A stretch of DNA of 64,000 nucleotides from Patiria miniata. Taxonomy: Eukaryota. The translations under genes and the position numbers were made by a program. The notes beneath the pieces were generated by a model. That model saw nothing but the letters and a program-made list of their open reading frames with translations, did not search any database and had not been told where the DNA came from. Where the stretch lies: contig NW_024037076.1 in assembly GCF_015706575.1 (NCBI RefSeq), forward strand, positions 22,605,286-22,669,285, read 5' to 3'. Positions 1-64,000 of the stretch are shown here, one piece after another. Numbering within the stretch: the stretch's first letter is position 1; every line of letters starts with the position of its first letter.

Positions 1-535
1 CAAATGTTAACTTTTTCCCATTGACTGTGCTCAAGGAGCATGCATGATAGTGTGAACTATATTAATGACCATAACAACAAGCCCCTGTGGCAGATTGAAT
101 TGAAGCAGCACAGTTGTACTCATGATGGAGATCTTTATGTGCATGCCAAGTTTCAAAGAGATTTGTCATGGGACAGCTGAGATCTTGTGGGGGGGGGGGG
201 GGGAGTCGGAATGCCAAAACAAGACGTGGTAAAAAAAACAGCCCTCTAGGGTTAACTCCTAGAGTATGAAGGTCATTGCCTTGATTACAAAGTATTGAAA
301 CAAATCCCATTGAATTAGTTAAATTGGCTTGTTATATCGCTTGATATATCTGATGCAGTCTTGCTGTTCAACACAATTGATCAACCAGTCAACATACTGT
401 TCTTGGCAGAATTTTTTTTAAAAGCACAACATATTGAAGAAAAAAAAAGTCTATCCCATCACACTAGATAGAGGAAAACATCTTTATTTTTATGTTTTCA
501 TTAATGAGCAGTCAATGTTTATTCCTTTGCTGTAG

Positions 536-691
536 ATCTTGGTGATCTCAGATGTGTTCACTCAACGAGCTCAGTATGAGTGGATGTTTGATACCCTACT
601 TGATGTCAACAAGAATCATCCAGTGGAAGATGAACTTGTGACTCAGTATGCTGTCCCTGGCATCTGCAAAGCAGCTGCTGTCTTAGGCTTG
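536..691 (+). CDS. HTT: huntingtin C-terminal region, exon (partial gene, 3' end)
   Basis: Acceptor AG 534-535, donor gtaagc at 692. The translation [52 protein letters not shown] matches, from memory, the human HTT segment [52 protein letters not shown]. Confidence 0.8.
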
Positions 692-1031
692 GTAAGCAAT
701 CTCTCTTAAATCTTGTACTTTCTCACCTTTGACATGCCTTTCCTCCAACATATCAGAAGGGAGGCATCATGTTAGAATTGCACCATTAAGTAAGCCTGCA
801 AGTACCTTTGGAATCTAAAATTGAAATAGCATCGATATGAATTCAATTGAAACAAATCTTGCTTAGTATGACTGAAATGTTTGGAGATGTAAATTTATCA
901 TTATATTTCACCCTTCCTTTCTCCTATCCGAGGGTTTTGCAAATAAAATTCACAATCTCTCTTGTGTGGGACTTGGGAGGTCCCAGAAACAAATATGATG
1001 AGTTTTTTCCTTTATTTTCTTGCTGAATTAG

Positions 1032-1219
1032 GAGAAGGATGTTGCAGAGAAGGTCAGTAAGTTACTGGAAGTCACACTACGAAGCACCCATCTACCCAGC
1101 CGTGTGGGTGCATTGTACGGCGCCCTCTATATCCTAGAGTCAGACGCAATCGAAGACATCAATGTCTTTGTTCCTGTTGTGTCTGATTATGTCGCTAGGA
1201 ACTTACACTACAACTCATA
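1032..1219 (+). CDS. HTT: huntingtin exon
   Basis: Acceptor AG 1030-1031, donor gtaagt at 1220. The translation [38 protein letters not shown]... is close to human [38 protein letters not shown]. The exon ends in phase 2. Confidence 0.8.
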
Positions 1220-1432
1220 GTAAGTTGTATTTTTTATTGTCCTTAACTTTCCAGTAGTTTATTTCAGTTTTCCAAGAGGGAACAGATTTCCATGGAGTTC
1301 ATATTATCGCACTCAAACAGATGTACAAATTAAAAAAAAAAAATTACAACTTGAGAGAAATTTGTGTCATGTTGCAGTATGGCTAAACATCTCTTTAAAC
1401 ATTCAATTTTACGTTGAACTTTTCTTCCACAG

Positions 1433-1550
1433 TTGCAGTAGTCTTGCCAGTCAACGCCACACACTGGTCATGTTAACAGCAGCATTCTATGTGATTGAAT
1501 GTTACTATGAATACATCAAGGGAACGGATTTCACCAAGGCCATACTGCAT
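1433..1550 (+). CDS. HTT: huntingtin exon
   Basis: Acceptor AG 1431-1432, donor gtaggt at 1551. CSSLASQRHTLVMLTAAFYVIECYYEYIKGTDFTKAILH is close to human [38 protein letters not shown]. The frame agrees with ORF 1362..1718. Confidence 0.75.
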
Positions 1551-1818
1551 GTAGGTTTACCTTTTGCCTTCTGTTTTACATGCATTTGTCACATCCAACT
1601 CTACAGTCTGGTTTGGTTTTCATTCCGAAAGTTGATTGATAATGGTAAAGTGTTATACTATGTGATAGAAAAGTGTAATCAAAATGGTTTCAGTCAATTC
1701 AAAAAGAAAAAGATTTAATCAAAGGATGATTATCAAAAGTGTACCAGAATTAAAGAAATGCACAAGTCAAATGTTGTTATTAAACCTATGGATTTTTTTA
1801 TGTTTTGTTTTTGTTCAG

Positions 1819-1964
1819 AGCTGTATATCTATGGCATCGGTAAGTGACGGAGCTACGTCACCAGCTGTGTACCAGGCTATCATGAGAGGGTTAGAGAGAC
1901 TACTGATATCTGGAGTATTGTCACTTCAAGAGACAGAAGTTCTGACTAAACTCAGTATGGACAA
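1819..1964 (+). CDS. HTT: huntingtin exon
   Basis: Acceptor AG 1817-1818, donor gtaaga at 1965. SCISMASVSDGATSPAVYQAIMRGLERLLISGVLSLQETEVLTKLSMD is close to human ...[37 protein letters not shown]. The frame agrees with ORF 1684..1968. Confidence 0.8.
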
Positions 1965-2382
1965 GTAAGAAGAAAACTATCTTATCTCTTTGGGTTTTTT
2001 TCTTCTCCTGGTTTCGGTGCTCTGTACTTAATCCAGCCAATAAGAACTCGGTATCAACAATTAAATAGATAGCTTACTCGTCTCACTGATGTCAATTAAG
2101 CTTATTTGCAGTAGAGAATTCAGTATGGACAAATGAAAGTAAAAAGTCTCATTGATATTTAGGGTTACGTCATCATTAAACCCGGATTTGTTACAACAAA
2201 ATCATCCAAGTGTGCATTTATAGTACGAAGATCCCAATGCAAGTATTTAAGAAAGCCTGGACTAGAAGCATCCAAACATAGCAGCTTTTGTGTTTTATAT
2301 CCTCAGCACACATTGTCATGTCTTCTGACCTTGTAGTTACCTCATAAGATTGTTAACTTTCTATATCATATGTCTTTCATAG

Positions 2383-2562
2383 GTTGTGCATGCCTTCCCC
2401 ACTCCATGCCATGTCGGCCCTTGGGCTTCTAATCACAAGTATGTATGTGCAGAAACACAAACAAACAAGCGAAAGCAACGAACAGTCAGAAGATGAGTCT
2501 GGATCACATGACCCTGAGAGTCAAGTGATGGCCATGGAAAGAATTTCAGTGCTGTTTGATAG
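2383..2562 (+). CDS. HTT: huntingtin exon
   Basis: Acceptor AG 2381-2382, donor gtaagc at 2563. ...AMSALGLLITSMY...VMAMERISVLFD(R) is close to human RAMAALGLMLTCMY...VIVAMERVSVLFDR. Supported by ORF 2384..2566. Confidence 0.8.
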
Positions 2563-2855
2563 GTAAGCAATTAATTGTTGCATTTCCTTCCTTGAAAATC
2601 AGTGTTGAAGTCACATACATCACCAGGTGATCACGAGTCATCCAGGATTGATTTAAGTCAGGCGCTATTCCAATGATTTGTGACACAGCATTCCTTTGGT
2701 ATTTTCATTCCCGATTACTTGTGATGGATTTGGGATGGACTGAACTTCAGCACGGATATGAATAGCCCATGTTAGTTGTCTAATGCAGCTTTTGAAATTG
2801 TTTTGTGATACATGAAACAGTACAAGTCACATTTCACATTTTTATTGACTTTCAG

Positions 2856-3018
2856 AATTCGTAAAGGCTATCCGTCAGAAGCCCGTGCAGTTGCCCAAAT
2901 TCTGCCTGCTTGTGTCAGTGATTTCTTCTCACCGCAAGATGTAATGAACAAAGTGATTGGTGAATTCTTGTCCAATCAACAGCCACATCCTCAGCTCATG
3001 GCCACTGTTGTCTTCAAG
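2856..3018 (+). CDS. HTT: huntingtin exon
   Basis: Acceptor AG 2854-2855, donor gtaatt at 3019. (R)[54 protein letters not shown] is about 80% identical to human [54 protein letters not shown]. Confidence 0.9.
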
Positions 3019-3657
3019 GTAATTATAGGCTTCAGGTAGTGATTGAATGGATGATACATACAATACACATAGGATTTGTTGCCCACAATTTAAATAGACA
3101 ATGCAGTGGTGGGGTAGAAAGACAAACATTTGCGGTTCTCTTTAAAAACGAAGCAGTTCATATGTGAATCTTATTGAAACTAACAAGGGCCTGCCTCGAT
3201 CTTAATTTTCAGATACTCCAATGACAACACATGAATTGTACCCTTTGTATTTTATTGAGAAGTTATAATTTGTTCATGTTTATTTCATAAAATGTGTAGT
3301 TTGCCAAAACTAATCAAAATTTGATTGAGACTTCATATTTCTACTTGCAAACTGCTGCGTGCTCTTTATGTGAGCTTTTACGTCCGTCAAGTGTTCAGAG
3401 AAATATGTACACATGGATTTACAGAGTATGCATCACAGATACGCAACTGGTAAACGCACAATGCAATACGTACTTCGAAAAATAGACACATGGTTTTCGG
3501 CCTAAATTGTGCGCACATGTTATGGGATAGCAGCTAAAACATAACCACAAATCTTGATTCATCTGTGGCCATGTGGAACACGGACACGCTACACTATTTG
3601 TGTTCCACATGTAGGTGTTGGATAAGTAATATTCTAAAAAAAATTGGATTTTACAAG

Positions 3658-3818
3658 GTGTTTGGAAGTCTGCACAGCCAGGGTCAACTACAAGGCGTAC
3701 GTGATTGGGTGATGTTATCTCTCTCCAACTTTACTCAACGTACACCTGTTGCTATGGCAATATGGAGTCTGACATGTTTCTTCATCAGTGCATCAACCAA
3801 TGCATGGATCAGAGCTCT
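3658..3818 (+). CDS. HTT: huntingtin exon
   Basis: Acceptor AG 3656-3657. The donor is a weak gtatcc at 3819, chosen because it keeps the frame into the next exon. [54 protein letters not shown] is close to human [55 protein letters not shown]. Confidence 0.8.
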
Positions 3819-4832
3819 GTATCCTTTCATTATCTGAATTAATTAATAACCACTTTCATCCAACTTTGATCAAATGATACAAATCTTATCGCACCAAATA
3901 CTAGCATCTACGCTGAGGTGTGTCAGATCATAATAAAGAAAAAAAGCAAGATCTCAAGGTTTCATATTTGTTCACACATTTTAACAAAGAATAAAAGCTA
4001 AAAATGTATAATTTACAGTAAACCAGTTCGGTATCTCAATGAAGTAGTCCATGTCAAAGGTCATTCAGGATAAAGTCACTGACGTGATAATACGCGATGT
4101 TAGGCAATGTTACTTGATGCCCATTCTGCTTGTAATTAACCCGCGAGTGTTGTGCAGTGCCTTCGATGAGCGTTTCATTATCCCGAATGACCCGTGGCCC
4201 ATATCATTGTGCACATGCCTAGTTGAAATATCGAACTGGCTTATTGTTCAGACATTGTTGAAGGTATAGTCCATCATTTGTAATGTGTGCATTTTGTCGT
4301 TCGGAGCAACAAAAGTGCTCAAAATCTAAACAAGGGTGCTCAACAACTAACCTGATGAAGTTTCAGCTCAGCTTCATATATTTCGAGAAAAACAACATTC
4401 TAAGATCTCGATTTCAAACCAATAGTTGCTGAATCATGTTTCGAATCGGGCCTGAATTCAGCGCTCGAGGCACGTTCTCACTGAGCCGATTGCAGCTACG
4501 CGATGTCGCACACCGATCCGACGAATTATAGCAACCATGCTCGCGTGTGTCGTGTCAACGCTTGCGCGTGCTTTGCCGAATAAAAAAAAGAACTACTAAC
4601 GGAAATTCCAATGGTGCTTCTTAAGATGCACCGTTGGAAAGGCCTACTTTCGCTGATTTCTTCAAAATGACAGTTTGCCAGAAAGAATAATTTCACAGGG
4701 AGTTTAGTCCCATTACTATCTTTCAACCAAGTATGTTTTTCAACAATAATTACGTCAGTTAGTTTTTGGATAGCTGCAAATGATGGACTCTGGCTTTAAT
4801 ACAGTCTTGACCTTGACTTATCACTTCACAAG

Positions 4833-4923
4833 ACTTCCTCACATTGTTGGACGTATGGGACGTCTGGAGGCCATTGACAAGAAATACTTTCTGATTGTTG
4901 CCAGGGATTTCTTCCTTAATCAG
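4833..4923 (+). CDS. HTT: huntingtin exon
   Basis: Acceptor AG 4831-4832, donor gtttgt at 4924. (L)LPHIVGRMGRLEAIDKKYFLIVARDFFLNQ is close to human [30 protein letters not shown]. Confidence 0.75.
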
Positions 4924-5297
4924 GTTTGTATGGCTTTGCTTTGAACGTATACGTTAATGGGGTATGTACACAGTGTGTCACCAATGGACTCCTGCCAAAA
5001 TCTGGTGTGGATGATATTTTTTTTTGCTATAGATGGAATATAAACTCTGCAGGTTGTATGTTTGAAATGGTTTTATTACAGACTGGTATCTTTTAATACA
5101 TAATTCGACATCCATGAGGTATGGATTTTTTTATCTTTTGAAATTAGGTACTAATATACTTCTTCAACAAAGGAATTTGAACCCTTAAACATAAATGCCA
5201 ATAGATGAGTTTTCACAGTTGTTAAAGACTTCTTTCAAAACAAGTTATTTCCCCCAGTATTGTTTCAATACAATTTCTTCCATCATTTTTATTTCAG

Positions 5298-5399
5298 GTA
5301 ACAGATGAGTCCAGTAAACGAGCTTTCATGTCGACCTTCCAGTCAGCAGCTGCTACATCTACTGATCCAGTCTATACACAACTTCTTGGATGTGTCTAA
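5298..5399 (+). CDS. HTT: huntingtin terminal coding exon (stop TAA 5397-5399)
   Basis: Acceptor AG 5296-5297. VTDESSKRAFMSTFQSAAATSTDPVYTQLLGCV* is close to the human C-terminus [31 protein letters not shown].... The 3'UTR follows. Confidence 0.7.
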   Translation, partial: VTDESSKRAFMSTFQSAAATSTDPVYTQLLGCV

Positions 5400-5476
5400 G
5401 AAGATTCACCTTACTTGTACGCATCCTTCAAGGCATTTTAATCCCAGACTCTTCCTTGTAATCAAAGACTGTTCTT

Positions 5477-5650
5477 AACTATGTAGAGGGGGGGGGGTAA
5501 CCCAGCTGGCTCTGTCCGAATTTTGGGCAGACATTATTACCAGTATAATTTTTGGGGGGTGTCGCGTTATTTTTTTATGTATTTCTATGAAAATAATTTT
5601 TGAGGCGGACGTGGGGGGGGGGGTGGGTTTGGCCCCCATAACCCCCTCTG
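5477..5650. repeat. G-run/C-run bounded element (tagagggggggggg ... gggggggggggtggg ... ccccctctga)
   Basis: The short inverted termini agagggggg/cccctctg and the internal G-tracts are seen directly. The family is not identified. Confidence 0.3.
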
Positions 5651-7729
5651 AATCCGCGCCTGAATGTGCATGCATGTAAAACGTGTATCCTGAGACAATC
5701 TTGTCTGTTTTTAATAAACAGATCTAATAATTTAACCCTAAATAATTAATAATTAATAAAATTAGACACAAATTGATTCAGGTTTGCTTTCGGAATTTAA
5801 AGATTTATTTCGTCCTGTCCTTTCATTTTTGCTGTATTCCAAAAATGTTGATTTGCCAACCGGGCTACTTAAGTAATAGTTTTACTTGCCCGCCGCTGTT
5901 TTGACTAGCATTTGGCTAGCGGGCTACTGCTAAAGTCAAACCCTGGTGATGGCCAATAATTAGCTTAAATGATTTATACCTGTTGTGCACCTGTTGTTTT
6001 GTGGCGATTTTGACACCTTACAGTTTTAAACTAATTATTGCAACATCTAAGACATGATATATCAGACTAAAATGAAATCTGATGTTAACTAAAACTTGTG
6101 GCACACTAGTAAAGTAATGTAATTCTTATTCAGTATCTTCGTTGTGACTAAAATCTATTTTGTGCTTATGATTTCAATACTTTGTCAATATACTTGGCAT
6201 CTTTGTTTAGTTTTTTAGGTTTATGGTCTGAGTAATAGCTGTATATTCATTGCAAGCAATCACAAAAAAACACAATTACTTGTAGTATGTTTTGCACATA
6301 ATCTTCTGGAGAGTGCAGTTGGGGTTGGCATCTAACTCCTGACCCTGTTATATGCTGTTAAACCCATCTTTGTGTAGATATATGTCTAATGATGGCTATG
6401 AAAAATTCGTAAATATAATTTTTTGGTAGAACTTATTTTCCATATTGTATATAATGTGTAATGAGTACATAATCCAAGTGCTGAATGTAAATAATTATTA
6501 TGAATGTAAAAGTTACAAAATGGTACCCGAATAGCTCCATGGACTGGGCAGTTTCTTATATCAATATGTCATAAGGTTTCATTTAATAAACTAATAAAAT
6601 TTGTCCTTACCCTTCTAATTTCTAGCAATAAAGAAACAAAAACACTAACATGCTTTCAGATGATGAAATGGCAAATGAAAAGATTGAAAAATCAAAATCT
6701 TAGATGCCAGTGATCTTGGACAATAGTTATCTTTACATATGCACATTGTTTATGTTCTACAAACAAGATTGATTTGGATAGCCTGAGAGGTCTAAGACAT
6801 TTGAGCTTGTCTTAACTAGGTTGTAGTAAAAGTAAAGATAGTTGTTAATACATGTACCCTCATACTTCAATAATTTGCCTCCACCTTTGGTTTAGCCCTC
6901 AGAAATGCACTTCCTATAATGTCATCCTTGTCCTCATCTAAAACTCTTCCATACTGTTGCTCCACTCCAACTTTCATCTTCCCTTAAGTGCTGTGAAGCT
7001 GTATCTGACTTGAAGTATTGGAGAACCATTTCTTGGCATATGGATTTCCATATGACAAATGAAAACTGAGTCATTCTGTACTAATTCTCTTCAGAAGGCT
7101 TGTATAATTATGTATAACTGTGTATAATTATGAACTGTAATGTTACAGTATGTTATTAAAAAGATAAACTGAGTTTAAATGTGAAGCAAATGTAATGACT
7201 TATGAGTACATTATGTTAAAGCAATAAAATATCATGATACACATTCAAATTTATGAACCTTTCAGGGTTTTTTCCTTTGAATCTTTGTCCTTTTGCCAAG
7301 TAAGAGATGAACGTCACAATTTTTACAAGGAACGTTTGCCCTCGGTTAATTTATGTTTTATCAGTCATTGAGATTAACAAAAGATGCCTATAGTTTTTGC
7401 CAATAATTTCAGATGCCATCACCCCCTCTTCCATGTTACAATCGTAATTGTGCAATTAAATCCCCCCCCCCCCCAACCACAGCCAAACCTGTTTCTGCTT
7501 GCTCTATGCCCAGATACATACAAACATTTATCTAAATTACGTCTTGATATGAAGTTTGTCAATTGTTAAGCTCCATGCTCATACCGAAATGGTTGACCGG
7601 ACCCCCATTTTACAGTATTTGGGGGAATTAGTAATGATCGGCCCCCTCAGTCTAGCCGCCCCCATATTCTTAGCTTTTTATTCCTCCATGCTAGAACTGA
7701 GTAGAAGACGGAGGTAAGTTTATTATTTT

Positions 7730-8025
7730 GCGGTCGATGCAGCTACGTGACGCATCAGTGCACGTGACCCGCGTACGGTATGGTGACTAGGTGACGAGTT
7801 AGTACAAACAATGTCCGCGGTTGTTCTGCATGTTTCGGGGTCGCTGATGTCGTTGATGGGTTCCCTGTGGCTAGCTTTGTGTAATTGTGCGGCCCAACAC
7901 TTCTACGACTACTCCTTCCTCCATACTACGAGTGAGTACGACATCTCTACGGTGCAGGTGACACAGGGCGACATCACCGAATCGTCATTGCCACACATCC
8001 ATTCATCATATCGGGTCAGAATCGG
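7730..8025 (+). promoter_or_regulatory. CpG-rich stretch with E-box CACGTG (about 7764-7769) followed by an ATG ORF (7811-8025) that ends at a gtaaga donor, which may be a promoter plus first exon or uORF of an unknown transcript
   Basis: The local CpG density is unusual for this AT-rich window. ORF 7811..8029 ends exactly at a consensus donor (ggg|gtaaga). No in-frame downstream partner exon could be identified. Confidence 0.2.
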
Positions 8026-8050
8026 GTAAGATTGTGGACGTGGTCATCGG

Positions 8051-8136
8051 TTTCTCACGTTACAAATACATGTATGTAACGCACAAAACCGGTTACTCAC
8101 GTTACAAAAATGTAACGTGAGTAACCGATTTTGTGC
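8051..8136. repeat. nested perfect hairpins (cgttaca-aatacatgtat-gtaacg and gcacaaaaccggttactcacgttaca / tgtaacgtgagtaaccgattttgtgc)
   Basis: The inverted repeats are read directly from the sequence. Confidence 0.6.
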
Positions 8137-8624
8137 GTCTTGTTTATCATACATAACACATTTTTTTGGATGTCATCGATCTTCGGTGCTTTATAGTAAG
8201 GTAGGTCTGACTAGGTCTAGTACTAGTCTCTATGACCCATTTCCGTACCAACTACCATGGGGATATATTAACAATTAACTTTTGGCAGTGTATATTTTGC
8301 CGGAGACGGCAAACCTTTAGTAAACGTTAGTTTGCCGGATATGCACTGAACATGCGCAGTTACTGTTTTTTTGTACTTAAACATTTTCCGGTGACAAGTT
8401 TTAGTCTGGCTCCATGCCAATATTATCGTTGTTACGTCGTATTCACAAGATGGGATTCAGACCATTTTATAATTTCGGACTTTATTTCCCTTTTAAAAAA
8501 AATCCTCCAGAGCCACAAATCTGAAAAAAAATGTAATACTCTGCAAAAAATGTTTGAGACATGTTAAAATAATAAAAGAAGAATATTCTTATTTATTTGG
8601 GGATGGAAAAAAAAAAACTTAAAA

Positions 8625-8700
8625 ATGTGGTGCGGTAGGAATCGAACGCGAGTCATCCCGCTTACTAGAGCTGTTGTGCCCATTCTTGAAAATTACGCAT
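8625..8700 (-). other. tRNA-like (T-arm ...gcgttcgattcc...) module inside the element, probably a SINE/MITE head and not a functional tRNA
   Basis: The reverse complement reads ...gcgggatgactcgcgttcgattcctaccgcaccac. No full cloverleaf can be drawn. Confidence 0.3.
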
Positions 8701-9278
8701 TCTCGAGAATGGGCGCGCATTCTTAAGAATGAGCGCCCATTCTTAAGAACGAGCACGCGTTCTTAAGAATGAGCGCTCATTCTTAAGATGGGGTGGGAAT
8801 ATCACGTGCACAATTTATGAATTTTGCCCAATCTTAACAAACATTGCACGACATAATTATGTTAAATGAATTGTATAGCGGTTAAAAGGGAAACAATTCA
8901 TATAAAGAGGAAAGAAAATGTTCTATGCTTCTGTACTCGTATAACTACGATAATTTGAATCAAATTAAACCTGTTATTATTGCTTTTTTCTGCCCACTAT
9001 GGGAAGTTTTGTAATAACGGAGGACTGGGAACTAGTCTGGGAAGTGCTTTGTTTAGGCTAGACAAGTTACAAGTCCCTGCATGTATCATATGCGTGCCAC
9101 GAAAAAAAAACGATGTCCAGAAGCTGCCAAAATTGCTCTTTTGACTAGATAGAATCCAGCTCTGCGACGTTATGGTGGGGTGTGAACAATAAATTGGTGG
9201 CAATTTAAATGGGAAATAGCATTAGCACTATGGGATGTCGCAGTATTCATTCTCATTCTTCACATTCTTCATTCTTAC

Positions 9279-9318
<40 letters not shown>

Positions 9319-9595
9319 CTTTTAGGCAAAATAAAAAAACAAACATGTTTAGCGTCCTGCCTCTTTGACAAAAAGGAAGGAGGAGGCCCTTTTTTTTTTT
9401 TTTTTTTTTTCAAAATGGCCGCCCGACACATTTTTCAAGCCAACGCAGCCGGGCTATTTTTCAAGATGGTTACCAGCTTTTTTCAAAATGGCCGCCACTT
9501 GGACTCATTGACTATTTCCACAGCTTTATACACGGTATAAAAGTCTAAAAATATGATTTCTTTCGTCAGAGATCGTTAAAATTTATCAATTTTTG

Positions 9596-9626
<31 letters not shown>

Positions 9627-10055
9627 GGAGGCGGCCTCTAAAAAGGAAGCGGGCGGGGACGCTAAACATGTTTTTTTTTTTTACTTCGCCTTATTATCCC
9701 AAAAAATCAGAATTCTTTGCACTAGTATTATTATGTCTCTTATTTTTTCCCGGTCCCCCCCATATCAATACGCCTTTACTTATCATATCCACTCTACTTT
9801 TCAGCGCCTTGCGTTGCAACAGTATAATTATTGAGAATCAGTGAACGAGGATTCAGCTAGACTTGCCAAGCGCAGCCGGTGCTCGGCATCGACAAGACCG
9901 TTATCTTGTCGCGCATTCTCAAGAATGTGCGCTCAATCTGGAAGAGTTATTTTTTGCCAAGATTGAGCAAGGATCCAGTTGCACATTCTCAAGAATGTGC
10001 ATGCCCATTCTCGAGAATGCATGATTTTCAAGAATGGGCACAACATCGCCTTTGC
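8670..10055. mobile_element. nested TIR element inside copy A, with internal C27, T22 and A24 homopolymers and no transposase ORF
   Basis: The left end gttgtgcccattcttg... and the right end ...caagaatgggcacaac are inverse copies. Sub-terminal 15-20 bp gcgc(a/c)cattcttaagaatg repeats sit at 8690-8810 and are mirrored at 9890-10050. Confidence 0.5.
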
Positions 10056-10544
10056 TTTACCACTACACCAAACGTGCTACACAACTTTAGGTGGGAATTT
10101 AATACATCTTATAATTCGGCCCTATTTTAAAGAGTACAGCGCCCTCTGTTGATAGGGATTGCCGCCGGGCAAACCTTTAGTAATCGTTAGTTTGCCGTCA
10201 TTACCTCCGGCAAAATATCCACTATCTTAACTTTTCAGTAAGGTAATTACAGCCCAAGGAAACTCAAAAGTACATCAAAAATGTAACATGAGTAACGTGG
10301 AATTGCCCTAAATATTTTTTTTATGTCGCGGCTATCGTGCACTGTGGCATCGTTTTTGACGGGCCTGTGCGCCCATGCATGCACCGGTCTACGTGGCCGT
10401 GCACAGTCACATTGTTTTGCCGGGCCTGTATGTGCGGGCACTTGCCGGTTAAAAAAAGAGAATCCATGTTATGCTTTATTTTCTCCCATCCCGACATACC
10501 CCCCCCCCCCCCCCGACATACCCCCCCCCCCCCCCCTCGGGTAC

Positions 10545-10800
10545 AATTGTCTCAGGTACGAGTTGTCTCGGGTACGAGTTGTCTCGGGTACGAGTTGTCT
10601 CGGGTACGAGTTGTCTCGGTACGAGTTGTCTCGGGTACGAGTTGCCTCGGGTACGAGTTGCCTCGGGTACGAGTTGCCTCGGGTACGAGTTGCCTCGGGT
10701 ACGAGTTGCCTCGGGTACGAGTTGCCTCGGGTACGAGTTGTCTCGGGTACGAGTTGTCTCGGGTACGAGTTGCCTCGGGTACGAGTTGCCTTGGGTACGA
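10545..10800. repeat. minisatellite, 16-bp unit GGGTACGAGTTG(T/C)CTC in about 16 copies, preceded by a duplicated cgacataccccccccccccccc
   Basis: Read directly. It generates the artefactual overlapping ORFs 10323..11382. Confidence 0.9.
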
Positions 10801-10959
10801 GTCAACATGAATTCCAGACCGGAAACGTCGAGTTTAAACCTCTGGTTCTTTTCAGTTCAGAACCATTCTCTTACTTTCTTAGTTGAAAAATTATTCGCAC
10901 ATGGTGTTTCCGCAAACCTTAGTATCTCCACCATGCAAAGCCTCAATCTTACGTGCGAT

Positions 10960-11270
10960 GTGCCTAGCATGGGCGTCGCCAGGATTTTTTCTAGAGGGGG
11001 GCAAAAACAAAATTTGCCAAGAAATGCTTGTATTTCTCAACACATTCTCGATTTATCAGTTTTAGAGGGGGGCAGGGACATTTTGCCCCCCCCCCCCCCC
11101 CCACTCATTAAATTTACACCACTTTGTCTTTGCGCCTCTTTTTTTTTTTTTTCTTTTCTTTTTTTTCTTCCTTTTTCTTCCTTTTTTTTTTTTTTGCTTT
11201 TCCAGGGGGGGGCAAGTGCCCCCCCTTGCCCCCCCCTCGCGACGCCCATGGTGCCTAGCCATATCATGTG
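10960..11270. repeat. inverted-repeat element (gcctagcatgggcgtcgcc...gggggg // cccccctcgcgacgcccatggtgcctagcc) enclosing G/C homopolymers and a pyrimidine tract
   Basis: The terminal inverted repeats are seen directly. Confidence 0.5.
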
Positions 11271-11399
11271 CTACTACTTAATAGCCACGCCCCTTAGAAG
11301 ACAACCCTATGGAGTTTTTGTACACTATTGTTTGGCTCATATTTTGCGCGTTCCGCTTCCATTTGTACATCATGTAATTTGACAATATTTCACAAGCTG

Positions 11400-11860
11400 C
11401 GTTTGTGCATGGTGTGGGTCATTAAAGGGGCACTAGGTCCTGAAATCCCCGAAAATTTCATGTTTTGTATTGTTTACTTATCCTATTTCAAACGTGGGAA
11501 AGGAAACCAACCTAATGTCTTACCGTTCTCGAGAAAAGACAAAAAAAACCGGTTGTTTACATTGGACACGACGGAGTACGAATACGTTTTTCGTGTCATT
11601 CTCTAGTGTACGATATACACGTTGTGTGTCTCAGGATCAGCGGTGACCAATCACCAATGCAAAAAAAATGGTTTCTTTAACGTCCGCAAAAGGCGAACAC
11701 TTTACGAATGAAATCATGATGAAATCACAACTAGCATCCAAACGGCTCGAATTTATGGGTCGCAAAAGTGGACCCCGAAATTCGTTCTCGCACACATTAC
11801 ACAGGAATAACACAAAAACGTCCAGTTTTGAAAGGGTAGTTGTGTGGATGTTTCTATCCT
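11400..11860. repeat. interspersed repeat family X, copy 1 (second copy at 41430-41870, same orientation, about 80% identity)
   Basis: Shared blocks aaaggggcactaggtcctga(a/g)atcccc(g/a)aaaatttcatgttttg...gaccaatcaccaatgca...gcaaaagtggacccc(g/a)aaa are present in both copies. Confidence 0.6.
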
Positions 11861-12137
11861 AGTTTTGAATGTTCTTTCCGATCAACATGATCTTGTGCAA
11901 AGCGCATTTTGTAGCCCAATTGGGCTATTCCAGGACCCAGTGTCCCTTTAAGGTGTTTCATGATAATATGCGCCATCTCGTTCACGGAACAAAACGAATA
12001 TGCGTTGCATTTTGGAATAACTGTATGATGACTCCAGTGACGATGTTCAAACAGATAAGGGATGTCGGAACAGGGGTGTCGAAACATAGATGTATAATTA
12101 GCTTGAGTACAGGGGCGTAAATCCCAGGGGGGGGTGT

Positions 12138-12172
<35 letters not shown>

Positions 12173-12994
12173 CTTTTTGACCGGGGGGGGGGGGCTATTG
12201 AGTCATCCCCCCCCCCCTTTCGTGACGATGAATCAAGTGTTGATTTTGAGGTAATTTTTCAACATCCCAACGACCAAAATGTATTCAGTAGCACTGAAAA
12301 GTGGTGAAACAAATAACAAAAACTTGTTAAATGCGCCTATTTGGTGCCAGTATATACATATTGATATACATCTACATCCTGAAGAGCGCCCTCTAGTGTA
12401 ATTTCGAATTTCCACAGGCAGGCAATTTGTGGATTTTGGTTATCGGTTATTTTGGACATGTACCAGTCTAGTCTTTAGCCTCAAAGTTGGAATCACTTGA
12501 CTTCCCTCTCATGTGCAAGCCACTGCCAAATATTGAAGACAAGTCTCCTTTAAGAATTGAATTGAGTCTGCAAACTTGCATCATGGAAAGTTTGGAGATT
12601 ATATATGCTCGCCAAAGAGCGACTAAAGTTGGCGTGATTTCGTTTTGCATGGTTTTCAGTACTCAAGGTCCCAGTCTGAGCTGAATGGTACTAAACAGTT
12701 TTTAAAAACAATAGGGCCTATGTGGCATAAAATGTGGATTTTATATAATATAAAATGGTTAGAGTTATATTTTTTAACCGTTACCTGCCACTTTTGTTGT
12801 TTTTTTGTTAGGAAAAAAATCTTGTTAAAATTGTTTTACAACTAGTGCAGGGCCAGTCGAAAATGTGCATGTTCGGAAGGGGCAGTTGAGAACTGCAGCT
12901 TGTGCAAATAACGCACATTATTCAATGGTGTGAACGCACACTCGCAAGTTAAATGCACAAACTGTCGTCACCCCCCCAGCACTGATATTTACCC

Positions 12995-13060
12995 CTACTG
13001 GACAATATGGTATCGCCCTACAACTGTAGGGCGTAGATGTAGGGCGATACCATATTGTAT
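12995..13060. repeat. palindrome (ggacaatatggtatcgccctaca ... tgtagggcgataccatattgt)
   Basis: Seen directly. Confidence 0.6.
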
Positions 13061-13463
13061 TAGAGTTGCTCAGTCGACTGCCTACATACAGTGCAGTGAT
13101 GGTTGCTTAGTTGACTACAAAATGCATGTGCCCATGCATGCCACTCACGTATTTTATGTACGTACGAAGACATGGTGTGCAGTGCTATCGCCCTACAATG
13201 TGCCCGTCCTTTTTCCATTGTTGCGTCATATTAAGCACGCGCGCTCTTGCTCAAACATGACGTAAACAATTGAAAAGATCATCAGTTCTAGGCGTTCTAG
13301 GCTATATTCTGGCGCGCTAGGCTTCAGAAAATACTGCTTGTTTGCAGCTTTTTCGAGAACCGCTGGTCCAAACCACTTCAAACTTGGCACTGCACATTCT
13401 GTTGTCCCGAGCAATACACCCGCCGATTTTCAACTTCATACGGTACCCGGTTCTGGAGATAAT

Positions 13464-13500
13464 TGGCGGACAGACAGACAGACAGACAGACAGACAGAGA
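13464..13500. repeat. (CAGA)n microsatellite
   Basis: Reads gacagacagacagacagacagacagaga. Confidence 0.9.
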
Positions 13501-14090
13501 TTCCTGGAATTATAGTAAGATGTATTGACAACAGTCACATTTGCCATAACCATGGATGCATTAAGTTTAGGATTGAAGCATACATGTACCATGTGTGAAA
13601 TGCAGTGCGCATTGTATGTGCAATGTATGCATACATTTTCAACATGCTTGTCCAATTGCGTGTTATCTTTATCTAAGGAATGCACTTGAACTTTGAATAT
13701 TGTATTGGTTTAACCTTGTCAACAAACAACCTTTGGCCAGCTATGGCAAATTCTTATCTAAAATATCAACCGCTATTGTACATGTAAACCATAAATCTGA
13801 ATATGAAAACCATGAAATTTGAGCAAACTAGCTTCAGATATGAAGCAGTGTGCACTGTGGCAATGTGCAAACATACATTGTTTGCTTTTGTTTGTGTCAT
13901 TGTTTGCTTTAGCAAAAACTGATCTGTGAAGATGAAAGCCATTGTTTGATATCAGTTTGAATTTTGTACACGTATGTATGCTTGAGCACGCTGACTGCTT
14001 TATTCCAGTTCAATTTTCTGTCTCTTTCTGTTTAGTGAGGGTCTTTGACTGGTGTGTCTTCATCAGTGATTTCAGGTGATTTGAACAACC

Positions 14091-14265
14091 ATGGAGCGAG
14101 TTTCACCTCCAACAACTGTCATGGTTTGTTCACATAAGCTGACCATCAAATTGAACTCGTTGGAATCCATCTGGTACTGTGTTTTTGTCGTAGTGGTGAC
14201 ATTATTCTTATGTCTGGATGCTACAAGACACTACGTTCACTATGACAAACTCGAATGGCCTCAAG
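14091..14265 (+). CDS. multi-pass (about 8 TM) membrane protein of unrecognised family, first coding exon
   Basis: ATG in a good Kozak context (aaccATGg), preceded by a tttcag acceptor, so an upstream 5'UTR exon is likely. Donor gtaagg at 14266, phase 1. The exon contains TM1, IWYCVFVVVVTLFLCL. Confidence 0.5.
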
Positions 14266-14678
14266 GTAAGGATTCCCAATAGTTTGGATCAGTAACTTCA
14301 TATTTTTTTTTTTATTCTTTGTAGTTTTTTGACCGATGAAAGTTTATTTTTCTGACAATTGAACCAGAGTTGCACATGTAAAGGTAATACTTGAATTAGT
14401 GATGGGAGAATGATTAACGATCCTATAGGACTTCTCTTACCTACCAGTAACTTTTTGCATTTATCGCTGCTCGAGTGTAAATTTGTCAAGTGGACCCATA
14501 ATTTTGTTTAAGCTTGTTTCATGTGTTAAGCTTGTTTCATGTGTTATGAAAGTAATGAAATAACACTTCATTGTTAATAGCCATAACTATGCAGTCTCAC
14601 TGCAACCTGCTGCCAGAGGAATTTCATTACATGTGTCCTTAATTTTGCTTTTTCTTATTTTGACTGTTTATCTGACAG

Positions 14679-14838
14679 GAAGACCCAGTGCTGAACTGAA
14701 TCTTTACATTCTCCTGATGTTGTCAGCATTTCTTCTCATCATCCTCTTCATTCCAACTCAGATTTTCAAAGTTGGAAACCGGGCGAATGATCAAGGCAAA
14801 CTAGGACTCTTCAAAGAAAACAATAATAGCAATGGAGG
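14679..14838 (+). CDS. same membrane-protein gene, exon 2 (TM2, LYILLMLSAFLLIILFIPTQIF)
   Basis: Acceptor AG 14677-14678, donor gtaact at 14839. The phase is consistent with exon 1. Frame from ORF 14633..14842. Confidence 0.5.
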
Positions 14839-15539
14839 GTAACTTTAACACCATGCAATGGAATTTGTTTAATGCAGTCCTTGGAAATGCAACTTTGTGT
14901 CCCATTCAACCCTATTTTCAATTTTCGCTTTCAATTTTAAAGGGTATTTTGGTGCCCTTTTGGTTTTTATGCTTATACAAATTTCCATATTCGTGAGCAA
15001 AAGTGTAATGTCATTTCAGGCAGAAACCTCAGTGTTACAGCTACTTTAGCACCCTAAGTTGCCAGAATTTGTTATGTTTTAATTTTGCTGTACATGGCAG
15101 TGAGTAAGCCAATGAGCGAACTTTACTCAGAAATAGTTTCAAAAACCAACTTTTTAAGTTTACAATTTGAACAGAAAACCCCTAAATTGCAGACATGTCA
15201 TGACGGTGCATGGATACAGCAAGATACAAGTGTGTACAGTGAGCTCAATAGGCCTGCATGCAGTTTTAAGTGCATTTCACAAGCATCATCAACATGAATC
15301 TGTTTTGTTTTTCCATTTAGCCTGGCTTCCATTTTGTAAATTCTCCACAAATGACATTCGAAATCTTTCTTTTCTATTGTCTGAGAAGTTATTTGTAAAG
15401 TTGGTAACTGGTATTCAATTCCATAATCTGGAAACATTTCCTTGCATCAACTGTTGGGTACTCAAGTATCTGGTTCCAATGCACAGCCCTAAGATCATGT
15501 TAATAATGTACATGTTCTGCATTCTGTCCTGTTTAACAG

Positions 15540-15718
15540 GTTTAGCTCTAGTCTGTCCACAAATCGGAAGATCGTCAAGTACTTTCAAGCAATTCGTAGA
15601 GTAACAAAACATCTGGGACCTGTAGGAGCTACGCTTCATTTCATCTCTGCTTTCTGTCTCTTACTGCCATTGATGTTTCTACAGGCGAGAGCTATACAAT
15701 ATGGTTTATTAACTTCAG
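15540..15718 (+). CDS. same gene, exon 3 (TM3)
   Basis: Acceptor ttaacag|g, donor gtgagt at 15719. This is the only phase-consistent link between exons 2 and 4. It is a weaker call because the exon is short and the family is unrecognised. Confidence 0.4.
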
Positions 15719-16457
15719 GTGAGTAGTTCAAATATGTAGTAGTCATCAACAGGAACATTTTAAATACAATTGAATGATAATTCAAATATACAATGTAGTT
15801 GAAGGTAGGGACCAGGGCCCAATTTCACAGCGCTGCTTAACAGTTAGCAGAAAAGTTGTGCTTAGCATAGCAGAAAAATTTGCTAACCTTAAGCACTATT
15901 TTACCACGTGGATGTGCTAACAGTTGCACTTGCATGGAGATTTCTTATGTTACGTTACTAAGTTAAACACATTTTTCCTCTGAAGTAAGCATGTCTTTTG
16001 CTCTGCTTATGCTTACGGTCTCCATGAAATAGACGGAGCCTCTGTTAGCAGAAAGTCGTGTGCTTAGCAGCGCCGTGAAATTTGTGCTTGTTATTTTGTT
16101 AGCTGTGTAGCTATGTTAGGTTGTGGAGGGGCGCATGCCCCCCCCCCCCCTTCCCCATAAAAAATCATCACCCCCGGGCCCCCCCCCCCCCCCCCCATTT
16201 GATTTTAAATGAATACCGTGTTGAACAGATATTGCCTACAATGAGAACCCTGGCTACGCTGCTGCATTTGCCAGTCTTATAATTCGAAAAATATCTTTTT
16301 TACTTGTATTTTGAGATTTAAACTCTTTTTCAATTTGATGAATTGCCAGTGAGCATATTTATACAATTCTAAATTTTCATGGGAAGTCAACTTGGAATTG
16401 GTTTTTTTTTTACTAAGTATACATTCACTAAGATGATTGTTTTGTTTATATTTCCAG

Positions 16458-17752
16458 ATGCAATATGGCGTTCTGAAGTGATAGTTGGTGTGACCACTGT
16501 GGAAGAGTTTGAGCAGCTTGCTCGAACCATGCACAATAATTCAGGTTCTTACTTCCCTGCTAGTGTCAACCAGACAATCTCCAAAATCATCCCCACCATT
16601 GACCCCTTCAAGGTCTACATGGTAACACTAAACTACATCAATTATGTTATTCCATTATTTTTCTATGCAGTCCGCTATGCAGATGTCTTCTGGTTTTGCC
16701 ATAAAGGTTTTGCATTTATTTTCAGCATGCAGTTGATGTTGAATGCTATTCAATATGCACTTGGTTTTATCGGATTCTCTCTTTTGTACAAACTTCACTG
16801 GTATGGCTGGCATACTTATGGTTTAAAAGCAGATCCTGTCTTTGCAAAACCTACAGGTTTAGTTGGTGTCTACCTCAGTAATAATATAACAGTGTTTATG
16901 TCGGCAATTATTACTTACATGTACGGGTACAGTCGCTTGAAAGAAGCAGAATATAAACAAAAAGCTGCCAGGACAGGCATCCAAGTTAATCCAACAAGTT
17001 TTCCTCTCAAATGTAATGGGTATATTGCTAATATCGCAGCCGCTTTAGTAATGTGTGTCTTTGTTGCCTGTAAAGTCCCACTGACAATTGAGTATCTTGG
17101 TGTCTATCAAGTCTCAAAGGACGCAAGACTCCTGGCTTGTATAATATTTGACACGATCTACATGGCTTTTTGGTTAATCATGTGGATTGGATTCACTCTC
17201 AAACGAGATTGGGATTTTACCATTCATCCACCAAACGATCAAGATACTTCAACAGAGCAAGGGTCATCAAGCTGTGCTAGCCAGCGATTCATTGTCAGTC
17301 AGTCTCGAGATGTAGAACTACAACAAATCTCAAACTCTGATGAAAGAATTGAAGAGAGTCCTTCCAATCCAGTGGACCTTCGCCGTCATAAAACCCCTAA
17401 CCCCATCCACAATTCTCAGGGATCTTCTTCGTCTAATACACCATCTGAAAGACCAACCAAAGAATCAAACGTTTACACACGTCTCTTTAGTTCAGACTCA
17501 AAACGGAGTGCCTCAACCTCACCTGAATTGGTTTGCTCTTCATGCTCTCCCAATAGAGGGCAGCAAACGCCCATCCATTACAGAGGTATAACAAGATCAT
17601 CACACAGGAGTAGTGACCAAAGCTCTCGTAGTATTGAAGAAGAGTCTTTATTGGAGCAATCAATGAATGAGGAAGTGCAAGGAGAGGAAACTCAGGAACC
17701 ACATTCCCCAGATAAGTCGCATCAGAGTCAATCTGAAGATGGTTTGTGTTAA
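16458..17752 (+). CDS. same gene, large terminal exon (5 more TM segments plus a roughly 190-aa Ser-rich acidic tail); stop 17750-17752
   Basis: Acceptor tttccag at 16456-16457, in frame with ORF 16379..17752. The hydrophobic segments include FAFIFSMQLMLNAIQYALGFIGF, GLVGVYLSNNITVFMSAIITYMY, IANIAAALVMCVFVAC and LLACIIFDTIYMAFWLIMWIGF. Confidence 0.6.
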
Positions 17753-20575
17753 TACTTGTACTTCACTTCATCCAGTTCAGTTTTATGCAATATTCGTCCA
17801 GTATTTCACTAGGAGAACTGGTGGTGTTTTAGACTGAAATTCTTGGAAACCAAAATGTGTTTGAGAAGAAAATACATTTTTGGGAAGCTTAGTGTTGAAA
17901 GATGTTTTGGAAATGCATGTATTTCACTTTTCAATTGCAAATTTTAATTTTGAAATGCGATTTTAATTGGCAAGTCTTTCACTTATAATTTTTAAGTTGT
18001 AACAGAGGGCTTTGGTGATATGCTCGTAGGTGAGGCTCTCTTCTCTTGCATGAAACAGGCATTCACCTTACTTGCGTCTGCTAATCTGAAGATGTTTAGT
18101 TACTTTTCCATGTCCAGGAGTTTGTACATGATTGATACATTGACTGAAGCTTTAACGTGCCTTGTGTGGCTTAATGTTCTCTTCATGCACACAATATCTG
18201 GCGTGTTGGACTGAAATTGAATTGTTTCAGAAAAGACTGCAAGCATGCCAATCATGGGTAATGTTATCATTAATGAAGCAATTAGGTCCTGTTGTTAAAA
18301 GTTATTTTATTATCGAGAGTGTGATAGGGTATCTTTGTGTAATAGGGTATTTATGTGCAAATCTAACCATGAATGATGTAATTTGGCAGTCAGAATTGTT
18401 TTAGATGAACTAAGCTGATTTTTTTAAAGGTAAGTTCCGCTTGATAATGAAATAGTTATGTAAGTTGTCAAAAGATGTGAAAAGGGCGAAGTTCTTATAT
18501 GTACTTAATTGTCATGTCATCATAAAGGATTACCGCATTATAAATCCCTGGAGATTTTAACAGCACTGAAATGACTTAGTAGTTCCGATAACAGTGGACA
18601 TGTTCTCCAAAAACCAAAGGTAATTGTGTGCTTTATTGTTATCTTTAGTTATCAAAACAAAGATAGTTGTATTTTATTGTTCAAATCAAATAATATCTCT
18701 GATTTAATTGTCTATTTGTTAAGGCCTTAATTGCGTGTTGAGATAACTATACATATTGCATGATACCTAATAGCATTTTGCAATCAAATAGCAATCGTGT
18801 GTAGCATTGAAATTATGCATGACATGCATGTATTTCTAGTATCAATCTAATTTTCATAGAGTTTTTAAATCAAGCAATATTGTAATATTTTCTGAATCAC
18901 CGATTTTGTTCCACATTGCTGTTTTGATTTTTGAGAACGAGAAATTGTGTTTCCTTCTGAAAGCCAAAAACGTTTTATATAGTTGAAGGGCAAACCTTTG
19001 TACTTAACACAGCACAATATGCGCTTTTCCAAAATGTACAATTGTTGTTTTTATTAAGATTTTAGCCTGAGCTGTAGTAAACCAAAGTCTCCTTTACATC
19101 ACACTTCAGGTCTCACGGCATAGTAGTTTAATCTTGTACAAAAGCAGTTATCCCATTACTTTTATTTGTATATACTTGTGTTTATGCGTATTGGTCAGTA
19201 TTAATCCGCCGCACAGTAATATATTTTACCAGCACGTTATTACCATAACTAGTTTGTCACTCTCGCCTTAACCGGTGTCCTGTGACTTTCGGTCTGTTTT
19301 ACCTCATTTTGACTTTAACCCTAACACGTGACTTTTCACTGTTCTACTTTTGTCACTGAGGCATGCGCAATAAAACTGTGTTTCACTGTTGAGTCAAAAA
19401 TTCATACTAAAAAAAAAGTATTACAAAAAATTGTGGACTTTAATACAGGTAGTTTACTTGGAAGTACATGTATGACAATATATTACATGTACCACTTTGG
19501 TAATGAAATAATTGTGTTAATAGATCGAGATGATTTGTGTGCATATCAATGAAAAAATTAACGTGCAAGTTGAGTGATTTTGTAAACTTAAGCGGTTCGA
19601 TGGAACTTGTCATATATTAAATAGTGTATGAAAGAAAGCAATTGTCTATTGGTGGAATTTTCTTCTTTTTTTACCGCGTATAAGACTGGAATGACATATT
19701 CAAGTTCTCTTTCCCTTTTGTGTTAAAAGGAAGAAGTGTCAGAGTATTATTGATATCGTCCATAACGCGTGCTCTTTCCTCAACAAACATCTACGCTTCA
19801 AACCATCTACATTATTCCTCTTTCAACCACATCCCCTTCAATTTAGATGAAAACATTACCAACCACAACTTATGACACTACTTCTACTTCCTTCATGTTT
19901 TAGTCTCAAGCACACTCACCGTGGCTAATTTGACGGGTTCCCCCTTCTTTGCTGTAAATAATTGACATGAGCGTGACTTTACAAATTCTCATTGATTTGG
20001 ATCTGTCACTTAGTCACCGCTGTAAATAGTCATCTGTCCGGCAACGGGAAGGAAAAACACGAACGAACTTCATGTAATTGACTTTTGTATGTACCCTACT
20101 GATCAAGTACGCGCACGTACACTTAAAGCGTAAACACGCTTCAGTTGATTTCTGGTAATTAATTGCACTTTCAATCTCCTCACAGCCTCTCGATGTTACC
20201 CACAATGGCTAAATAAATCTGGAAAGTAAGCAGCGATCATGAATGCAGGGGTTGGGAAAGAGGTCAGTTTAACCATGGAGCAAGGAAAATGTTTAACAAA
20301 AGTGTCTGAAATTTGAAAAAAAAATACAGCAGAGGATACGAAAATGGATGGTCCGCTCAATGGAGACATAGACCATTTGCATGGAAATTTAATTTGTATC
20401 GATGGCAACTCAGAGTGGCGCATTTACTTTGTTTATTATTAACGGGGGCATTTCCTGTGATGGGAAAAGTGGTATCATCCGCCCACTCGCTTCATCACAA
20501 AACGATGCCTGGTTAGGTTGGGAAACATACCCTCTAGTTCCTCTATATACGTGTTCAGAGTTGCTTTCCGCAGAG

Positions 20576-22582
20576 ATGGGGTTTCTCAAGGTGTCTGTGG
20601 TGCTGTTTTCTGCTTTGGTGGTTTTCGGTGATATTCCATCTCGCGCCAAAATCAAATACAAGAGAGACGGACATTTTATCATCGGTGGGCTGTTTCCCGT
20701 TTACAGAATTTCTAGGCCGACTTGTGCTTATCTTGGTTGGAGTACAGTGTACAAAACAGAGTTGATGGTTTACGCCATCGAGCAGATAAATTCTCGTTCA
20801 GATGTACTTCCGAATGTAACCCTTGGATTTGACATTAGACCATACTGTGACGATGAATCCATTGTGATCACGAATGCTTTGTCTATGGCTGGTGTAGATG
20901 GAGTTACTACACATGATGAAGAAAACAGCAAGTTTGTTGGGTTTGTAGGACCAGGCACCAGTGTCACTAGTGTAGCGACTGCTATCACAACAACCGTGCA
21001 CAAGATTCCCGTTGTTTCTTACGCTGGATCCAGTATGGAGCTCAGCGATAAAACTCGGTTTCCTTACTTTCTGCGAACCTGGCCACCAGGCTCCCACCAA
21101 GCTGCGGCTATTGTTGATGTTTTACTCAGATTCAAATGGTCGTATGTTGGACTTGTTTACTCAAGAAACACTTACGGGATTCATGGCGCTCAAGAAATCG
21201 AAAAACTGGCCGATACTCACAACATATGCTTAGCTTTTTCGGTTCCACTTCCCGAGACGGTCGAAAAACGAGATATTGACATTGTTATGGAGAAGATCCT
21301 GATATTCCAGAAAGCTAAAGTCGTCATTTTCTTCGTCCATCCAGCAAAAAGTGGTATCGAAGTTCTTCAATCCTTGATGAAGACGATTCCTGATCATCCA
21401 GGACTAATAATAGTTTCTGGTGATTCTTTCGTGAGCTACTTGAATTATTATGGTGTTGCAAACGTTACGAGAGGTAGTGTTGGTATTCGCTCTTACTACA
21501 AAGAGGTTCCCGGATTCAGGGAACACATCCAAACTGTTCAAATGGAGGGAATGCCGGTGAGCCCGTGGTTCGAATGGTTGCAAAATTATCAAGTATCGAC
21601 AAACCCAAAGTGTCAAAACATAACACAGTGTCCCCTGTACTGTTATGACGGTTATTGCAATGATCATTATGTAGTTGATGCTGTCAGTTTATATGCTTCA
21701 GCTCTAGACAAAGTCTTGAACCAGATATGTAATGGCAATGTGAACTGTCTGATTAAGGAGATGAGTGGTCCATTGCTCATATCATATCTGAAGAATACAA
21801 GCTTTCAAGGTGTTGATGGGCTCTTTACATTCGACGTCCATGGACACCCTGGTGCCAAATATGACCTGACAATGCTTCAGTACCTTAACGGCTCTCATCG
21901 AGAAGTTAACATTGGATTTTGGGATTCACGTTCTGAGAACAACAACCATCTAGACATGACTTTGGATGACCTCCCTTGGCCTGAAGGTCACACATCACCA
22001 CCAATATCTGTTTGTCGTGAGACATGTCTCCCAGGGTACATCTCAGTCCCACTTGTCACCAAATGCTGTTATGGATGCCAACGTTGTCCGATCAACACTA
22101 TCGTAGTCAATGACACAGAGTGTCGTCCGTGTGTAAACTTTTTTTGGCCGAATGTCAACTACACTCGCTGCGAGAGAATCGCACCTTTATCCACTGAATG
22201 GCAAAGTGCTTTGACTTGCTCCATACTTGCTTTTACTGGTCTCGGTGTGGTTCTTACATCTTGCACTGGTACGGGACTGATTTATTACCGTCATCATCTA
22301 TTGATCAAAGCAACGGGACGAGAACTAAGTAGTGCCAACCTCCTAGGTCTCTTACTATCCTGCTTGACTGTTATTCCTATCCTGATCATTCCAACCGAAT
22401 TCTCTTGCGCCTTATCTGACGCCATGATTGCCCTCTGCCTCACGCTGACATACGCTCCTACGCTACTCAAGGTGAATCGCATCCATCGTATCTTCAAAGG
22501 AGCTAAGAAATCAAAAAAACGACCCAAGTTGGTATCTCCACGGCAACAGCTATTCTTGGTATCGGTTTTCACAGCTGTACAA
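20576..22582 (+). CDS. class C (family 3) GPCR resembling metabotropic glutamate receptors, exon 1: signal peptide, Venus-flytrap/ANF-receptor domain, Cys-rich domain, TM1-TM3
   Basis: Signal peptide MGFLKVSVVLFSALVVFG (ATG 20576). GGLFPV and the ...SYAGSSMELSDKTRFPYFLRTWPPGSHQAAAIVDVLLRFKWSYVGLV..YG motif match the mGluR ligand-binding-domain signature. The 9-Cys module is CRETCLPGY...CCYGCQRCP...CRPC. Donor caa|gtaaga at 22583. Confidence 0.8.
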
Positions 22583-22808
22583 GTAAGACTTGATTATTTT
22601 GTCTCTTTTTAATGTCTAATCGTTTCAATTCATCGCCTTCTTCACTTCACACATACCACTTGACCCATCCCCTATATAACAGCATGTCACCGATAGCAAC
22701 ACATGCAAAATGTCGAGTCCTAGTCCTTTTCTTGTGTGTTTTCTTATTATCGAAATGCATGCAGTGTTTTGCGAGTTTTATTAACAAAAACATAGAATGT
22801 CTCTCTTA

Positions 22809-23186
22809 GGCCAAAAAAAAAAGTCTCCGGTTTCTGGTATGCGCGCGCGTCGCTGTAGCCATGCGCGTCGGCAAAATGAAAAAGGTTTTTTTTTTCAATG
22901 AAAGATGATGTCTCAAAATCGCCAAACTCACTGGTTTGACTGGAATCCTGCTGCTGCACATTTTTAACGTGTTTTTTAGATGGAGTTATGGTCGAGAATA
23001 AGCTTTATGTGGCCTCTCTGGACTCCCAATCCCATATAGGCCTATTTGTACTAAGTTTAGTCGGGCACCATTTGCAGTCATCAGCCGACATTTGAAGCAA
23101 AAAAGTCGGGTAAAAAAAAAAAAAGCCGCGTCGCCGCACCACTTTTTGGGCAAGCTCCATACCAGAAACCGGAGACTTTTTTGGGG
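22809..23186. mobile_element. MITE family M copy 1 (TIR ggccaaaaaaaagtctccggtttctggtat), inside the GPCR intron
   Basis: About 90% identical to the reverse complement of 24685-25039. Confidence 0.7.
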
Positions 23187-23265
23187 TTTTAAGTCCCCTC
23201 GGTTTAAGAAATGACGGAAAATGCATTTACTGAGTTATATTTACTAAATCTGTATCTTTATAAAG

Positions 23266-23829
23266 GTACTCATCGTCATTGTGACGGTCATTTTCTACCC
23301 ATCTGTACCCACGATGATCCAACCATCAACACAGGAGAAACTTGTGGAGATTTACTGCCTCTTTCGCTCCGGTTTCTTTGCATCGTGCATCTACAACCTC
23401 CTCTTAGTCCTCGCTTGCTGCTACTACGCCTTCAAGACCCGTAAGGTACCAAGTAACTACAATGAGTCCAAGTTCATCGCCGCCAGCGTCTACTCAACAC
23501 TTCTCTTGGGCTCAGCAGCAGCCTTGGTGTACACTACTGCCGTAGGAGTAGAGACAATAAAAGCTACCCTGAGTTTGGTTGTACTTCTCAATGCTTATCT
23601 GACACTAGGCTGTGTCTACCTGCCAAAGCTATACGCGGCACGTTTCATCCGAGATTTGAGCGTTCTTGGTGTGCGCAGCTCCAGTGGGCACGCGGAAATC
23701 GGGCCCTCATCAGTTAGTGATGTCGGGTCGGCGTTGGCTGATAATTCCTATAGCGGTGGGCCTTTGAGTATTTCTCAAAGAAGGTCCGCCGTGTATCCAG
23801 AAAAAGTAAAATCCTCGGACAACATCTAA
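23266..23829 (+). CDS. same class C GPCR, exon 2 (TM4-TM7 plus C-tail; stop TAA 23827-23829)
   Basis: Acceptor aaag|gta at 23264-23265, phase 0. The junction ...FTAVQ|VLIVIVTVIFYP completes a TM helix. The TM7 motif LPKLY is the mGluR-type PKxY. Confidence 0.75.
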   Translation, partial: VLIVIVTVIFYPSVPTMIQPSTQEKLVEIYCLFRSGFFASCIYNLLLVLACCYYAFKTRKVPSNYNESKFIAASVYSTLLLGSAAALVYTTAVGVETIKATLSLVVLLNAYLTLGCVYLPKLYAARFIRDLSVLGVRSSSGHAEIGPSSVSDVGSALADNSYSGGPLSISQRRSAVYPEKVKSSDNI

Positions 23830-24684
23830 ATCGAAGACTACATAATACAACATTTAATAACTGACTTTCAGAGCCCGCAAGATATAGGGAATGCTACTTG
23901 TTTATTGAATAATTTTTGTGCAAGGAAACCCATCCATCAACGACAATAGAATATTGTTTCGTTAATATTAGTTTCTTGGAAAGGTTTTTGAAACAATATG
24001 ATATAGTATAGTAAAATATATACAAAATGTATAGTCTTAGTCTTATTAATTTATTCATGTAAAATATTAAACTTCATCATTGTGTAAAATTCATTGAAAC
24101 AAGCTGTGTTGTTTTGTAGTTTGAGCTAATAGAGTGTTGTTATAAACATCGTGTGTTTTAATGCAGTGGCTATTCTGATTCGTTTAGACTTAGTTTAATA
24201 TACGACAGTATCATTATCATGGTTTTATAAAAGTGCTCGATATTGAATAGTTTAATGAGCACCGTCTGGCTGTCATGAAGTGGGAAATTTGATTGACCAA
24301 ATCACATGGTGCAATTCAAGCCGATGCATGGGTAACCTACTCTGCCATAGCCAATCCGTTCAATATCGCCAATCAATACCGCCTTACCCGACCCATTCCT
24401 GATTTTCTTATTAACAGTGAGTTAAATTGTATCCTCTTGTTACCAGGATTTTACAGGAATTCAAAAGGCTTTTTCATGCAGGAGAATACATTTTTTCTGA
24501 CGAACAAAATCAGAAGTTGTGATAGTTCGACTGAGGCACTTTTTAAAGCTTTCCAGGCACCTTGTTATACTGCATGAGCCCCCGTACAAAGAAAATTAAA
24601 GCTGGTACAGGCGCCCACTCCTGTTCGCCTTTACAAGGTTTAGTTGATAATACGACGTACGTACTGACTTAATATGTGCACTAA

Positions 24685-25039
24685 GGCCAAAAAAAGTCTC
24701 CGGTTTCTGGTATGGAGCTTGCCCCAAAAGTGGTGCGGCTTTTTTTTTTTTTTACCTGATTTTTTTGCTTCAAATGTTGGCTGATGACTGCAAATGGTGC
24801 CCGACTAAACTTAGTGCAAATATATGGGAGTACAGAGAGGCCACATAAAGCTTATTCTCGACCATAACCCAATCTAAAAACACGTTAAAATTGTGCAGCA
24901 GCAGGATTCCAGTCAAACCAGTGAGTTTGGCGGTTTTGAGACATCATCTTTCATTGAAAAAAACCCTTTTTCATTTTGCCGACGCGCATGGCTACGGCGA
25001 CGCGCGCGTATACCAGAAACCGGAGAATTTTTTTTGGCC
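24685..25039. mobile_element. MITE family M copy 2 (inverse orientation, both TIRs intact, flanked by TAA on each side)
   Basis: The termini are ggccaaaaaaagtctccggtttctggtat ... ataccagaaaccggagaattttttttggcc, with flanks cactaa| and |taatct. A 3-bp TAA TSD would suggest a PIF/Harbinger-type MITE. Confidence 0.65.
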
Positions 25040-25489
25040 TAATCTATGTGGGCTCTTAATACATTTTTGCAATGGTCCTTCTATAAGTGGCCTGGATGCG
25101 ACGGGGAAATGTAGGGCGGAGACTGACGGGGGAAATAAGTGTCCATCCCATAGCATATGGATTTGCTGTTATTTCTTATTTCAAATAGATGCCTGCATCA
25201 TGTACAACATTTTGCAAACCGAAAAATACCATATTACATGTTTATGAACAAACTTGACTGTATAAGGAATAATACGAGTCTCAAGCATCCTGTGAAAATC
25301 ATGAAACCTTTTGTGCTAGTCATTTTCAAGAAAAGTGGATATTTTGTATTAATTTCCAGCGATGGTAAGCCGACCATCGTTGGAAAATTCCTTCCTCAAT
25401 GGTTTTTCCAGCATGTCCAGCATCAATGACAACACAGTGTTGCTTGCTTTATAACACGAAAGACCAGGGGCGTAGCACGGTCATTTTGA

Positions 25490-25790
25490 TTGGGGGGGGG
25501 GGGCTACAATTTTTTGAAAAGGGCACTTGCACATCCGCTGGTACCATCTGTCAATGGGGGGGGGGGCGCAATTTATCCACTTACTTTTAAAAAGGGCACT
25601 GGTTCACAAACAAAAGGGAATCTTTAAAAAAAAAGCCACTCTTTAAAAAATATTGTGGGGGAGCGATGGTGAAAAGGGCATTTGAATGGAAAAGGGCAGT
25701 CATGGGGGGGGGGTGATACCCCTTACCACGACTCCCCCCCCCCCCCCCCGCCAAACTCCCCCCCCCCCCCCCTCAGCTACGCATTATGAA
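25490..25790. repeat. G-run/C-run flanked low-complexity element with four (g)aaaagggca units
   Basis: Runs G12, G13 and G11 are followed by C16 and C15. The repeats read gaaaagggcacttgcac, aaaaagggcactggttc, gaaaagggcatttgaat and gaaaagggcagtcatgg. Confidence 0.4.
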
Positions 25791-26496
25791 GACCATACAT
25801 TTCTGAAAATTAAAGCAAAACCGAAACTGTGGTGTATACAGTACATGCAACCTCCTTAACGTAAGAAACAAGCCCGTCACAAAAATTAGAATAGTGAAAT
25901 AAAAAGGGAGAGGCCTTTAAATGGGAATTTCCCTTTAATATGTGGTCACGTGACAGCAACTGATTTAATATAGTCAGATAGAAAAGAATTTGGCTCCAAA
26001 TCACCCTCAGTTAACATATACGCAGTACAGGTGTCAGACCTAAGTCGTCGTGGATTTTTTTTAGTGTATGGTAACCAGACGTTTGTTAATGAAAATGGAT
26101 AGCGGTGTGAACATTATAATCAGACTATTTTATCGTTGCCAGATGTTCATCGGTAAATGAGAATCCTATCCTATCGGACAAGTGGCCGGTCAACAAAACT
26201 GTTGTGTTGGATAAAAGGTGAGAAATATTGCCAAATATAGAATCCGCTCGGGTATTATAAGTGTGCATGTTTTCCAATAAGTTTTATAACGTGATTCCCA
26301 TTTGCTAAAACCGAATGTTGTTAAATTTTGCGTCACAAAAAAACTGTGTCTATTCCTTCCGGAGTTCCTCCTCCATGATGATCATCACTGTCATGACTGT
26401 CACTCTCCATAATGACCATGCTCTCTAGGCCTGCCTAGCCTAGTTAGTTTTAGACCCCGTTCCTATTTACTTAGGCATGTTAGGCAGTTAGGCAGT

Positions 26497-27474
26497 GGAT
26501 ATTTAGCCGGAGACGGCATACCTTTAGTAAACGTTAGCTTGCCGGATATGCACTGAACATGCGCAGTTACTTTTTTCGCAGTGGCTATTGTTACGGCAGC
26601 CGTAACGCATTTCCCATTTTCTATCGTTACGGTAGACTGCAACTTTTATAAAAACATGACAAGAAAATATAAAATTAGAGGGAAAAAAGTGAATTTGAAC
26701 GTTACAAAATTCGGACTTTATTTCCCTTTTAAAAAAAATCCAAAGCCTCAGGTTAAAAAAGGAAAAAAATTCGAGTGCAAAACTGAGATTCGAACCCGCA
26801 ACCTCGCGGTGCAAAATCCTACCCTCTATCGACTGAGCTGTTGCACTGCTCGCTAAAACGTGGGGAAACAAATAATTATATACCTGCGTGCGTATCAAAA
26901 AAGTATCGTGGAGGGCGCTAAACAACGACTGCCGTAACGATAGCCACTTCGTACTTTTTTTTGGTACTTTTCCGGTGACTGATTTTAGTCTGGCTGCGCT
27001 TCGTCATGTCCGTGCCAACATTATCATTGTAACTTCGTATTCACAAGATGGGAATCAGACCATTTTACAATTTCGGACTTTATTTCCCTTTAAGGCTTTA
27101 TTAAAAAAAATCCTCCTGAGCCACAAATCTTAAAAAGAAAATGTAATAGGCCTACCCTGCAATAAAATGTTTCAGACATGTAAAATTAATGAAAGAAGAA
27201 TGTTCTTATTTTGGGGGATGGGGGAAAAAAACCTTAGGAATGTCGCCAGCGGGGATCGAGATCGAACCCGGGTCTTCCCGCTCATGAGATCCGTTGCTTA
27301 TCCACTAGACCAAGGGTGCTTCACAACCTTTGGTGGTTGTTTAATATATCTTGTAATTCAACTCTATCTTAGAGAGTACAGCTATACAGGGCCCTCTGTT
27401 GATATGGATTGCCGCCGGCAAACCTTTAGTAAACGTTAGCTTGCCGGCATTACCTCCGGCAATATATCCACTAT
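26497..27474. mobile_element. composite TIR element copy B, same family as 8290-10226, with a different nested insertion
   Basis: The termini match copy A. The internal tRNA-like module at 27235-27310 on the minus strand (…gacccgggttcgatctcgatcccc…) resembles a tRNA-Glu/Asp T-arm. Confidence 0.55.
26579..26950. mobile_element. nested TIR insertion (gtggctattgttacggcagccgtaacg ... cgactgccgtaacgatagccac) carrying a tRNA-like sequence at 26770-26850 on the minus strand
   Basis: It is absent from the homologous position in copy A. The reverse complement contains agctcagtcgatagag...gcgggttcgaatc, the D-loop and T-loop hallmarks, but the anticodon stem does not pair. Confidence 0.45.
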
Positions 27475-27483
27475 CTATTTTAT

Positions 27484-27838
27484 ATAGGAATTATAGCCCC
27501 ACTTGTGTGGCCTCAGTATTGCTGCGCTGTACGTTAGGCCACACGTCTGGTTTCCCAACCTACTGAGGAGTTTAGTCAAACTCCGGCAAATATGGACTCC
27601 AGAAAGATGCTAAATTTCTCAGAAAATTTGAAGACAGATTACCTAATCTACCCGGACAATGCCGGAGGGCAAAAGATGAGAAATCATGAGAATACAACCA
27701 TATACTGTGGTATGTGGGAAAAAAATGCCAAAAACGGGTGTGCCAGTTTTTTTAATAAACTCCTTAGTAGTAGTATTGGAGAACCTGGCGTGTGGCCAGA
27801 GATACAGCGCAGCAATATCACGGCCACACTAGTGGGGC
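27484..27838. mobile_element. MITE with 35-bp TIRs (gccccacttgtgtggcctcagtattgctgcgctgta ... tacagcgcagcaatatcacggccacactagtggggc), with TA-rich flanks
   Basis: The TIRs are seen directly. Flanking ...attata| and |taatat suggest a TA TSD, which would be Stowaway/Tc1-like. Confidence 0.6.
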
Positions 27839-28204
27839 TAATATAGGAAGGGAAAGCCTCACCAAAACAGTTGACCAAATGACACTCAAAATTGACATTC
27901 TGATATTTCTTGACACATCTGAACAATTGGCAATGACACCTTCTTGAAGATCAGCAGGTTGAATTTTGTGGAAAGAGGGCAGGGCTTTGATTTATGAGGG
28001 AAATTAAGGGGTCAAAGACGACGATGACAACCAGAAAACAAACTGTGTGATTTTCACCAAAGCTTTATTCTCTCTAGCTTTCTAAGTTAATTCTATATTT
28101 TACATGTCTACATTGTGTATTACTTGTGAATTACGTAGTGTGCTTAAACATTGGATATTTTTCAGATCATTTCCGGATGTTTTGCTGCTGATTTACATGT
28201 AGTA

Positions 28205-29252
28205 ATGGAAGGTGGAGGAGACTCAGAGACAGCTTCAGTCATGGAATCAACATCACTTGGTAAATATTCCTCTGAGGGACATCAAACAGAAGAACATGTT
28301 GATGGAGAGGTAAAGGAGGAACAAGGAGAGGATGTCATTGAGAATGAAAGAGAAAGGGAATCACTGAACGATGGAACCGGTGACATGGAGATAGAAGACA
28401 GTCAGGGACAACATCTGAATGATTCATCTAAAGAAGATGTCAGCACCAATGGAATACATCGATTAAATGACATTGACCTGACACAAACAGAAGAAAGTGG
28501 CAATGGAAACAGTGACAAAGAACAACAGCTTAGTGATTTGTCGCAAGAAGACGGTAACATCAATGAAATAAAGGAAGATTTTCCGAATCACAGGATGAGT
28601 TGCCATGGTGACCATCCTAGTGAAACATCATGTCAAGACACTGTTGAAGAACCACGTAGCGAAATAGTGCAATCAGATATGACTGATAAAAGTGATCATA
28701 TTTCTCATAATGCAATCCCAGAGTCTGATAAATCAAGAACTTCAGACACACTGATGGATGGTGAACAGCCAAATCAAGCATCAGTAACTCCCAAAAAGAT
28801 TGAGTTGGTAGAAACTGGACAGGAAACTGCAACATGTTGTGCCGACACAGAAACCAAGACGTCCAGCCTAAAAGCTTCCTTCAATTGCAATCCATCTAAA
28901 AGTGTAAATTATAGTTCACCAGAGGCTTTCTTGTTGTCAATTTCAAAAGATGTAAGTGATGATTCTCAACTTAATATACCTGTGAAAACAGCCAGTGAAT
29001 CACATTCAAGACTTGCAATTAGTGCAGGAATGAAATCCCCGCAAATTGCTGAGAATCGAGAAAAACCAAAGACAAGAACTAAAGAGGAAGCCAAACAGAC
29101 TCAAAGATCTGAATTATCTTCAGAGAAACTGTCAAGAATTGAATGTACGTCAGTGCAATCAGCAAGAACAGCCATGGATCAGGATGATGATTTGCTGTCA
29201 GAATTGGATGCAGAATTGGATGACTTCTCGGTGCCACAGACACTTACTGAAG
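28205..29252 (+). CDS. CCDC186: CCDC186-like golgin (coiled-coil domain-containing protein 186), exon 1, encoding a roughly 350-aa acidic Ser/Asp/Glu-rich N-terminal region
   Basis: ATG 28205 (gtagtaATGg). An upstream tttttcag acceptor at 28164 suggests a 5'UTR exon. Donor g|gtaaaa at 29253. Frame from ORF 28151..29302. Confidence 0.65.
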
Positions 29253-29641
29253 GTAAAATAATGTTCGACCAAACAACTTGTCCCTTTAGTACTTTCAACT
29301 AAAAGCATTCTGGGTTTGGATTTTTCCTGGACCTTTGTTTTTCAGACTTTTCCTCCGAATTCTAAAATTGTAATTTCTTCTGGAATATATAAAATTCCAA
29401 AGTACTTAGCATTCAAGCAAAGACCTTCTGTTTTTTTATTCTCTCTGCGAAGGAGTTTTAAGGTCCTCAATTTTGAAAGTAATTTCAAATTTATCTACAT
29501 TTGTATAATTTCTCTGACTTTAAGATTGAACGCTACATGTAGTAGGATAACGTGAAGCACTGAACAGGCTATATACATAAATAGATAAGTCTGTCTTTGT
29601 GTAATTTGTTCATATTTCTCACATCCTCCCATTTCCTGCAG

Positions 29642-29768
29642 GTGATCCTATTAATGGTTTGCTGAGGAAGGGAATCATTCTGGAAGATATTCCGCAGTTT
29701 AAAATGATGAAACTACTATCTGAGGAATTACAGCAAAAGGTTGATAGCCTTCATGGAGAAATCAAAAG
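29642..29768 (+). CDS. CCDC186: CCDC186-like exon 2
   Basis: Acceptor cctgcag|gt, donor ag|gtcatt. The phase is consistent with its neighbours. Translation GDPINGLLRKGIILEDIPQFKMMKLLSEELQQKVDSLHGEIK. Confidence 0.55.
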
Positions 29769-30553
29769 GTCATTGCTTTTAAGAAGTATAACAGTTCCAA
29801 AGTAAAGGAGTATAATTTCAGTAATTTCATGCATTTTTTTTGCAAATAAGTAAAGCATGTTTACAAATATGTACATGTAGTTGGAAAAAAAATATTAGCC
29901 TTCTCATTGTGCATCACAAAACCTTTGTCACTGCCTGTGACATTTGCCCCATGTATTTGGCTTATTCAGTTTGCGAACAAACACATATGATGATTTTAAT
30001 TGCAAATTGTCATTAGTCATGAACCATATGGGTACTATATTACAAAAGCATTGTTTTATGTGTCATACAATTTTGCATATTTAATGCTATCACTTTGGCC
30101 AGAATATCTCCATAAATAATAATTTGCATATCAGACTGAATTTATGAATACCATGAGTACATATGCTAGATTTTTTTAAGTAGTTTTATTATTTTAAATT
30201 GCCAGACTGTGCATGTTCATTTAGTTTGGCTTGGATAGTGAGGTGCAGGGTTAGGCATTTTATCTATTTTTCCAATCAACTAAACTTTAGCATAGAATCA
30301 ATTTTTCAATCAGTTTTATTTTAAATATATATACTTGCTAGTTTTTACATGTTAAACGCATTGGACTGGTTTGAAATTTTTATCACCCCTGACACAAAAT
30401 TTCATCAAATGTGAAGGTGCATTATAATACTGGCCATGCGACAAAGTATTCTCAGAAAGTCTCACTTAACAAAAAAACAAAAATAAACAGGCAATATGGA
30501 AACACAATCCACCACTGAATATGAATGTTGTGATGTTTTGTTTCCAATTGTAG

Positions 30554-30680
30554 CATGCAACAACGATTGTCCAGTCAGCAAAAGCAAGTCAGTGATCTAG
30601 AACAAGAGAAAGATGCACTACAGATGAATATCAAACAAGCGGAATCAGTTCAAAGTGTTCATCTATTGAGAGTGAAAGAG
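30554..30680 (+). CDS. CCDC186: CCDC186-like exon 3
   Basis: Acceptor ttgtag|c, donor gag|gtaagg. Coiled-coil sequence MQQRLSSQQKQVSDLEQEKDALQMNIKQAESVQSVHLLRVKE. Confidence 0.55.
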
Positions 30681-31303
30681 GTAAGGTGATGCAGACGGGA
30701 CACATCATCAATATTAAGGAAAAGTTGTAATTAAAATGTCACCCATATTTCTTACAAAGGCCAAATTTGTTGGTAAAGATACAATGTAAGTTGTTTGGGA
30801 CTGAATTGTCACTAAGAAATACAACAGATGTGATGAAATTGTATACATGTAGCATTTGACACCCATAACTAGAAGTTTAGGTTTGGGCAATTGTAGCTTA
30901 ACGTTTCCCCTAACATACAAACAGCATTGTCCAAAGAGAGCATGCTTTTCTCTTTTCTTGATAAACATTACATCCACCAGGTAGAATCTGTACACGGGAT
31001 GATCACAAATTTGTTACTAACTAGGTAATAAATCAGGATCACGATGTTGCATGTAGGTACTGTTCTGTGGATATTTACCTCGCCATATGGTGTGCGGTAC
31101 ATGCACCACTGCATTTTTAACATCATAGCATGCATATTAACTTTTTTCTCTCAACAAAAAGCTTTTAGCATGATATGAAGGACTTTTGTAAGAATTGACC
31201 TGTGCTTTTATGAAGAACATGTACACATGCATGTACACTAATGTCCCAGCTATTTGCTCTGTTGACAAGATGACAATTGACAATGTTTTTATTTTCATGA
31301 CAG

Positions 31304-31432
31304 CTTGAGTTACTAATTGACCAACAAAAAGTGGAAATAGCGGCGGCTAAAGAACGACAGCAGTCCCATGATTCTGCGGCCAAGAAAGCTATCACACAAC
31401 TCCAACAGGAAATGAGCCTTAGGGTAGACCAG
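31304..31432 (+). CDS. CCDC186: CCDC186-like exon 4
   Basis: Acceptor catgacag|ctt, donor cag|gtaagt. ...AKKAITQLQQEMSLRVDQ is close to human AKNAVQQLHKEMAQRMEQ. Confidence 0.7.
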
Positions 31433-32142
31433 GTAAGTACCAGTGGCGTAACCAAGGGGGGAAGGGGCCCTGGCGACTGGCACGTGCCCCCACAAAATCC
31501 GTGCTCCTTAGCTGCACAGTGTTTTGGTAGTTGAAACTCTGTCTACATGTATATATCAGATTGTTTGCCATCTGCATTTTGTTTAACAAACTGTAGAATG
31601 GTAATGCACTTCTGCATGTAAGTCTCTTGTAAGTGTACGCAATAATTACATTAGGGAATCAACCACCGACTCATCTCACTTAAGACTACTTCACCTCTCA
31701 TCTAACAGTGTAACCGTAACCTTCCCAAAACCCCCAAAATCCTCTTTGCAAAATGAAGGATTTTGCAGGATTGAGGCTATGTGGCAAAAATGTGTGGTTG
31801 ATTTTGGAGGATGCACTGTTTCAAGGTCTCTGGCATGACCCTGTGTTGGTTATGCTTAGTTGTGCATAAATTTAGGCCTAGATTATACTTGAAATCATCC
31901 GCACTGCTCCAGAATATCACTGGCTCTGCCAAGGACACCATTCAAGATATAACATGTGGTTTTGGAGGATTGAGGCTGTATGAACTTTTACAGGGAGGCT
32001 GTTGGAGGATTTTGCAGGTTTGAGGTTGCATCCTAGCAAGAATATCTGGAGAGTTAGGATTAATCTGGATACCCTGGGTCTGTCTTGATTTTTGTACTGT
32101 AGGATTTGATTGTTGATTGTGATATCCCACTTCTGCCACCAG

Positions 32143-32334
32143 GTAAAATCCATGTATGAAGAAGCCATCAAAGAGAAGGAAGCTATAGTCATGAAGTATG
32201 CCAAGAGTGAGAAAGAAGTCTCAGATCAGAAGAAACTACGTGAGACTTTGGAGAAGACAGTGGAATCACTCAAATCACAGTTACATGATATAAAGAAAGA
32301 ACGCTCTAAGTTAAAGAATACTGCTGCGTCTAAG
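32143..32334 (+). CDS. CCDC186: CCDC186-like exon 5
   Basis: Frame from ORF 32110..32406. EKEAIVMKYAKSEKEVSDQKKLRETLEK is close to human [28 protein letters not shown]. Confidence 0.8.
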
Positions 32335-32869
32335 GTACATTGTGCTGAACTTACACCTTCTCTTGTTTATCAAAACATGCGTATATGTGTACATTACACC
32401 AATTAACCAATTAATCCTTGCACTGGCCCAAACAGCCCTACCCTGTTGCTCATTGTACTACCAAAAACTGTGCCGACCCAGCGCTGTATAGTTTATGGCT
32501 TCTTCAGGGAATAAATACAATGGTATGAGCTCCGTGCACAAGTACCCCCTCACTGGCTAGAAAGGGAGAGTTGGGGGAGACCATCGGGAAAGACATTCAA
32601 ATGCATAACTGACGATGCCTGATGCTCATGCAATGACGCTATGGCTTTGTTCACATTTAAAATATAAAATAAGTTGTGCGTACTTCGCTCTATACGTGCG
32701 CAAACCAGTATGTACGCACGGAGTGTCCCATCCATGGAACTCTCAAAAGTGGTAAAAAGGCACCCAGTCTTGTTGTCGCATAGAGCCCATACATGTACAA
32801 TGTAAAACAGGGTTAAAATAATTAGGGATTTGTTTTTTCCTCACTTGTACTGTATATTTTCTTCAACAG

Positions 32870-32989
32870 GAGACCGAAGCTTCATATTTGCAGAAAGAAG
32901 TTGATCAACTGAAGGAGGAAGTCAGCTCACAAGGAATCAAAGTCAAATGGGCCCAGAATAAGCTCAAGACAGAACTAGATGCACACAAG
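32870..32989 (+). CDS. CCDC186: CCDC186-like exon 6
   Basis: IKVKWAQNKLKTELDAHK is close to human IKVKWAQNKLKAEMDSHK. Acceptor caacag|gag, donor aag|gtgaga. Confidence 0.85.
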
Positions 32990-33181
32990 GTGAGAAAAAG
33001 ATGACACTATAAAATGTTTGCTGGCGCTACGCTGAGAGTTCTGCTTTTTGTTGTCTCATTTGACTTGGAGGCAGCCAATATTTCACATAACTAGCCTGCT
33101 AGCAAACACAGAGCAGCAAGAAAAGTAACTGATTCACCTTGGTTCATACACTTGAATTCTTTTATTGAAATTTTTTAACAG

Positions 33182-33286
33182 GAGACCAAAGTGAAGCTAG
33201 CCAAGACAGAACAAAGACTAACGGAGGCCAAAGAAGAGACAGAACAAATCAGGAAAAACTGTCAGGAGATGATCAAGACTTATCAG
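33182..33286 (+). CDS. CCDC186: CCDC186-like exon 7
   Basis: ETKVKLAKTEQRLTEAKEETEQIRKNCQEMIKTYQ is close to human [35 protein letters not shown]. Confidence 0.85.
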
Positions 33287-33836
33287 GTACCATTAGATCA
33301 AATAGGTTTGTGCTTAAGAATTGACAAGATGTGTGCATGGGTTTGCTTATGGTGTAAATCGAGAACACTTATGTGAATCATCCTTGTGTAATTGAGGACA
33401 AGAGTCAAATTGTTTGTTGTTTTTTTGTCATGTACAAAACATATGGGAGTTTTCCTAAAAAGTTTAATTGCAAGAGGGACAAAAGGACATCCACTGTGGG
33501 AGATCGATACACGTTTGTTTGAGTAGGTTTATGGTGTAAATCGAGGACACACGTGCGACATCATCGATGAATTGAGGACAGGAACCAAATCGAGGACGAT
33601 CTTGATTAGAAAACGTGTACAAAACCAATGAGAGCTGTTGCAAAAAAAGTTAGAGTTATAAACAGGAAAAGGGAAGAGGAACAATAAAAAACCTTGAATT
33701 ACAGCATTAACCAACCTGTGTGTGTATGTTACATCCAGAGATCGCTTAGTCATTACGTCCTTGTCTACCAAAAAACAAGACTTTTGCAACGATACTTCCT
33801 AATTTTTTAAGTTGTCTATTGACTTGTGATTTTCAG

Positions 33837-34022
33837 ACCTCTGAAGAAGTGAAATCCAACAGTCTTGACAAGCAGCTGAAGGTGAAACACAGTGAGCTGG
33901 AACAGAAATTACAAGAGCAGAAAGACCACTTGGAAGTTCATCAGGCTAGACTCCGAGAACTTGAGTCACTTAAGAAGAATCTTGCTGATAACGTAGCTGA
34001 ACTCGACTCATTCAAAGTCAAG
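33837..34022 (+). CDS. CCDC186: CCDC186-like exon 8
   Basis: TSEEVKSNSLDKQLKVKHSELEQKLQEQKDHLEVHQARLRELESLKK... is close to human [47 protein letters not shown]. Confidence 0.8.
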
Positions 34023-34313
34023 GTGCCACATTGCTTTAATGCAACTCAATTCATTTTGTTAAATCTATTAAGGAAGCCAGCAGAAATTTGATAAACTGTT
34101 GTAAAAACTATTACACATGATACTGACTTGATTTGTATTTGAGAGTTTGAAGTGGATGTAACTGAATCTGTTAATGCACTCCAAATTTGTCAATTTTTTT
34201 GTTTGAATATTTTAATGTTTTCACACACAAATCTAAATTTACTCAAATTAGATCAGGAACTCCACTTTATTGATGTTTAAAGAGTTTTGTATTTGATTCA
34301 TAAATTTTAACAG

Positions 34314-34456
34314 AACAAGTGTTTGGAAACTGAAAGACTCCAAAATGAGGAACTTCTAGCTAAATTCAAAGAACTTCTCAATTCTCAAAAAGAAGAAAAC
34401 CGGCGACTTAACAAACAGCTTGAGGAAAAGAAGACGTTGGCACAAGAACTTGACAG
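34314..34456 (+). CDS. CCDC186: CCDC186-like exon 9
   Basis: Frame from ORF 34323..34532. Donor ag|gttagt. The sequence is coiled-coil. Confidence 0.65.
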
Positions 34457-34703
34457 GTTAGTAGTTGTAATTTTTCTGATGACAAGTCTCTCTTTACATA
34501 TTCAACACAAAGTTAATTACTTTATCTTTTAATTTTTGGTCATTATTTCTTAAAAAGCCATGATCAGTGGTAACCAAAAACATGCAGTTTGACTAAATGG
34601 TATTGTGCTACATGCATGGTCCATTGATGATTAGTCTACATACAGTCAAATGACACATGCACTTTGCAATGATATGAATTGAAGTCTCCCATTTATCATT
34701 AAG

Positions 34704-34884
34704 CTTGAAGCAGACAGAGCAACAGCTACGATCAGAAGTTTCTGGTCAGAAAAATGACCAGTCAGACTTGGAGATGGAGCTAGAGACAAGAAGACAGAAA
34801 GAGGGCGAGCTATTGCAGTTTACTGAGAAGATAACGAGTAAGAACACGTCACTGAGCTCTGAGAATACCGCCTTGAGGTCAAAG
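34704..34884 (+). CDS. CCDC186: CCDC186-like exon 10
   Basis: EGELLQFTEKITSKNTSLSSENTALRSK is close to human [28 protein letters not shown]. The acceptor could instead be at 34710, since 34702/34703 is ambiguous with 34709/34710. Confidence 0.7.
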
Positions 34885-35056
34885 GTAATTCATTGGTTTA
34901 TCCCATTGAATTAAGGATCAATTCAATCAAATTCCAAAATTTAAATGTCATGGAATCAGGTATCAACTGAATGCATGATACACACCATTCATTTTTTTGT
35001 CTGAAAGCATACAAAGTTAAATGTTTTTATGAGTTAACGTCTCTATTTTTTTATAG

Positions 35057-35131
35057 GCAAGTCAGCTAGAATCTGCCGCTCTAAAACTTCAGAAAGATCT
35101 TGATGAGTTGCAGACCAGCTACAATCAGTTG
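35057..35131 (+). CDS. CCDC186: CCDC186-like exon 11
   Basis: Acceptor ttatag|gca, donor ttg|gtaagt, phase 0/0. Confidence 0.55.
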
Positions 35132-35436
35132 GTAAGTTAATGATCATTGATTCCTAAAATCTAAACAAACCAAGCAAACTTTAATTTTGGTTTGAATGTG
35201 GTTTTTAACTTTCATAAGATCCCAAATGTCCACTGTGTGCATTACAAATGATCGAGACGTGTAGCCATTAAAATGTTGGAACCATTTTTCTGTATATATT
35301 ATGCTTGCAGTAATTGCAGTTAACATTACATTAAGTCTATTGCATGGAATATTGATAATGAAGATCTTAGGTGTATGTGGTATAAATAAAAACATCATAA
35401 TCTATTTTGCTAAGTATAAAACCTTTTCTTGGACAG

Positions 35437-35601
35437 AGCTCTGAGTTGAAGCAGGAGCATCAGTTTCGTGAGCGTGAGTCATCACTGCTCACAAGCAAAC
35501 TCAATGAGAAGAGTCGTGCTTTAGAACAACTGTCTATCCAGCTGGATGAAGCCAGGGATGATAATAAGACTCTGAAAAGGAAACATGCTGCAAATACAAA
35601 G
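35437..35601 (+). CDS. CCDC186: CCDC186-like exon 12
   Basis: Frame from ORF 35407..35676. ...KRKHAANTK is close to human RRKHASSIK. Confidence 0.65.
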
Positions 35602-35988
35602 GTACCAGGAGGTCTTGAAGACGATAAGGTTTATCTAATATCAAGTAGTAATGAGAACAATCATGCTGACGGATGAATGTCAAATTCAATGATATAAGTC
35701 TAGAACAGCTTTAAATTTAAGTCTACTTTTGTAACAAACACAAAAGTGGTTCATGAAAATGGTCTCTGTATTGAATATTGAACAAGACCCATACAGGTAT
35801 CAATGTATAAATAATGTTCTGAAATATGTTAGGGTTGTTTTGTCATAATAATTTTTGACTCCTTTTTTTCTGCATAATGTGGTCACTAATGTAAAAACAA
35901 AAACTGATTTTCAGTCCTGAAATTGTAGTGAAAAGTTCCCTTTTGAGATTGAAAATAGCAATATTATCTTCTTTTTTGGATTTGACAG

Positions 35989-36210
35989 GATTTGACAAGA
36001 CAGTTACAGCAGGCACACAAGCGTTTAGAATCCATTGATTCGTCTGAGAATCCATCCCGTGATACTATCAGTGTTGGTTCACGCACCAGTAGTTCAGGAT
36101 CATTGGATACACTTCCGGGCTCAACTCCTAGTGCTGTCAATTCAAGTGGTTCATCAGTCTCCGTCAGCACATCAGCATCATCCAAACCGGAGGAACATCC
36201 TGCACCTCAT
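35989..36210 (+). CDS. CCDC186: CCDC186-like exon 13
   Basis: DLTRQLQQAHKRLESIDSS...SRTSSSGSLD is close to human [20 protein letters not shown]...SRSSSSGSLN. Donor cat|gtaagt. Confidence 0.8.
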
Positions 36211-36514
36211 GTAAGTCTATCGGGTCTTGAGCATGAACAACCGAGGGCCGGAGGCGCTGTTCAAGCTATCCGACATGTGCATGAATAGGGCAAGATAAGT
36301 GACTGCCACTTGAACAAGCTTCAACTCATTCAATTCAATGTCATTTATGCACATAATAGAGAAATTGTTCGTTTTTGTTTTCAACTTTTAAAGTTGAGGT
36401 CTGTTTTTATTTCAGAGTCAATCACAATATTTTTACTTATTATTTGGCATGTCAGAAAGAAAAACATTAACTTGTACATTTTATGATGAGATATATATGT
36501 ATATTTCACTACAG

Positions 36515-36684
36515 GATCACACGGTTGCAATCGCTACAGGCAACGACTATCCTGGAGTCGACAAAGGAATGTTAGTTGACCGCATTGTGCGATTACAGAA
36601 AGCTCATCAACGGAAAAATGAAAAGATGGAATTCATGCAAGAACACATTTCCCACCTGGTAGAAGAACTCAAAAAGAAATCCAA
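36515..36684 (+). CDS. CCDC186: CCDC186-like exon 14
   Basis: [43 protein letters not shown] is close to human [43 protein letters not shown]. Confidence 0.9.
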
Positions 36685-37615
36685 GTAAGTTTTATTTACA
36701 TTCTTCAGTGTGTTTAACTGTCAGTTCTAATATAAGAGATAGTTAAAACTGTTGGCAGATAAACTTCCTCTTTTGAGAATTTTCATAAGCAACGATTTTA
36801 TATTTATGAGAATGGCAGCATGAAATCCTTGTGGTTTGCTTGAGTTGAGTTTGGGGAATGAGTGTTGATTGTTTTCCGCTGTCCATAACTGAAATGTGTG
36901 CTTTGTCATCTGTCTATTTGAATGATGACGTTATACAAATATTGAATGCTTCGAGTGGTGTAGTAAAACTAGGCTCCCGAGGTGATCCATGGACCATTCT
37001 ATTTTCCCGAGGCGAAGCCGAGGGAAAATAGAATGGTCCATGGATCACCGAGGGAGGCTAGTTTTACTTTACCACGAGATAAAGCATTCAATATTTGTTT
37101 TATAACACTTCACCCACAGATTCTGCTTGATTTTAATATTTTACATGATTTAAATCTGAACACAGTTGAAATAAACTTCAATTTCAATACAAAATTGGTG
37201 GAAAATGTATTTCTCTCTTAAAAACTAACCCTTCACAAAATGTTTGAACCCAAGTCTGCGGCGCGCTCTCTTTGGAATAATACGCGCTACGCACAACGCG
37301 CAACGCGCACACCAGCATGCATTTGCACACAAATACCGCGCCGTGGAAATAGTACTTTGGTTGCTAATGGTGTAGTATTTTGGTTGCTATGCGCATAGTA
37401 CTTTTGGCCGTGCACAGAAAGATAGCAAAATTAGAAAGTAGCATGTGACTCGCTCTCGGCCAATCAAGACACAGAATCTGTGGGTGAGGTGTTATAAAAA
37501 TTGTCATCATTTCTCATCCAGCTACTATTTTTAAGTAGAAAAAAGGAGATGAATTTCCAAAGCAACATAACAGTGTGTAGATAATTTATAAGGTTTTGTT
37601 GTGTTATCTTCTCAG

Positions 37616-37685
37616 GATTATTCAGCAGTATATAATGAGAGACGAAGCTGGAGCCCTGGTACCAGTATCTAGTGATGTCAATAAG
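37616..37685 (+). CDS. CCDC186: CCDC186-like exon 15
   Basis: (K)IIQQYIMRDEAGALVPVSSDVNK is close to human [24 protein letters not shown]. Confidence 0.8.
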
Positions 37686-37689
37686 GTAG

Positions 37690-38100
37690 GTATAGGACCA
37701 TGTCTTAATTACTTGGCTATGACCAGCAGCAGCACACAGGTCTATAGGATGTAGAGTCAGCAGCTACCATAATTACTTGGCTATGACCAGCAGCAGCACA
37801 CAGGTCTATAGGATGTAGATTCAGCAGCTACCATAATTACTTGGCTATGACCAGCAGCAGCACACAGGTCTATAGGATGTAGATTCAGCAGCTACCATAA
37901 TTACTTGGCTATGTCCAGCAGCAGCACACAGGTCTATAGGATGTAGATTCAGCAGCTACCATAATTACTTGGCTATGACCAGCAGCAGCACACAGGTCTA
38001 TAGGATGTAGATCCAGCAGCTACCATAATTACTTGCCTATGGCCAGCTGCAGCAGCACACAGGTCTTTAGGGTGTAGCTTTAGCAGCTACCATAATAACT
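37690..38100. repeat. tandem repeat, about 60-bp unit in about 6 copies (ggctatgaccagcagcagcacacaggtctataggatgtagattcagcagctaccataattactt), in CCDC186 intron 15
   Basis: Seen directly. Confidence 0.9.
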
Positions 38101-39185
38101 TGACTATGCCCCCCCCCCCTTCTAAATTTTCACCCAATTATGTTTTGTCCTCTCTTCTTCTGATTCATACTAAACCACTGCCATGACCCTAAATTTATCC
38201 ACTCACAATTTGTAACCAAATTAAATGTAGTAAATAAAATACATACTTCTCTGTAACTGTGTAAGATGTTTTCACAATTATGTCAATACTCTTTGGTTTT
38301 ATACTTGTTTCTTATTTTGTTTGATCCGTTCTGAAAACCTCATGCCTGTATGCTTTTCTCCAGCAACAGTAATCTGACACAACTGCCAGATTCTTCAAAG
38401 AGTTTTCCTGCCCTGAGAATAACCCAGTTCACAATTGCATCTTGTTTTTCTGTCACTTTTCCCCCAATAAATTGCTGCTTTGTTTTCCTTTGCTATCATG
38501 CTTCCATTGTTTTCAGTCCCCATCCGGCTTACGAAGCACTATGGTAAGAATTCCCACATCACTGAATGGACCTCTTGCTTTTCACGGCCGTCTTGTCATC
38601 AGCTTTGCTCATGTTTGTAGTCTGCAGAGCATGCAAGCTAACAGCATGAAAAGCACAGTTTTGGTGTTGCTTTGAAAAAAAAATGTCCTTCACTGGCTTT
38701 TTCTTCATCCCGAAAAGTATTTGAATTTTGCGATTTTACTTTCATTTGGGCAAGTTCTTATTCTTTAAACTGCATGCTAAAAGTGTTTTCTACATTTGTA
38801 AAAAAAAAATTATTTGAACTGCCATAAACTGCCAAATCTTTTTATAGTTATATGCATGCCATATAGCTGATCAAATTTAACCATGAAAAGTTACTCCTGA
38901 TGTCGCTAAATTATTTCAAAGGGATTGCAAAATAGACCTAGTGAATTACATGTCTCAACTGTAGCTATTGCTGTGATTTTTTTTTGTGTGTTGCTTGCTG
39001 TCCTTGATTTTTTTAAGAAGGAAATCGTTATTTTGAATTGCGTTTTGTTTTGTTGATACCAAGTACATTCTGTAGATCATTTTGTATTAGTTGCTTTGAA
39101 TGATAAACACCTCATTTGCACTGAGTGAAATTAGAATTATTATTTTCTATTGGTTTAAAATTTGTCTTCATTTTACGTAAACTTT

Positions 39186-39430
39186 CTTTCAAAGAGGAGA
39201 TGTGGCCCATTGGTTAGGGTTTGTGACTTATGGTCAGTGGGCCAGGGGTTCAAATCCAGCTGCTGGCCATACATTGTGTCCTTGGACAAGCTACTTCACC
39301 CACACTTGCCTCTCTCCACCCTGGAGTATACAGTCGGCTCTTGTTAATACAAACTCATTCGGACCTAGCCAAATTGTTGGTTATATCAGAATTTTGTATT
39401 AAGAGGAGCAACAGTCCCATTCATTGTGCA
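39186..39430 (+). mobile_element. tRNA-derived SINE-like element (head ggagatgtggcccattggttagggt...ccaggggttcaaatccagctgctggcc) in CCDC186 intron 15
   Basis: D-loop-like TGGCCcATTGGTTAGGG and T-loop GGGGTTCAAATCC are present, but the anticodon stem does not pair. It is probably a retroposon and not a tRNA gene. Confidence 0.45.
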
Positions 39431-39978
39431 CATAAATGCACATTTGGGACCAAGGCTTTGTGTTTTTTATAACCAGAATTTGTTTTAAAAGTGTTTGTAC
39501 TAACGAGAGTCAACTGTAAATGGGTATTGGCATTAGCTGGGAAGTAATATGTGATGAACTTTTCCAGGGGAAATAGAAGTGTTGTCAGTGGTTTCCACGG
39601 AAAGCGCATTAACAGAAATCTAGCTGCTAGCAGATTTCTTGTTTTATCACAACACAGGGGTGGATCAATCATTAACAGAAGGGGGGGGGGGGCATCAAAA
39701 TGAGGCGAAACTCAACATAGGAGCAGGGCATATATTTGCTCATGTGGGTGAATATTTGTCTTTGAAGTGATTAAATAACTAGCTGGCAGCAGAAGAAACA
39801 GGAAACAAAGACAAGACGTACATGTACCTCCTAAAAAAAAATCAGGTGGTGGGGCGTGTACCAACTGCGCCCCCCCCCCCTGGATCCGCTACTATATGAG
39901 ATTGTCTTACTCTAATTTTTCAACGTTTTGATACATTGATATTTCGATTATTTTGTCTCATCATCAACTCTGTCTTAA

Positions 39979-40182
<204 letters not shown>

Positions 40183-40264
40183 TGATTGTGGTTGAGGTTT
40201 GATCCATTAATTTTAAAGTTAATGTCAAACAAACATCTTATTCATGTTTGTATGTTTATTAAAG

Positions 40265-40342
40265 GAAAATATTGAGACCCTTGGTCAGGAAATTGCAAGG
40301 CTGCTGAAGGAGCAACAGAAACATCATTCTGGTCACAGATGA
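40265..40342 (+). CDS. CCDC186: CCDC186-like terminal coding exon (stop TGA 40340-40342)
   Basis: ENIETLGQEIARLLKEQQKHHSGHR* is close to human ENLQTLGTEIERLIKHQHE.... Confidence 0.8.
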   Translation, partial: ENIETLGQEIARLLKEQQKHHSGHR

Positions 40343-41429
40343 TAAATAATACAATCTCATCATAGAAGGCATAGCAGCAGCATCATCAACCCTCCATATA
40401 TTAGACAGCTTCATCATTTATTGATGGAGGTCAACAGAAAGTGCTCATATTTTAAGAGAGCCTAAATTTCTTAGATAGGAAAAGCATTTTTTTTCAAGGC
40501 AAGATGATGCCTGGCACCCTAATAGAAGGAGCAACGTGGTAGCCTTACTGAACACAATATTACTTGGTTTTTCTAATGTATCAATATGTTTATAGAAGGA
40601 CCATTGAATGTTTACGTAGGTTTTAAACTCTGTACGATTCACACACAATATGTATTCACTGTTTCATCCAAGCTGCATTCTAACTCTTTCTGTTGGTTTT
40701 TCTCCCTATGGGCTCCTGTGCAAACAAGGACTCACTGATGCGCGTACTGGTTCGCATGCATATAAAGCAAAGTACACATGCCTAATTTATTCTGAATGTG
40801 CGCAATCCTATGGCATCGTCGCTTGAGCGTCAAGGAATCGTTGGCAATGCGTTTGAATGTCTCTCCAAGTGGTCTCCCCCAACTCTCCCTTTCTTACCGT
40901 TGAGGGGGTACTTGTGCACGGAGCCCATAGTTTGTTTATTTTGATCTTTTAAGCATGTCATGCTTGCTTTATGCTCAAAATGATAAACAATATGCACAAA
41001 TTAATTCCAATTAAGATTTTATCCTCTATCTATTTAGTTTTGTTCTTTTAATGATGTATATTGATAAAGCATTCTAACAGAGTATAGCCCTAAATATGGC
41101 AAGGCATTCCAAAAATTCCAAAATATACATGTATGTTGTAATTTTTGTATATATTGTATAATTTATGAAAGAAAACACATGTACATAGCAAGCGAAAAAT
41201 AAATGGTTAGAATTTACAGGGGGTAAGTGTTATAACTGCATGCAACAAAATTGCTGCCATGTATATTATTCATGGTTCTAGGTTGTTGTTTTTTCATATG
41301 TATTCAACCTGAATCAGAATCATAGTTTCAACCAGGACGTGGTATGCTTTAACCTCCTGTTATTGTTCTTTATTGTTGCATGAAAAGACAAGTACATAAT
41401 GACAGAAAGGGAATGGTATTGTTTGATAT

Positions 41430-41870
41430 TAAAGGGGCACTAGGTCCTGAGATCCCCAAAAATTTCATGTTTTGGATTGTTTACTTATCCTATTTTAAAC
41501 ATCTGGTTGAAAGGAAACCAACCTAATGTCTTACCTAAAAAACCTGGTTGTTTACATTCACATAACGAATATTTTTTTCCTGTCATTCAATGTACACTTT
41601 GTGCATGTGTCTGTTATAACGTACATATACAGCACCATGCTTGCGAACAGCAATGACCAATCACCAATGCACAAAATGTGGTTTCTTACACGTCCGCACA
41701 AGGCGAACTCTTTTTATGGATGAAATCACAACTAGCATCAAAACAGCTCAACTTTTTTAGGCCGCAAAAGTGGACCCCAAAAGTCATTCTCGCACGCATA
41801 ATACAGAAATAACACAAAAACGCCAAGTTTTTATAGGATAGTTTTGTGGATGTTTATATGGTCTGCAATG
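41430..41870. repeat. interspersed repeat family X, copy 2
   Basis: Homologous to 11400-11860. Confidence 0.6.
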
Positions 41871-44204
41871 AAATGCATGTACATGTGAATCAACAACTTA
41901 TAAACTGCTTTGTTGTTTGGAGGGGGCTAAATCTACATAAATTTGGATCTTGAGGAAAAGCAATATAGAAATGGTTTAATAGAAAAGATGAGGTGAGATT
42001 TTTCAAAGAGAAATGGGAATAAAGTACAATAAACAAAATAAATGTTGACACCCTTTACAATATGAGATCCCATTGTGTATAGTCCACCTAGTTCATATTA
42101 AGAATATATGTCTAGAATTACTGAATGATGAATGTAAAACTATTTCTGAGTTTACTTAAATAATTTACCTTGTAAAAGTATCACTCAACAACGATATCGC
42201 TTTAAAATATGTCTGTCACTTGAACATTAACTAGGTGCATTTGCATTTTGTTCGATGCATACATTTTGTTTGATGCATGTACATGTATATGGGAAACAAA
42301 TCTGTCACTTTTTTCCAGAGATCAATAATACCCACTCCATATATCATAACTAAGAGAAACATTTCAAGTCATTTGTTTTTAAATTATGTATAAACATGTA
42401 GATTTATGCATCAGCACATACCACACAAATGATGTCCGTTGAGTACATGTATTCAAATTTGATTTTAGTCAGGCCAAACATTCTAACCACATTTAAGACA
42501 GATTTGTTTGTGTATTTAAACTAGTTTATCCTATGAGCTATATGACCAAGTTCACACCTATAGATGTTTACTTAGTTTAATTAACCATATGTAGTGTAAT
42601 TTTATGATGATTGTTAGCACATGAAACATGTTTAACCAAGTGCAATCATATTTTAATAATTTTCAGTACTTTCTGATAAGTAGCATCTTCATTACAGAGT
42701 ATTGGGCATTGTTAATCTACAACATTTAACAGGTTGAATCGTTGTTTGTATATGTTTGGTAAGGAGTAGGATGTATTCCGTTTAATTATATTTCTGAGGG
42801 CATCAAGGCGTATATCTGAATAACAAATAGAAGGGATATCCATATGAAATTATTGAATTTCCTAGAAACCTACATGCACAAACACCATTAATTGTCATCA
42901 AGAAAGACAAAGCAATCTATACTGACTTGTCGAAGGACAGGATCTTACTTAAAAAAAACAACTTTCATTTAAGAGAATGTTTTTTTTGGTTTTTTTTTTT
43001 GTTGACATGTTCTTGAGATTGTCATCAACTTGTTATACACCGTTGTCAAGTTCACATTACATGTATGGACACAATGTCGCTCTTCATGTTGACAATTAAT
43101 TGAGTGTCTTATCAAATTCTACGTCCTGGTAATCATAATTTCAGAAAGCATAAGTAACTCAGCACCTTTCAAATTCTTTATGTGATCAACCATATCAGCA
43201 TTTTTAGTTTTTAGACGTAAATATCTTTTAAATGACGGCATTAAAGAAAATAAATTCCGGCATTCAGATTCTGATGATAAAAAAAAAGTATGCTCATTCT
43301 GGAGGGTTTTTAATTTTTTATTTAAATTTTTAGAAACCGGGGAGAAATTAAAACTTGTGTTCTGCTCTTTTATGTAAAATTGCAGATATATTACCTTTTG
43401 GTATATATCCCTCTTTATTTCTTTGCATTAATAGGGAAGGGTTACATTGGGCTCCCCCTCCTAACTAGAGGATTGTGCCCCTCCCTCTTGTGCCCTTCCC
43501 CCCCCCCCCCCCTTCAGAAAAAAAACCATTGAGTGCCCCCCTTCTGTACCTCACTTAGTTACGTCACGTTTGAGTCAACAAAGATATAGGCCTAGTTAAG
43601 TTGTAACGAACACATTCATGATATTGGTGATAACGCCAATTTGATGCATATATTACATTTCCGTTGATTAATGGGGAAAAGTCCAATGGCCATCAGCTCA
43701 ACTTCGTAGACTTGTATTAGTCTCACACAGTGCCTTACAGTAGGTCTTATCCACGTGAATGGAACGGGCGCTTTACAAAAAGTGAATGCAGGACTTGTAC
43801 AATTCTATGTACAGTTGATTGAACATTCTCTTGATTAAATTCCAAAAATGATCATGGTCAGGGTGGAGACTCATTTATCTCCATGAAGAAAAGGAGTTAA
43901 ATTAATTTATATCATCCAAAGCAGCCCTTTAATTTATTGACAAGTGTGACATATACAGATGAAGTATGACACATTGACATTTTGACGACCGAAATAAATG
44001 TCAAGACCCCTCAATTTTGTATTAACTTTTGTCGAGGCTCTAAAACATCGACTGAAAGACTAAATTCATTATCCTCACATGGAAAGTATGACTGTGTATT
44101 GACAAAGTTAAGAGTGGAGCTTGTGTGAACACAACATGTCAACGCAAAATTTCGTGTTAGCACTTAATTTAATGAAGAGTAACATATTAACTGAATCACT
44201 TAGA

Positions 44205-44262
44205 TACTGGGTGCAACACAGTTGCACAATTCAGAATCAGTACAATCAGCAAGCGTGACATG
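44205..44262 (+). promoter_or_regulatory. two palindromic motifs upstream of the GPCR ATG (gtgcaac-aca-gttgcac and tgacatgtc)
   Basis: Seen directly. Their function is unknown. Confidence 0.2.
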
Positions 44263-44328
44263 TCGCTCAAGCCTGAAAATTACTAGAGAGAAAATTACCA
44301 GAGAGGTTTTTAAGAAAGAAATTCCTCC

Positions 44329-45321
44329 ATGATGGAAGGCATGAGTAACGCAAATATTTCTCAGATGGAATCCATGGATCAGAAAACAATTCATATTCTT
44401 AAACTAATCGTCATGACGCTCCTAACTTCCACAACAATTGCAGCAAATTTGGTGTGTTTTTCTGTCCTGGCGTTTGACTGGAAGAACCGTAACGTTTCTC
44501 AAGTCTTTATGATGTCGCTAACTGTATCAGACCTTGCTGTTGGTATCGTCATGTGTGTTCCTGTCACCGTGTCTTTGGCTGTTAATCGCTGGCCGTTTGG
44601 AGATGTATTTTGCCTTGTGAATGCCATCGTGACGTACTTCTTATTAATAATAGCATGTGGCTGTGTTCTGTTTGTCAACCTGGAGAGATTTGTGACAATA
44701 ATGTGGCCCTTGCGAAGTGTGACATATATAACTGTAAAACGAGCTGAAATTGTTGTCATTTGCCTGTGGACCTCTTCGTTTGTATTAGCTCTTTTATATG
44801 GATTACTGCCTTGGAGAGCAGCTTTATATGCCGAAAGAGCTCATCAGTGTGTGGTAGACCCTACTGACGAAGATGTTATCGATATCTTTGGTACTTTGTC
44901 AACTGGGATGTATTTTACAGTTCTCCTCGTCTGTTTCACACAGTATTTCTACTTGTATCGAATTGTACGTCACCATCGTCGAGTTATCATGCCCGCCCCC
45001 GCGCTACATGCTCCGCCACGCCCACGAGGATTGTCCTCGTCAGATTTCAAAACAGCTACAACATTTTTCCTCATGGTTGCAACGTTGGCAGTAACATGGA
45101 CTCCGGAAACCATTGTGATTCTTTATGAATCAGTAACTCGCCGAGATGCTTCACCTTCCACCATTTTCTCAGCTCAGTTCCTTGGCTACTGTAACGGCAT
45201 TTTAAATGTCGTGATTTATTTTGTTAGAAATGAACCGTTTCGACAATCCGCTAAAAGGTTTTGGCGAAAATTGAAAAGACCGATTGGTTGCCAGTCTTGG
45301 CTTCAGTCTGAGAGAGCTTAA
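44329..45321 (+). CDS. intronless orphan class A (rhodopsin-like) GPCR, 330 aa
   Basis: ORF 44329..45321. It has an N-terminal N-glycosylation site (NAN/IS) and 7 TM segments. The motifs are TM1 N (NLVCFSV), TM2 LTVSDLAVG, TM3 Cys plus ERF (DRY variant: VNLERFVTI), TM4 W (CLWTSS), TM6 TWTP (CWxP variant), TM7 NVVIY (NPxxY variant) and helix-8 FVRN. There is no Lys in TM7, so it is not an opsin. Confidence 0.8.
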   Translation: MMEGMSNANISQMESMDQKTIHILKLIVMTLLTSTTIAANLVCFSVLAFDWKNRNVSQVFMMSLTVSDLAVGIVMCVPVTVSLAVNRWPFGDVFCLVNAIVTYFLLIIACGCVLFVNLERFVTIMWPLRSVTYITVKRAEIVVICLWTSSFVLALLYGLLPWRAALYAERAHQCVVDPTDEDVIDIFGTLSTGMYFTVLLVCFTQYFYLYRIVRHHRRVIMPAPALHAPPRPRGLSSSDFKTATTFFLMVATLAVTWTPETIVILYESVTRRDASPSTIFSAQFLGYCNGILNVVIYFVRNEPFRQSAKRFWRKLKRPIGCQSWLQSERA

Positions 45322-45420
45322 ACTCAATATGACATTTCCAATTCTAAAGATTACTATTGCCTCTGACATTTCTTCGAGAGCCTAATGTAGGATAACCGCA
45401 ACAACTGCTTATCCGAACAT

Positions 45421-46352
45421 AGCCCGACTGCGTCTGGCCGTACAGTACTATCGCAAGCTCTGTAGTACGGCCAGACGCTGAATGCTTCCCAAAAGACTGA
45501 ATTTTTTTGGCCGCTGATGTAGCGATTTTGCTACATCTTTTGATCGAGATTATCTTTTCATCCAGGACAAAAATTTCCACATTTAAGGTTCTTAGTCGTA
45601 GAGCAACTCATACCTTTCCGAAAAAACGTTCTTTGGTCTCAATATTTTCATCCATCTGGCCAAATAACGACTTTCAGTGATCATCTTCCACAAATATCGT
45701 CCCGAAAATGCTCCCCCATGCGATTTCAAAATGGCGGCCGCGCTGTAACTCATGAATATGCATGAAAAGTCTGTGACGTATGACCTCGTGTTTGTGGACG
45801 TGCGTGCGGCGGCGCCGTACGTACATGTACGTACATGTACATTACTTGTAGACAACAGCCCAGTACGTGCATGCACACCGCCGCGCGGACGTAAGTGTGC
45901 ATGCACGTACTGGGCTGTTGTCTACAAGTAATGTACATGTACGTACATGTACGTACGGCGCCGCCGCACGCACGTCCAAAAACACGAGGTCATACGTCAC
46001 AGACTTTTCATGCATATTCATGAGTTACAGCGCGGCCGCCATTTTGAAATCGCATGGGGGAGCATTTTCGGGACGATATTTGTGGAAGATGATCACTGAA
46101 AGTCGTTATTTGGCCAGATGGATGAAAATATTGAGACCAAAGAACGTTTTTTCGAAAAGGTACGAGTTGCTCTACGACTAAGAACCTTAACTGTGGAAAT
46201 TTTTGTCCTGGATGAAAAGATAATCTCGATCAAAAGATGTAGCAAAATCGCTACATCAGCGGCCAAAAAAATTCAGTCTTTTGGGAAGCATTCAGCGTCT
46301 GGCCGTACTACAGAGCTTGCGATAGTACTGTACGGCCAGACGCAGTCGGGCT
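45421..46352. mobile_element. foldback-type element: a 932-bp near-perfect palindrome (arms about 455 bp, asymmetric central loop of about 16 bp) flanked by the 10-bp direct repeat ATCCGAACAT as a target-site duplication
   Basis: Left flank ...atccgaacat|agcccgactgcg..., right flank ...cgcagtcgggct|aatccgaacat. The arms differ at only a few positions. The mirror-image ORFs 45592..45906(-) and 45867..46181(+) are artefacts. It lies 100 bp 3' of the class A GPCR stop codon. Confidence 0.8.
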
Positions 46353-47777
46353 AATCCGAACATTGTGAGAAAAATCAAGACTGATCTTAACATTTCACGA
46401 TGATGGCTCAAGGTCACACGAATCTCCGAAGCAACGTTTTAATCTGTCAAAAGCTGTCCAATAATATGGGTTCTGTTGTCAGTTTGCTTTTAATTGTGAT
46501 CGCAGACTTTGCAAGCAAATAAATAAAATGAGACAATGTGCATCTGAGTTGAAAATGAATAGTCAAAGAACTTATGCATTTACACCCTTTATAATAATTT
46601 TGTTGCTGGTAGTTGTACCTTTTTTCTTGAACGCTATATAGGCCTATAGGGAACTGGAGGGCAACATTAAAAATGCAAAATCATCTGCCTTATTACGATG
46701 AAAGTTTTTGGCAAAGCTTTTTTGTTAATTGGGTGAATGAATCTACAACAATGCTGGATAACCTTGTAAGGGACGGTTCAACAGCGGGGAGAAAGTGAGA
46801 CATTATAGCTTCCCAGAGGCACCCCCTCCCCCAACCAAAATAAAATGTCAAAAAATGTTTTGAGTGGATGATATTTTCTGAGGCTTGCGGAACGTTCAAA
46901 AACGTCAAGACTCCAAAAAAAGTCTGAAAGTTGGGTATTACAAAGATTGTTAATCCCCCCTCCGAAAAAAATAACAGCAATAACTTTAACCTTACACAAC
47001 TATCCTCACCCACTCCCACCCCTCGATCATCAAATATATATTTTCTTGGCGACTTAAAATTGTCACGTTTTTAGGCCGTATGTAGGCGTTTGATTGAAGA
47101 CAGTTCGTTCAGTGTGAAGGCATCTTCTTCCTGCAGAAGAAATTTATCCATACATTTTGCCTCTAGCATAGCACCTGGAAAATTATAAATAAACATGGAA
47201 ATATATAGCTATGACTCAGTTTCTAGACAGTTTGTTTACTGTAAACTGCGTGACAAGTTCAAAACTACATATTATGTAAGTTTACTCGTGCAGTGGCGGA
47301 ACTTGCGAGGCACAGCGGCACTCTCCCCCCCCCCCCCCCCCCCCCACTCTGCTCGAGCAAAGTGCCTCTTGTACTGTACTATGTGCCCCCTCCCCTCCCC
47401 GCTGTTTGAAGTTAGGAGAAGGCAGTGCTCGTCATTTATGTGCCCGACGCCTGCAAGTAATTTGGACCCTGATTGCACTACTAGGTTTACTCCGCGCGTC
47501 TTTAGTCTGGGCCACCGGGGATTTATGATTCTTTTTTACTCACTTTTTTTTGGGGGGGGGGGGGTAATATTGGGGCAACCTGATTGTAATTACTGGTTGT
47601 GAAGTGTTGGCGCTTTCTTCAACCAATCAAAGCCCCCATTGTCACCTTACACATAAGTAATTGTTTGAAGCTTTGCAAGGTGGAGTGATAAGTAGAGAAG
47701 TAGGTTTGCGTGTACAGCATGGACAAATCTCATTTGTGGGGAAGTGTTGGCTGTTAAGAGAGCTGGCATGGGTCTAA

Positions 47778-48090
47778 GGGCGGATCCAGAACAGAATTTT
47801 TTTTGGGTGGGCCAAACATTTTTTGTGTCCACCCAAAAAGTGGGTCAAAAAAATTACGGCGTGGGGTTCGGGGCCCGCTTAAGGGCCCCGAAAATTTTTT
47901 GGATTCTAGATGCTCTGTGGTGCGATCTGAGGCAATTTCTGACCACTTTAACCAATGTTTTTTTTTGAGGAAAAGATGGTGGTGTACTCATTGCCTGCCT
48001 TTATTGCAATGTCACATAAAAAATAAAAAAATGGTTTCGTTTTGGGGGGGGGCCATGGCCCCCTTTGGCCCCCCCCCCCTGGATCCGCCC
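47778..48090. mobile_element. MITE of the 'ggcggatccag' family (TIR gggcggatccag ... ctggatccgccc) with the 9-bp direct repeat CATGGGTCT on both sides
   Basis: TIRs at 47778-47789 and 48079-48090. CATGGGTCT sits at 47767-47775 and 48094-48102. It lies inside a larger inverted-repeat structure in which 47645-47766 is about 80% identical to the reverse complement of 48160-48275. Confidence 0.65.
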
Positions 48091-49459
48091 TTGCATGGGT
48101 CTCGACGTTTCGAACACTATACTCCATTCGTCTTCAGGAGACTGAAGACGAACCCTCTCACCTCCGGCTCTCTTCAGAGCCAACACTTCTCACAAAAGAG
48201 ATTTGTCAATGGTGTACACGCAAACCTACTTCCCTACTCACCTTGCACCTGTTTACGAATTTCAAATTAGATGCCAAACCGAGGCTCTCAGTGCTAGAGA
48301 CAAAGGGGAGCACTGGGGGCCTCAGATTCGGTTTGAAATTCGTGTATCCACCTACGTCAACCCATCACCGTCGCACGATTTCCTTTTGTCTCAACAAACG
48401 GTATCGTTTCATTGTACTGTGAGCTGAAGAAGCTCAAATGTCTAGGTCATTGCCGTTTTTCAGCTTCGGTTTTCTTTCAAGTCTCCTTTTATCCCGGACA
48501 GCTGTTGTTAGAAAATAGGATACAAACGTGAGTTGAATATCCGGAGCAGTAATTAACTTTACACCTCATCCATTTTCCCAAAACACACGCTGCAAGGATG
48601 ACGTCTTTAAGATAAATCAAATGATTATTGTACACTGAGAGAATTGTGCGATTTTGTATTGTTCAAATGCACCTGTTGTGGTGTCCCTACATATCCGATT
48701 CTGCACGCGTTGCCAAGCTTGTCGGGTGTATCCAATTGCCCTTTGAAAAGGAAATGCGCACAGGTGTTAATACACTGAATTCTTTAGTAACTTTTTCAAA
48801 TTCTAACATTTTTTTATCTCTTTACTTACGTCTTTTGTCTGTTTACCAATGATCACCCGATTTCATATGTAAGTTTCTTTGCCCTAACAAACTACTTTTT
48901 AATGAACTGCACATATCTGCTGCTGCATACTGTACGATGTATTCAGTTCGCCTACTCGCAAGATTGAAAGTTGATGGACAGCTTATTGTTTTATTCGGTA
49001 AGAATTTAGTACAATTCACACTGCACTTCAAAAATATTCTTCCATAAAATCAGTTGCTAATGTTAGTACCGTCATTTCATGACTCTAACTGATCGTATTA
49101 TTTTCGTACAATCTTTGACAGGGAATGTATTTGAGTTTTGTTAAATATTAAAAAACATTTGGAGACGTGTGCTCATTCTATGGAACCAATTGTTTATTTA
49201 TTGTGTAAAGCCTTTTTAAATTAAAGCACGAACTCGACAAATAAAACAGCTTATTACGCAAAAGTTAACACTCCGAGAAATTGAATCACAGTGCATACAG
49301 AAATAAGACAGTGGCTATATCAAACGAAATTGGAATGAATTTTTAATATTGGTGTATGAAGTGTCTTTAGTTGTAATAATTGGTGATTACAGGATGATAT
49401 TTTGAGTGATGCTGTGTACGAAGACTGCCCTAGGCAGAGCTCAAACCGGAAAAACATAT

Positions 49460-49525
49460 TTGCAACCAGCTGGTCACTTGCAATCAACGTGGAATAATTG
49501 ATGACCACTGACTTCTATAAAAACA
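49460..49525 (+). promoter_or_regulatory. candidate promoter of the insulin-like gene: E-box CAGCTG (49467-49472), TAAT element (49495-49498), TATA box tataaaaa (49516-49523)
   Basis: Seen directly. The arrangement is reminiscent of insulin-gene E-box/A-box promoters, but that is inference. A predicted 5'UTR exon, about 49546-49650, ends at the donor cag|gtaggt and is followed by a 755-bp intron to the acceptor tttgcag at 50406-50407. Confidence 0.35.
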
Positions 49526-50412
49526 GCCACATATCTCTCGGACGATCACTGATTCAATTCCTTGTCTTGGAGTGATCTTCAAGTGGCTGAATTCGGAGGA
49601 CGGGTTTGCTACAATTTCGTCAACGTGAACTTCGGAAGTGTTAGAGTCAGGTAGGTGAAAATTACGTTGTGCACAATGATCAAGGAGCCTAGAGTTTTCC
49701 ATATTCCTATATTTGTTTGTTAATTTTTTCCCCTGGTCTCGGTATTGTGTAGATGTTGAAACTTTGGGCTGACGACTTATAGTTAAATGTTGAACCTATA
49801 CTTTTCTGTTTATGTTGAGCGATCTATTGTTCCATGCACTCCACCAGTGCGAATTCTGGTGCAGTCCTTATTTTTTCCCGATCAAGATTGTTAAATTACC
49901 GTAATCATATTTTAAACATTAAAATTTACAACGGGTTTTGAGTGACTGACAATAATTGTACATTCAAATTCATCTCTCCCCAAACTCACTTGATTTTTTC
50001 GTATTGCCTTACAGGCGAGTACGTAATAATTACGCTCTGAGATTTTAACGTTTTAAGTAATACAAAGTCGTGAGCTTAATTCCAATTTCAAAAAAGTGCT
50101 TGTGAATTAATGTATATCCGTTTTCGCAAATGCAATTGACACATGCATGCTCACATTATGAAACCATCATACCATCCAGGATAAACAAACATGTTGGTGT
50201 AGACGTGTTGATATTATTTTTTTCAGTGGAATTGTATGTAGGCCTACTTGGTTCAATATTCCATGGAATATATACCAACATGGGAATCTATGGAGGGCTA
50301 AGCCTATTGCTGCTCAACTCATTTTGTTTACTCAGAAGTCTGAAATAACATTGAATAATTGATATCTTCGAATGGATCTGATGAGATCATTTCTGACTCG
50401 TTTGCAGCAGAT

Positions 50413-50629
50413 ATGGCATCACAGTGCCGCCTAATCCTAGCCTCAATCTCAGCCGTCTGTTTGGTAATCACCTCTTTGATGTGTCTACCAGCCGTGCAAG
50501 CCACTGAAACGACCAACAGGCACTGCGGGGCAGCTTTTCCCGACTTTGTATTGGCGGCTTGTTCAATGGCTAAGCGATCCATCAGATCATCACCGTCACT
50601 GCATGACTTGCTCCAAGCTTTTAAATCAG
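50413..50629 (+). CDS. insulin/relaxin-superfamily peptide precursor, coding exon 1: signal peptide, B chain and N-terminal part of the C-peptide
   Basis: ATG 50413. Signal peptide MASQCRLILASISAVCLVITSLMCLPAVQA. The B chain TETTNRHCGAAFPDFVLAACSMA carries the insulin-family CG-x10-C signature, then the dibasic KR. Donor cag|gtttga at 50630 (phase 1) is the only phase-compatible donor. Frame from ORF 50359..50655. Confidence 0.7.
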
Positions 50630-50820
50630 GTTTGAGCTTTTCTCCATCAGTGTGATCCTTTATACAAACCAAGTTGACTTATGATTCAGTTGCGCATCCA
50701 ATGGCGGATCTGGGGGGGGGGGGGGGCTCAACCAAATAAGAAAGGTAAGGGGAAATAAAGAAACTAAATTTGTTGATTCTTAAGCAAAGTATTGTGTTCC
50801 CCTTATTTCATTGTCCACAG

Positions 50821-50951
50821 ATGAATACCAGGCAAACCGTTACACCTCACCCATTCATCTGCGCAAGCGCGAAGAATACATGACAATAGCCGACTATTGC
50901 TGTTCTGTTGGATGTTCTCCAAGCGACCTCGTTGCTTCAGGAATTTGTTAA
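50821..50951 (+). CDS. insulin/relaxin-superfamily peptide precursor, coding exon 2: rest of the C-peptide, the RKR cleavage site, and the A chain EEYMTIADYCCSVGCSPSDLVASGIC (stop TAA 50949-50951)
   Basis: Acceptor ttgtccacag at 50819-50820. The A chain has CC-x3-C-x10-C. The block EEY..IA.YCC..GC.PS.L resembles, from memory, the starfish relaxin-like gonad-stimulating peptide A chain [24 protein letters not shown]. Together with the B chain this gives 6 Cys in total. Confidence 0.7.
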
Positions 50952-51101
50952 TTTTCACGGGAAAATTGTGAAAAATGCTGATTTTTTTAATTTCACTTAC
51001 GGCCTGATGTGAATCAAACTATTTGATATCACGGTCGAGTCAAATGTTGTACTTGATCTATAGGCCTAACATGTGTTCGGCAAAACTTCCATAATATCAG
51101 T

Positions 51102-51232
51102 GGCGGATCCAGGGGGTGCGGTGGGCCCCCGGCAGTGACCGAAATTGTCTCAAATAAGTCAATTTTTCACTTGAGAAAGCTCCCCCCCCCGCACACCCTC
51201 CGCCCCCGGCAGCAACCTCTCTGCATCCGCCC
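51102..51232. mobile_element. short MITE of the 'ggcggatccag' family (ggcggatccaggggg ... ctgcatccgccc) with internal C-runs
   Basis: The termini are similar to 47778-48090. Solo-TIR fragments also occur at 39889-39902 and 50702-50712. Confidence 0.45.
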
Positions 51233-51972
51233 TTGTAGGTAACATCCATTTCATTATTACACAGACAACCACCTGGATAGCCCAATGTAAGATGGATCCA
51301 GTCAAATATTGGGAAAAACAATAATTAATCATTACGCTCAATCAGCGTAGGCCTACTTATTGTTTAACCTTGATAATGTGGAGAAAATGTTATAAACAAG
51401 TGTTTACTGTAATGAGCCAAAATAATAATGATTACTTACACTCTTTAACAAATATTTATTCAGATTGTTGAAAGAATCTCTTTTTTTCGGTCGGTCATAA
51501 ATGATGAATTTTGTAGTCTGACGTCATTGCTTGTGTAGGATTTTTTCATGACGTCATCGTTTACCTATTGTTTCCCATCTCTAGTTACATTAATTAAGTT
51601 TTCGGAAACTAAAATATCTCTGTATAGCAGAACGCTAAGTCGTGCTTGTCATTATTGGTATAAACCGTCTTTACTTGCTTTTGCATTAGGCCTAAATGTA
51701 CAAAGGGAAAATGCTGAATAAAGTCTAACAATTAAATCTACAACCGACACCATGGTTGGTCGTTAATCATTTATGAAAACGTTTTATCCCTCTCCACCCA
51801 AACAAGCTGCCAGGGTCTTTCCTTTCCCTTTGTCGTACTTTTCGAGGGAAGAAAATAGATTGATTTTGTTTTTTCTTAAAAAACAAATATGCTTAGAGCA
51901 AGGCGTCGATGTGGAAGTTATGCTAGCCATGCAATCTATTCAAGAACTATTGTAAAGAACCTACTCACGCGG

Positions 51973-52027
51973 TGACGTCACTTGCGAAGTAAAAAACGTG
52001 AAGAATTTCAACCGCTGGGTATATAAA
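51973..52027 (+). promoter_or_regulatory. promoter: perfect CRE palindrome TGACGTCA (51973-51980) plus TATA box tatataaa (52020-52027), about 140 bp upstream of the ATG at 52164
   Basis: Seen directly. Confidence 0.5.
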
Positions 52028-52163
52028 TGGAGGGAGTCTATAGAAAGTGTTCATTGCAGATCCAATTTAGTTCGGGCGTGGTTAGCAGTACTCCAGTTAT
52101 ATCGAGTCCGTGTACATGCCCAACATTTACCGTGCGCGTTGGCTTGGTTCCCCTGGCCAAACG

Positions 52164-52281
52164 ATGAAATTCGCCGGTATGTGGTTCCTTTGCGCCTTGG
52201 TGCTGCTGGAAAGACTCTCCGGAACACAGGCCGCTTTTGGAGATGATATTTCGCAGGATAACGAAGACAACAGATTCGCAG
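52164..52281 (+). CDS. secreted or GPI-anchored glycoprotein of unrecognised family, exon 1 (signal peptide MKFAGMWFLCALVLLERLSGTQA)
   Basis: ATG 52164 with a strong Kozak context. There is also an in-frame upstream ATG at 52110 with a weak context. Donor g|gtagga at 52282. Frame from ORF 52110..52331. Confidence 0.65.
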
Positions 52282-53131
52282 GTAGGATTTCCTACACTAC
52301 ATTTCTGAGATTTTCCCTGTCAGTTTTTTAGTTAAAAATATTTTAATTATTCATCTTTTATCCTTTCATGGGAAAAAAATGTTGCAACCTGACGCGACTT
52401 CCGCAATTGTGTACAAAGTCTACGGAGAGTCAAAAACAATTTCAAAAAAGTATTTCCCAACAAAATTGGAAATGTTTCGCAGTTCCAGATTCATGTCTTA
52501 TCATTTTTGCAATGAATGAACTCCATTGAGATGATAATTATATGAAGAAAAAAAGTGGCGTCAGGTTGCAACATTTTTTTCCAAATATTGGAGGATGTCG
52601 TTTTCTGACAACAGGCTGCGATTTATTTCGCGTGAAAGTTTTCAAAATATTTTCCAACAGATTTGTGAACGTTTTTCCTTTGTTCAAAAAATTGTGCAAT
52701 GACTGTGTTCGTATTTGAAGACAAAAAAATGACGTCAAGTTAAGGTTTTCTTCTGTAATTTACATTAAATTTTTCTGAGGAAAAAAAAACAAGTTTGTGT
52801 CTGCACACCATTTAAAATAATAAACTTGATTGCCATAAAAGTAGGATGAGGGCCACGTGTCTCAATGCAAGACTAATGACGCCCCGCCCACTGCACACGT
52901 GGGCAACATCACGTGCGCCTCGTACGCCGCGATTGGTCAAAGTTTCATGGGCGGGGCTTAATGGGCGGTCTGTTTAATATTTTGCACATAAACGTCACTA
53001 CCTGCTGATGATATAGGTGGACGTGTAGTGGTTTTTATGTGGGAGATTATTGGATTTTATTCCAAACATTATCCCACAAAAAATGGCGTCACGAGATAAT
53101 TATATAATTACAAGGCATTTTTTCCCCACAG

Positions 53132-53290
53132 TCATGGGCCAAGTAACCAAGGATACCTTCGATGTACAAAGTGGAAACGTCACCCTACAGCTGAATGTGC
53201 AAGACACGGTAGGCACCATGGATTTCTGGCTTCTTGACTTCCAAGAATACAGATTTAATCTGGATGCTTTGCCTGTGGATGAATCCACTG
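53132..53290 (+). CDS. same secreted-protein gene, exon 2
   Basis: Acceptor ccccacag, donor g|gtaggt. The frame is consistent with ORF 53050..53298. Confidence 0.6.
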
Positions 53291-53494
53291 GTAGGTAGTT
53301 CCGAATATTTTTGCTTGGGTGTTTGAATCTGTGCTTCGTGATGGGCTGTTCAAATGCTGCTTTACGTATATCTGTTAATAAATTTCTTATGCATTTATGA
53401 AATGGAAGTTCTAAGCCTCCAGTTAAAACAAGATGATATTGAGTCTTGAATCAATGTCACTCACATCTTTCGACTTGCATTCTCTTGTCGATAG

Positions 53495-53650
53495 GAATGT
53501 TGATGAAGGATAGAACTTCTGCTTGCTCCAATGTCTACGAAGATGCTAACTGGGATACCTTCTTCAACGACAGTTACATCCAGAACGCAGGAAGGGGCTC
53601 TTTGGCAACAAAAAGTCTCTTTACACAAATTCAGAGGGGAGAAGAGGACA
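53495..53650 (+). CDS. same gene, exon 3
   Basis: Acceptor tcgatag|ga, donor gaggaca|gtaagg. This is the only phase-1 donor that continues into the exon 4 frame. Frame from ORF 53446..53742. Confidence 0.55.
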
Positions 53651-54070
53651 GTAAGGATGATTTAAGTCTGTCGTTTAATTTGGAATACACATACACAACT
53701 CCGCAAAACGTGGTGGCCATCAAACATGTTCCCAACAATTGATGGAAACCTGTAGTTGAACCCCTTACAATTGCTTTTCCTCGTGCCATCGCCAAACAAC
53801 CCCCCCCCCCGAAAAAAAAATCGAAACATAAACCACCACCTCTTGTATCTGCTGCAAATTAACTCTTCTCCAAATGGTTGCATCGGATTTTGTAATAAGC
53901 TTGCAGTTTTACGCAACATTATTTTTACTCAAATTTCAAAAAAGCTTTTGGTTCAATAACCAAAGGACAGCGAGGTCAGTATTTATTGAATAGATTATCA
54001 TTAGCCTATTCCGCAGTACATGTACTAACCATTTCCACATACATGTCTGTGTCCTTTTTTTTTACATCAG

Positions 54071-54259
54071 GTGATGGCATCATGCGAAACAACAAACTCA
54101 TCTTCCAAGGTGACATGGCGACTTTCGCCAACTGCAAGGATTCCAGTGACGAGGAATTCATCTGGGAGATGACAGCTGTTACTACTGATGAGATTGAATA
54201 CCGAACCAAGTTGTATGCAACCAACATCAGACCAAAAGACCCTCAAGACTCAAAGGGAG
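54071..54259 (+). CDS. same gene, exon 4
   Basis: Acceptor tacatcag|gt, donor g|gtatgt. Frame from ORF 53986..54315. Confidence 0.6.
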
Positions 54260-55316
54260 GTATGTGCTTCTTAATTAAGGGTGTAACCCTGCAAATAAAT
54301 TCCCATAGACACTAGTGCTAAATGCCCATACTTCAAAATTCTTTTAAAAATACTCAGAACTCTCACAGGTATTCAACCTGCACAGAAAAATGATGATCAA
54401 CATGTCATCTTTCGTTTTCTTTTCATTTTTTGGTGGGTTGACCATTGACTTTTCGAGATATTCTCACCCAAAGAAGACGACCCCTATTTTCCCCAAGGCG
54501 GAAAAGTAGCCATCTTGAAAAACGATCCCTCCACAACATGGCAAAATAGCGCAACCTTCAAGCCCAATAGCATCCAAAATGTTCGGAATTGGAAGCCCCA
54601 AGTCCGGGCCAGAGGTTCATTACCATATCTCTTCAATTCCCCAATTTTACGGCGCTCAGAACTCTCTAATATAGAATATTTTGAGGGTATAACTTTTATT
54701 CATGAGCTCGGCGGATGGATTTAGGCCTATTCACCGGTGTGCACCCTTCAAATCTTAAATATTTGACTCTATCTTGACTGCCATTGCAAGAAGATTGGGA
54801 TAACTTCTTACGTGGATGACAATGTGCACATGTTGACTAAAGATAACGGAACATTCAAATATCGACACATGCTTTCCCTCTCAATTTATAAAGACACCCA
54901 CTTCACATACGAGAATCCCAACACAAATGCGATTTATCCTAATTCATTGAAAACCACGAAGTATTTTCTGATCTTGGAACAAAATTGCCTCCAATTCTTT
55001 TATTAAAAACATAAATCTACGTGCTTTACTTGTAGTTCTTAAGATTACCACTGCAAGATATCCATTTTCCCCTCCTCGGCCTGCCTCTTTGTAACTCCAT
55101 TCCTAAATCTTGCTTCCCTTGTACCTATAATATATCTTTAAAAATCCAAACAAAATGTGAAAATACATTATTACTTTAACTACTTTAATTATTTTCTTTC
55201 TTGTTTTTAAATCTACACCTTTTTGAGAAAGGCCTCTGCCTATAGTGTTTGGTTAAATCGGATCCTTGAAAAAGAAACGCTAAGATCTTTTGTCATGATT
55301 TTTGGCGACTCTATAG

Positions 55317-55494
55317 GCATCTCATTTGTGCAGTCACACATTGAGTTGATTTGGAGAATCTCCCGATCAGTCATGGCCAAGTTCTTGATCAGTTCCACTG
55401 CTCTGATCAGACCCATCTTGGAGTTTGCTCGAGTCTCGGCTGTTTATGATGATCAGGATAGAGCTGTACCCACCCAGTCAGCACTCCATATCAG
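55317..55494 (+). CDS. same gene, exon 5 (weaker call)
   Basis: This is the only phase 1 to 2 exon found linking exons 4 and 6 (acceptor ctatag|gc, donor ag|gtaata; ORF 55223..55498). An additional or alternative exon in 54300-55300 cannot be excluded. Confidence 0.4.
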
Positions 55495-55969
55495 GTAATA
55501 TGTTCTTTTAACTTAACTATAAAGTAGACATTAAACTTAGAAATGTAAATTTTAAAGAAACCCAAATTCAGCTCCATTTTAATCAACTACATGCTCTGAA
55601 GCCGACTCTTTAATCACAATTTCATGTTTTATAGATTATCCTGAGAAACGTTCTTAAAAATACATTGAGTAAAAGTCGGTATGATTTAAATTTATAAATT
55701 GATGTCTGTAAAAGAACACTGTGAAATTGACTTAATCACTAAACTCATGTGAGAGCAAGTTCTTTTTGTTTCTAGTTTAAAGTTTTAGTTTTACTTGACA
55801 TAAAGTTGTTGAGCTGTTTTTATAATTGATTAATCTTGTATTTTTTTTTGAAAAGTATTGGTATTGTGCGGGGACATAAATTTAAGTAGTCTAATTTGTG
55901 TAATGGCATCACCTACAGAAACATTTACAAATCATATTTTATGTTGACGATCTTGGTTTTCTTTTGTAG

Positions 55970-56159
55970 GTTTCGAACAGTGGTTGATGAAGATGATCAA
56001 ATGGTCAGTTATGAAAACAACAGCATAACATACATCCCAGAAAACGTCAACCATGGCCTGAATACAGTCCTCTACCAACCAGTAGGGACACTAGATGCGT
56101 CACCGCCATGTAATTTCGTACTAGATGAAGGAACTCAAACACAAAGACAATGTCAACAG
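55970..56159 (+). CDS. same gene, exon 6
   Basis: Acceptor tttgtag|g, donor cag|gtatta. Frame from ORF 55896..56237. Confidence 0.55.
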
Positions 56160-56520
56160 GTATTAAGACTTAAATTTTCATTTTTAGATCAACCTATTGT
56201 GTATTCGTTTAATCTTCAGGTTAAAGTTCAAGTTTAAATGTATTCACCATTTATAAATTAAGTAAGGAAAAGTCTCCACGTACCGGACACTTTCAGGCCG
56301 GATATTTTAAAAGTAGTCCCCTAAAAGATAACATAAGTAACAAATGAGACAAAAGTCTCTCGATTTCCACAAAAAAAAAGTAACTGACCAATTTTGTACA
56401 GAATGCAGCACCAAATCAATTTTAACAGAAATATTTAATTACATTTAATGTACATCACATGAAAGTTATTTTGCTCAGCTTAAAAATCTGAAAGTATATA
56501 ATGTAACTATTTATTTGCAG

Positions 56521-56627
56521 ACTTGGGAATTCAAAATGATACTGGATATCGATGCATCAACCCAAGTTGACAATCGAGTACCCATCGATGCTAGTGGAAC
56601 ATTTGAATTTCTCTACATGCCCTACAG
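56521..56627 (+). CDS. same gene, exon 7
   Basis: Acceptor tttgcag|act, donor ag|gtgcgt. Frame from ORF 56515..56787. Confidence 0.55.
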
Positions 56628-57314
56628 GTGCGTGTTAAGCCTTAAAGCAAATCAGCCACGTGTGTGGTGCCAATATGCCACAATCCCTTTTAAACTTAAA
56701 ACCTATACCTTTTTATATTACTCCGAGGAGAAAGTTTTTCAAAACGTGTATATCTCATGGCGGAGTGTGAAAACAATCCCGAGTTGAAATTTCACTGGTA
56801 AATTCAGTGTGTACTGTGTGGCCATGTATATTTCCAAAGTGGTATAATGTCAAGAACTATATTCACCAGAATTTTCCATTCTTCTGGCGGATGTGATTCA
56901 ATTTTTTTAAAGTGCTTTTAATGTTACGGAGTCTTACTGTTTTAATATTTTGGTACTCAGTATTTGTATATTTTTGTTATGTGCTCTTGTAATTGTTTAC
57001 GTCATTGTTTGTGTATTACGTTGCACCATTTACCTTTTTTATGTTTATGTATTTTTTTTTAATGTTGTCATCGTCTGCTAATTTGTGTGTAATTCTCTTT
57101 AATGTATTTATTTTCACTGTTGCTCATTTTAATTGTTTAATGTTTTACAACAACCTTTTTTGTAAAGTTTAAATTTATGTTTTAATCATTTTTATCGATG
57201 TCAGGGCCCTATGGAAGACCACCGTATGGTGAATATGGGCTACCCTGGATAAATATTAGAAATAAAGAAAGAAATAAATAAAATTAACCCACATGATTTT
57301 GTTTCGTGACCAAG

Positions 57315-57472
57315 GTGTGGCCTTGTGAACCTGACAACCCTGAACCTGACAACTTGTGTGGCAATGAGTGTGGACCCAGCTAAGATCTCAGCATTAATCA
57401 CCATCCAGACTACAGTGTTTGTACAAGATGAAGAAGATGATCAAGTCACCATTATACTCCATTCACTGACTG
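57315..57472 (+). CDS. same gene, exon 8
   Basis: Acceptor gaccaag|g, donor g|gtaaga. The phase is consistent. Frame from ORF 57325..57552. Confidence 0.5.
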
Positions 57473-57880
57473 GTAAGATTCATTTCAACAATTATATTTG
57501 GTGCTTTATTATAACTTTAATTACTCACCAAGTAAGAAGAGAACATAAATGAGCAAATGGTAATTATTTGCACGTCGCCATTTATGGTCATTGCATGAAA
57601 TTGAAACTTTATGTTCATGCACATTGTACAATTTCTTTAAATTCAAGTTTAGAATATTTCCAGTCAGTGAAAAACAAGGATGACAATGGCATTCTAATTC
57701 ACGACTTCGTGGCTAAAATGTCTTCGAAAATAGGTGGAAATTCAGGTTAAACACCAGACAAAATAAATCAAAATGTGAGAACTTTAGGGTAATTTCATAG
57801 TTCATTCAAAACCTTCCATGAAGAGTCTTTAATTCAAGCCATGGTAGTGACATTTGTATTTCCTTATAATATTCCATCAG

Positions 57881-58056
57881 GCGCAAGCAACGAGGATCTC
57901 AGCTATGGTACAGGATCCAGAGGTGTAGCTCACAAGGAGTATGTTGAACTGAGAGTTAAATTCTCTCCTGCCTTGCTGCGAAAAGATTATGACCTATATC
58001 TGCTACTCTTCATGGTGTGTAAAGGGGAGGAATATGCCAGTGGAGAATTTTTACAG
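57881..58056 (+). CDS. same gene, exon 9
   Basis: Acceptor ccatcag|gc, donor cag|gtatgt. Frame from ORF 57841..58137. Confidence 0.6.
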
Positions 58057-58097
58057 GTATGTTCAAGAAGTCTTCAGATTCCCTTCGATTTGCAATT

Positions 58098-58132
58098 CAT
58101 TATTATTATTATTATTATTGTGTGTGTGTGTT
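58098..58132. repeat. compound microsatellite (TTA)6(TG)7 in intron 9
   Basis: Reads cattattattattattattattgtgtgtgtgtgtg. Confidence 0.9.
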
Positions 58133-58553
58133 TTTGAAAAAGTCACATAACATTTTTTACAAGGTTATCGGGATTTCAAAAGCCTTGACCAGTATAGTCA
58201 AGGAATTTGTGATGGATTAAAATGTCTGAACAAGTCAGTCTCAAGTAAAACACAATCAATTCATAGTGGATAAAACAAATAGCAAAGGAATACATTTTCC
58301 ATAGTATCATAATAGTTCGTGAGTTGCGTTGGGACTGGATGACTTGTGATATACTTTTGATGGACTTGTGAGGACTTGGGGTCAATCATAAATACCTCAA
58401 CTACAACAATAGACTTGACAAGCTTCCCGAATAGCCTATGTTGAAGATAAATTTATATGAAATGTCATCATATCCAAAGTGGAAACGCAAAGCAAATTTT
58501 AAACTGCATGTTCCTTTACTGGAGTAATTTTATACATGTTTTCATATCAACAG

Positions 58554-58752
58554 GGATGCCTACAAGCCCCTTCTACAGATCGCTACATTGCACACCTGGA
58601 TGCAAGCTTTAACTACATCCCTCGCATCACTGATGAGAATGGAACAGTGGTTCTCCTGGATCACTACAATACTAGTCATGTGCAAAATGACTATGTGCAA
58701 AACTTGGATCAACAGGAGTACTTGCGTACAGAATCTGGAGAGACTCTTGCAA
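58554..58752 (+). CDS. same gene, exon 10
   Basis: Acceptor tcaacag|gga, donor a|gtaagt. Frame from ORF 58536..58781. Confidence 0.6.
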
Positions 58753-59126
58753 GTAAGTGCATGTTAGCAACAGACATCTGAGTTAGGCAATTATCAAGGC
58801 TGTCAGTTTTGGAAACAAGGATTTCCTTCCAAATTGTTTCATTTGCAAACGTCTTGCCAGAAACTGTATAAAGTTATCTTTTCTCCGACTCCAGAAAGAA
58901 GCTACTCAAGCATGTCGTTTGTTTCTGTTTTTAAATTAAGCACGTGTCTTTCGACAAGTTAATTGGCTTAAGTAAATCTTTCCCGTCATTAGAATGCCTC
59001 ACCAAAAACCACAAGTGTCTTGTCACTTGACATCTTTTAAGCTGTTACTATTGAAACCCCTCCTAAGCTCATCCAAATCAATGCCTACAAGCTAACCATG
59101 CATGAACTGATCATTTTGACTTTCAG

Positions 59127-59638
59127 TTCCTGTGCATCGATCCACCTTCTACAACGTTGCACTCTCCGCCGAATCTGACATCTACACCATCACGGTAGTC
59201 TTCCGACTCGTCGAAGCTCCAGGAAGAAAACGAAGAGCAGCCTTGCCACACATGCAAGACATCGTCCTAGCTAAAAGTGTGGTTGGCCATGCAGGAATAG
59301 GCAGAACAACAGGTACGATCATCACCCGTCATTCCCGTGATGTTGAAGATAGCGTACAAGACACTCACGCCAATAAAATCCCCTTCTTGTCTTTGGGATG
59401 TCCGGAGGAAGCCACACATGTACTTGAGGAACTAGATTGCAAGTGCCCAGCAGGAATGATGTATGACTTGAATTCCTTCAACTGTGAGGCAGCATCAATT
59501 CTTGAAGATGTCAAAGAAGTGAAAAATGATGATCAAGTCAGTGACACCAAGGAAACAGCCAGTGCTGAACACAGTGCTTGCTCTGTGTTGCTCATTGTGC
59601 TTGCAAATTCACTGATTTTCCTCTTGTTGAAAAATTAA
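59127..59638 (+). CDS. same gene, terminal exon. It carries the furin-type site APGRKRR|AALPH and a C-terminal hydrophobic tail SACSVLLIVLANSLIFLLLKN, which could be a GPI-anchor signal or a TM segment. Stop TAA 59636-59638.
   Basis: Acceptor tttcag|tt. Frame from ORF 59132..59638. Confidence 0.65.
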
Positions 59639-61691
59639 TGATTTGAATTATGGAAAAGCGACGGAAAGAAATTTGAAAATGTTCACTGTGATAGACCTAA
59701 TTCATCCCACAGAATTACCTGAATCAGAAAACCTTTACTAAATTGCATGACGGGAATATTGAAACCAGCTAACAATTATTCAAGCAGTAAATACAAGGAA
59801 TCACACAAACGTTTGAGAGGTTTAATACAATACTTGTTTGGCAATCACAGATTGTGGAATTAAATTTCTTGCGACCACATTTACTTATTAACAATACACT
59901 CAGTTAGGATCAAAGTTGTTCCAAAAGTAAATCTACAGTTATGAGTAACCATTTTCAAGACTGGTCTATAAACTATAAACAAATTATGGAGATCCATACG
60001 ACTAGGTCATCAAATGGCTTTTGGATCTCAGTCAAATCTTTAAAATGTCTTTCATGTTGCCGTCATAAGATGACTAAAGTGATATTGCAGTATACAAAAT
60101 TGAAGTATTGAATGAATTTTATCCTGAATTTTCATCCATTTTTCAGCTATAATGGTGAAGTATATTCTTAGTAAAAAGCTTTACTTTCATTATTCCACGC
60201 AATTAACTTTCCAAGGATTTTAACAAATTGAATTTATTCCTAAATATAGCTTTATGCAAATTATTCTGTTTACTGATCATTTAACAGTTTGTGTGTTCCT
60301 TAAAAGTGTATATAAATCGATTAATAATCGGAGTTAAATGTCCAAGGTTGGGTCAAAAGATTAAATGAAAAAAAAAATGCTTTAGTTATTCGTATTCATA
60401 ATTAAATTCCATTAATTTTGTATTTGTGAACTCAATGTTTTTGGTGATTGTCTACATGCACTGTTACATCAAGTAAACTAGCAAAGTTTTAACTACATTT
60501 GCACTTTCTCAAATCACTCAGTTTGACCTCATTTAAAATTTGGATGTATTGGAAGAGATATATATTAAATTTACCAAGCATTGCCTTAAAATAGTCTGGT
60601 GATAATTCATTATTTATTTTGTGTCAACTAGTTTGGTTTGTTTAGTTTGGTTTGTTATTTATCATTTGATTCTTAAGGAATTATCTTCTCCATGAAATAA
60701 AAGTACAAGCAAAAGAACACTTGCGGTTGATTTGTGGCAGAAATTTGAAATAACAATGTTTAACCAAACATGTCTACTATTGCAACAATATTCCACTTAA
60801 AATATTGAGTTACTGACAATTCTATACTTTGTGAACACATATCTAACGGCCAATGGCTTAAAACTGGAATTAAGAGCCATTTCCTACTCGGAATTAATTT
60901 TGCACTCTAAAATGCGATGTAAAAAAGTTGTCAAAGTGTCGACATTAAAATGAATTCACCTAATACAATAAGGAAATACTTGCTTAAAAACAATTGAGAA
61001 TTGACCCAACTTTTGTGACATCAAGGCAAGTTTTTGAGCTACTACTTTGCAATCGGTGAACGGTGTATTTCAGCAACGTCAACATTTTTGGTTCGCACAT
61101 TTCAGACAAGCTACCCGGGAACATTGTGTGTCCGACCTTATGCACTTAACTGCCATTCTCCATCAATGAATTCTCGATTGGAATTTACATTATGACGATG
61201 TTTAGACTTCTGTATAGTTGTGTCGTCGTGATCCTATACAAGGAAATAAAAAACCATTGAACTTTGTTAATTAGCAGAAGTATAGTTTACCAAAAAGGTC
61301 ATGATCGATGCAGCATTAATCTTATAAATCTAACAAATAGTCCAGTTTGTGATTTGACATTCTTTTAAGGTGGTTTTAATTAATTGTGTGAAATGCAAAT
61401 ATATTCACTCTAGCAACCATGAGAAATTGAGCTCTTTCCAGTGGCAGCAGAATGATTTTAAACTGGATGGGGCGAATGATTATTCTCCAATATCTCTTGC
61501 TGCTCCAATACTGTATATCCGCTACAAATGGTGCCAGCTGTAAGACAGCATTTTTTTTTCATTACGCCCAAGATAATTAATTCGATGATCAGTGTTTAGG
61601 GGAAACAAAGGGCTGAAAAGTGGGCAGGGGAGCACATACCCCAAAAATAAGTTGCATTAAAATAATATGAAGTAGTGTTTCCTTGACATAC

Positions 61692-61823
61692 CTCATTTTC
61701 TGTTTGCATGATCATAGCTCTGTCTTGTCGTCCATCCCACATTGGAGTGGAATATTTATGCAGTATACTGACTCTCACAGCTGGTGATAAGGACTGCTCG
61801 AGTATCAGCACAATCTTGGCCCA
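61692..61823 (-). CDS. TRPV-like channel, post-TRP-box exon
   Basis: Minus-strand acceptor ttttag, donor gag|gtatgt. WAKIVLILEQSLSPAVRV... is close to TRPV IVATTVMLERKLPR. Frame from ORF 61596..61811(-). The remaining C-terminal exons, at coordinates below 61692, could not be defined. Confidence 0.5.
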
Positions 61824-62253
61824 CTAAAATGAAGATAAAAATAGTACCAAAGACGTTAATTGAAGACCATTACATTAAATTACATTGAGTTCTTGCCAAC
61901 ACTTTATAGAGCTGCACAAGCTGTGATGACTAGGTTGCACGTACCCCCCCCCCTCCCCACCCCGTGTGTCCCCCATTTAAAATCTTGAATTGCATAAGCA
62001 ATATACATGTATCATTTACCTTCAGTGTCCCTCCCCCCCCCCCTCCTGAAAAATGGTGCACCCCCAGCTGTGCTACCGCCCTAGATGTTTAATCCTAGTT
62101 ACGGTGCTGCTAGGTTGGCTAAACTCAACCTGGCATATTTATGTTTTCCTCTCAATTCTTCAAAATGCACAAATTATGGAGTTCCTTGGGTCTTTGAGGA
62201 ATCCTCAGTCACATTACTGCCATAAGTAATTCTTGAATTCTGCAGTCCATTAC

Positions 62254-62370
62254 CTGTCTTTGCCATTCATTCTCAGTCTCTGCTATGGTGCTAAACGTAC
62301 TCCCCATCATGGCAATGAGCATGTTGACTAACAGTAATGCCACCAAGACCATGTACACACAGAATAGAAA
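62254..62370 (-). CDS. TRPV-like channel, S6 exon
   Basis: Minus-strand acceptor ttttcctgtgcag, donor cag|gtaatg. [39 protein letters not shown] aligns residue-for-residue with TRPV5/6 [25 protein letters not shown]...ELWRAQ. Frame from ORF 62209..62436(-). Confidence 0.75.
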
Positions 62371-62998
62371 CTGCACAGGAAAACATGGTAAACAAATGTT
62401 TATGACTTCAGGAACAAAATCGGGCAACAATCCCATTTCACTTCACCAAGGCATAATGCTAAGTATTTGAAAATTGTTTGAGAAAACGTTTGGGGAAGAA
62501 AGAAACAATGACACGATAGATATGAGATGGAAAGCAAATAATGAAGAAAATGGAATGAATGTATACAGATGAGAAGTCACCGAAAGGAGCCAAAACAAAA
62601 CACACCTTGAGTGAAGATTAAGAAACCATTAACAGAAAAGGAAGACTGGACACAAGCTAGGAAAGAAAGAAAGCAGAATGAAGAAAACATAAATGCTCAA
62701 ATATAAATATCTAGAGTTTCAATGAACAAAGGATAGGCATACCAACAAAATAATTGCCATGAATACAAGAAGATAAGGGTTTTATACAATAGTTTCAGCT
62801 GAAGTTTGACAATGGTATATTTTGTCAATTGTTTAACTGATTAATCAGTTAATTAATACACAAATGCAATAAAAAAATTAAAAGGCAAAAAAAAAATGGG
62901 AATAAAACTTCTGTACCTTCAACTAGAGAAAAAGGTTTCAACAAAGCCATAATTGCAAATTAAAAAGATATTATTTAGACATTGTTCACATAATTTAC

Positions 62999-63138
62999 CT
63001 TGCCCATTATGGGATATCTTGTTTCATCAAACGTGGCATAGATATCGCCAAATTCACCAAGAGACATGACAAACATTCCAATAACTGAATCCAATAGTTC
63101 AAACTTTCCCGTATATCCAAGGAATACTATATGCATCG
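62999..63138 (-). CDS. TRPV-like channel, pore-loop exon
   Basis: Minus-strand acceptor ttttctag at 63140-63139, donor aag|gtaaat. (A)MHIVFLGYTGKFELLDSVIGMFVMSLGEFGDIYATFDETRYPIMGK contains the selectivity-filter-like GEFGD. Frame from ORF 62975..63214(-). Confidence 0.65.
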
Positions 63139-63718
63139 CTAGAAAATAGAAAAATGGAAGATTAGACACATGATTAAGACTGATCATCAAGTGCATAACT
63201 ATGGTGGGGTGCACGGAAAATCTTCAAAAGATTCTTTAAGATCAAAAAATTATACTCATCATTTTATATTTCACTTTGTGACACTTTTATAACTTTTATG
63301 AGGACAAAAAATTAGCACGTCAAGACTTGGAATTATATACTTGAATTTAGGTTATTTCTCATGGGAACATGTTGCATTTTCTTTTTCAGAGAAAACTTGG
63401 TGATCAAACCGCCTATCTCAATAGACAAATCCTGCGACAGCCATTTTCTGCAGTGGCACCAGGCTTGCGCTAGTCACGCTCAGGTAGTACACAATGCACT
63501 CTGGGCTTCTTTAACCAATGGGACTATCAAAAGGCTTGTGCGCCTCTGCCTCGTCTTTAAGAACAAGTGCAGCATGCGCACGAGCATGACACCACTGCAG
63601 TAAAAGCTTCTAATTCTGGTCGCGGGATTCAGCAACTATTCAGCAAGTATGTACTGGAAATCTCACTCAAACATAAAAAGACTTGTTCCAAGGCAGGACT
63701 TATCACTTATTTTCTTAC

Positions 63719-63828
63719 CTTGGGAGAAGCCAAAGAGGAAGATGAGATAAATGGCAAGGAATTTGAGCAGATCACCGTGAATCATCTTGTAGATCATGAA
63801 GATGAAGGGACCTACAAGCTTCAAAGCT
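63719..63828 (-). CDS. TRPV-like cation channel, S4-S5 linker and S5 exon. This is a partial gene and the upstream exons lie beyond the window end.
   Basis: The minus-strand translation ...[35 protein letters not shown] is close to TRPV5/6 [32 protein letters not shown]. Donor on the minus strand caa g|gtaaga at 63718-63717. The 5' boundary near 63828 is approximate. Confidence 0.55.
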
Positions 63829-64000
63829 CTTAAATGTCAAAAAATATTAACAAAAATGTATCATTAATTGTAAAAACCTAGTTTCTGCAAAACTTAAAGG
63901 GATTTCAAAATGTTCCTTGCAAGCTTTCTGTACAAATGTCTTTTAAACTTTGTTTACTAACTTTCTCTCCATAACACTGTGTTATAATATAACTAGCATG

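What the first reader, a model, noticed from the sequence alone, without database searches (positions are those of the whole stretch)
20576..25039. Inverted pair of MITEs brackets the terminal (TM4-TM7) exon of the mGluR-like GPCR
Copy 1 (22809-23186) lies in the single intron, 80 bp upstream of the acceptor at 23264-23265. An inverse-orientation copy (24685-25039) lies about 850 bp past the stop. Inverted repeats flanking an exon can pair in the pre-mRNA to promote back-splicing or exon skipping, or mediate DNA inversion or deletion. The exon they bracket encodes four of the seven helices, so any such event would abolish receptor function.
Basis: inference. Interest (0 to 1): 0.5.

Follow-up and report, generated by a model that had tools for sequence, protein, structure and literature searches.

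The report
Two transposon relics flanking a receptor exon
Two copies of a small non-coding transposon sit in opposite orientation on either side of the last exon of a sea-star glutamate-receptor-like gene; this is real but ordinary, and nothing indicates that it alters splicing of the gene.

Summary
The window is Patiria miniata (bat star) DNA. It carries a two-exon class C GPCR gene: CDS 20576-22582 and 23266-23829, 856 aa. Two copies of a 355-378 bp element lie in opposite orientation at 22809-23186 and 24685-25039. They are about 94% identical. One is in the intron, 78 nt before the acceptor. The other is 855 nt past the stop codon.

Each copy has about 30-nt terminal inverted repeats starting GGCC. 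Copy 2 has a perfect TAA/TAA target-site duplication, which is the PIF/Harbinger (Tourist-like) MITE signature. A diverged relative of the element lies near a homologous gene in another asteroid-like assembly.

The functional reading is not supported. A terminal exon has no 5' splice site to back-splice from and no downstream exon to skip to. Two ATTAAA signals precede copy 2, so it may not be transcribed. The ORF is intact, and the NCBI model uses the same splice junction and stop. Inverted repeats would give inversion, not deletion.

The best explanation is two separately inserted, tolerated MITE copies in non-coding DNA. A 342-bp RNA duplex could form only if transcription read through to copy 2. 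Interest is low.

The parts
20576..22582 (+). Coding exon 1 of the class C GPCR (aa 1-669): signal peptide, ANF_receptor, NCD3G, TM1-TM3 and the N-terminal half of TM4
   Evidence: Translation; Pfam; TM profile; 100% match to the P. miniata protein P0001 from M104 onward
22583..23265 (+). Phase-0 intron of 683 nt (GTAAGA...ATAAAG); 378 nt of it is MITE copy 1
   Evidence: Sequence. The junction TAVQ|VLIV matches P0001. A homologue in L001 has an intron at the same position and phase
22806..22808 (.). TTA flank of copy 1 (putative target-site duplication, left)
   Evidence: Sequence; alignment with copy 2
22809..23186 (+). MITE copy 1 (378 bp). TIRs at 22809-22840 and about 23157-23186. The right terminus is degenerate (GGGG), followed by TT and then TTA at 23189-23191
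23266..23829 (+). Terminal coding exon (aa 670-856 plus stop TAA at 23827-23829): C-terminal half of TM4, TM5-TM7 and the cytoplasmic tail
24066..24071 (+). ATTAAA poly(A)-signal variant, 237 nt past the stop, with a GU-rich tract at about 24105-24125. It is a candidate 3' end that would exclude copy 2 from the mRNA
   Evidence: Hexamer scan and sequence. Use of the site is inferred, not shown
24595..24600 (+). Second ATTAAA, 85 nt before copy 2
24417..24422 (+). Best cryptic donor-like site between the exon and copy 2 (ACA|GTGAGT). It is the only route by which the exon could be back-spliced. There is no evidence it is used
   Evidence: Consensus scan
24682..24684 (.). TAA target-site duplication of copy 2 (left)
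   Evidence: Sequence
24685..25039 (-). MITE copy 2 (355 bp), inverted relative to copy 1. TIRs at 24685-24713 and 25010-25039
   Evidence: (pair I6)
25040..25042 (.). TAA target-site duplication of copy 2 (right)
   Evidence: Sequence

Best explanation
Two members of one family of non-autonomous DNA transposons inserted separately at TWA target sites in non-coding DNA of a Patiria miniata class C GPCR gene. The family is a Tourist-like, PIF/Harbinger-type MITE of about 360 bp. One copy went into the only coding-region intron and the other into the 3' flank. They may be independent insertions or a local hop of one copy.

Both copies miss the splice signals and the coding sequence. They have since decayed to about 94% mutual identity and are tolerated passengers. 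Their inverted orientation is one of two equally likely outcomes and has no demonstrated role.

Shown here: the element anatomy, separate TSDs for copy 2, the intact gene, and an intron that is native to the gene. Inferred: the superfamily assignment, neutrality, and that the mRNA probably ends before copy 2.
For: - Anatomy: the copies are 355 and 378 bp with about 30-nt TIRs starting GGCC. They are too short to encode a transposase, and they match no Rfam family or tRNA.
- TSD: copy 2 is flanked by TAA on both sides, its own 3-bp TSD. A 3-bp TAA/TTA TSD is the PIF/Harbinger and Tourist hallmark (PMC2836001).
- Not a single unit: the outer flanks of the pair are TTA on the left and TAA on the right. 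They differ, so the 2.2-kb unit did not insert as one piece.
- Family is real: a diverged relative at L001:6815-7100 (another species' assembly) shares the TIR core and internal blocks. Its local alignment score is 46, against a maximum of 31 in 1000 shuffles and 26 in 94 control windows of the same locus.
- Gene is intact: the ORF is uninterrupted with all three class C domains. The NCBI model uses the same junction and stop.
- Exon is native: the L001 homologue has a phase-0 intron at the same codon (..FQ|LLIS..). That intron is 624 nt and carries no MITE.
- Splice signals are spared: copy 1 leaves 78 nt before the acceptor, including a TACTAAA branch-point-like motif.
Against: - Both copies in this 64-kb window lie within 2.2 kb of each other, and there is none in the other 62 kb. 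If the two copies were placed uniformly at random, the chance of that spacing is roughly 0.07 (my estimate). This hints at local transposition, or just possibly at retention for a reason.
- Copy 1's right-hand TSD is not clean.
- Genome-wide copy number could not be measured, and no autonomous partner was found.
- The L001 relative also lies about 1.15 kb past the stop of a homologous gene, in the same orientation as copy 2. That is one data point that chance explains but does not prove.
Confidence: 0.85

Rival explanations
1. RNA-level effect. Transcription reads through to copy 2. The intronic and downstream copies form a dsRNA stem of about 340 bp that loops out the last exon. That stem then does one of three things. 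It drives back-splicing from a cryptic donor such as 24417 to the 23266 acceptor. It interferes with 3' splice-site use or 3'-end formation. Or it acts as an ADAR or Dicer substrate that lowers receptor expression.
For: - The duplex is very stable: -617 kcal/mol against -238 for the two self-folds combined.
- The MFE of the read-through RNA has 342 copy1:copy2 pairs.
- Donor-like sites exist at 23453 and 24417.
- Last exons are occasionally circularised through cryptic donors (PMC11766002).
Against: - The exon has no canonical donor and nothing follows it.
- Copy 2 is not intronic.
- Two ATTAAA hexamers, one with a GU-rich downstream tract, precede copy 2.
- The acceptor is transcribed 1.4 kb before copy 2, so the intron can be removed first.
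- The cryptic donors score no better than chance matches (7 of 9 consensus positions).
- No expression data are available.
Confidence: 0.05
2. DNA-level effect. The inverted pair acts as a substrate for homologous recombination that inverts 23187-24684 and so flips the exon. Alternatively, transposase acting on ends from the two different copies (alternative transposition) produces null alleles that segregate in the population.
For: - About 355 bp at 94% identity in inverted orientation, 1.5 kb apart.
- All four TIR cores are intact or carry one mismatch, so the ends could still be recognised if a transposase is active.
Against: - The longest uninterrupted identical stretches are short. The ungapped blocks are only 53-88 nt and themselves contain mismatches, so recombination would be inefficient.
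- The assembled allele has the gene in normal order.
- No active autonomous element was seen: the large ORFs of the window have no transposase domain.
- This is a potential, not an observed event.
Confidence: 0.06
3. The 2.2-kb segment 22809-25039 is a single element with long terminal inverted repeats, or a composite transposon, that carried the TM4-TM7 exon into this gene.
For: The two copies form the ends of a segment bounded by TIRs.
Against: - Copy 2 has its own TAA/TAA duplication, while the outer flanks are TTA and TAA.
- The intron position and phase are the same in a homologue from another species that has no MITE in its intron.
- Exon 2 completes the same 7tm_3 domain that exon 1 begins, matched end to end on the profile (aa 541-790 to positions 2-251 of 251).
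Confidence: 0.01

Closest known systems
Tourist-like MITEs of the PIF/Harbinger superfamily (for example rice mPing)
   Same: Short (about 360 bp) and non-coding, with TIRs and a 3-bp TAA/TTA target-site duplication (for the family definition). It inserts in genic non-coding DNA. From my own memory, not tested here, the mPing TIR also begins GGCC.
   Different: The host is an echinoderm. No autonomous partner with matching TIRs was identified here. Copy number in the genome is not known. No sequence similarity to mPing was tested.
Inverted Alu (or MIR) pairs in the introns flanking circularised exons in mammals
   Same: Two copies of one repeat family in inverted orientation on either side of an exon, able to form a long RNA duplex.
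   Different: In that system both repeats lie in introns and the exon has both splice sites. Here the exon is terminal, has no donor, and the downstream repeat lies beyond the stop and beyond two poly(A)-signal variants.
Inverted repeated Alus (IRAlus) in 3' UTRs, as ADAR-edited, nuclear-retained dsRNA (my own knowledge)
   Same: Would apply if both copies were on one transcript, since the stem is a long and nearly perfect dsRNA.
   Different: Here one arm is intronic and is removed by splicing. The other arm may not be transcribed. No editing data are available.
Alternative transposition by closely linked Ac/Ds or P-element ends, generating inversions and deletions (my own knowledge)
   Same: Two nearby elements whose four recognisable termini could be paired in non-standard combinations.
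   Different: No evidence of an active transposase or of any rearranged allele.

Membership tests
[quoted passage not shown] | Short length (under about 800 bp) with no coding capacity for a transposase | tested here: met
   The copies are 378 and 355 bp. Only chance ORFs of 118 aa or less overlap them. Indels differ between the two copies.
[quoted passage not shown] | Terminal inverted repeats | tested here: met
   The copy 2 TIR is 32 nt and 88% complementary (pair I6). The 18-nt TIR core is found at all four ends, against 0.02 expected by chance.
[quoted passage not shown] | Target-site duplication flanking each copy | tested here: met
   Copy 2 has TAA|GGCC...GGCC|TAA, which is exact. Copy 1 has TTA|GGCC...GGGG(TT)|TTA, offset by 2 nt at a degenerate end, so it is only suggestive.
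[quoted passage not shown] | Many dispersed copies in the genome | not testable with these tools
   There are two copies in the window and one diverged relative in another species' contig, L001. None was found in L002-L004. P. miniata genomic loci could not be retrieved. The metagenome scan gave 0 hits.
PIF/Harbinger superfamily (Tourist-like) | 3-bp TSD, usually TAA or TTA | tested here: met
   Copy 2 has TAA/TAA and copy 1 has a left TTA. The family definition is from PMC2836001. TA (Tc1/mariner) and TTAA (piggyBac) duplications do not fit the flanks of copy 2.
PIF/Harbinger superfamily (Tourist-like) | TIRs shared with an autonomous element that encodes a DDE transposase and a Myb-like ORF1 | not testable with these tools
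   The large ORFs of the window contain no transposase domain.
Inverted-repeat-driven exon circularisation locus | The bracketed exon has both a 3' and a 5' splice site | tested here: not met
   The exon contains the stop codon and the end of the protein, as in P0001 and its full-length paralogues. Only weak cryptic donor-like sites follow the exon. The general rule is from PMC11766002.
Inverted-repeat-driven exon circularisation locus | Complementary repeats lie in the upstream and the downstream intron | tested here: not met
   Copy 1 is intronic. Copy 2 lies 855 nt past the stop, in the 3' UTR or intergenic DNA, after ATTAAA hexamers at 24066 and 24595.
Inverted-repeat-driven exon circularisation locus | Back-splice junction reads | not testable with these tools
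   No RNA-seq data are available.
Class C (family 3) GPCR, mGluR-like | ANF_receptor (Venus flytrap) + NCD3G cysteine-rich domain + 7tm_3 | tested here: met
   ANF_receptor E=3.3e-50 and 7tm_3 E=1.7e-49, both above the Pfam cutoff. NCD3G scores 38.0 bits, just under its 38.9 cutoff. The best hits are asteroid 'metabotropic glutamate receptor-like' proteins. Ligand specificity was not tested.

The most novel reading that the evidence does not exclude
Transcription of the receptor gene reads through the weak ATTAAA sites. The intronic and downstream MITE copies then form a dsRNA stem of about 340 bp around the last exon. That stem either enables back-splicing from the cryptic GTGAGT donor at 24417 into the 23266 acceptor, giving a circRNA of about 1.15 kb from a terminal exon. 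Or it marks the pre-mRNA for ADAR editing or siRNA production, making this receptor a TE-regulated gene. The diverged MITE relative found downstream of a homologous receptor in another sea-star-like genome would then hint at recurrent use.
Probability: 0.03. Interest if true: 0.4.

Novelty: new member of a known kind. Interest (0 to 1): 0.08.

Why it matters
It matters little. The result documents a Tourist-like MITE family in asteroid echinoderms and a clean example of MITE insertions tolerated in an intron and a 3' flank.

It also shows why 'inverted repeats bracket an exon' should not be read as a circRNA or exon-skipping signal when the exon is terminal. If the unlikely RNA-level reading were true, it would be an example of TE-mediated regulation or circularisation of a last exon in a non-model deuterostome.

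Tried and rejected
1. I tried to fetch other P. miniata genomic loci to count MITE copies and compare paralogue gene structures. P0001, P0002 and P0008 are not on record.
2. An exact scan of metagenome contigs for the 23-nt TIR found 0 hits.
3. Three further echinoderm-like contigs carrying homologous receptors (L002-L004, 46.7 kb) hold no copy of the element.
4. Rfam at gathering threshold on the whole window, Rfam at E<=1 on 22583-25100, and a tRNA scan all found nothing. The element is therefore not a known RNA gene or a tRNA-derived SINE.
5. I rejected the composite or long-TIR element that captured the exon. Copy 2 has its own TSD, the outer flanks differ, and the intron position is conserved in a MITE-free homologue.
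6. I rejected piggyBac (TTAA) and Tc1/mariner (TA) assignments, because the flanks of copy 2 duplicate exactly 3 bp.
7. I looked for non-coding conservation between the window's intron or 3' flank and L001. There is none apart from the MITE TIR.
8. A literature search for a described P. miniata MITE family found nothing specific.
Full report
**Observation**

The region was read directly. A repeat search on 20000-26000 found five collinear inverted blocks of 88, 82, 79, 56 and 53 nt, each 95-98% complementary. They link 22815-23185 to 24687-25035.

A gapped alignment of copy 1 with the reverse complement of copy 2 gives 343 matches, 21 mismatches and 29 gap columns. That is 94% identity over aligned bases. 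The five indel blocks include a 12-bp and a 7-bp one.

Each copy ends in an inverted repeat of about 30 nt: GGCC-A(n)-GTCTCCGGTTTCTGGTAT. The 18-nt core occurs four times in the 64-kb window, exactly at the four termini, against 0.02 expected. No other copy or fragment is present in the window.

**The gene**

- 20576-22582 is an open frame that starts with a signal-peptide-like segment.
- It ends at a donor CAA|GTAAGA.
- 23266-23829 follows an AG at 23264-23265 and continues the frame to TAA at 23827-23829.
- The 856-aa product has ANF_receptor (E=3e-50), NCD3G and 7tm_3 (E=2e-49) domains.

The best database hit, at 100% identity, is 'metabotropic glutamate receptor 1-like [Patiria miniata]' (P0001). 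The window is therefore bat-star DNA. P0001 has the same exon junction (TAVQ|VLIV) and the same C-terminus. It starts at the internal Met104. Full-length paralogues align over 96% of my model, so the longer model is probably right.

A hydropathy profile places TM4 at aa 660-678. The junction at 669|670 therefore splits TM4. The last exon encodes half of TM4, TM5-TM7 and the tail. tblastn finds no other class C receptor sequence in the window.

**What the repeats are**

- They are 355 and 378 bp, too short to encode a transposase.
- They match no Rfam family even at E<=1, and no tRNA.
- Copy 2 is flanked by TAA on both sides (24682-24684 and 25040-25042).
- Copy 1, in the opposite orientation, has TTA on its left (22806-22808). 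Its right end is degenerate (GGGG instead of GGCC), followed by TT and then TTA (23189-23191).

A 3-bp TAA/TTA duplication is the hallmark of PIF/Harbinger transposons and their Tourist-like MITEs (PMC2836001). TA or TTAA duplications do not fit the flanks of copy 2. The outer flanks of the pair differ (TTA against TAA), and copy 2 has its own duplication. The two copies therefore inserted separately, not as one 2.2-kb unit.

**Related sequences**

P. miniata genomic loci could not be fetched. A metagenome scan for the TIR found nothing.

An ENA contig carrying a homologous receptor was available as L001 (P0006). P0006 is 49% identical to exon 1 here, and 62% identical to the P. miniata and Acanthaster paralogues. 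It shows two things.

First, its gene has a phase-0 intron at exactly the same codon (..TSFQ|LLISII..). That intron is 624 nt and has no MITE. The intron and the last exon are therefore native to this gene family.

Second, at L001:6815-7100 there is a diverged relative of the element. It shares the TIR core (GTCTCTGGTTTCTGGT ... ATACCAGAAACC ... GGCC) and internal blocks. Its local alignment score is 46, against a maximum of 31 in 1000 shuffles and 26 in 94 control windows of the same locus. The family therefore exists in more than one asteroid-like genome. Three contigs from a different assembly hold no copy. Apart from the element, the non-coding flanks of the two loci are not alignable.

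**Testing the proposed mechanism**

If both copies were on one RNA they would pair.

- The duplex energy is -617 kcal/mol, against -124 and -114 for the self-folds.
- The MFE of a hypothetical RNA spanning 22583-25060 has 342 copy1:copy2 base pairs.

This is trivial for 94%-identical inverted repeats, and it does not make the proposed outcomes possible.

- Back-splicing joins a 5' splice site downstream of an exon to the acceptor upstream of it. First and last exons are normally excluded because they lack one of these sites. The exceptions use cryptic exonic donors (PMC11766002).
- This exon carries the stop codon and the end of the protein.
- Only three sites between the acceptor and the end of copy 2 reach 7 of 9 consensus donor positions: 23453, 24417 and 24921. 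That is no better than chance matches.
- Exon skipping needs a further exon to splice to, and none is evident.
- Copy 2 is not in an intron. There is no AATAAA between the stop and copy 2.
- ATTAAA occurs at 24066, followed by a GU-rich tract at about 24105-24125, and again at 24595. The mRNA may well end before copy 2. This is inference, since no expression data were available.
- The acceptor is transcribed 1.4 kb before copy 2, which gives time for the intron to be removed first.
- At the DNA level, inverted repeats give inversion rather than deletion. The ungapped blocks are only 53-88 nt and themselves contain mismatches.
- The assembled allele is in normal order with an intact ORF.

**Conclusion**

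The classification as MITEs flanking the last coding exon of an mGluR-like receptor is supported. The functional inference is not.

The best explanation is two separately inserted, tolerated copies of a Tourist-like MITE in non-coding DNA (confidence about 0.85). Their closeness may reflect local transposition. There are two copies within 2.2 kb and none in the other 62 kb, which I estimate at roughly 0.07 under uniform placement.

The residual possibilities each rate a few per cent and need RNA-seq or population data. They are a dsRNA effect on read-through transcripts, circularisation through a cryptic donor, and an inversion polymorphism. The feature is ordinary and interest is low.

Noticed in passing
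window 45420-46353 (arms 45420-45878 and 45895-46353); neighbouring ORF 44329-45321 (+): A near-perfect large palindrome with 459-nt arms, 99% complementary, and a 16-nt loop. It starts 99 nt after the end of an intronless rhodopsin-family GPCR ORF (7tm_1, E=2e-30). It could be a foldback element or an assembly artefact.
   Followed up: no
L001:6815-7100 (ENA ERZ26222911 contig): A diverged relative of the MITE lies about 1.15 kb past the stop of a homologous class C receptor, in the same orientation as copy 2 of the window. The surrounding non-coding DNA is not alignable. This is probably coincidence in a MITE-rich genome, but it is only one data point.
   Followed up: partly
window 20576-20884: The NCBI protein model P0001 starts at internal Met104. 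The frame from ATG 20576 adds a signal peptide and 103 residues that align with full-length paralogues. The public model looks N-terminally truncated, or it uses a different 5' exon.
   Followed up: partly
window 10523-10834 and 37642-38118: Two tandem arrays: a 16-bp unit (GGGTACGAGTTGYCTC, about 19 copies) preceded by poly-C tracts, and a 64-bp unit (about 7 copies).
   Followed up: no
window 9281-9320, 10496-10540, 16175-16195, 25736-25775, 43500-43515, 47325-47345: Repeated long poly-C runs, up to about 37 C at 9281. One lies 700 bp downstream of MITE copy 2. They may be parts of another repeat family or sequencing-prone homopolymers.
   Followed up: no
window 8281-8531 and 10135-10227 versus 26488-27139 and 27385-27476; 11421-11857 versus 41428-41859: Other dispersed repeat families in direct orientation at 84-95% identity. 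The DNA downstream of the receptor gene is therefore generally transposon-rich.
   Followed up: no
window 36955-37075: A 59-nt-arm hairpin, 88% complementary, with a 3-nt loop. No Rfam match at the gathering threshold.
   Followed up: no
L001:7110-7300: A tandem array with a unit of about 33 bp (GAGTACTCGACTACAACTCTAGAGCTGGACTCGT) starts about 20 bp after the MITE relative in the other species' contig.
   Followed up: no

What the first reader, a model, noticed from the sequence alone, without database searches (positions are those of the whole stretch)
45400..46372. 932-bp near-perfect palindrome with a 10-bp target-site duplication, a foldback-type transposon inserted 100 bp 3' of an intronless GPCR
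The arms are almost identical, which implies a recent origin or gene-conversion maintenance. The flanking direct repeat ATCCGAACAT is unambiguous evidence of transposition. The element carries no ORF, since the two 104-aa ORFs are mirror artefacts. The position right after the GPCR stop codon makes it a likely component of that gene's 3'UTR. As a long hairpin it could act as a dsRNA or siRNA source or as a transcription terminator.
Basis: seen in the sequence. Interest (0 to 1): 0.55.

Follow-up and report, generated by a model that had tools for sequence, protein, structure and literature searches.

The report
Hairpin-shaped transposon insertion beside starfish GPCR
A 934-bp, almost perfectly palindromic, non-coding DNA transposon sits 100 bp after a receptor gene in the bat star (Patiria miniata) genome; it is a real, apparently young insertion of a known general kind, not a new kind of system.

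Summary
Two 459-nt arms (45420-45878 and 45895-46353) differ by four substitutions and no indels, around a 16-nt asymmetric centre. A perfect direct repeat, ATCCGAACAT, abuts both ends. The duplication can be read as 9 bp (symmetric 934-bp element) or 10 bp.

The host is the sea star Patiria miniata. The upstream ORF is a full-length rhodopsin-type GPCR ending 100 bp before the element.

The element has no coding capacity, no vector or prokaryotic match, and no Rfam hit above threshold. It is best read as a non-autonomous cut-and-paste DNA transposon with very long terminal inverted repeats. A 9-10 bp duplication with long repeats points to the Mutator/MULE (Phantom/Foldback) superfamily, but no transposase or second copy could be found.

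It is "foldback" only in shape: the arms lack the tandem-subrepeat structure of Drosophila FB, Tm1 or Tetris. Its CpG content is the highest in the window (o/e 1.33 against a median of 0.57), which fits a young insertion.

The element probably lies in the GPCR 3'UTR, since the first AATAAA is 155 bp beyond it. Transcription, dsRNA/siRNA and terminator roles are untested. It is ordinary, but cleanly resolved.

The parts
45411..45420 (.). Left copy of the target-site duplication ATCCGAACAT. Under the 9-bp reading it is 45411-45419, and T45420 is the first base of the element.
   Evidence: 10/10 identity with 46354-46363. The chance rate for an identical 10-mer at a fixed offset is 1.7e-5.
45420..45878 (.). 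Left arm (terminal inverted repeat), 459 nt, starting (T)AGCCCGACTGCGTCTGGCCGTACAG.
   Evidence: (I1): 455/459 complementary to the right arm, no indels.
45430..45478 (.). Sub-terminal hairpin in the left arm: GCGTCTGGCCGTAC, 21 nt, GTACGGCCAGACGC. It is a candidate transposase-binding or recognition module.
   Evidence: (I4): 14-nt stems, 100% complementary; the 14-mer occurs only four times in the 64-kb window, all inside the element. The function is inferred.
45817..45840 (.). The only tandem repeat in the left arm: 2.4 copies of GTACGTACAT. It is mirrored at 45933-45956.
   Evidence: TRF.
45879..45894 (.). Asymmetric 16-nt centre (loop), CGCCGCGCGGACGTAA.
45895..46353 (.). Right arm (terminal inverted repeat), 459 nt.
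46295..46343 (.). Sub-terminal hairpin in the right arm, the mirror of 45430-45478.
   Evidence: (I5).
46354..46363 (.). Right copy of the target-site duplication ATCCGAACAT.
44329..45321 (+). Neighbouring gene: a single-exon ORF of 330 aa encoding a rhodopsin-family (class A) GPCR. Its stop codon is 100 bp upstream of the element.
   Evidence: ORF. (Pfam 7tm_1, 106.4 bits, E = 2.3e-30, full-length profile match). (best relative is 40% identical; no identical NCBI protein model).
46518..46527 (+). First canonical poly(A) signals (AATAAATAAA) downstream of the GPCR stop codon, 155 bp beyond the element.
   Evidence: there is no AATAAA or ATTAAA between 45322 and 46517. That this signal is actually used is inferred.

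Best explanation
This is one copy of a non-autonomous class II (cut-and-paste) DNA transposon that consists almost entirely of two 459-bp terminal inverted repeats. It is inserted in the Patiria miniata genome 100 bp downstream of an intronless class A GPCR ORF.

Proposed mechanism:
- A transposase encoded elsewhere in the genome recognised the identical ends. The terminal (T)AGCCCGAC sequence and the paired 14-bp motif GTACGGCCAGACGC just inside each end are the candidate recognition sites.
- The transposase made a 9- or 10-bp staggered cut in the target ATCCGAACA(T) and joined the element in. Gap repair then produced the flanking direct repeat.
- The length of the duplication together with the very long terminal repeats points to a Mutator-like (MULE, Phantom/Foldback group) transposase. 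I put that superfamily assignment at about 50%.
- The palindromic body most likely arose in one of two ways. Either an internal deletion removed everything between the long terminal repeats of an autonomous parent, or strand-switching during repair copied one end in inverted orientation. In both cases a 16-nt centre was left.
- The insertion is young. The duplication is intact, the arms are 99.1% identical, and the element has not undergone the CpG decay of the host DNA.

What is shown: the palindrome, the duplication, the lack of coding capacity, the lack of tandem subrepeats, the CpG excess and the position relative to the ORF and the poly(A) signal.

What is inferred: mobilisation in trans, the superfamily, the mode of origin, the age, and residence in the GPCR 3'UTR.
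For: - Palindrome with 455/459 matching positions and a 16-nt centre.
- A perfect 10/10 direct repeat exactly abutting both ends. The background rate is 1.7e-5, and this is the only such 10-mer at that offset in the window.
- The internal sequence is unrelated to the flanks or to anything else in the window.
- No coding capacity. The 104-aa ORFs start with GTG and are mirror images. The longest ATG-initiated ORF is 78 aa. There is no Pfam hit and no word-sharing homologue. The only exhaustive-HMMER hits are four weak matches to internally repetitive proteins.
- No vector, plasmid or prokaryotic origin.
- The 14-bp motif is paired in inverted orientation at each end and is unique to the element.
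- CpG o/e is 1.33 against a tile median of 0.57. None of 1,224 other tiles reach it.
- Literature: MULE duplications are 8-11 bp and MULE terminal repeats are commonly hundreds of bp (PMC6446971). Foldback-like families with 8-10 bp duplications are assigned to Mutator/Phantom (PMC3169594; PMC4079207).
Against: - No second copy was found. The element is single-copy in the 64-kb window.
- The metagenome scan gave only chance 20-21-nt matches in high-GC bacterial contigs, and the viral scan gave none.
- These negatives say little. The collections evidently do not hold P. miniata genomic DNA: even the neighbouring GPCR ORF has no near-identical entry, and NCBI sea star proteins cannot be traced to contigs.
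- No transposase and no empty allele are available, so transposition rests on structure alone.
- The superfamily rests only on duplication length and repeat length. Galileo shows that copies made only of terminal repeats can be misassigned: it was first called Foldback-like and later placed in the P superfamily (PMC3573991).
- The element boundary is ambiguous by 1 nt.
Confidence: 0.78

Rival explanations
1. It is the same kind of object, a non-autonomous long-inverted-repeat DNA transposon, but it is mobilised by a transposase of another superfamily such as hAT, P/Galileo-like or Merlin instead of a MULE.
For: - No transposase is linked to the element.
- Foldback-like structure has arisen independently in several superfamilies (PMC4079207).
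- Galileo copies made only of terminal repeats were first misfiled as Foldback-like (PMC3573991).
- Under the 9-bp reading the terminus TAGCC matches four of the five positions of the hAT end consensus YARNG, which I am recalling from memory.
- Merlin makes 8-9 bp duplications, also from memory.
Against: - An 8-bp duplication (hAT, P) would require two further flanking bases to match by chance and an asymmetric end (sequence reading).
- A 9-10 bp duplication combined with repeats hundreds of bp long is the typical MULE combination (PMC6446971).
Confidence: 0.2
2. The palindrome is an assembly or sequencing artefact, for example a fold-back chimeric read or a mis-joined inverted duplicate, and does not exist in the animal's genome.
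For: - Long perfect palindromes are known products of chimeric reads.
- No raw reads or second assembly could be examined.
- Only one copy is seen.
Against: - An artefactual fold-back would mirror the flanking genomic sequence. Here 934 bp of sequence unrelated to the flanks is bounded precisely by a 9-10 bp direct repeat, with unique and different sequence on either side.
- The arms differ at four positions and the centre is asymmetric.
- There are no Ns anywhere in the window.
Confidence: 0.03
3. The insertion did not come from transposition. A snap-back or hairpin DNA fragment was captured at a staggered double-strand break, or a local inverted duplication formed by replication template switching.
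For: - The element is single-copy in the data available.
- A short 16-nt turnaround centre is what strand-switch synthesis typically leaves (inference).
Against: - End-joining capture does not normally create a clean 9-10 bp duplication.
- The arms are not copies of adjacent host sequence.
- The element has its own distinct composition: GC 46% against 39% and CpG o/e 1.33 against 0.64.
- Structured, repeated motifs sit exactly at both ends.
Confidence: 0.04
4. In addition to being a transposon, the insertion now works as a regulatory hairpin. Read-through from the GPCR gene would produce a 459-bp dsRNA stem that is diced into siRNAs, or that destabilises or terminates the GPCR transcript. This would be analogous to maize Mu killer.
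For: - There is no poly(A) signal between the GPCR stop codon and the element or inside it. The first AATAAA lies 155 bp beyond it.
- The RNA would fold into one uninterrupted stem of -904.6 kcal/mol.
- Precedent: Mu killer is a MuDR-derived inverted duplication for which a hairpin RNA made by read-through from a flanking gene is proposed as the siRNA substrate (PMC3440606).
- hpRNA loci produce endo-siRNAs in Drosophila (PMC10317233).
Against: - No expression or small-RNA data could be examined.
- The GPCR has no matching NCBI protein model in the collection, so even its transcription is unknown.
- The Rfam hits are all below gathering score, symmetric on both strands and generic for any perfect hairpin.
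- The insertion looks recent, so selection for a function is unlikely.
Confidence: 0.07

Closest known systems
Non-autonomous Mutator-like elements (MULEs), including the Phantom/Foldback group, for example Tm1-ML of Meloidogyne and Tetris of Drosophila virilis
   Same: - Non-coding.
- Long terminal inverted repeats, hundreds of bp.
- Target-site duplication of 9-10 bp. MULEs make 8-11 bp (PMC6446971), Tm1 mostly 9 bp (PMC3169594) and Tetris 8-10 bp (PMC4079207).
- Presumed to be mobilised in trans.
   Different: - No MULE transposase or autonomous partner is linked to it.
- The arms are of equal length and made of unique sequence. Tm1 repeats are built from 14-bp tandem units and Tetris repeats from 220-bp units.
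- The middle domain is reduced to 16 nt.
- No family of copies has been demonstrated.
Drosophila Foldback (FB) and sea-urchin TU elements, the classical foldback transposons
   Same: - Overall snap-back architecture, with almost the whole element made of inverted repeat.
- Echinoderm precedent: TU in Strongylocentrotus purpuratus, cited in PMC4079207.
   Different: - The modular terminal repeats with tandem-subrepeat outer domains are absent here. TRF finds only 2.4 copies of a 10-mer.
I could not verify this because the original papers are not held.
Galileo copies made only of terminal repeats (P superfamily, Drosophila buzzatii and D. mojavensis)
   Same: - Copies consist only of long terminal repeats.
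- They were initially classified by shape alone.
- They show that such palindromic derivatives arise from autonomous elements with long terminal repeats (PMC3573991).
   Different: - Galileo makes 7-8 bp duplications, from memory.
- Its terminal repeats are internally repetitive.
- There is no sequence similarity to this element.
Maize Mu killer (Muk)
   Same: - An inverted-duplication derivative of a Mutator element lying next to a host gene.
- It is proposed to be transcribed by read-through into a long hairpin RNA that feeds siRNA production (PMC3440606).
- It is the closest 'works like' precedent for the dsRNA idea.
   Different: - Muk contains transposase-gene sequence and silences its parent element.
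- Here no parent is known, no transcription is shown, and the host is an animal.
MITEs (miniature inverted-repeat transposable elements)
   Same: - Non-coding.
- Terminal inverted repeats plus a target-site duplication.
- Located close to a gene.
   Different: - At 934 bp it is above the usual size range.
- The inverted repeat spans the whole element instead of 10-30 bp.
- High copy number has not been shown.

Membership tests
Class II TIR (cut-and-paste) transposon, non-autonomous | Terminal inverted repeats at both ends | tested here: met
   Arms of 459 nt, 455/459 complementary.
Class II TIR (cut-and-paste) transposon, non-autonomous | Target-site duplication directly abutting the ends | tested here: met
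   ATCCGAACAT matches 10/10 at 45411-45420 and 46354-46363. The background rate is 1.7e-5.
Class II TIR (cut-and-paste) transposon, non-autonomous | No transposase or other coding capacity | tested here: met
   No Pfam hit. No homologues. The longest ATG-initiated ORF is 78 aa.
Class II TIR (cut-and-paste) transposon, non-autonomous | Multiple dispersed copies sharing the termini but with different flanks and duplications | not testable with these tools
   The element is single-copy in the window. Metagenome, viral and prokaryote scans gave only chance matches or none. No tool here holds the host genome.
Class II TIR (cut-and-paste) transposon, non-autonomous | An empty (pre-insertion) site in another allele, paralogue or sister species | not testable with these tools
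   No other P. miniata or Patiria DNA could be retrieved. The ENA contig L006 carries only a 40%-identical GPCR and no related flank.
Mutator/MULE superfamily (including Phantom/Foldback) | Target-site duplication of 8-11 bp, typically 9 | tested here: met
   The duplication is 9 or 10 bp. The criterion is from PMC6446971 and PMC3169594.
Mutator/MULE superfamily (including Phantom/Foldback) | Long terminal inverted repeats, commonly hundreds of bp | tested here: met
   459 bp. The criterion is from PMC6446971.
Mutator/MULE superfamily (including Phantom/Foldback) | An autonomous partner with the same termini that encodes a MULE DDE transposase | not testable with these tools
   The window holds no other sequence related to the arms, and the host genome is not searchable here.
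Foldback elements in the strict sense (Drosophila FB, Tm1, Tetris, sea-urchin TU) | Terminal repeats built from arrays of short tandem subrepeats, in a modular outer/inner-domain structure | tested here: not met
   TRF at a minimum score of 30 finds only 2.4 copies of GTACGTACAT near the centre of each arm. The criterion is from PMC3169594 and PMC4079207.
Foldback elements in the strict sense (Drosophila FB, Tm1, Tetris, sea-urchin TU) | Terminal repeats of variable and often unequal length within one element, owing to differing repeat numbers | tested here: not met
   The arms are exactly equal (459/459) with no indels.
MITE | Small size (usually below about 800 bp) and high copy number | tested here: inconclusive
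   At 934 bp it is slightly above the usual range. Copy number cannot be tested here.
hAT superfamily | 8-bp target-site duplication | tested here: not met
   The direct repeat is 10 nt long. An 8-bp reading needs two extra chance matches and an asymmetric end. The criterion is from my own knowledge.
Rfam miRNA precursor families (mir-5014, mir-3149, MIR535 and others) | A score at or above the family's gathering threshold | tested here: not met
   The best hit is 80.5 bits against a gathering score of 101. All hits are below threshold, are mirrored on both strands and sit at the apex of the palindrome.

The most novel reading that the evidence does not exclude
The insertion is a natural, Mu killer-like hairpin locus in an echinoderm. 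The GPCR transcript would read through into the 934-bp palindrome and yield a 459-bp perfect dsRNA. That dsRNA would be processed into endo-siRNAs which silence the element's own family, or tune the GPCR. This would be a young example of host or transposon RNAi control in a deuterostome invertebrate.
Probability: 0.06. Interest if true: 0.6.

Novelty: new member of a known kind. Interest (0 to 1): 0.2.

Why it matters
As it stands, this is a well-resolved example of a young, palindromic, non-autonomous DNA transposon in a sea star genome, a group whose mobile elements are poorly described.

Its practical value is modest:
- It marks a probably recent, and possibly still active, DNA-transposon lineage in Patiria miniata, a developmental model species.
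- It is a candidate presence/absence polymorphism next to a GPCR gene.
- A 934-bp near-perfect palindrome is a potential site of genomic instability and of long dsRNA if transcribed.

Only evidence of read-through transcription with small-RNA production, or of an unusual transposase partner, would raise it above ordinary.

Tried and rejected
1. Exact-protein look-ups for the GPCR and for the mirror ORF, meant to find the same locus or other copies in public assemblies. Neither is on record.
2. Homology search with the 104-aa ORF, meant to catch translated copies of the element. Nothing was found. The exhaustive HMMER search gave only four weak hits to internally repetitive proteins, which I rejected as compositional.
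3. Scan of metagenome contigs with a 20-mer from the terminus. The five hits are all 20-21-nt chance matches in bacterial contigs of 58-69% GC. The viral scan gave 0 hits and the prokaryotic genome scan gave 0.
4. Attempts to pull more P. miniata DNA through annotated paralogues. NCBI eukaryotic proteins are not traceable to contigs here. The single ENA contig retrieved (L006) has no related sequence.
5. Plasmid and vector contamination. There is no match.
6. Known RNA families. Only sub-threshold, strand-symmetric miRNA-hairpin hits were found, and I rejected them as generic. There are no tRNAs.
7. The idea that each arm is itself a complete small MITE, which would make the element a head-to-head dimer. 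I rejected this because the inner end of the arm has no similarity to its outer end.
8. A Tc1/mariner reading, with a TA duplication and element GCCCGAC...GTCGGGC. I rejected it because it leaves the 9-nt flanking repeat unexplained.
9. The original sea-urchin TU paper could not be read, so TU features are quoted from memory or second-hand.
Full report
**Observation**

Reading the sequence and running repeat detection confirm a single long inverted repeat. The arms are 45420-45878 and 45895-46353, each 459 nt, separated by 16 nt.

A base-by-base comparison finds four substitutions and no indels: 45582/46191, 45610/46163, 45618/46155 and 45794/45979. That is 99.1% identity. The centre, CGCCGCGCGGACGTAA, is asymmetric.

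As single-stranded DNA the 934 nt fold into one uninterrupted hairpin. The energy is -612.8 kcal/mol against -120.5 +/- 7.2 for dinucleotide shuffles, z = -68.6. As RNA the energy is -904.6 kcal/mol.

The decamer ATCCGAACAT lies at 45411-45420 and again at 46354-46363, directly against both ends. In this window identical 10-mers at a fixed offset occur at a rate of 1.7e-5. At the actual offset of 943 the only identical 10-mer among 63,047 positions is this pair.

The one correction concerns the boundary. T45420 pairs with A46353. So the element is either a symmetric 934-bp unit, TAGCCC...GGGCTA, with a 9-bp duplication, or a 933-bp unit with a 10-bp duplication and one unpaired A. The sequence cannot decide between these.

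**Host and surroundings**

The large ORF at 20402-22609 is 100% identical over 77% of its length to the NCBI protein 'metabotropic glutamate receptor 1-like [Patiria miniata]', which lies on a 28.6-Mb scaffold. The next best hits are other sea stars. The window is therefore bat star genomic DNA.

The ORF at 44329-45321 (330 aa, plus strand) matches Pfam 7tm_1 over the whole profile (positions 2-260 of 260, 106.4 bits, E = 2.3e-30). It is an intact, single-exon class A GPCR ORF, and its stop codon is 100 bp before the element.

This ORF has no identical or near-identical protein in a collection that does hold P. miniata RefSeq proteins; the best hit is 40% identical. It appears to be unannotated, and its expression is unknown.

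On the plus strand there is no AATAAA or ATTAAA between the stop codon and the element, or inside the element. The first, AATAAATAAA, is at 46518, 155 bp beyond the element. If the gene is transcribed and uses that signal, the element lies inside a 3'UTR. Before the insertion that UTR would have measured about 254 nt from the stop codon to the signal. This step is inference.

**What the element is not**

- **Not coding.** The two 104-aa ORFs listed under the bacterial code start with GTG, are mirror images (97/104 identical), and have no Pfam match.
  - The longest ATG-initiated ORF is 78 aa.
  - The word-indexed search found nothing.
  - An exhaustive HMMER scan of 1.84 billion representatives returned four weak hits (best E = 1.5e-5, 4-9 stretches each). 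All are internally repetitive proteins, that is, compositional matches.
- **Not vector, plasmid or prokaryotic DNA**.
- **Not a known RNA family.** The Rfam hits are miRNA-precursor models, all below gathering score (best 80.5 against 101), mirrored on both strands and centred on the apex. Any perfect hairpin behaves this way.
- **Not a copy of neighbouring sequence.** BLAST of an arm against the window returns only the element itself. The 25-nt terminus occurs only at its two ends.
- **Not plausibly an assembly fold-back.** Such artefacts mirror the flanking sequence. Here foreign sequence is bounded precisely by a short direct repeat with unique flanks, the arms differ at four sites, and the window has no Ns.

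**Anatomy**

Each end carries a nested hairpin 10 nt in from the terminus: GCGTCTGGCCGTAC, then 21 nt, then GTACGGCCAGACGC (I4 and I5). The 14-mer occurs four times in the window, all inside the element. Paired sub-terminal motifs of this kind are the usual form of transposase-binding sites, but that role is inferred here.

The only tandem repeat in an arm is 2.4 copies of GTACGTACAT near the centre.

The element is 46% GC against 39% for the window. More striking, its CpG observed/expected ratio is 1.33. The median for 934-bp tiles is 0.57, and none of 1,224 non-overlapping tiles reach the element's value. The host DNA around it has lost CpG and the element has not. This fits a recent arrival or a sequence that was never methylated in the germline.

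An intact duplication and 99.1% arm identity point the same way.

**Interpretation**

The structure is that of a non-autonomous cut-and-paste DNA transposon reduced to its two long terminal inverted repeats.

The literature held here gives two relevant criteria. MULEs make 8-11 bp duplications and have terminal repeats commonly hundreds of bp long (PMC6446971). Foldback-like families with 8-10 bp duplications (Tm1, Tetris) are assigned to the Mutator/Phantom group (PMC3169594; PMC4079207). On those two criteria the element fits a MULE-mobilised element, and I give that about even odds.

The caution comes from the same literature. Foldback architecture has evolved independently in several superfamilies. 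Galileo copies made only of terminal repeats were first filed as Foldback-like and were later moved to the P superfamily once a transposase was found (PMC3573991).

In the strict sense this is not a Foldback element. FB, Tm1 and Tetris terminal repeats are arrays of tandem subrepeats, often of unequal length. These arms are unique sequence of exactly equal length.

The palindromic body could have arisen by internal deletion of a parent with long terminal repeats, or by strand-switch copying of one end. The data do not discriminate between these.

**Limits**

I could not show that a family exists. The metagenome scan with the terminus gave only chance 20-21-nt matches in high-GC bacterial contigs, and the viral scan gave none.

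These negatives carry little weight. The searchable collections do not contain P. miniata genomic DNA: the neighbouring GPCR ORF is also absent, and NCBI sea star proteins cannot be traced to contigs. The only related non-NCBI contig obtained (L006) shares nothing with this locus.

**Function**

The nearest precedent is maize Mu killer. It is a Mutator-derived inverted duplication for which read-through from a flanking gene is proposed to yield a hairpin RNA that is the substrate for siRNAs (PMC3440606). Animal hpRNA loci exist in Drosophila (PMC10317233).

The geometry here would permit the same thing: a gene upstream, no intervening poly(A) signal and a perfect 459-bp stem. However, there is no evidence of transcription, and a young insertion is more likely neutral or mildly deleterious. 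I put this reading at about 6%.

**Verdict**

This is a real, cleanly bounded and apparently young insertion of a long-inverted-repeat, non-coding DNA transposon. It is probably MULE-type and foldback-like in shape only. It lies in the likely 3'UTR of an unannotated GPCR ORF in Patiria miniata.

It is a new member of a known kind and of low to moderate interest. The decisive step, a search of the complete host genome for further copies and an autonomous partner, is simple but not possible with the tools available here.

Noticed in passing
window 45420-46353: The element has the highest CpG observed/expected ratio of any 934-bp tile in the window: 1.33 against a median of 0.57, with 0 of 1,224 other tiles reaching it. 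The next richest regions, around 7650-9000 and around 26100, also carry repeats that are shared with each other.
   Followed up: partly
window 45728-45790 (mirrored at about 45983-46045): The inner third of each arm carries promoter-like motifs: AAAATGGCGGCCGC (YY1-like, overlapping a NotI site), ATGAATATGCAT and TGACGT. They might reflect a promoter carried in the terminal repeat, as in MuDR. This is speculative.
   Followed up: no
window 44329-45321: The intact 330-aa class A GPCR ORF has no identical or near-identical protein in a collection that does contain P. miniata RefSeq proteins. The best hit is 40% identical, on an ENA contig. The ORF appears to be unannotated.
   Followed up: partly
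window 22806-23185 and 24687-25042: Two copies of a different MITE-like element of about 380 bp, 89% identical, lie in opposite orientation on either side of the last coding exon (23281-23829) of the mGluR-like gene. The element has its own short inverted ends, AAAAAAAGTCTCCGGTTTCTGGTATG, within GGCC-tipped termini. The flanks look like TTA/TAA, as for PIF/Harbinger elements.
   Followed up: partly
window 36935-37098: A second, smaller palindrome of 164 bp (84% self-complementary) with ends ACAAATATTGAATGC...GCATTCAATATTTGT. It is possibly another hairpin-type MITE. No clear target-site duplication was seen.
   Followed up: no
window 37706-38108; 10535-10802; 8696-8788: Three tandem arrays: a 64-bp unit x 6.2 copies (95% matches), a 16-bp unit CCTCGGGTACGAGTTG x 16.9 copies, and a 20-bp unit CGCATTCTTAAGAATGAGCG x 4.7 copies in a stretch that is also self-complementary.
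   Followed up: no
window 47325-47346 and 47551-47564: A run of more than 20 C and a run of 13 G form a perfect inverted pair about 200 bp apart. They lie in a repeat-rich stretch downstream of the element. A 76-bp inverted repeat lies nearby at 47691-47766 / 48164-48238.
   Followed up: no
window 11421-11857 vs 41428-41859; 8281-8676 vs 26488-27296; 10049-10227 vs 27291-27476: Several dispersed repeat pairs at 74-93% identity indicate other, older interspersed repeat families in the window.
   Followed up: no
L006 (ENA ERZ26222911, contig ctg893669, 14.8 kb, 37% GC): A contig from an ENA assembly held in the metagenome-oriented collection carries a 384-aa 7tm_1 GPCR that is 40% identical to the window's GPCR. 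It is evidently eukaryotic, probably invertebrate, DNA.
   Followed up: no

What the first reader, a model, noticed from the sequence alone, without database searches (positions are those of the whole stretch)
49460..50951. Compact, apparently complete insulin/relaxin-superfamily gene with echinoderm RGP-like A chain
A small two-coding-exon gene of 115 aa encodes a signal peptide and a B chain HCGAAFPDFVLAAC, which has the exact CG-x10-C spacing of the insulin family. It continues with a KR site, a C-peptide split by a phase-1 intron, an RKR site, and an A chain EEYMTIADYCCSVGCSPSDLVASGIC ending at the stop. Upstream there is a TATA box, an E-box/TAAT promoter and a 5'UTR intron, the classic layout of insulin-like genes. 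From memory, the A chain is strikingly similar to starfish relaxin-like gonad-stimulating peptide, the hormone that triggers oocyte maturation. One deviation is that the distal Cys spacing is x10 where the canonical form is x8. Such small peptide genes are routinely missed by gene predictors. The overlapping 114-aa antisense ORF 50328..50672 would mask it.
Basis: partly seen in the sequence, partly recalled or inferred. Interest (0 to 1): 0.85.

Follow-up and report, generated by a model that had tools for sequence, protein, structure and literature searches.

The report
Starfish spawning-hormone gene RGP2 (known)

Summary
Joining 50413..50629 to 50821..50951 (+ strand) across a GT-AG, phase-1 intron gives a 115-aa precursor: signal peptide, B chain, KR, C-peptide, RKR, A chain, stop.

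It is 97% identical over its full length to GenBank 'relaxin-like peptide 2 [Patiria pectinifera]'. Its predicted A and B chains are identical to the published 'Pmin_RGP2' (Patiria miniata) peptide in PMC11863921. The gene is therefore the RGP2 (formerly RLP2) orthologue, not RGP1.

The 'deviant' x10 distal Cys spacing is the conserved hallmark of RGP2: a two-residue insertion, ...SGIC. Synthetic RGP2 with this spacing induces spawning and activates the RXFP/LGR3 receptor in other starfish.

Profile comparison places it with relaxins (hhalign 97.6%, E 4e-12) rather than insulin/IGF (63%). Pfam Insulin alone is sub-threshold (17.8 against 23 bits).

The TATA box, E-box and 5'UTR intron are plausible but could not be tested. 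The antisense ORF is a by-product.

One small new point: the published P. miniata precursor carries seven C-peptide residues (GLSFSPS) that are intron read-through. The canonical splice gives DEYQANR, as in P. pectinifera.

Verdict: real gene, correct interpretation, already known, low novelty.

The parts
49467..49472 (+). CAGCTG E-box-like hexamer, followed by TAAT strings (putative promoter element)
   Evidence: Present as a string. There are 36 CAGCTG in the window, so it is not distinguishable from chance. Function not tested.
49516..49522 (+). TATAAAA, putative TATA box
   Evidence: It is one of 11 on the + strand of the window. It lies 129 nt upstream of a strong donor-like site. Inference only.
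49546..49650 (+). Putative non-coding exon 1 (5'UTR). The 5' end is a guess, about 30 nt downstream of the TATA box.
   Evidence: Ends at donor CAG|GTAGGT, one of only 6 strong donor-like sites on the + strand of the window. No transcript evidence available.
49651..50407 (+). Putative 5'UTR intron (757 nt)
   Evidence: GT...AG with acceptor TTTGCAG|C, 5 nt before the ATG. Not verified.
50408..50629 (+). First coding exon (CDS from ATG at 50413). Signal peptide aa 1-30 = 50413-50502; B chain aa 31-53 = 50503-50571; KR = 50572-50577; conserved N-terminal half of the C-peptide = 50578-50629.
   Evidence: The translation is identical to P. pectinifera RLP2 except T20P and T33M. The B chain is identical to published Pmin_RGP2. 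Signal peptide and B chain lie in one exon, which is the relaxin/Dilp8-type structure rather than Dilp7-type (PMC11863921).
50630..50820 (+). Phase-1 intron (191 nt) inside the C-peptide. Contains a G14 run and a fragment of a dispersed repeat at 50695-50723.
   Evidence: GT/AG. The junction is confirmed at protein level by P0001 (KS-DEYQANR). A phase-1 intron at this position is conserved in relaxin-type genes. Repeat fragment.
50821..50951 (+). Second coding exon. C-terminal half of the C-peptide = 50821-50861; RKR = 50862-50870; A chain aa 90-115 = 50871-50948; TAA = 50949-50951.
   Evidence: The A chain EEYMTIADYCCSVGCSPSDLVASGIC is identical to published Pmin_RGP2. There is one difference (S105A) from P. 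pectinifera.

Best explanation
The locus is the Patiria (almost certainly P. miniata) orthologue of the starfish gene for relaxin-like gonad-stimulating peptide 2 (RGP2, formerly relaxin-like peptide 2, RLP2).

Shown here:
- Two coding exons split by a phase-1 intron encode a 115-aa preprohormone.

Inferred by homology:
- The signal peptide is removed after VQA30.
- Prohormone convertases cut at KR54-55 and RKR87-89, and the basic residues are trimmed.
- This yields a 23-aa B chain (TETTNRHCGAAFPDFVLAACSMA) and a 26-aa A chain (EEYMTIADYCCSVGCSPSDLVASGIC).
- The chains are held by the insulin-type disulfides A10-A15, A11-B8 and A26-B20. Predicted monoisotopic mass is about 5121.1 Da.

[quoted passage not shown] - This raises cAMP and induces 1-methyladenine production, and so oocyte maturation and spawning. 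RGP2 acts as a paralogue of RGP1.
For: -: the only database hit is nr 'relaxin-like peptide 2 [Patiria pectinifera]', 97% identity, 100% coverage, E 3e-67.
- 3 differences in 115 residues, and the predicted exon junction is reproduced exactly.
- the A and B chains are identical to 'Pmin_RGP2' in PMC11863921. The three residues that differ from P. pectinifera match the published P. miniata sequence.
- 57%, 46% and 47% identity to Acanthaster, Asterias and Marthasterias RGP2, against 36% to Pmin RGP1. All RGP2 share the two-residue A-chain insertion and C-terminal SGIC.
- the RGP2 profile against the vertebrate relaxin/INSL profile gives hhalign 97.6%, E 4e-12; against insulin/IGF it gives only 63%, E 7e-5.
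- an echinoderm relaxin-type profile hits PDB relaxin-3, relaxin-2 and INSL3 A chains (E 0.002-0.005).
- (PMC11863921): RGP2 genes have a phase-1 intron in the C-peptide and no intron between signal peptide and B chain, as found here. RGP1 and RGP2 activate RXFP/LGR3 but not LGR4 and induce spawning.
- (PMC10216564): Pmi-RLP2 is already listed. RGP action runs via cAMP and 1-methyladenine.
Against: - Nothing contradicts the identification.
- Pfam Insulin (PF00049) scores 17.8 bits, below its gathering cut-off of 23.
- A single-sequence search of the PDB finds nothing relevant.
- The single-sequence AlphaFold model is low confidence (pLDDT 55), so the fold was not verified computationally.
- Expression, processing and bioactivity of the P. 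miniata peptide itself were not tested here. [quoted passage not shown]
Confidence: 0.95

Rival explanations
1. An unexpressed or decaying duplicate (pseudogene) of RGP2 rather than the functional gene.
For: No transcript evidence could be obtained with these tools. According to the table in PMC11863921, the gene has no RefSeq gene identifier.
Against: The ORF is intact, with canonical GT-AG sites and a good Kozak context. There are only 3 conservative differences in 115 residues from the P. pectinifera protein; all six Cys and both processing sites are kept. There is only one such motif in the window. The published Pmin_RGP2 peptide is this same sequence.
Confidence: 0.03
2. A different insulin-superfamily member (RGP1/GSS, insulin/IGF-type or Dilp7-type) rather than RGP2.
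For: The A chain is 14/24 identical to the Pmin RGP1 A chain. The Pfam Insulin family match is generic.
Against: Identity is 36% to Pmin RGP1 against 97% to Ppec RLP2. The RGP2-specific two-residue insertion and SGIC end are present. hhalign favours relaxin over insulin/IGF. There is no phase-2 intron and no spacer between signal peptide and B chain, which excludes the Dilp7-type structure.
Confidence: 0.01
3. A chance ORF or repeat-derived sequence, with the real gene being the 114-aa antisense ORF 50328..50672.
For: The antisense ORF is long for this window. A dispersed-repeat fragment lies in intron 2.
Against: The sense product has an E 3e-67 homologue. The antisense ORF starts with TTG and has no Pfam match. 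Its span runs beyond the conserved sense exon on both sides, into intron 1 and intron 2. The repeat fragment (50695-50723) is intronic and does not touch coding sequence.
Confidence: 0.01

Closest known systems
Patiria pectinifera relaxin-like peptide 2 / RGP2 (nr protein P0001; per PMC11863921 Dataset S3 the record is BDX53187.1 / LC757026.1)
   Same: Length is 115 aa, with 112/115 identical. Signal peptide, B chain, KR, C-peptide (100% identical), RKR and A chain are the same, and the sequence across the exon junction is identical. Synthetic Ppe-RGP2 induces oocyte maturation and spawning (PMC11863921 citing Mita et al. 2023, Gen Comp Endocrinol 343:114369).
   Different: T20P (signal peptide), T33M (B-chain N-terminus) and S105A (A chain). 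It is a different species.
Published 'Pmin_RGP2 / Patiria miniata RLP2' (PMC11863921 Fig. S2 and Dataset S4; Pmi-RLP2 in PMC10216564)
   Same: A chain and B chain are identical and 108/115 of the precursor is identical. All three residues that distinguish the window from P. pectinifera agree.
   Different: The published precursor has GLSFSPS at residues 73-79. That is the translation of intron read-through (window 50630-50650). The canonical splice gives DEYQANR, as in P. pectinifera. The mature chains are unaffected.
Starfish RGP1 (gonad-stimulating substance, GSS)
   Same: Same precursor architecture, phase-1 intron in the C-peptide, receptor (RXFP/LGR3) and gonadotropic action according to PMC11863921. 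The A-chain core Y..IA.YCC..GC.PS.L is shared.
   Different: Paralogue with 36% precursor identity. RGP1 has the canonical CC-x3-C-x8-C, whereas RGP2 has x10 and ends in SGIC. The RGP1 B chain has an acidic DDD/DED stretch where RGP2 has G-A/L-A/E.
Vertebrate relaxins / INSL3 / INSL5 and Drosophila Dilp8
   Same: Profile-profile homology (97.6%, E 4e-12). The A-chain motif CC.xGC(S/T)xx(D/E)(L/I) and the phase-1 intron are shared, and the receptor is of the LRR-GPCR (RXFP1/2-LGR3) type (PMC11863921).
   Different: There is no RxxxRxxI/V cassette in the B chain; that this cassette is the vertebrate RXFP1-binding motif is from my own knowledge. The C-peptide is much shorter, and the last A-chain loop has two extra residues.

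Membership tests
Insulin/IGF/relaxin superfamily (Pfam PF00049) | Six cysteines: B chain C-x11-C (CG-x10-C) and A chain CC-x3-C-...-C | tested here: met
   B chain: C38-x11-C50. A chain: C99, C100, x3, C104, then C115. All six are invariant in the alignment of 10 echinoderm/amphioxus relaxin-type precursors.
Insulin/IGF/relaxin superfamily (Pfam PF00049) | Canonical x8 spacing between the third and fourth A-chain cysteines | tested here: not met
   The spacing is x10 (SPSDLVASGI). The same x10 occurs in all five RGP2 sequences compared. These peptides are accepted relaxin-type ligands that are active when synthesised (PMC11863921). The spacing is therefore a subfamily variant, not grounds for exclusion.
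Insulin/IGF/relaxin superfamily (Pfam PF00049) | Score at or above the Pfam gathering threshold | tested here: not met
   17.8 bits, E 0.0069, against a cut-off of 23. All 10 related precursors match PF00049 at E<=1, best 2e-6.
Insulin/IGF/relaxin superfamily (Pfam PF00049) | Precursor order: signal peptide - B chain - basic site - C-peptide - basic site - A chain - stop | tested here: met
   Hydrophobic N-terminus with VQA|T, then KR54-55, RKR87-89, and the A chain ending at the stop codon.
Insulin/IGF/relaxin superfamily (Pfam PF00049) | Insulin fold (three helices, three disulfides) | tested here: inconclusive
   The single-sequence AlphaFold2 model of P0001 has mean pLDDT 55 and pTM 0.39, too poor to use. 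Deeper alignments could not be submitted.
Relaxin/Dilp8-type subfamily | Profile-level similarity to relaxins greater than to insulin/IGF | tested here: met
   hhalign of the RGP2 profile against vertebrate relaxin/INSL gives 97.6%, E 4e-12. Against insulin/IGF it gives 63%, E 7e-5. PDB profile hits are relaxin-3, relaxin-2 and INSL3 A chains.
Relaxin/Dilp8-type subfamily | Phase-1 intron within the C-peptide, and no phase-2 intron or spacer between signal peptide and B chain (which distinguishes it from Dilp7-type) | tested here: met
   The 50630-50820 intron is phase 1. [quoted passage not shown] The criterion is from PMC11863921.
Vertebrate relaxin (RLN1-3) | B-chain RxxxRxxI/V receptor-binding cassette (my own knowledge of the family) | tested here: not met
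   The B chain between the cysteines is GAAFPDFVLAA, with no arginine. The locus is not filed as a vertebrate-type relaxin.
Asteroid RGP2 (RLP2) orthogroup | A chain with a two-residue insertion and a Gly-Ile before the last Cys (…SGIC); Ala before the second B-chain Cys | tested here: met
   The A chain ends ...LVASGIC and the B chain reads ...VLAAC. Both features are noted for RGP2 in PMC11863921 and seen in the alignment.
Asteroid RGP2 (RLP2) orthogroup | Closest relatives are RGP2, not RGP1 | tested here: met
   Identity to RGP2 of Patiria pectinifera, Acanthaster, Asterias and Marthasterias is 97%, 57%, 46% and 47%. Identity to RGP1 sequences is 32-36%.
Asteroid RGP2 (RLP2) orthogroup | Gonadotropic activity and activation of RXFP/LGR3 | not testable with these tools
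   Shown for orthologues in A. rubens, A. cf. solaris and P. pectinifera (PMC11863921), not for this species' peptide.
Asteroid RGP2 (RLP2) orthogroup | Transcribed and spliced as predicted; processed to a two-chain peptide | not testable with these tools
   No starfish transcript data were reachable. The coding junction is supported only indirectly, by the P. pectinifera protein.

The most novel reading that the evidence does not exclude
The exon-2 half of the RGP2 C-peptide (SIRSSPSLHDLLQAFKS) may be functional in its own right. It could be a folding or processing determinant for the unusually long last A-chain loop, or the source of an additional secreted peptide.

This segment has 7/17 positions invariant across four starfish lineages. 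That is about as conserved as the B chain (7/23) and A chain (12/26). The exon-3 half has 0/14 invariant.

The segment abuts the part that is wrong in the published P. miniata precursor.
Probability: 0.1. Interest if true: 0.4.

Novelty: already known. Interest (0 to 1): 0.15.

Why it matters
RGP2 is one of two invertebrate gonadotropins that link relaxin signalling to reproduction across deuterostomes. P. miniata is a main developmental and oocyte-maturation model. The gene's existence and the peptide's chains are already published, so this finding adds little.

What it does add is practical:
- an exact genomic gene model (coordinates, splice sites, phase) for a gene that appears to lack a RefSeq identifier;
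- a corrected C-peptide sequence for the P. miniata precursor;
- a predicted mass for the mature peptide.

It also shows that the first-stage reader can recover a tiny peptide-hormone gene from raw sequence.

Tried and rejected
- **Transcript contigs.** Looking up transcript or genomic contigs that encode the protein failed. P0001 is not on record. Neither the exact window protein nor the published variant is in the 15-billion-protein collection.
- **Species confirmation through a neighbour.** The intronless GPCR at 44329-45318 has only a 40%-identical relative in the database. The database evidently lacks the Patiria proteome. The absence of a P. miniata hit therefore says nothing about annotation status.
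- **Single-sequence phmmer against the PDB.** Only spurious ankyrin-repeat matches. The profile search was informative instead.
- **AlphaFold2 on a single sequence.** pLDDT 55, unusable, so no fold search was run.
- **Antisense ORF as a gene.** No Pfam match, TTG start. Rejected.
- **Tandemly duplicated insulin-like genes.** A six-frame motif scan found only this one.
- **Rfam and tRNA scans of the window.** Nothing found.
- **Promoter elements.** Their frequency in the window is too high to draw a conclusion.

Full report
**Observation**

The region 49200-51200 was read and translated. On the + strand an ATG at 50413 (context GCAGCAGATATGG) opens a reading frame that runs to a GT donor after 50629 (TCAG|GTTTGA). 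An AG acceptor before 50821 (CCACAG|AT) resumes the frame in phase 1, and it ends at TAA 50949-50951.

The spliced CDS is 348 nt and encodes 115 aa:
- signal peptide MASQCRLILASISAVCLVITSLMCLPAVQA
- B chain TETTNRHCGAAFPDFVLAACSMA
- KR
- C-peptide SIRSSPSLHDLLQAFKSDEYQANRYTSPIHL
- RKR
- A chain EEYMTIADYCCSVGCSPSDLVASGIC, followed directly by the stop.

A six-frame scan found no other CC-x3-C-x7..11-C motif in the 64-kb window.

**Identity**

A search of 5.8 billion proteins returned one hit. It is nr 'relaxin-like peptide 2 [Patiria pectinifera]', 115 aa, 97% identical over 100% of the query, E 3e-67. The differences are T20P, T33M and S105A.

The hit reproduces the sequence across the predicted exon junction (…FKS-DEYQANR-YTSPIHL…). 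This confirms the 50629/50821 splice at the protein level.

The literature shows that RLP2 was first found in Asterias rubens transcriptomes. It was then found in P. pectinifera, P. miniata, Marthasterias glacialis and Acanthaster cf. solaris. It was renamed RGP2 once synthetic peptides were shown to induce oocyte maturation and spawning (PMC10216564; PMC11863921).

Fig. S2 and Dataset S4 of PMC11863921 list 'Pmin_RGP2'. Its A chain (EEYMTIADYCCSVGCSPSDLVASGIC) and B chain (TETTNRHCGAAFPDFVLAACSMA) are identical to those encoded here. It also carries the three residues that distinguish the window from P. pectinifera.

The window is therefore almost certainly Patiria miniata genomic DNA, and the gene is its RGP2.

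**Family placement tested here**

- Pfam Insulin (PF00049) matches residues 37-109, but below its gathering score (17.8 against 23 bits, E 0.0069). All ten echinoderm and amphioxus relaxin-type precursors I aligned match PF00049 at E<=1, best 2e-6.
- A profile of those ten hits the PDB A chains of relaxin-3, relaxin-2 and INSL3 at E 0.002-0.005.
- Profile-profile comparison of the five RGP2 sequences with eight vertebrate relaxin/INSL precursors gives 97.6% probability, E 4e-12. Against six insulin/IGF-type precursors it gives only 63%, E 7e-5.
- The gene structure fits the relaxin/Dilp8-type definition in PMC11863921 and excludes the Dilp7 type. [quoted passage not shown]
- Identity is 57%, 46% and 47% to Acanthaster, Asterias and Marthasterias RGP2, against 32-36% to RGP1 sequences.

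**The 'deviation'**

The x10 distal spacing is shared by all five RGP2 sequences. It aligns as a two-residue insertion relative to RGP1 and vertebrate relaxins, ending in the SGIC motif that the authors highlight.

Synthetic RGP2 peptides with this spacing activate RXFP/LGR3 and trigger spawning. For A. rubens the EC50 is about 3.8e-7 M, against 2.3e-8 M for RGP1. The spacing is therefore compatible with a functional insulin-type peptide.

My own attempt to model the fold was uninformative: single-sequence AlphaFold2 gave pLDDT 55.

**Mechanism**

Shown here: the gene structure and the encoded precursor.

Inferred by homology:
- signal-peptide cleavage after A30;
- convertase cleavage at KR and RKR with trimming of the basic residues;
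- disulfides A10-A15, A11-B8 and A26-B20;
- a heterodimer of about 5121.1 Da.

Inferred from orthologues (PMC11863921, PMC10216564): the peptide binds the LRR-containing GPCR RXFP/LGR3 on gonadal somatic cells. cAMP rises, 1-methyladenine is produced, and oocyte maturation and spawning follow.

**Upstream elements**

CAGCTG (49467), TATAAAA (49516), a strong donor CAG|GTAGGT (49650/49651) and the acceptor TTTGCAG|C (50407/50408) are all present.

Strong donor-like sites are rare: 6 on the + strand of the window. TATAAAA occurs 11 times on that strand. Their arrangement 0.8-0.9 kb upstream of the ATG is therefore suggestive.

No starfish transcript data were reachable, so the 5'UTR exon and promoter remain inference. 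The first AATAAA/ATTAAA signals downstream of the stop are at 51717 and 51731.

**Antisense ORF**

The ORF at 50328..50672 (114 aa) starts with TTG and has no Pfam match. It overlaps the coding exon on the other strand. I treat it as a by-product of the sense coding sequence.

**A small correction**

The P. miniata precursor printed in Dataset S4 of PMC11863921 reads …FKS-GLSFSPS-YTSPIHL…. GLSFSPS is exactly the translation of the intron immediately after 50629, where the frame runs …KSGLSFSPSV*.

The canonical GT-AG splice gives DEYQANR, identical to the P. pectinifera protein. The mature chains are unaffected.

The same paper's Dataset S3 gives no LOC or XP identifier for P. miniata RGP2. 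It attaches the P. pectinifera accession BDX53187.1 instead, and it lists Acanthaster RGP2 as an XR_ (non-coding) record.

The absence of a P. miniata protein in my own search proves nothing. A neighbouring intronless GPCR also lacks a close hit, so the Patiria proteome is evidently not in that database.

**Verdict**

It should be refined from 'RGP-like' to 'RGP2 orthologue'. The gene and peptide were published in 2023-2025, so novelty is 'already known' and interest is low.

The most novel reading not excluded concerns the exon-2 half of the C-peptide. It is as conserved across starfish as the chains themselves (7/17 invariant, against 0/14 for the exon-3 half) and may have a function of its own.

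Noticed in passing
window 50630-50650 (start of intron 2): The published P. miniata RLP2/RGP2 precursor (PMC11863921 Dataset S4) has GLSFSPS at residues 73-79, which is this intron translated by read-through. The canonical splice gives DEYQANR, as in P. pectinifera. The record is also labelled with a P. pectinifera accession (BDX53187.1).
   Followed up: yes
window 50578-50629 versus 50821-50861: The exon-2 half of the C-peptide is 7/17 invariant across four starfish lineages (motif S.RS.....D....FKS). That is comparable to the A and B chains. The exon-3 half is 0/14 invariant.
   Followed up: partly
window 47691-48238; also 47779, 48082 (-), 50703, 51102: A foldback (MITE-like) element with 48-nt and 26-nt inverted arms. 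A short dispersed motif, GGCGGATC followed by a G/C run, recurs four times. One copy lies inside intron 2 of the RGP2 gene next to a G14 run, and one lies about 150 nt past the stop codon.
   Followed up: partly
window 44329-45321 (+): An intronless 330-aa rhodopsin-family GPCR about 5 kb upstream of RGP2. Pfam 7tm_1 E 2e-30. The best solved relatives are histamine H2, muscarinic, beta-1 adrenergic and TAAR receptors. The closest database protein is only 40% identical. It has no LRR ectodomain, so it is not a relaxin-type receptor.
   Followed up: partly
window 20402-22612 and 23281-23829 (+): Two large ORFs that together encode a class C GPCR: ANF_receptor ligand-binding domain, NCD3G, and 7tm_3 split across the two ORFs. 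This is probably two exons of one gene.
   Followed up: no
window 16379-17752 (+) and 28151-29302 (+): A 457-aa ORF with several hydrophobic segments and a Ser-rich tail, and a 383-aa acidic Ser/Glu-rich ORF. Neither has a Pfam match.
   Followed up: no
window 10490-10802 and 37706-38108: Minisatellites. One is a 16-nt unit x 17 copies preceded by a C-rich 22-mer. It generates the stack of overlapping long 'ORFs' on both strands at 10323-11382. The other is a 64-nt unit x 6.2 copies.
   Followed up: no
window 50328-50672 (-): A 114-aa antisense ORF overlapping the first coding exon, with a TTG start and no Pfam match. The window has 27 stop-to-stop ORFs of at least 114 codons, against about 4 in mononucleotide shuffles. 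Most of the excess is real exons and repeats.
   Followed up: partly
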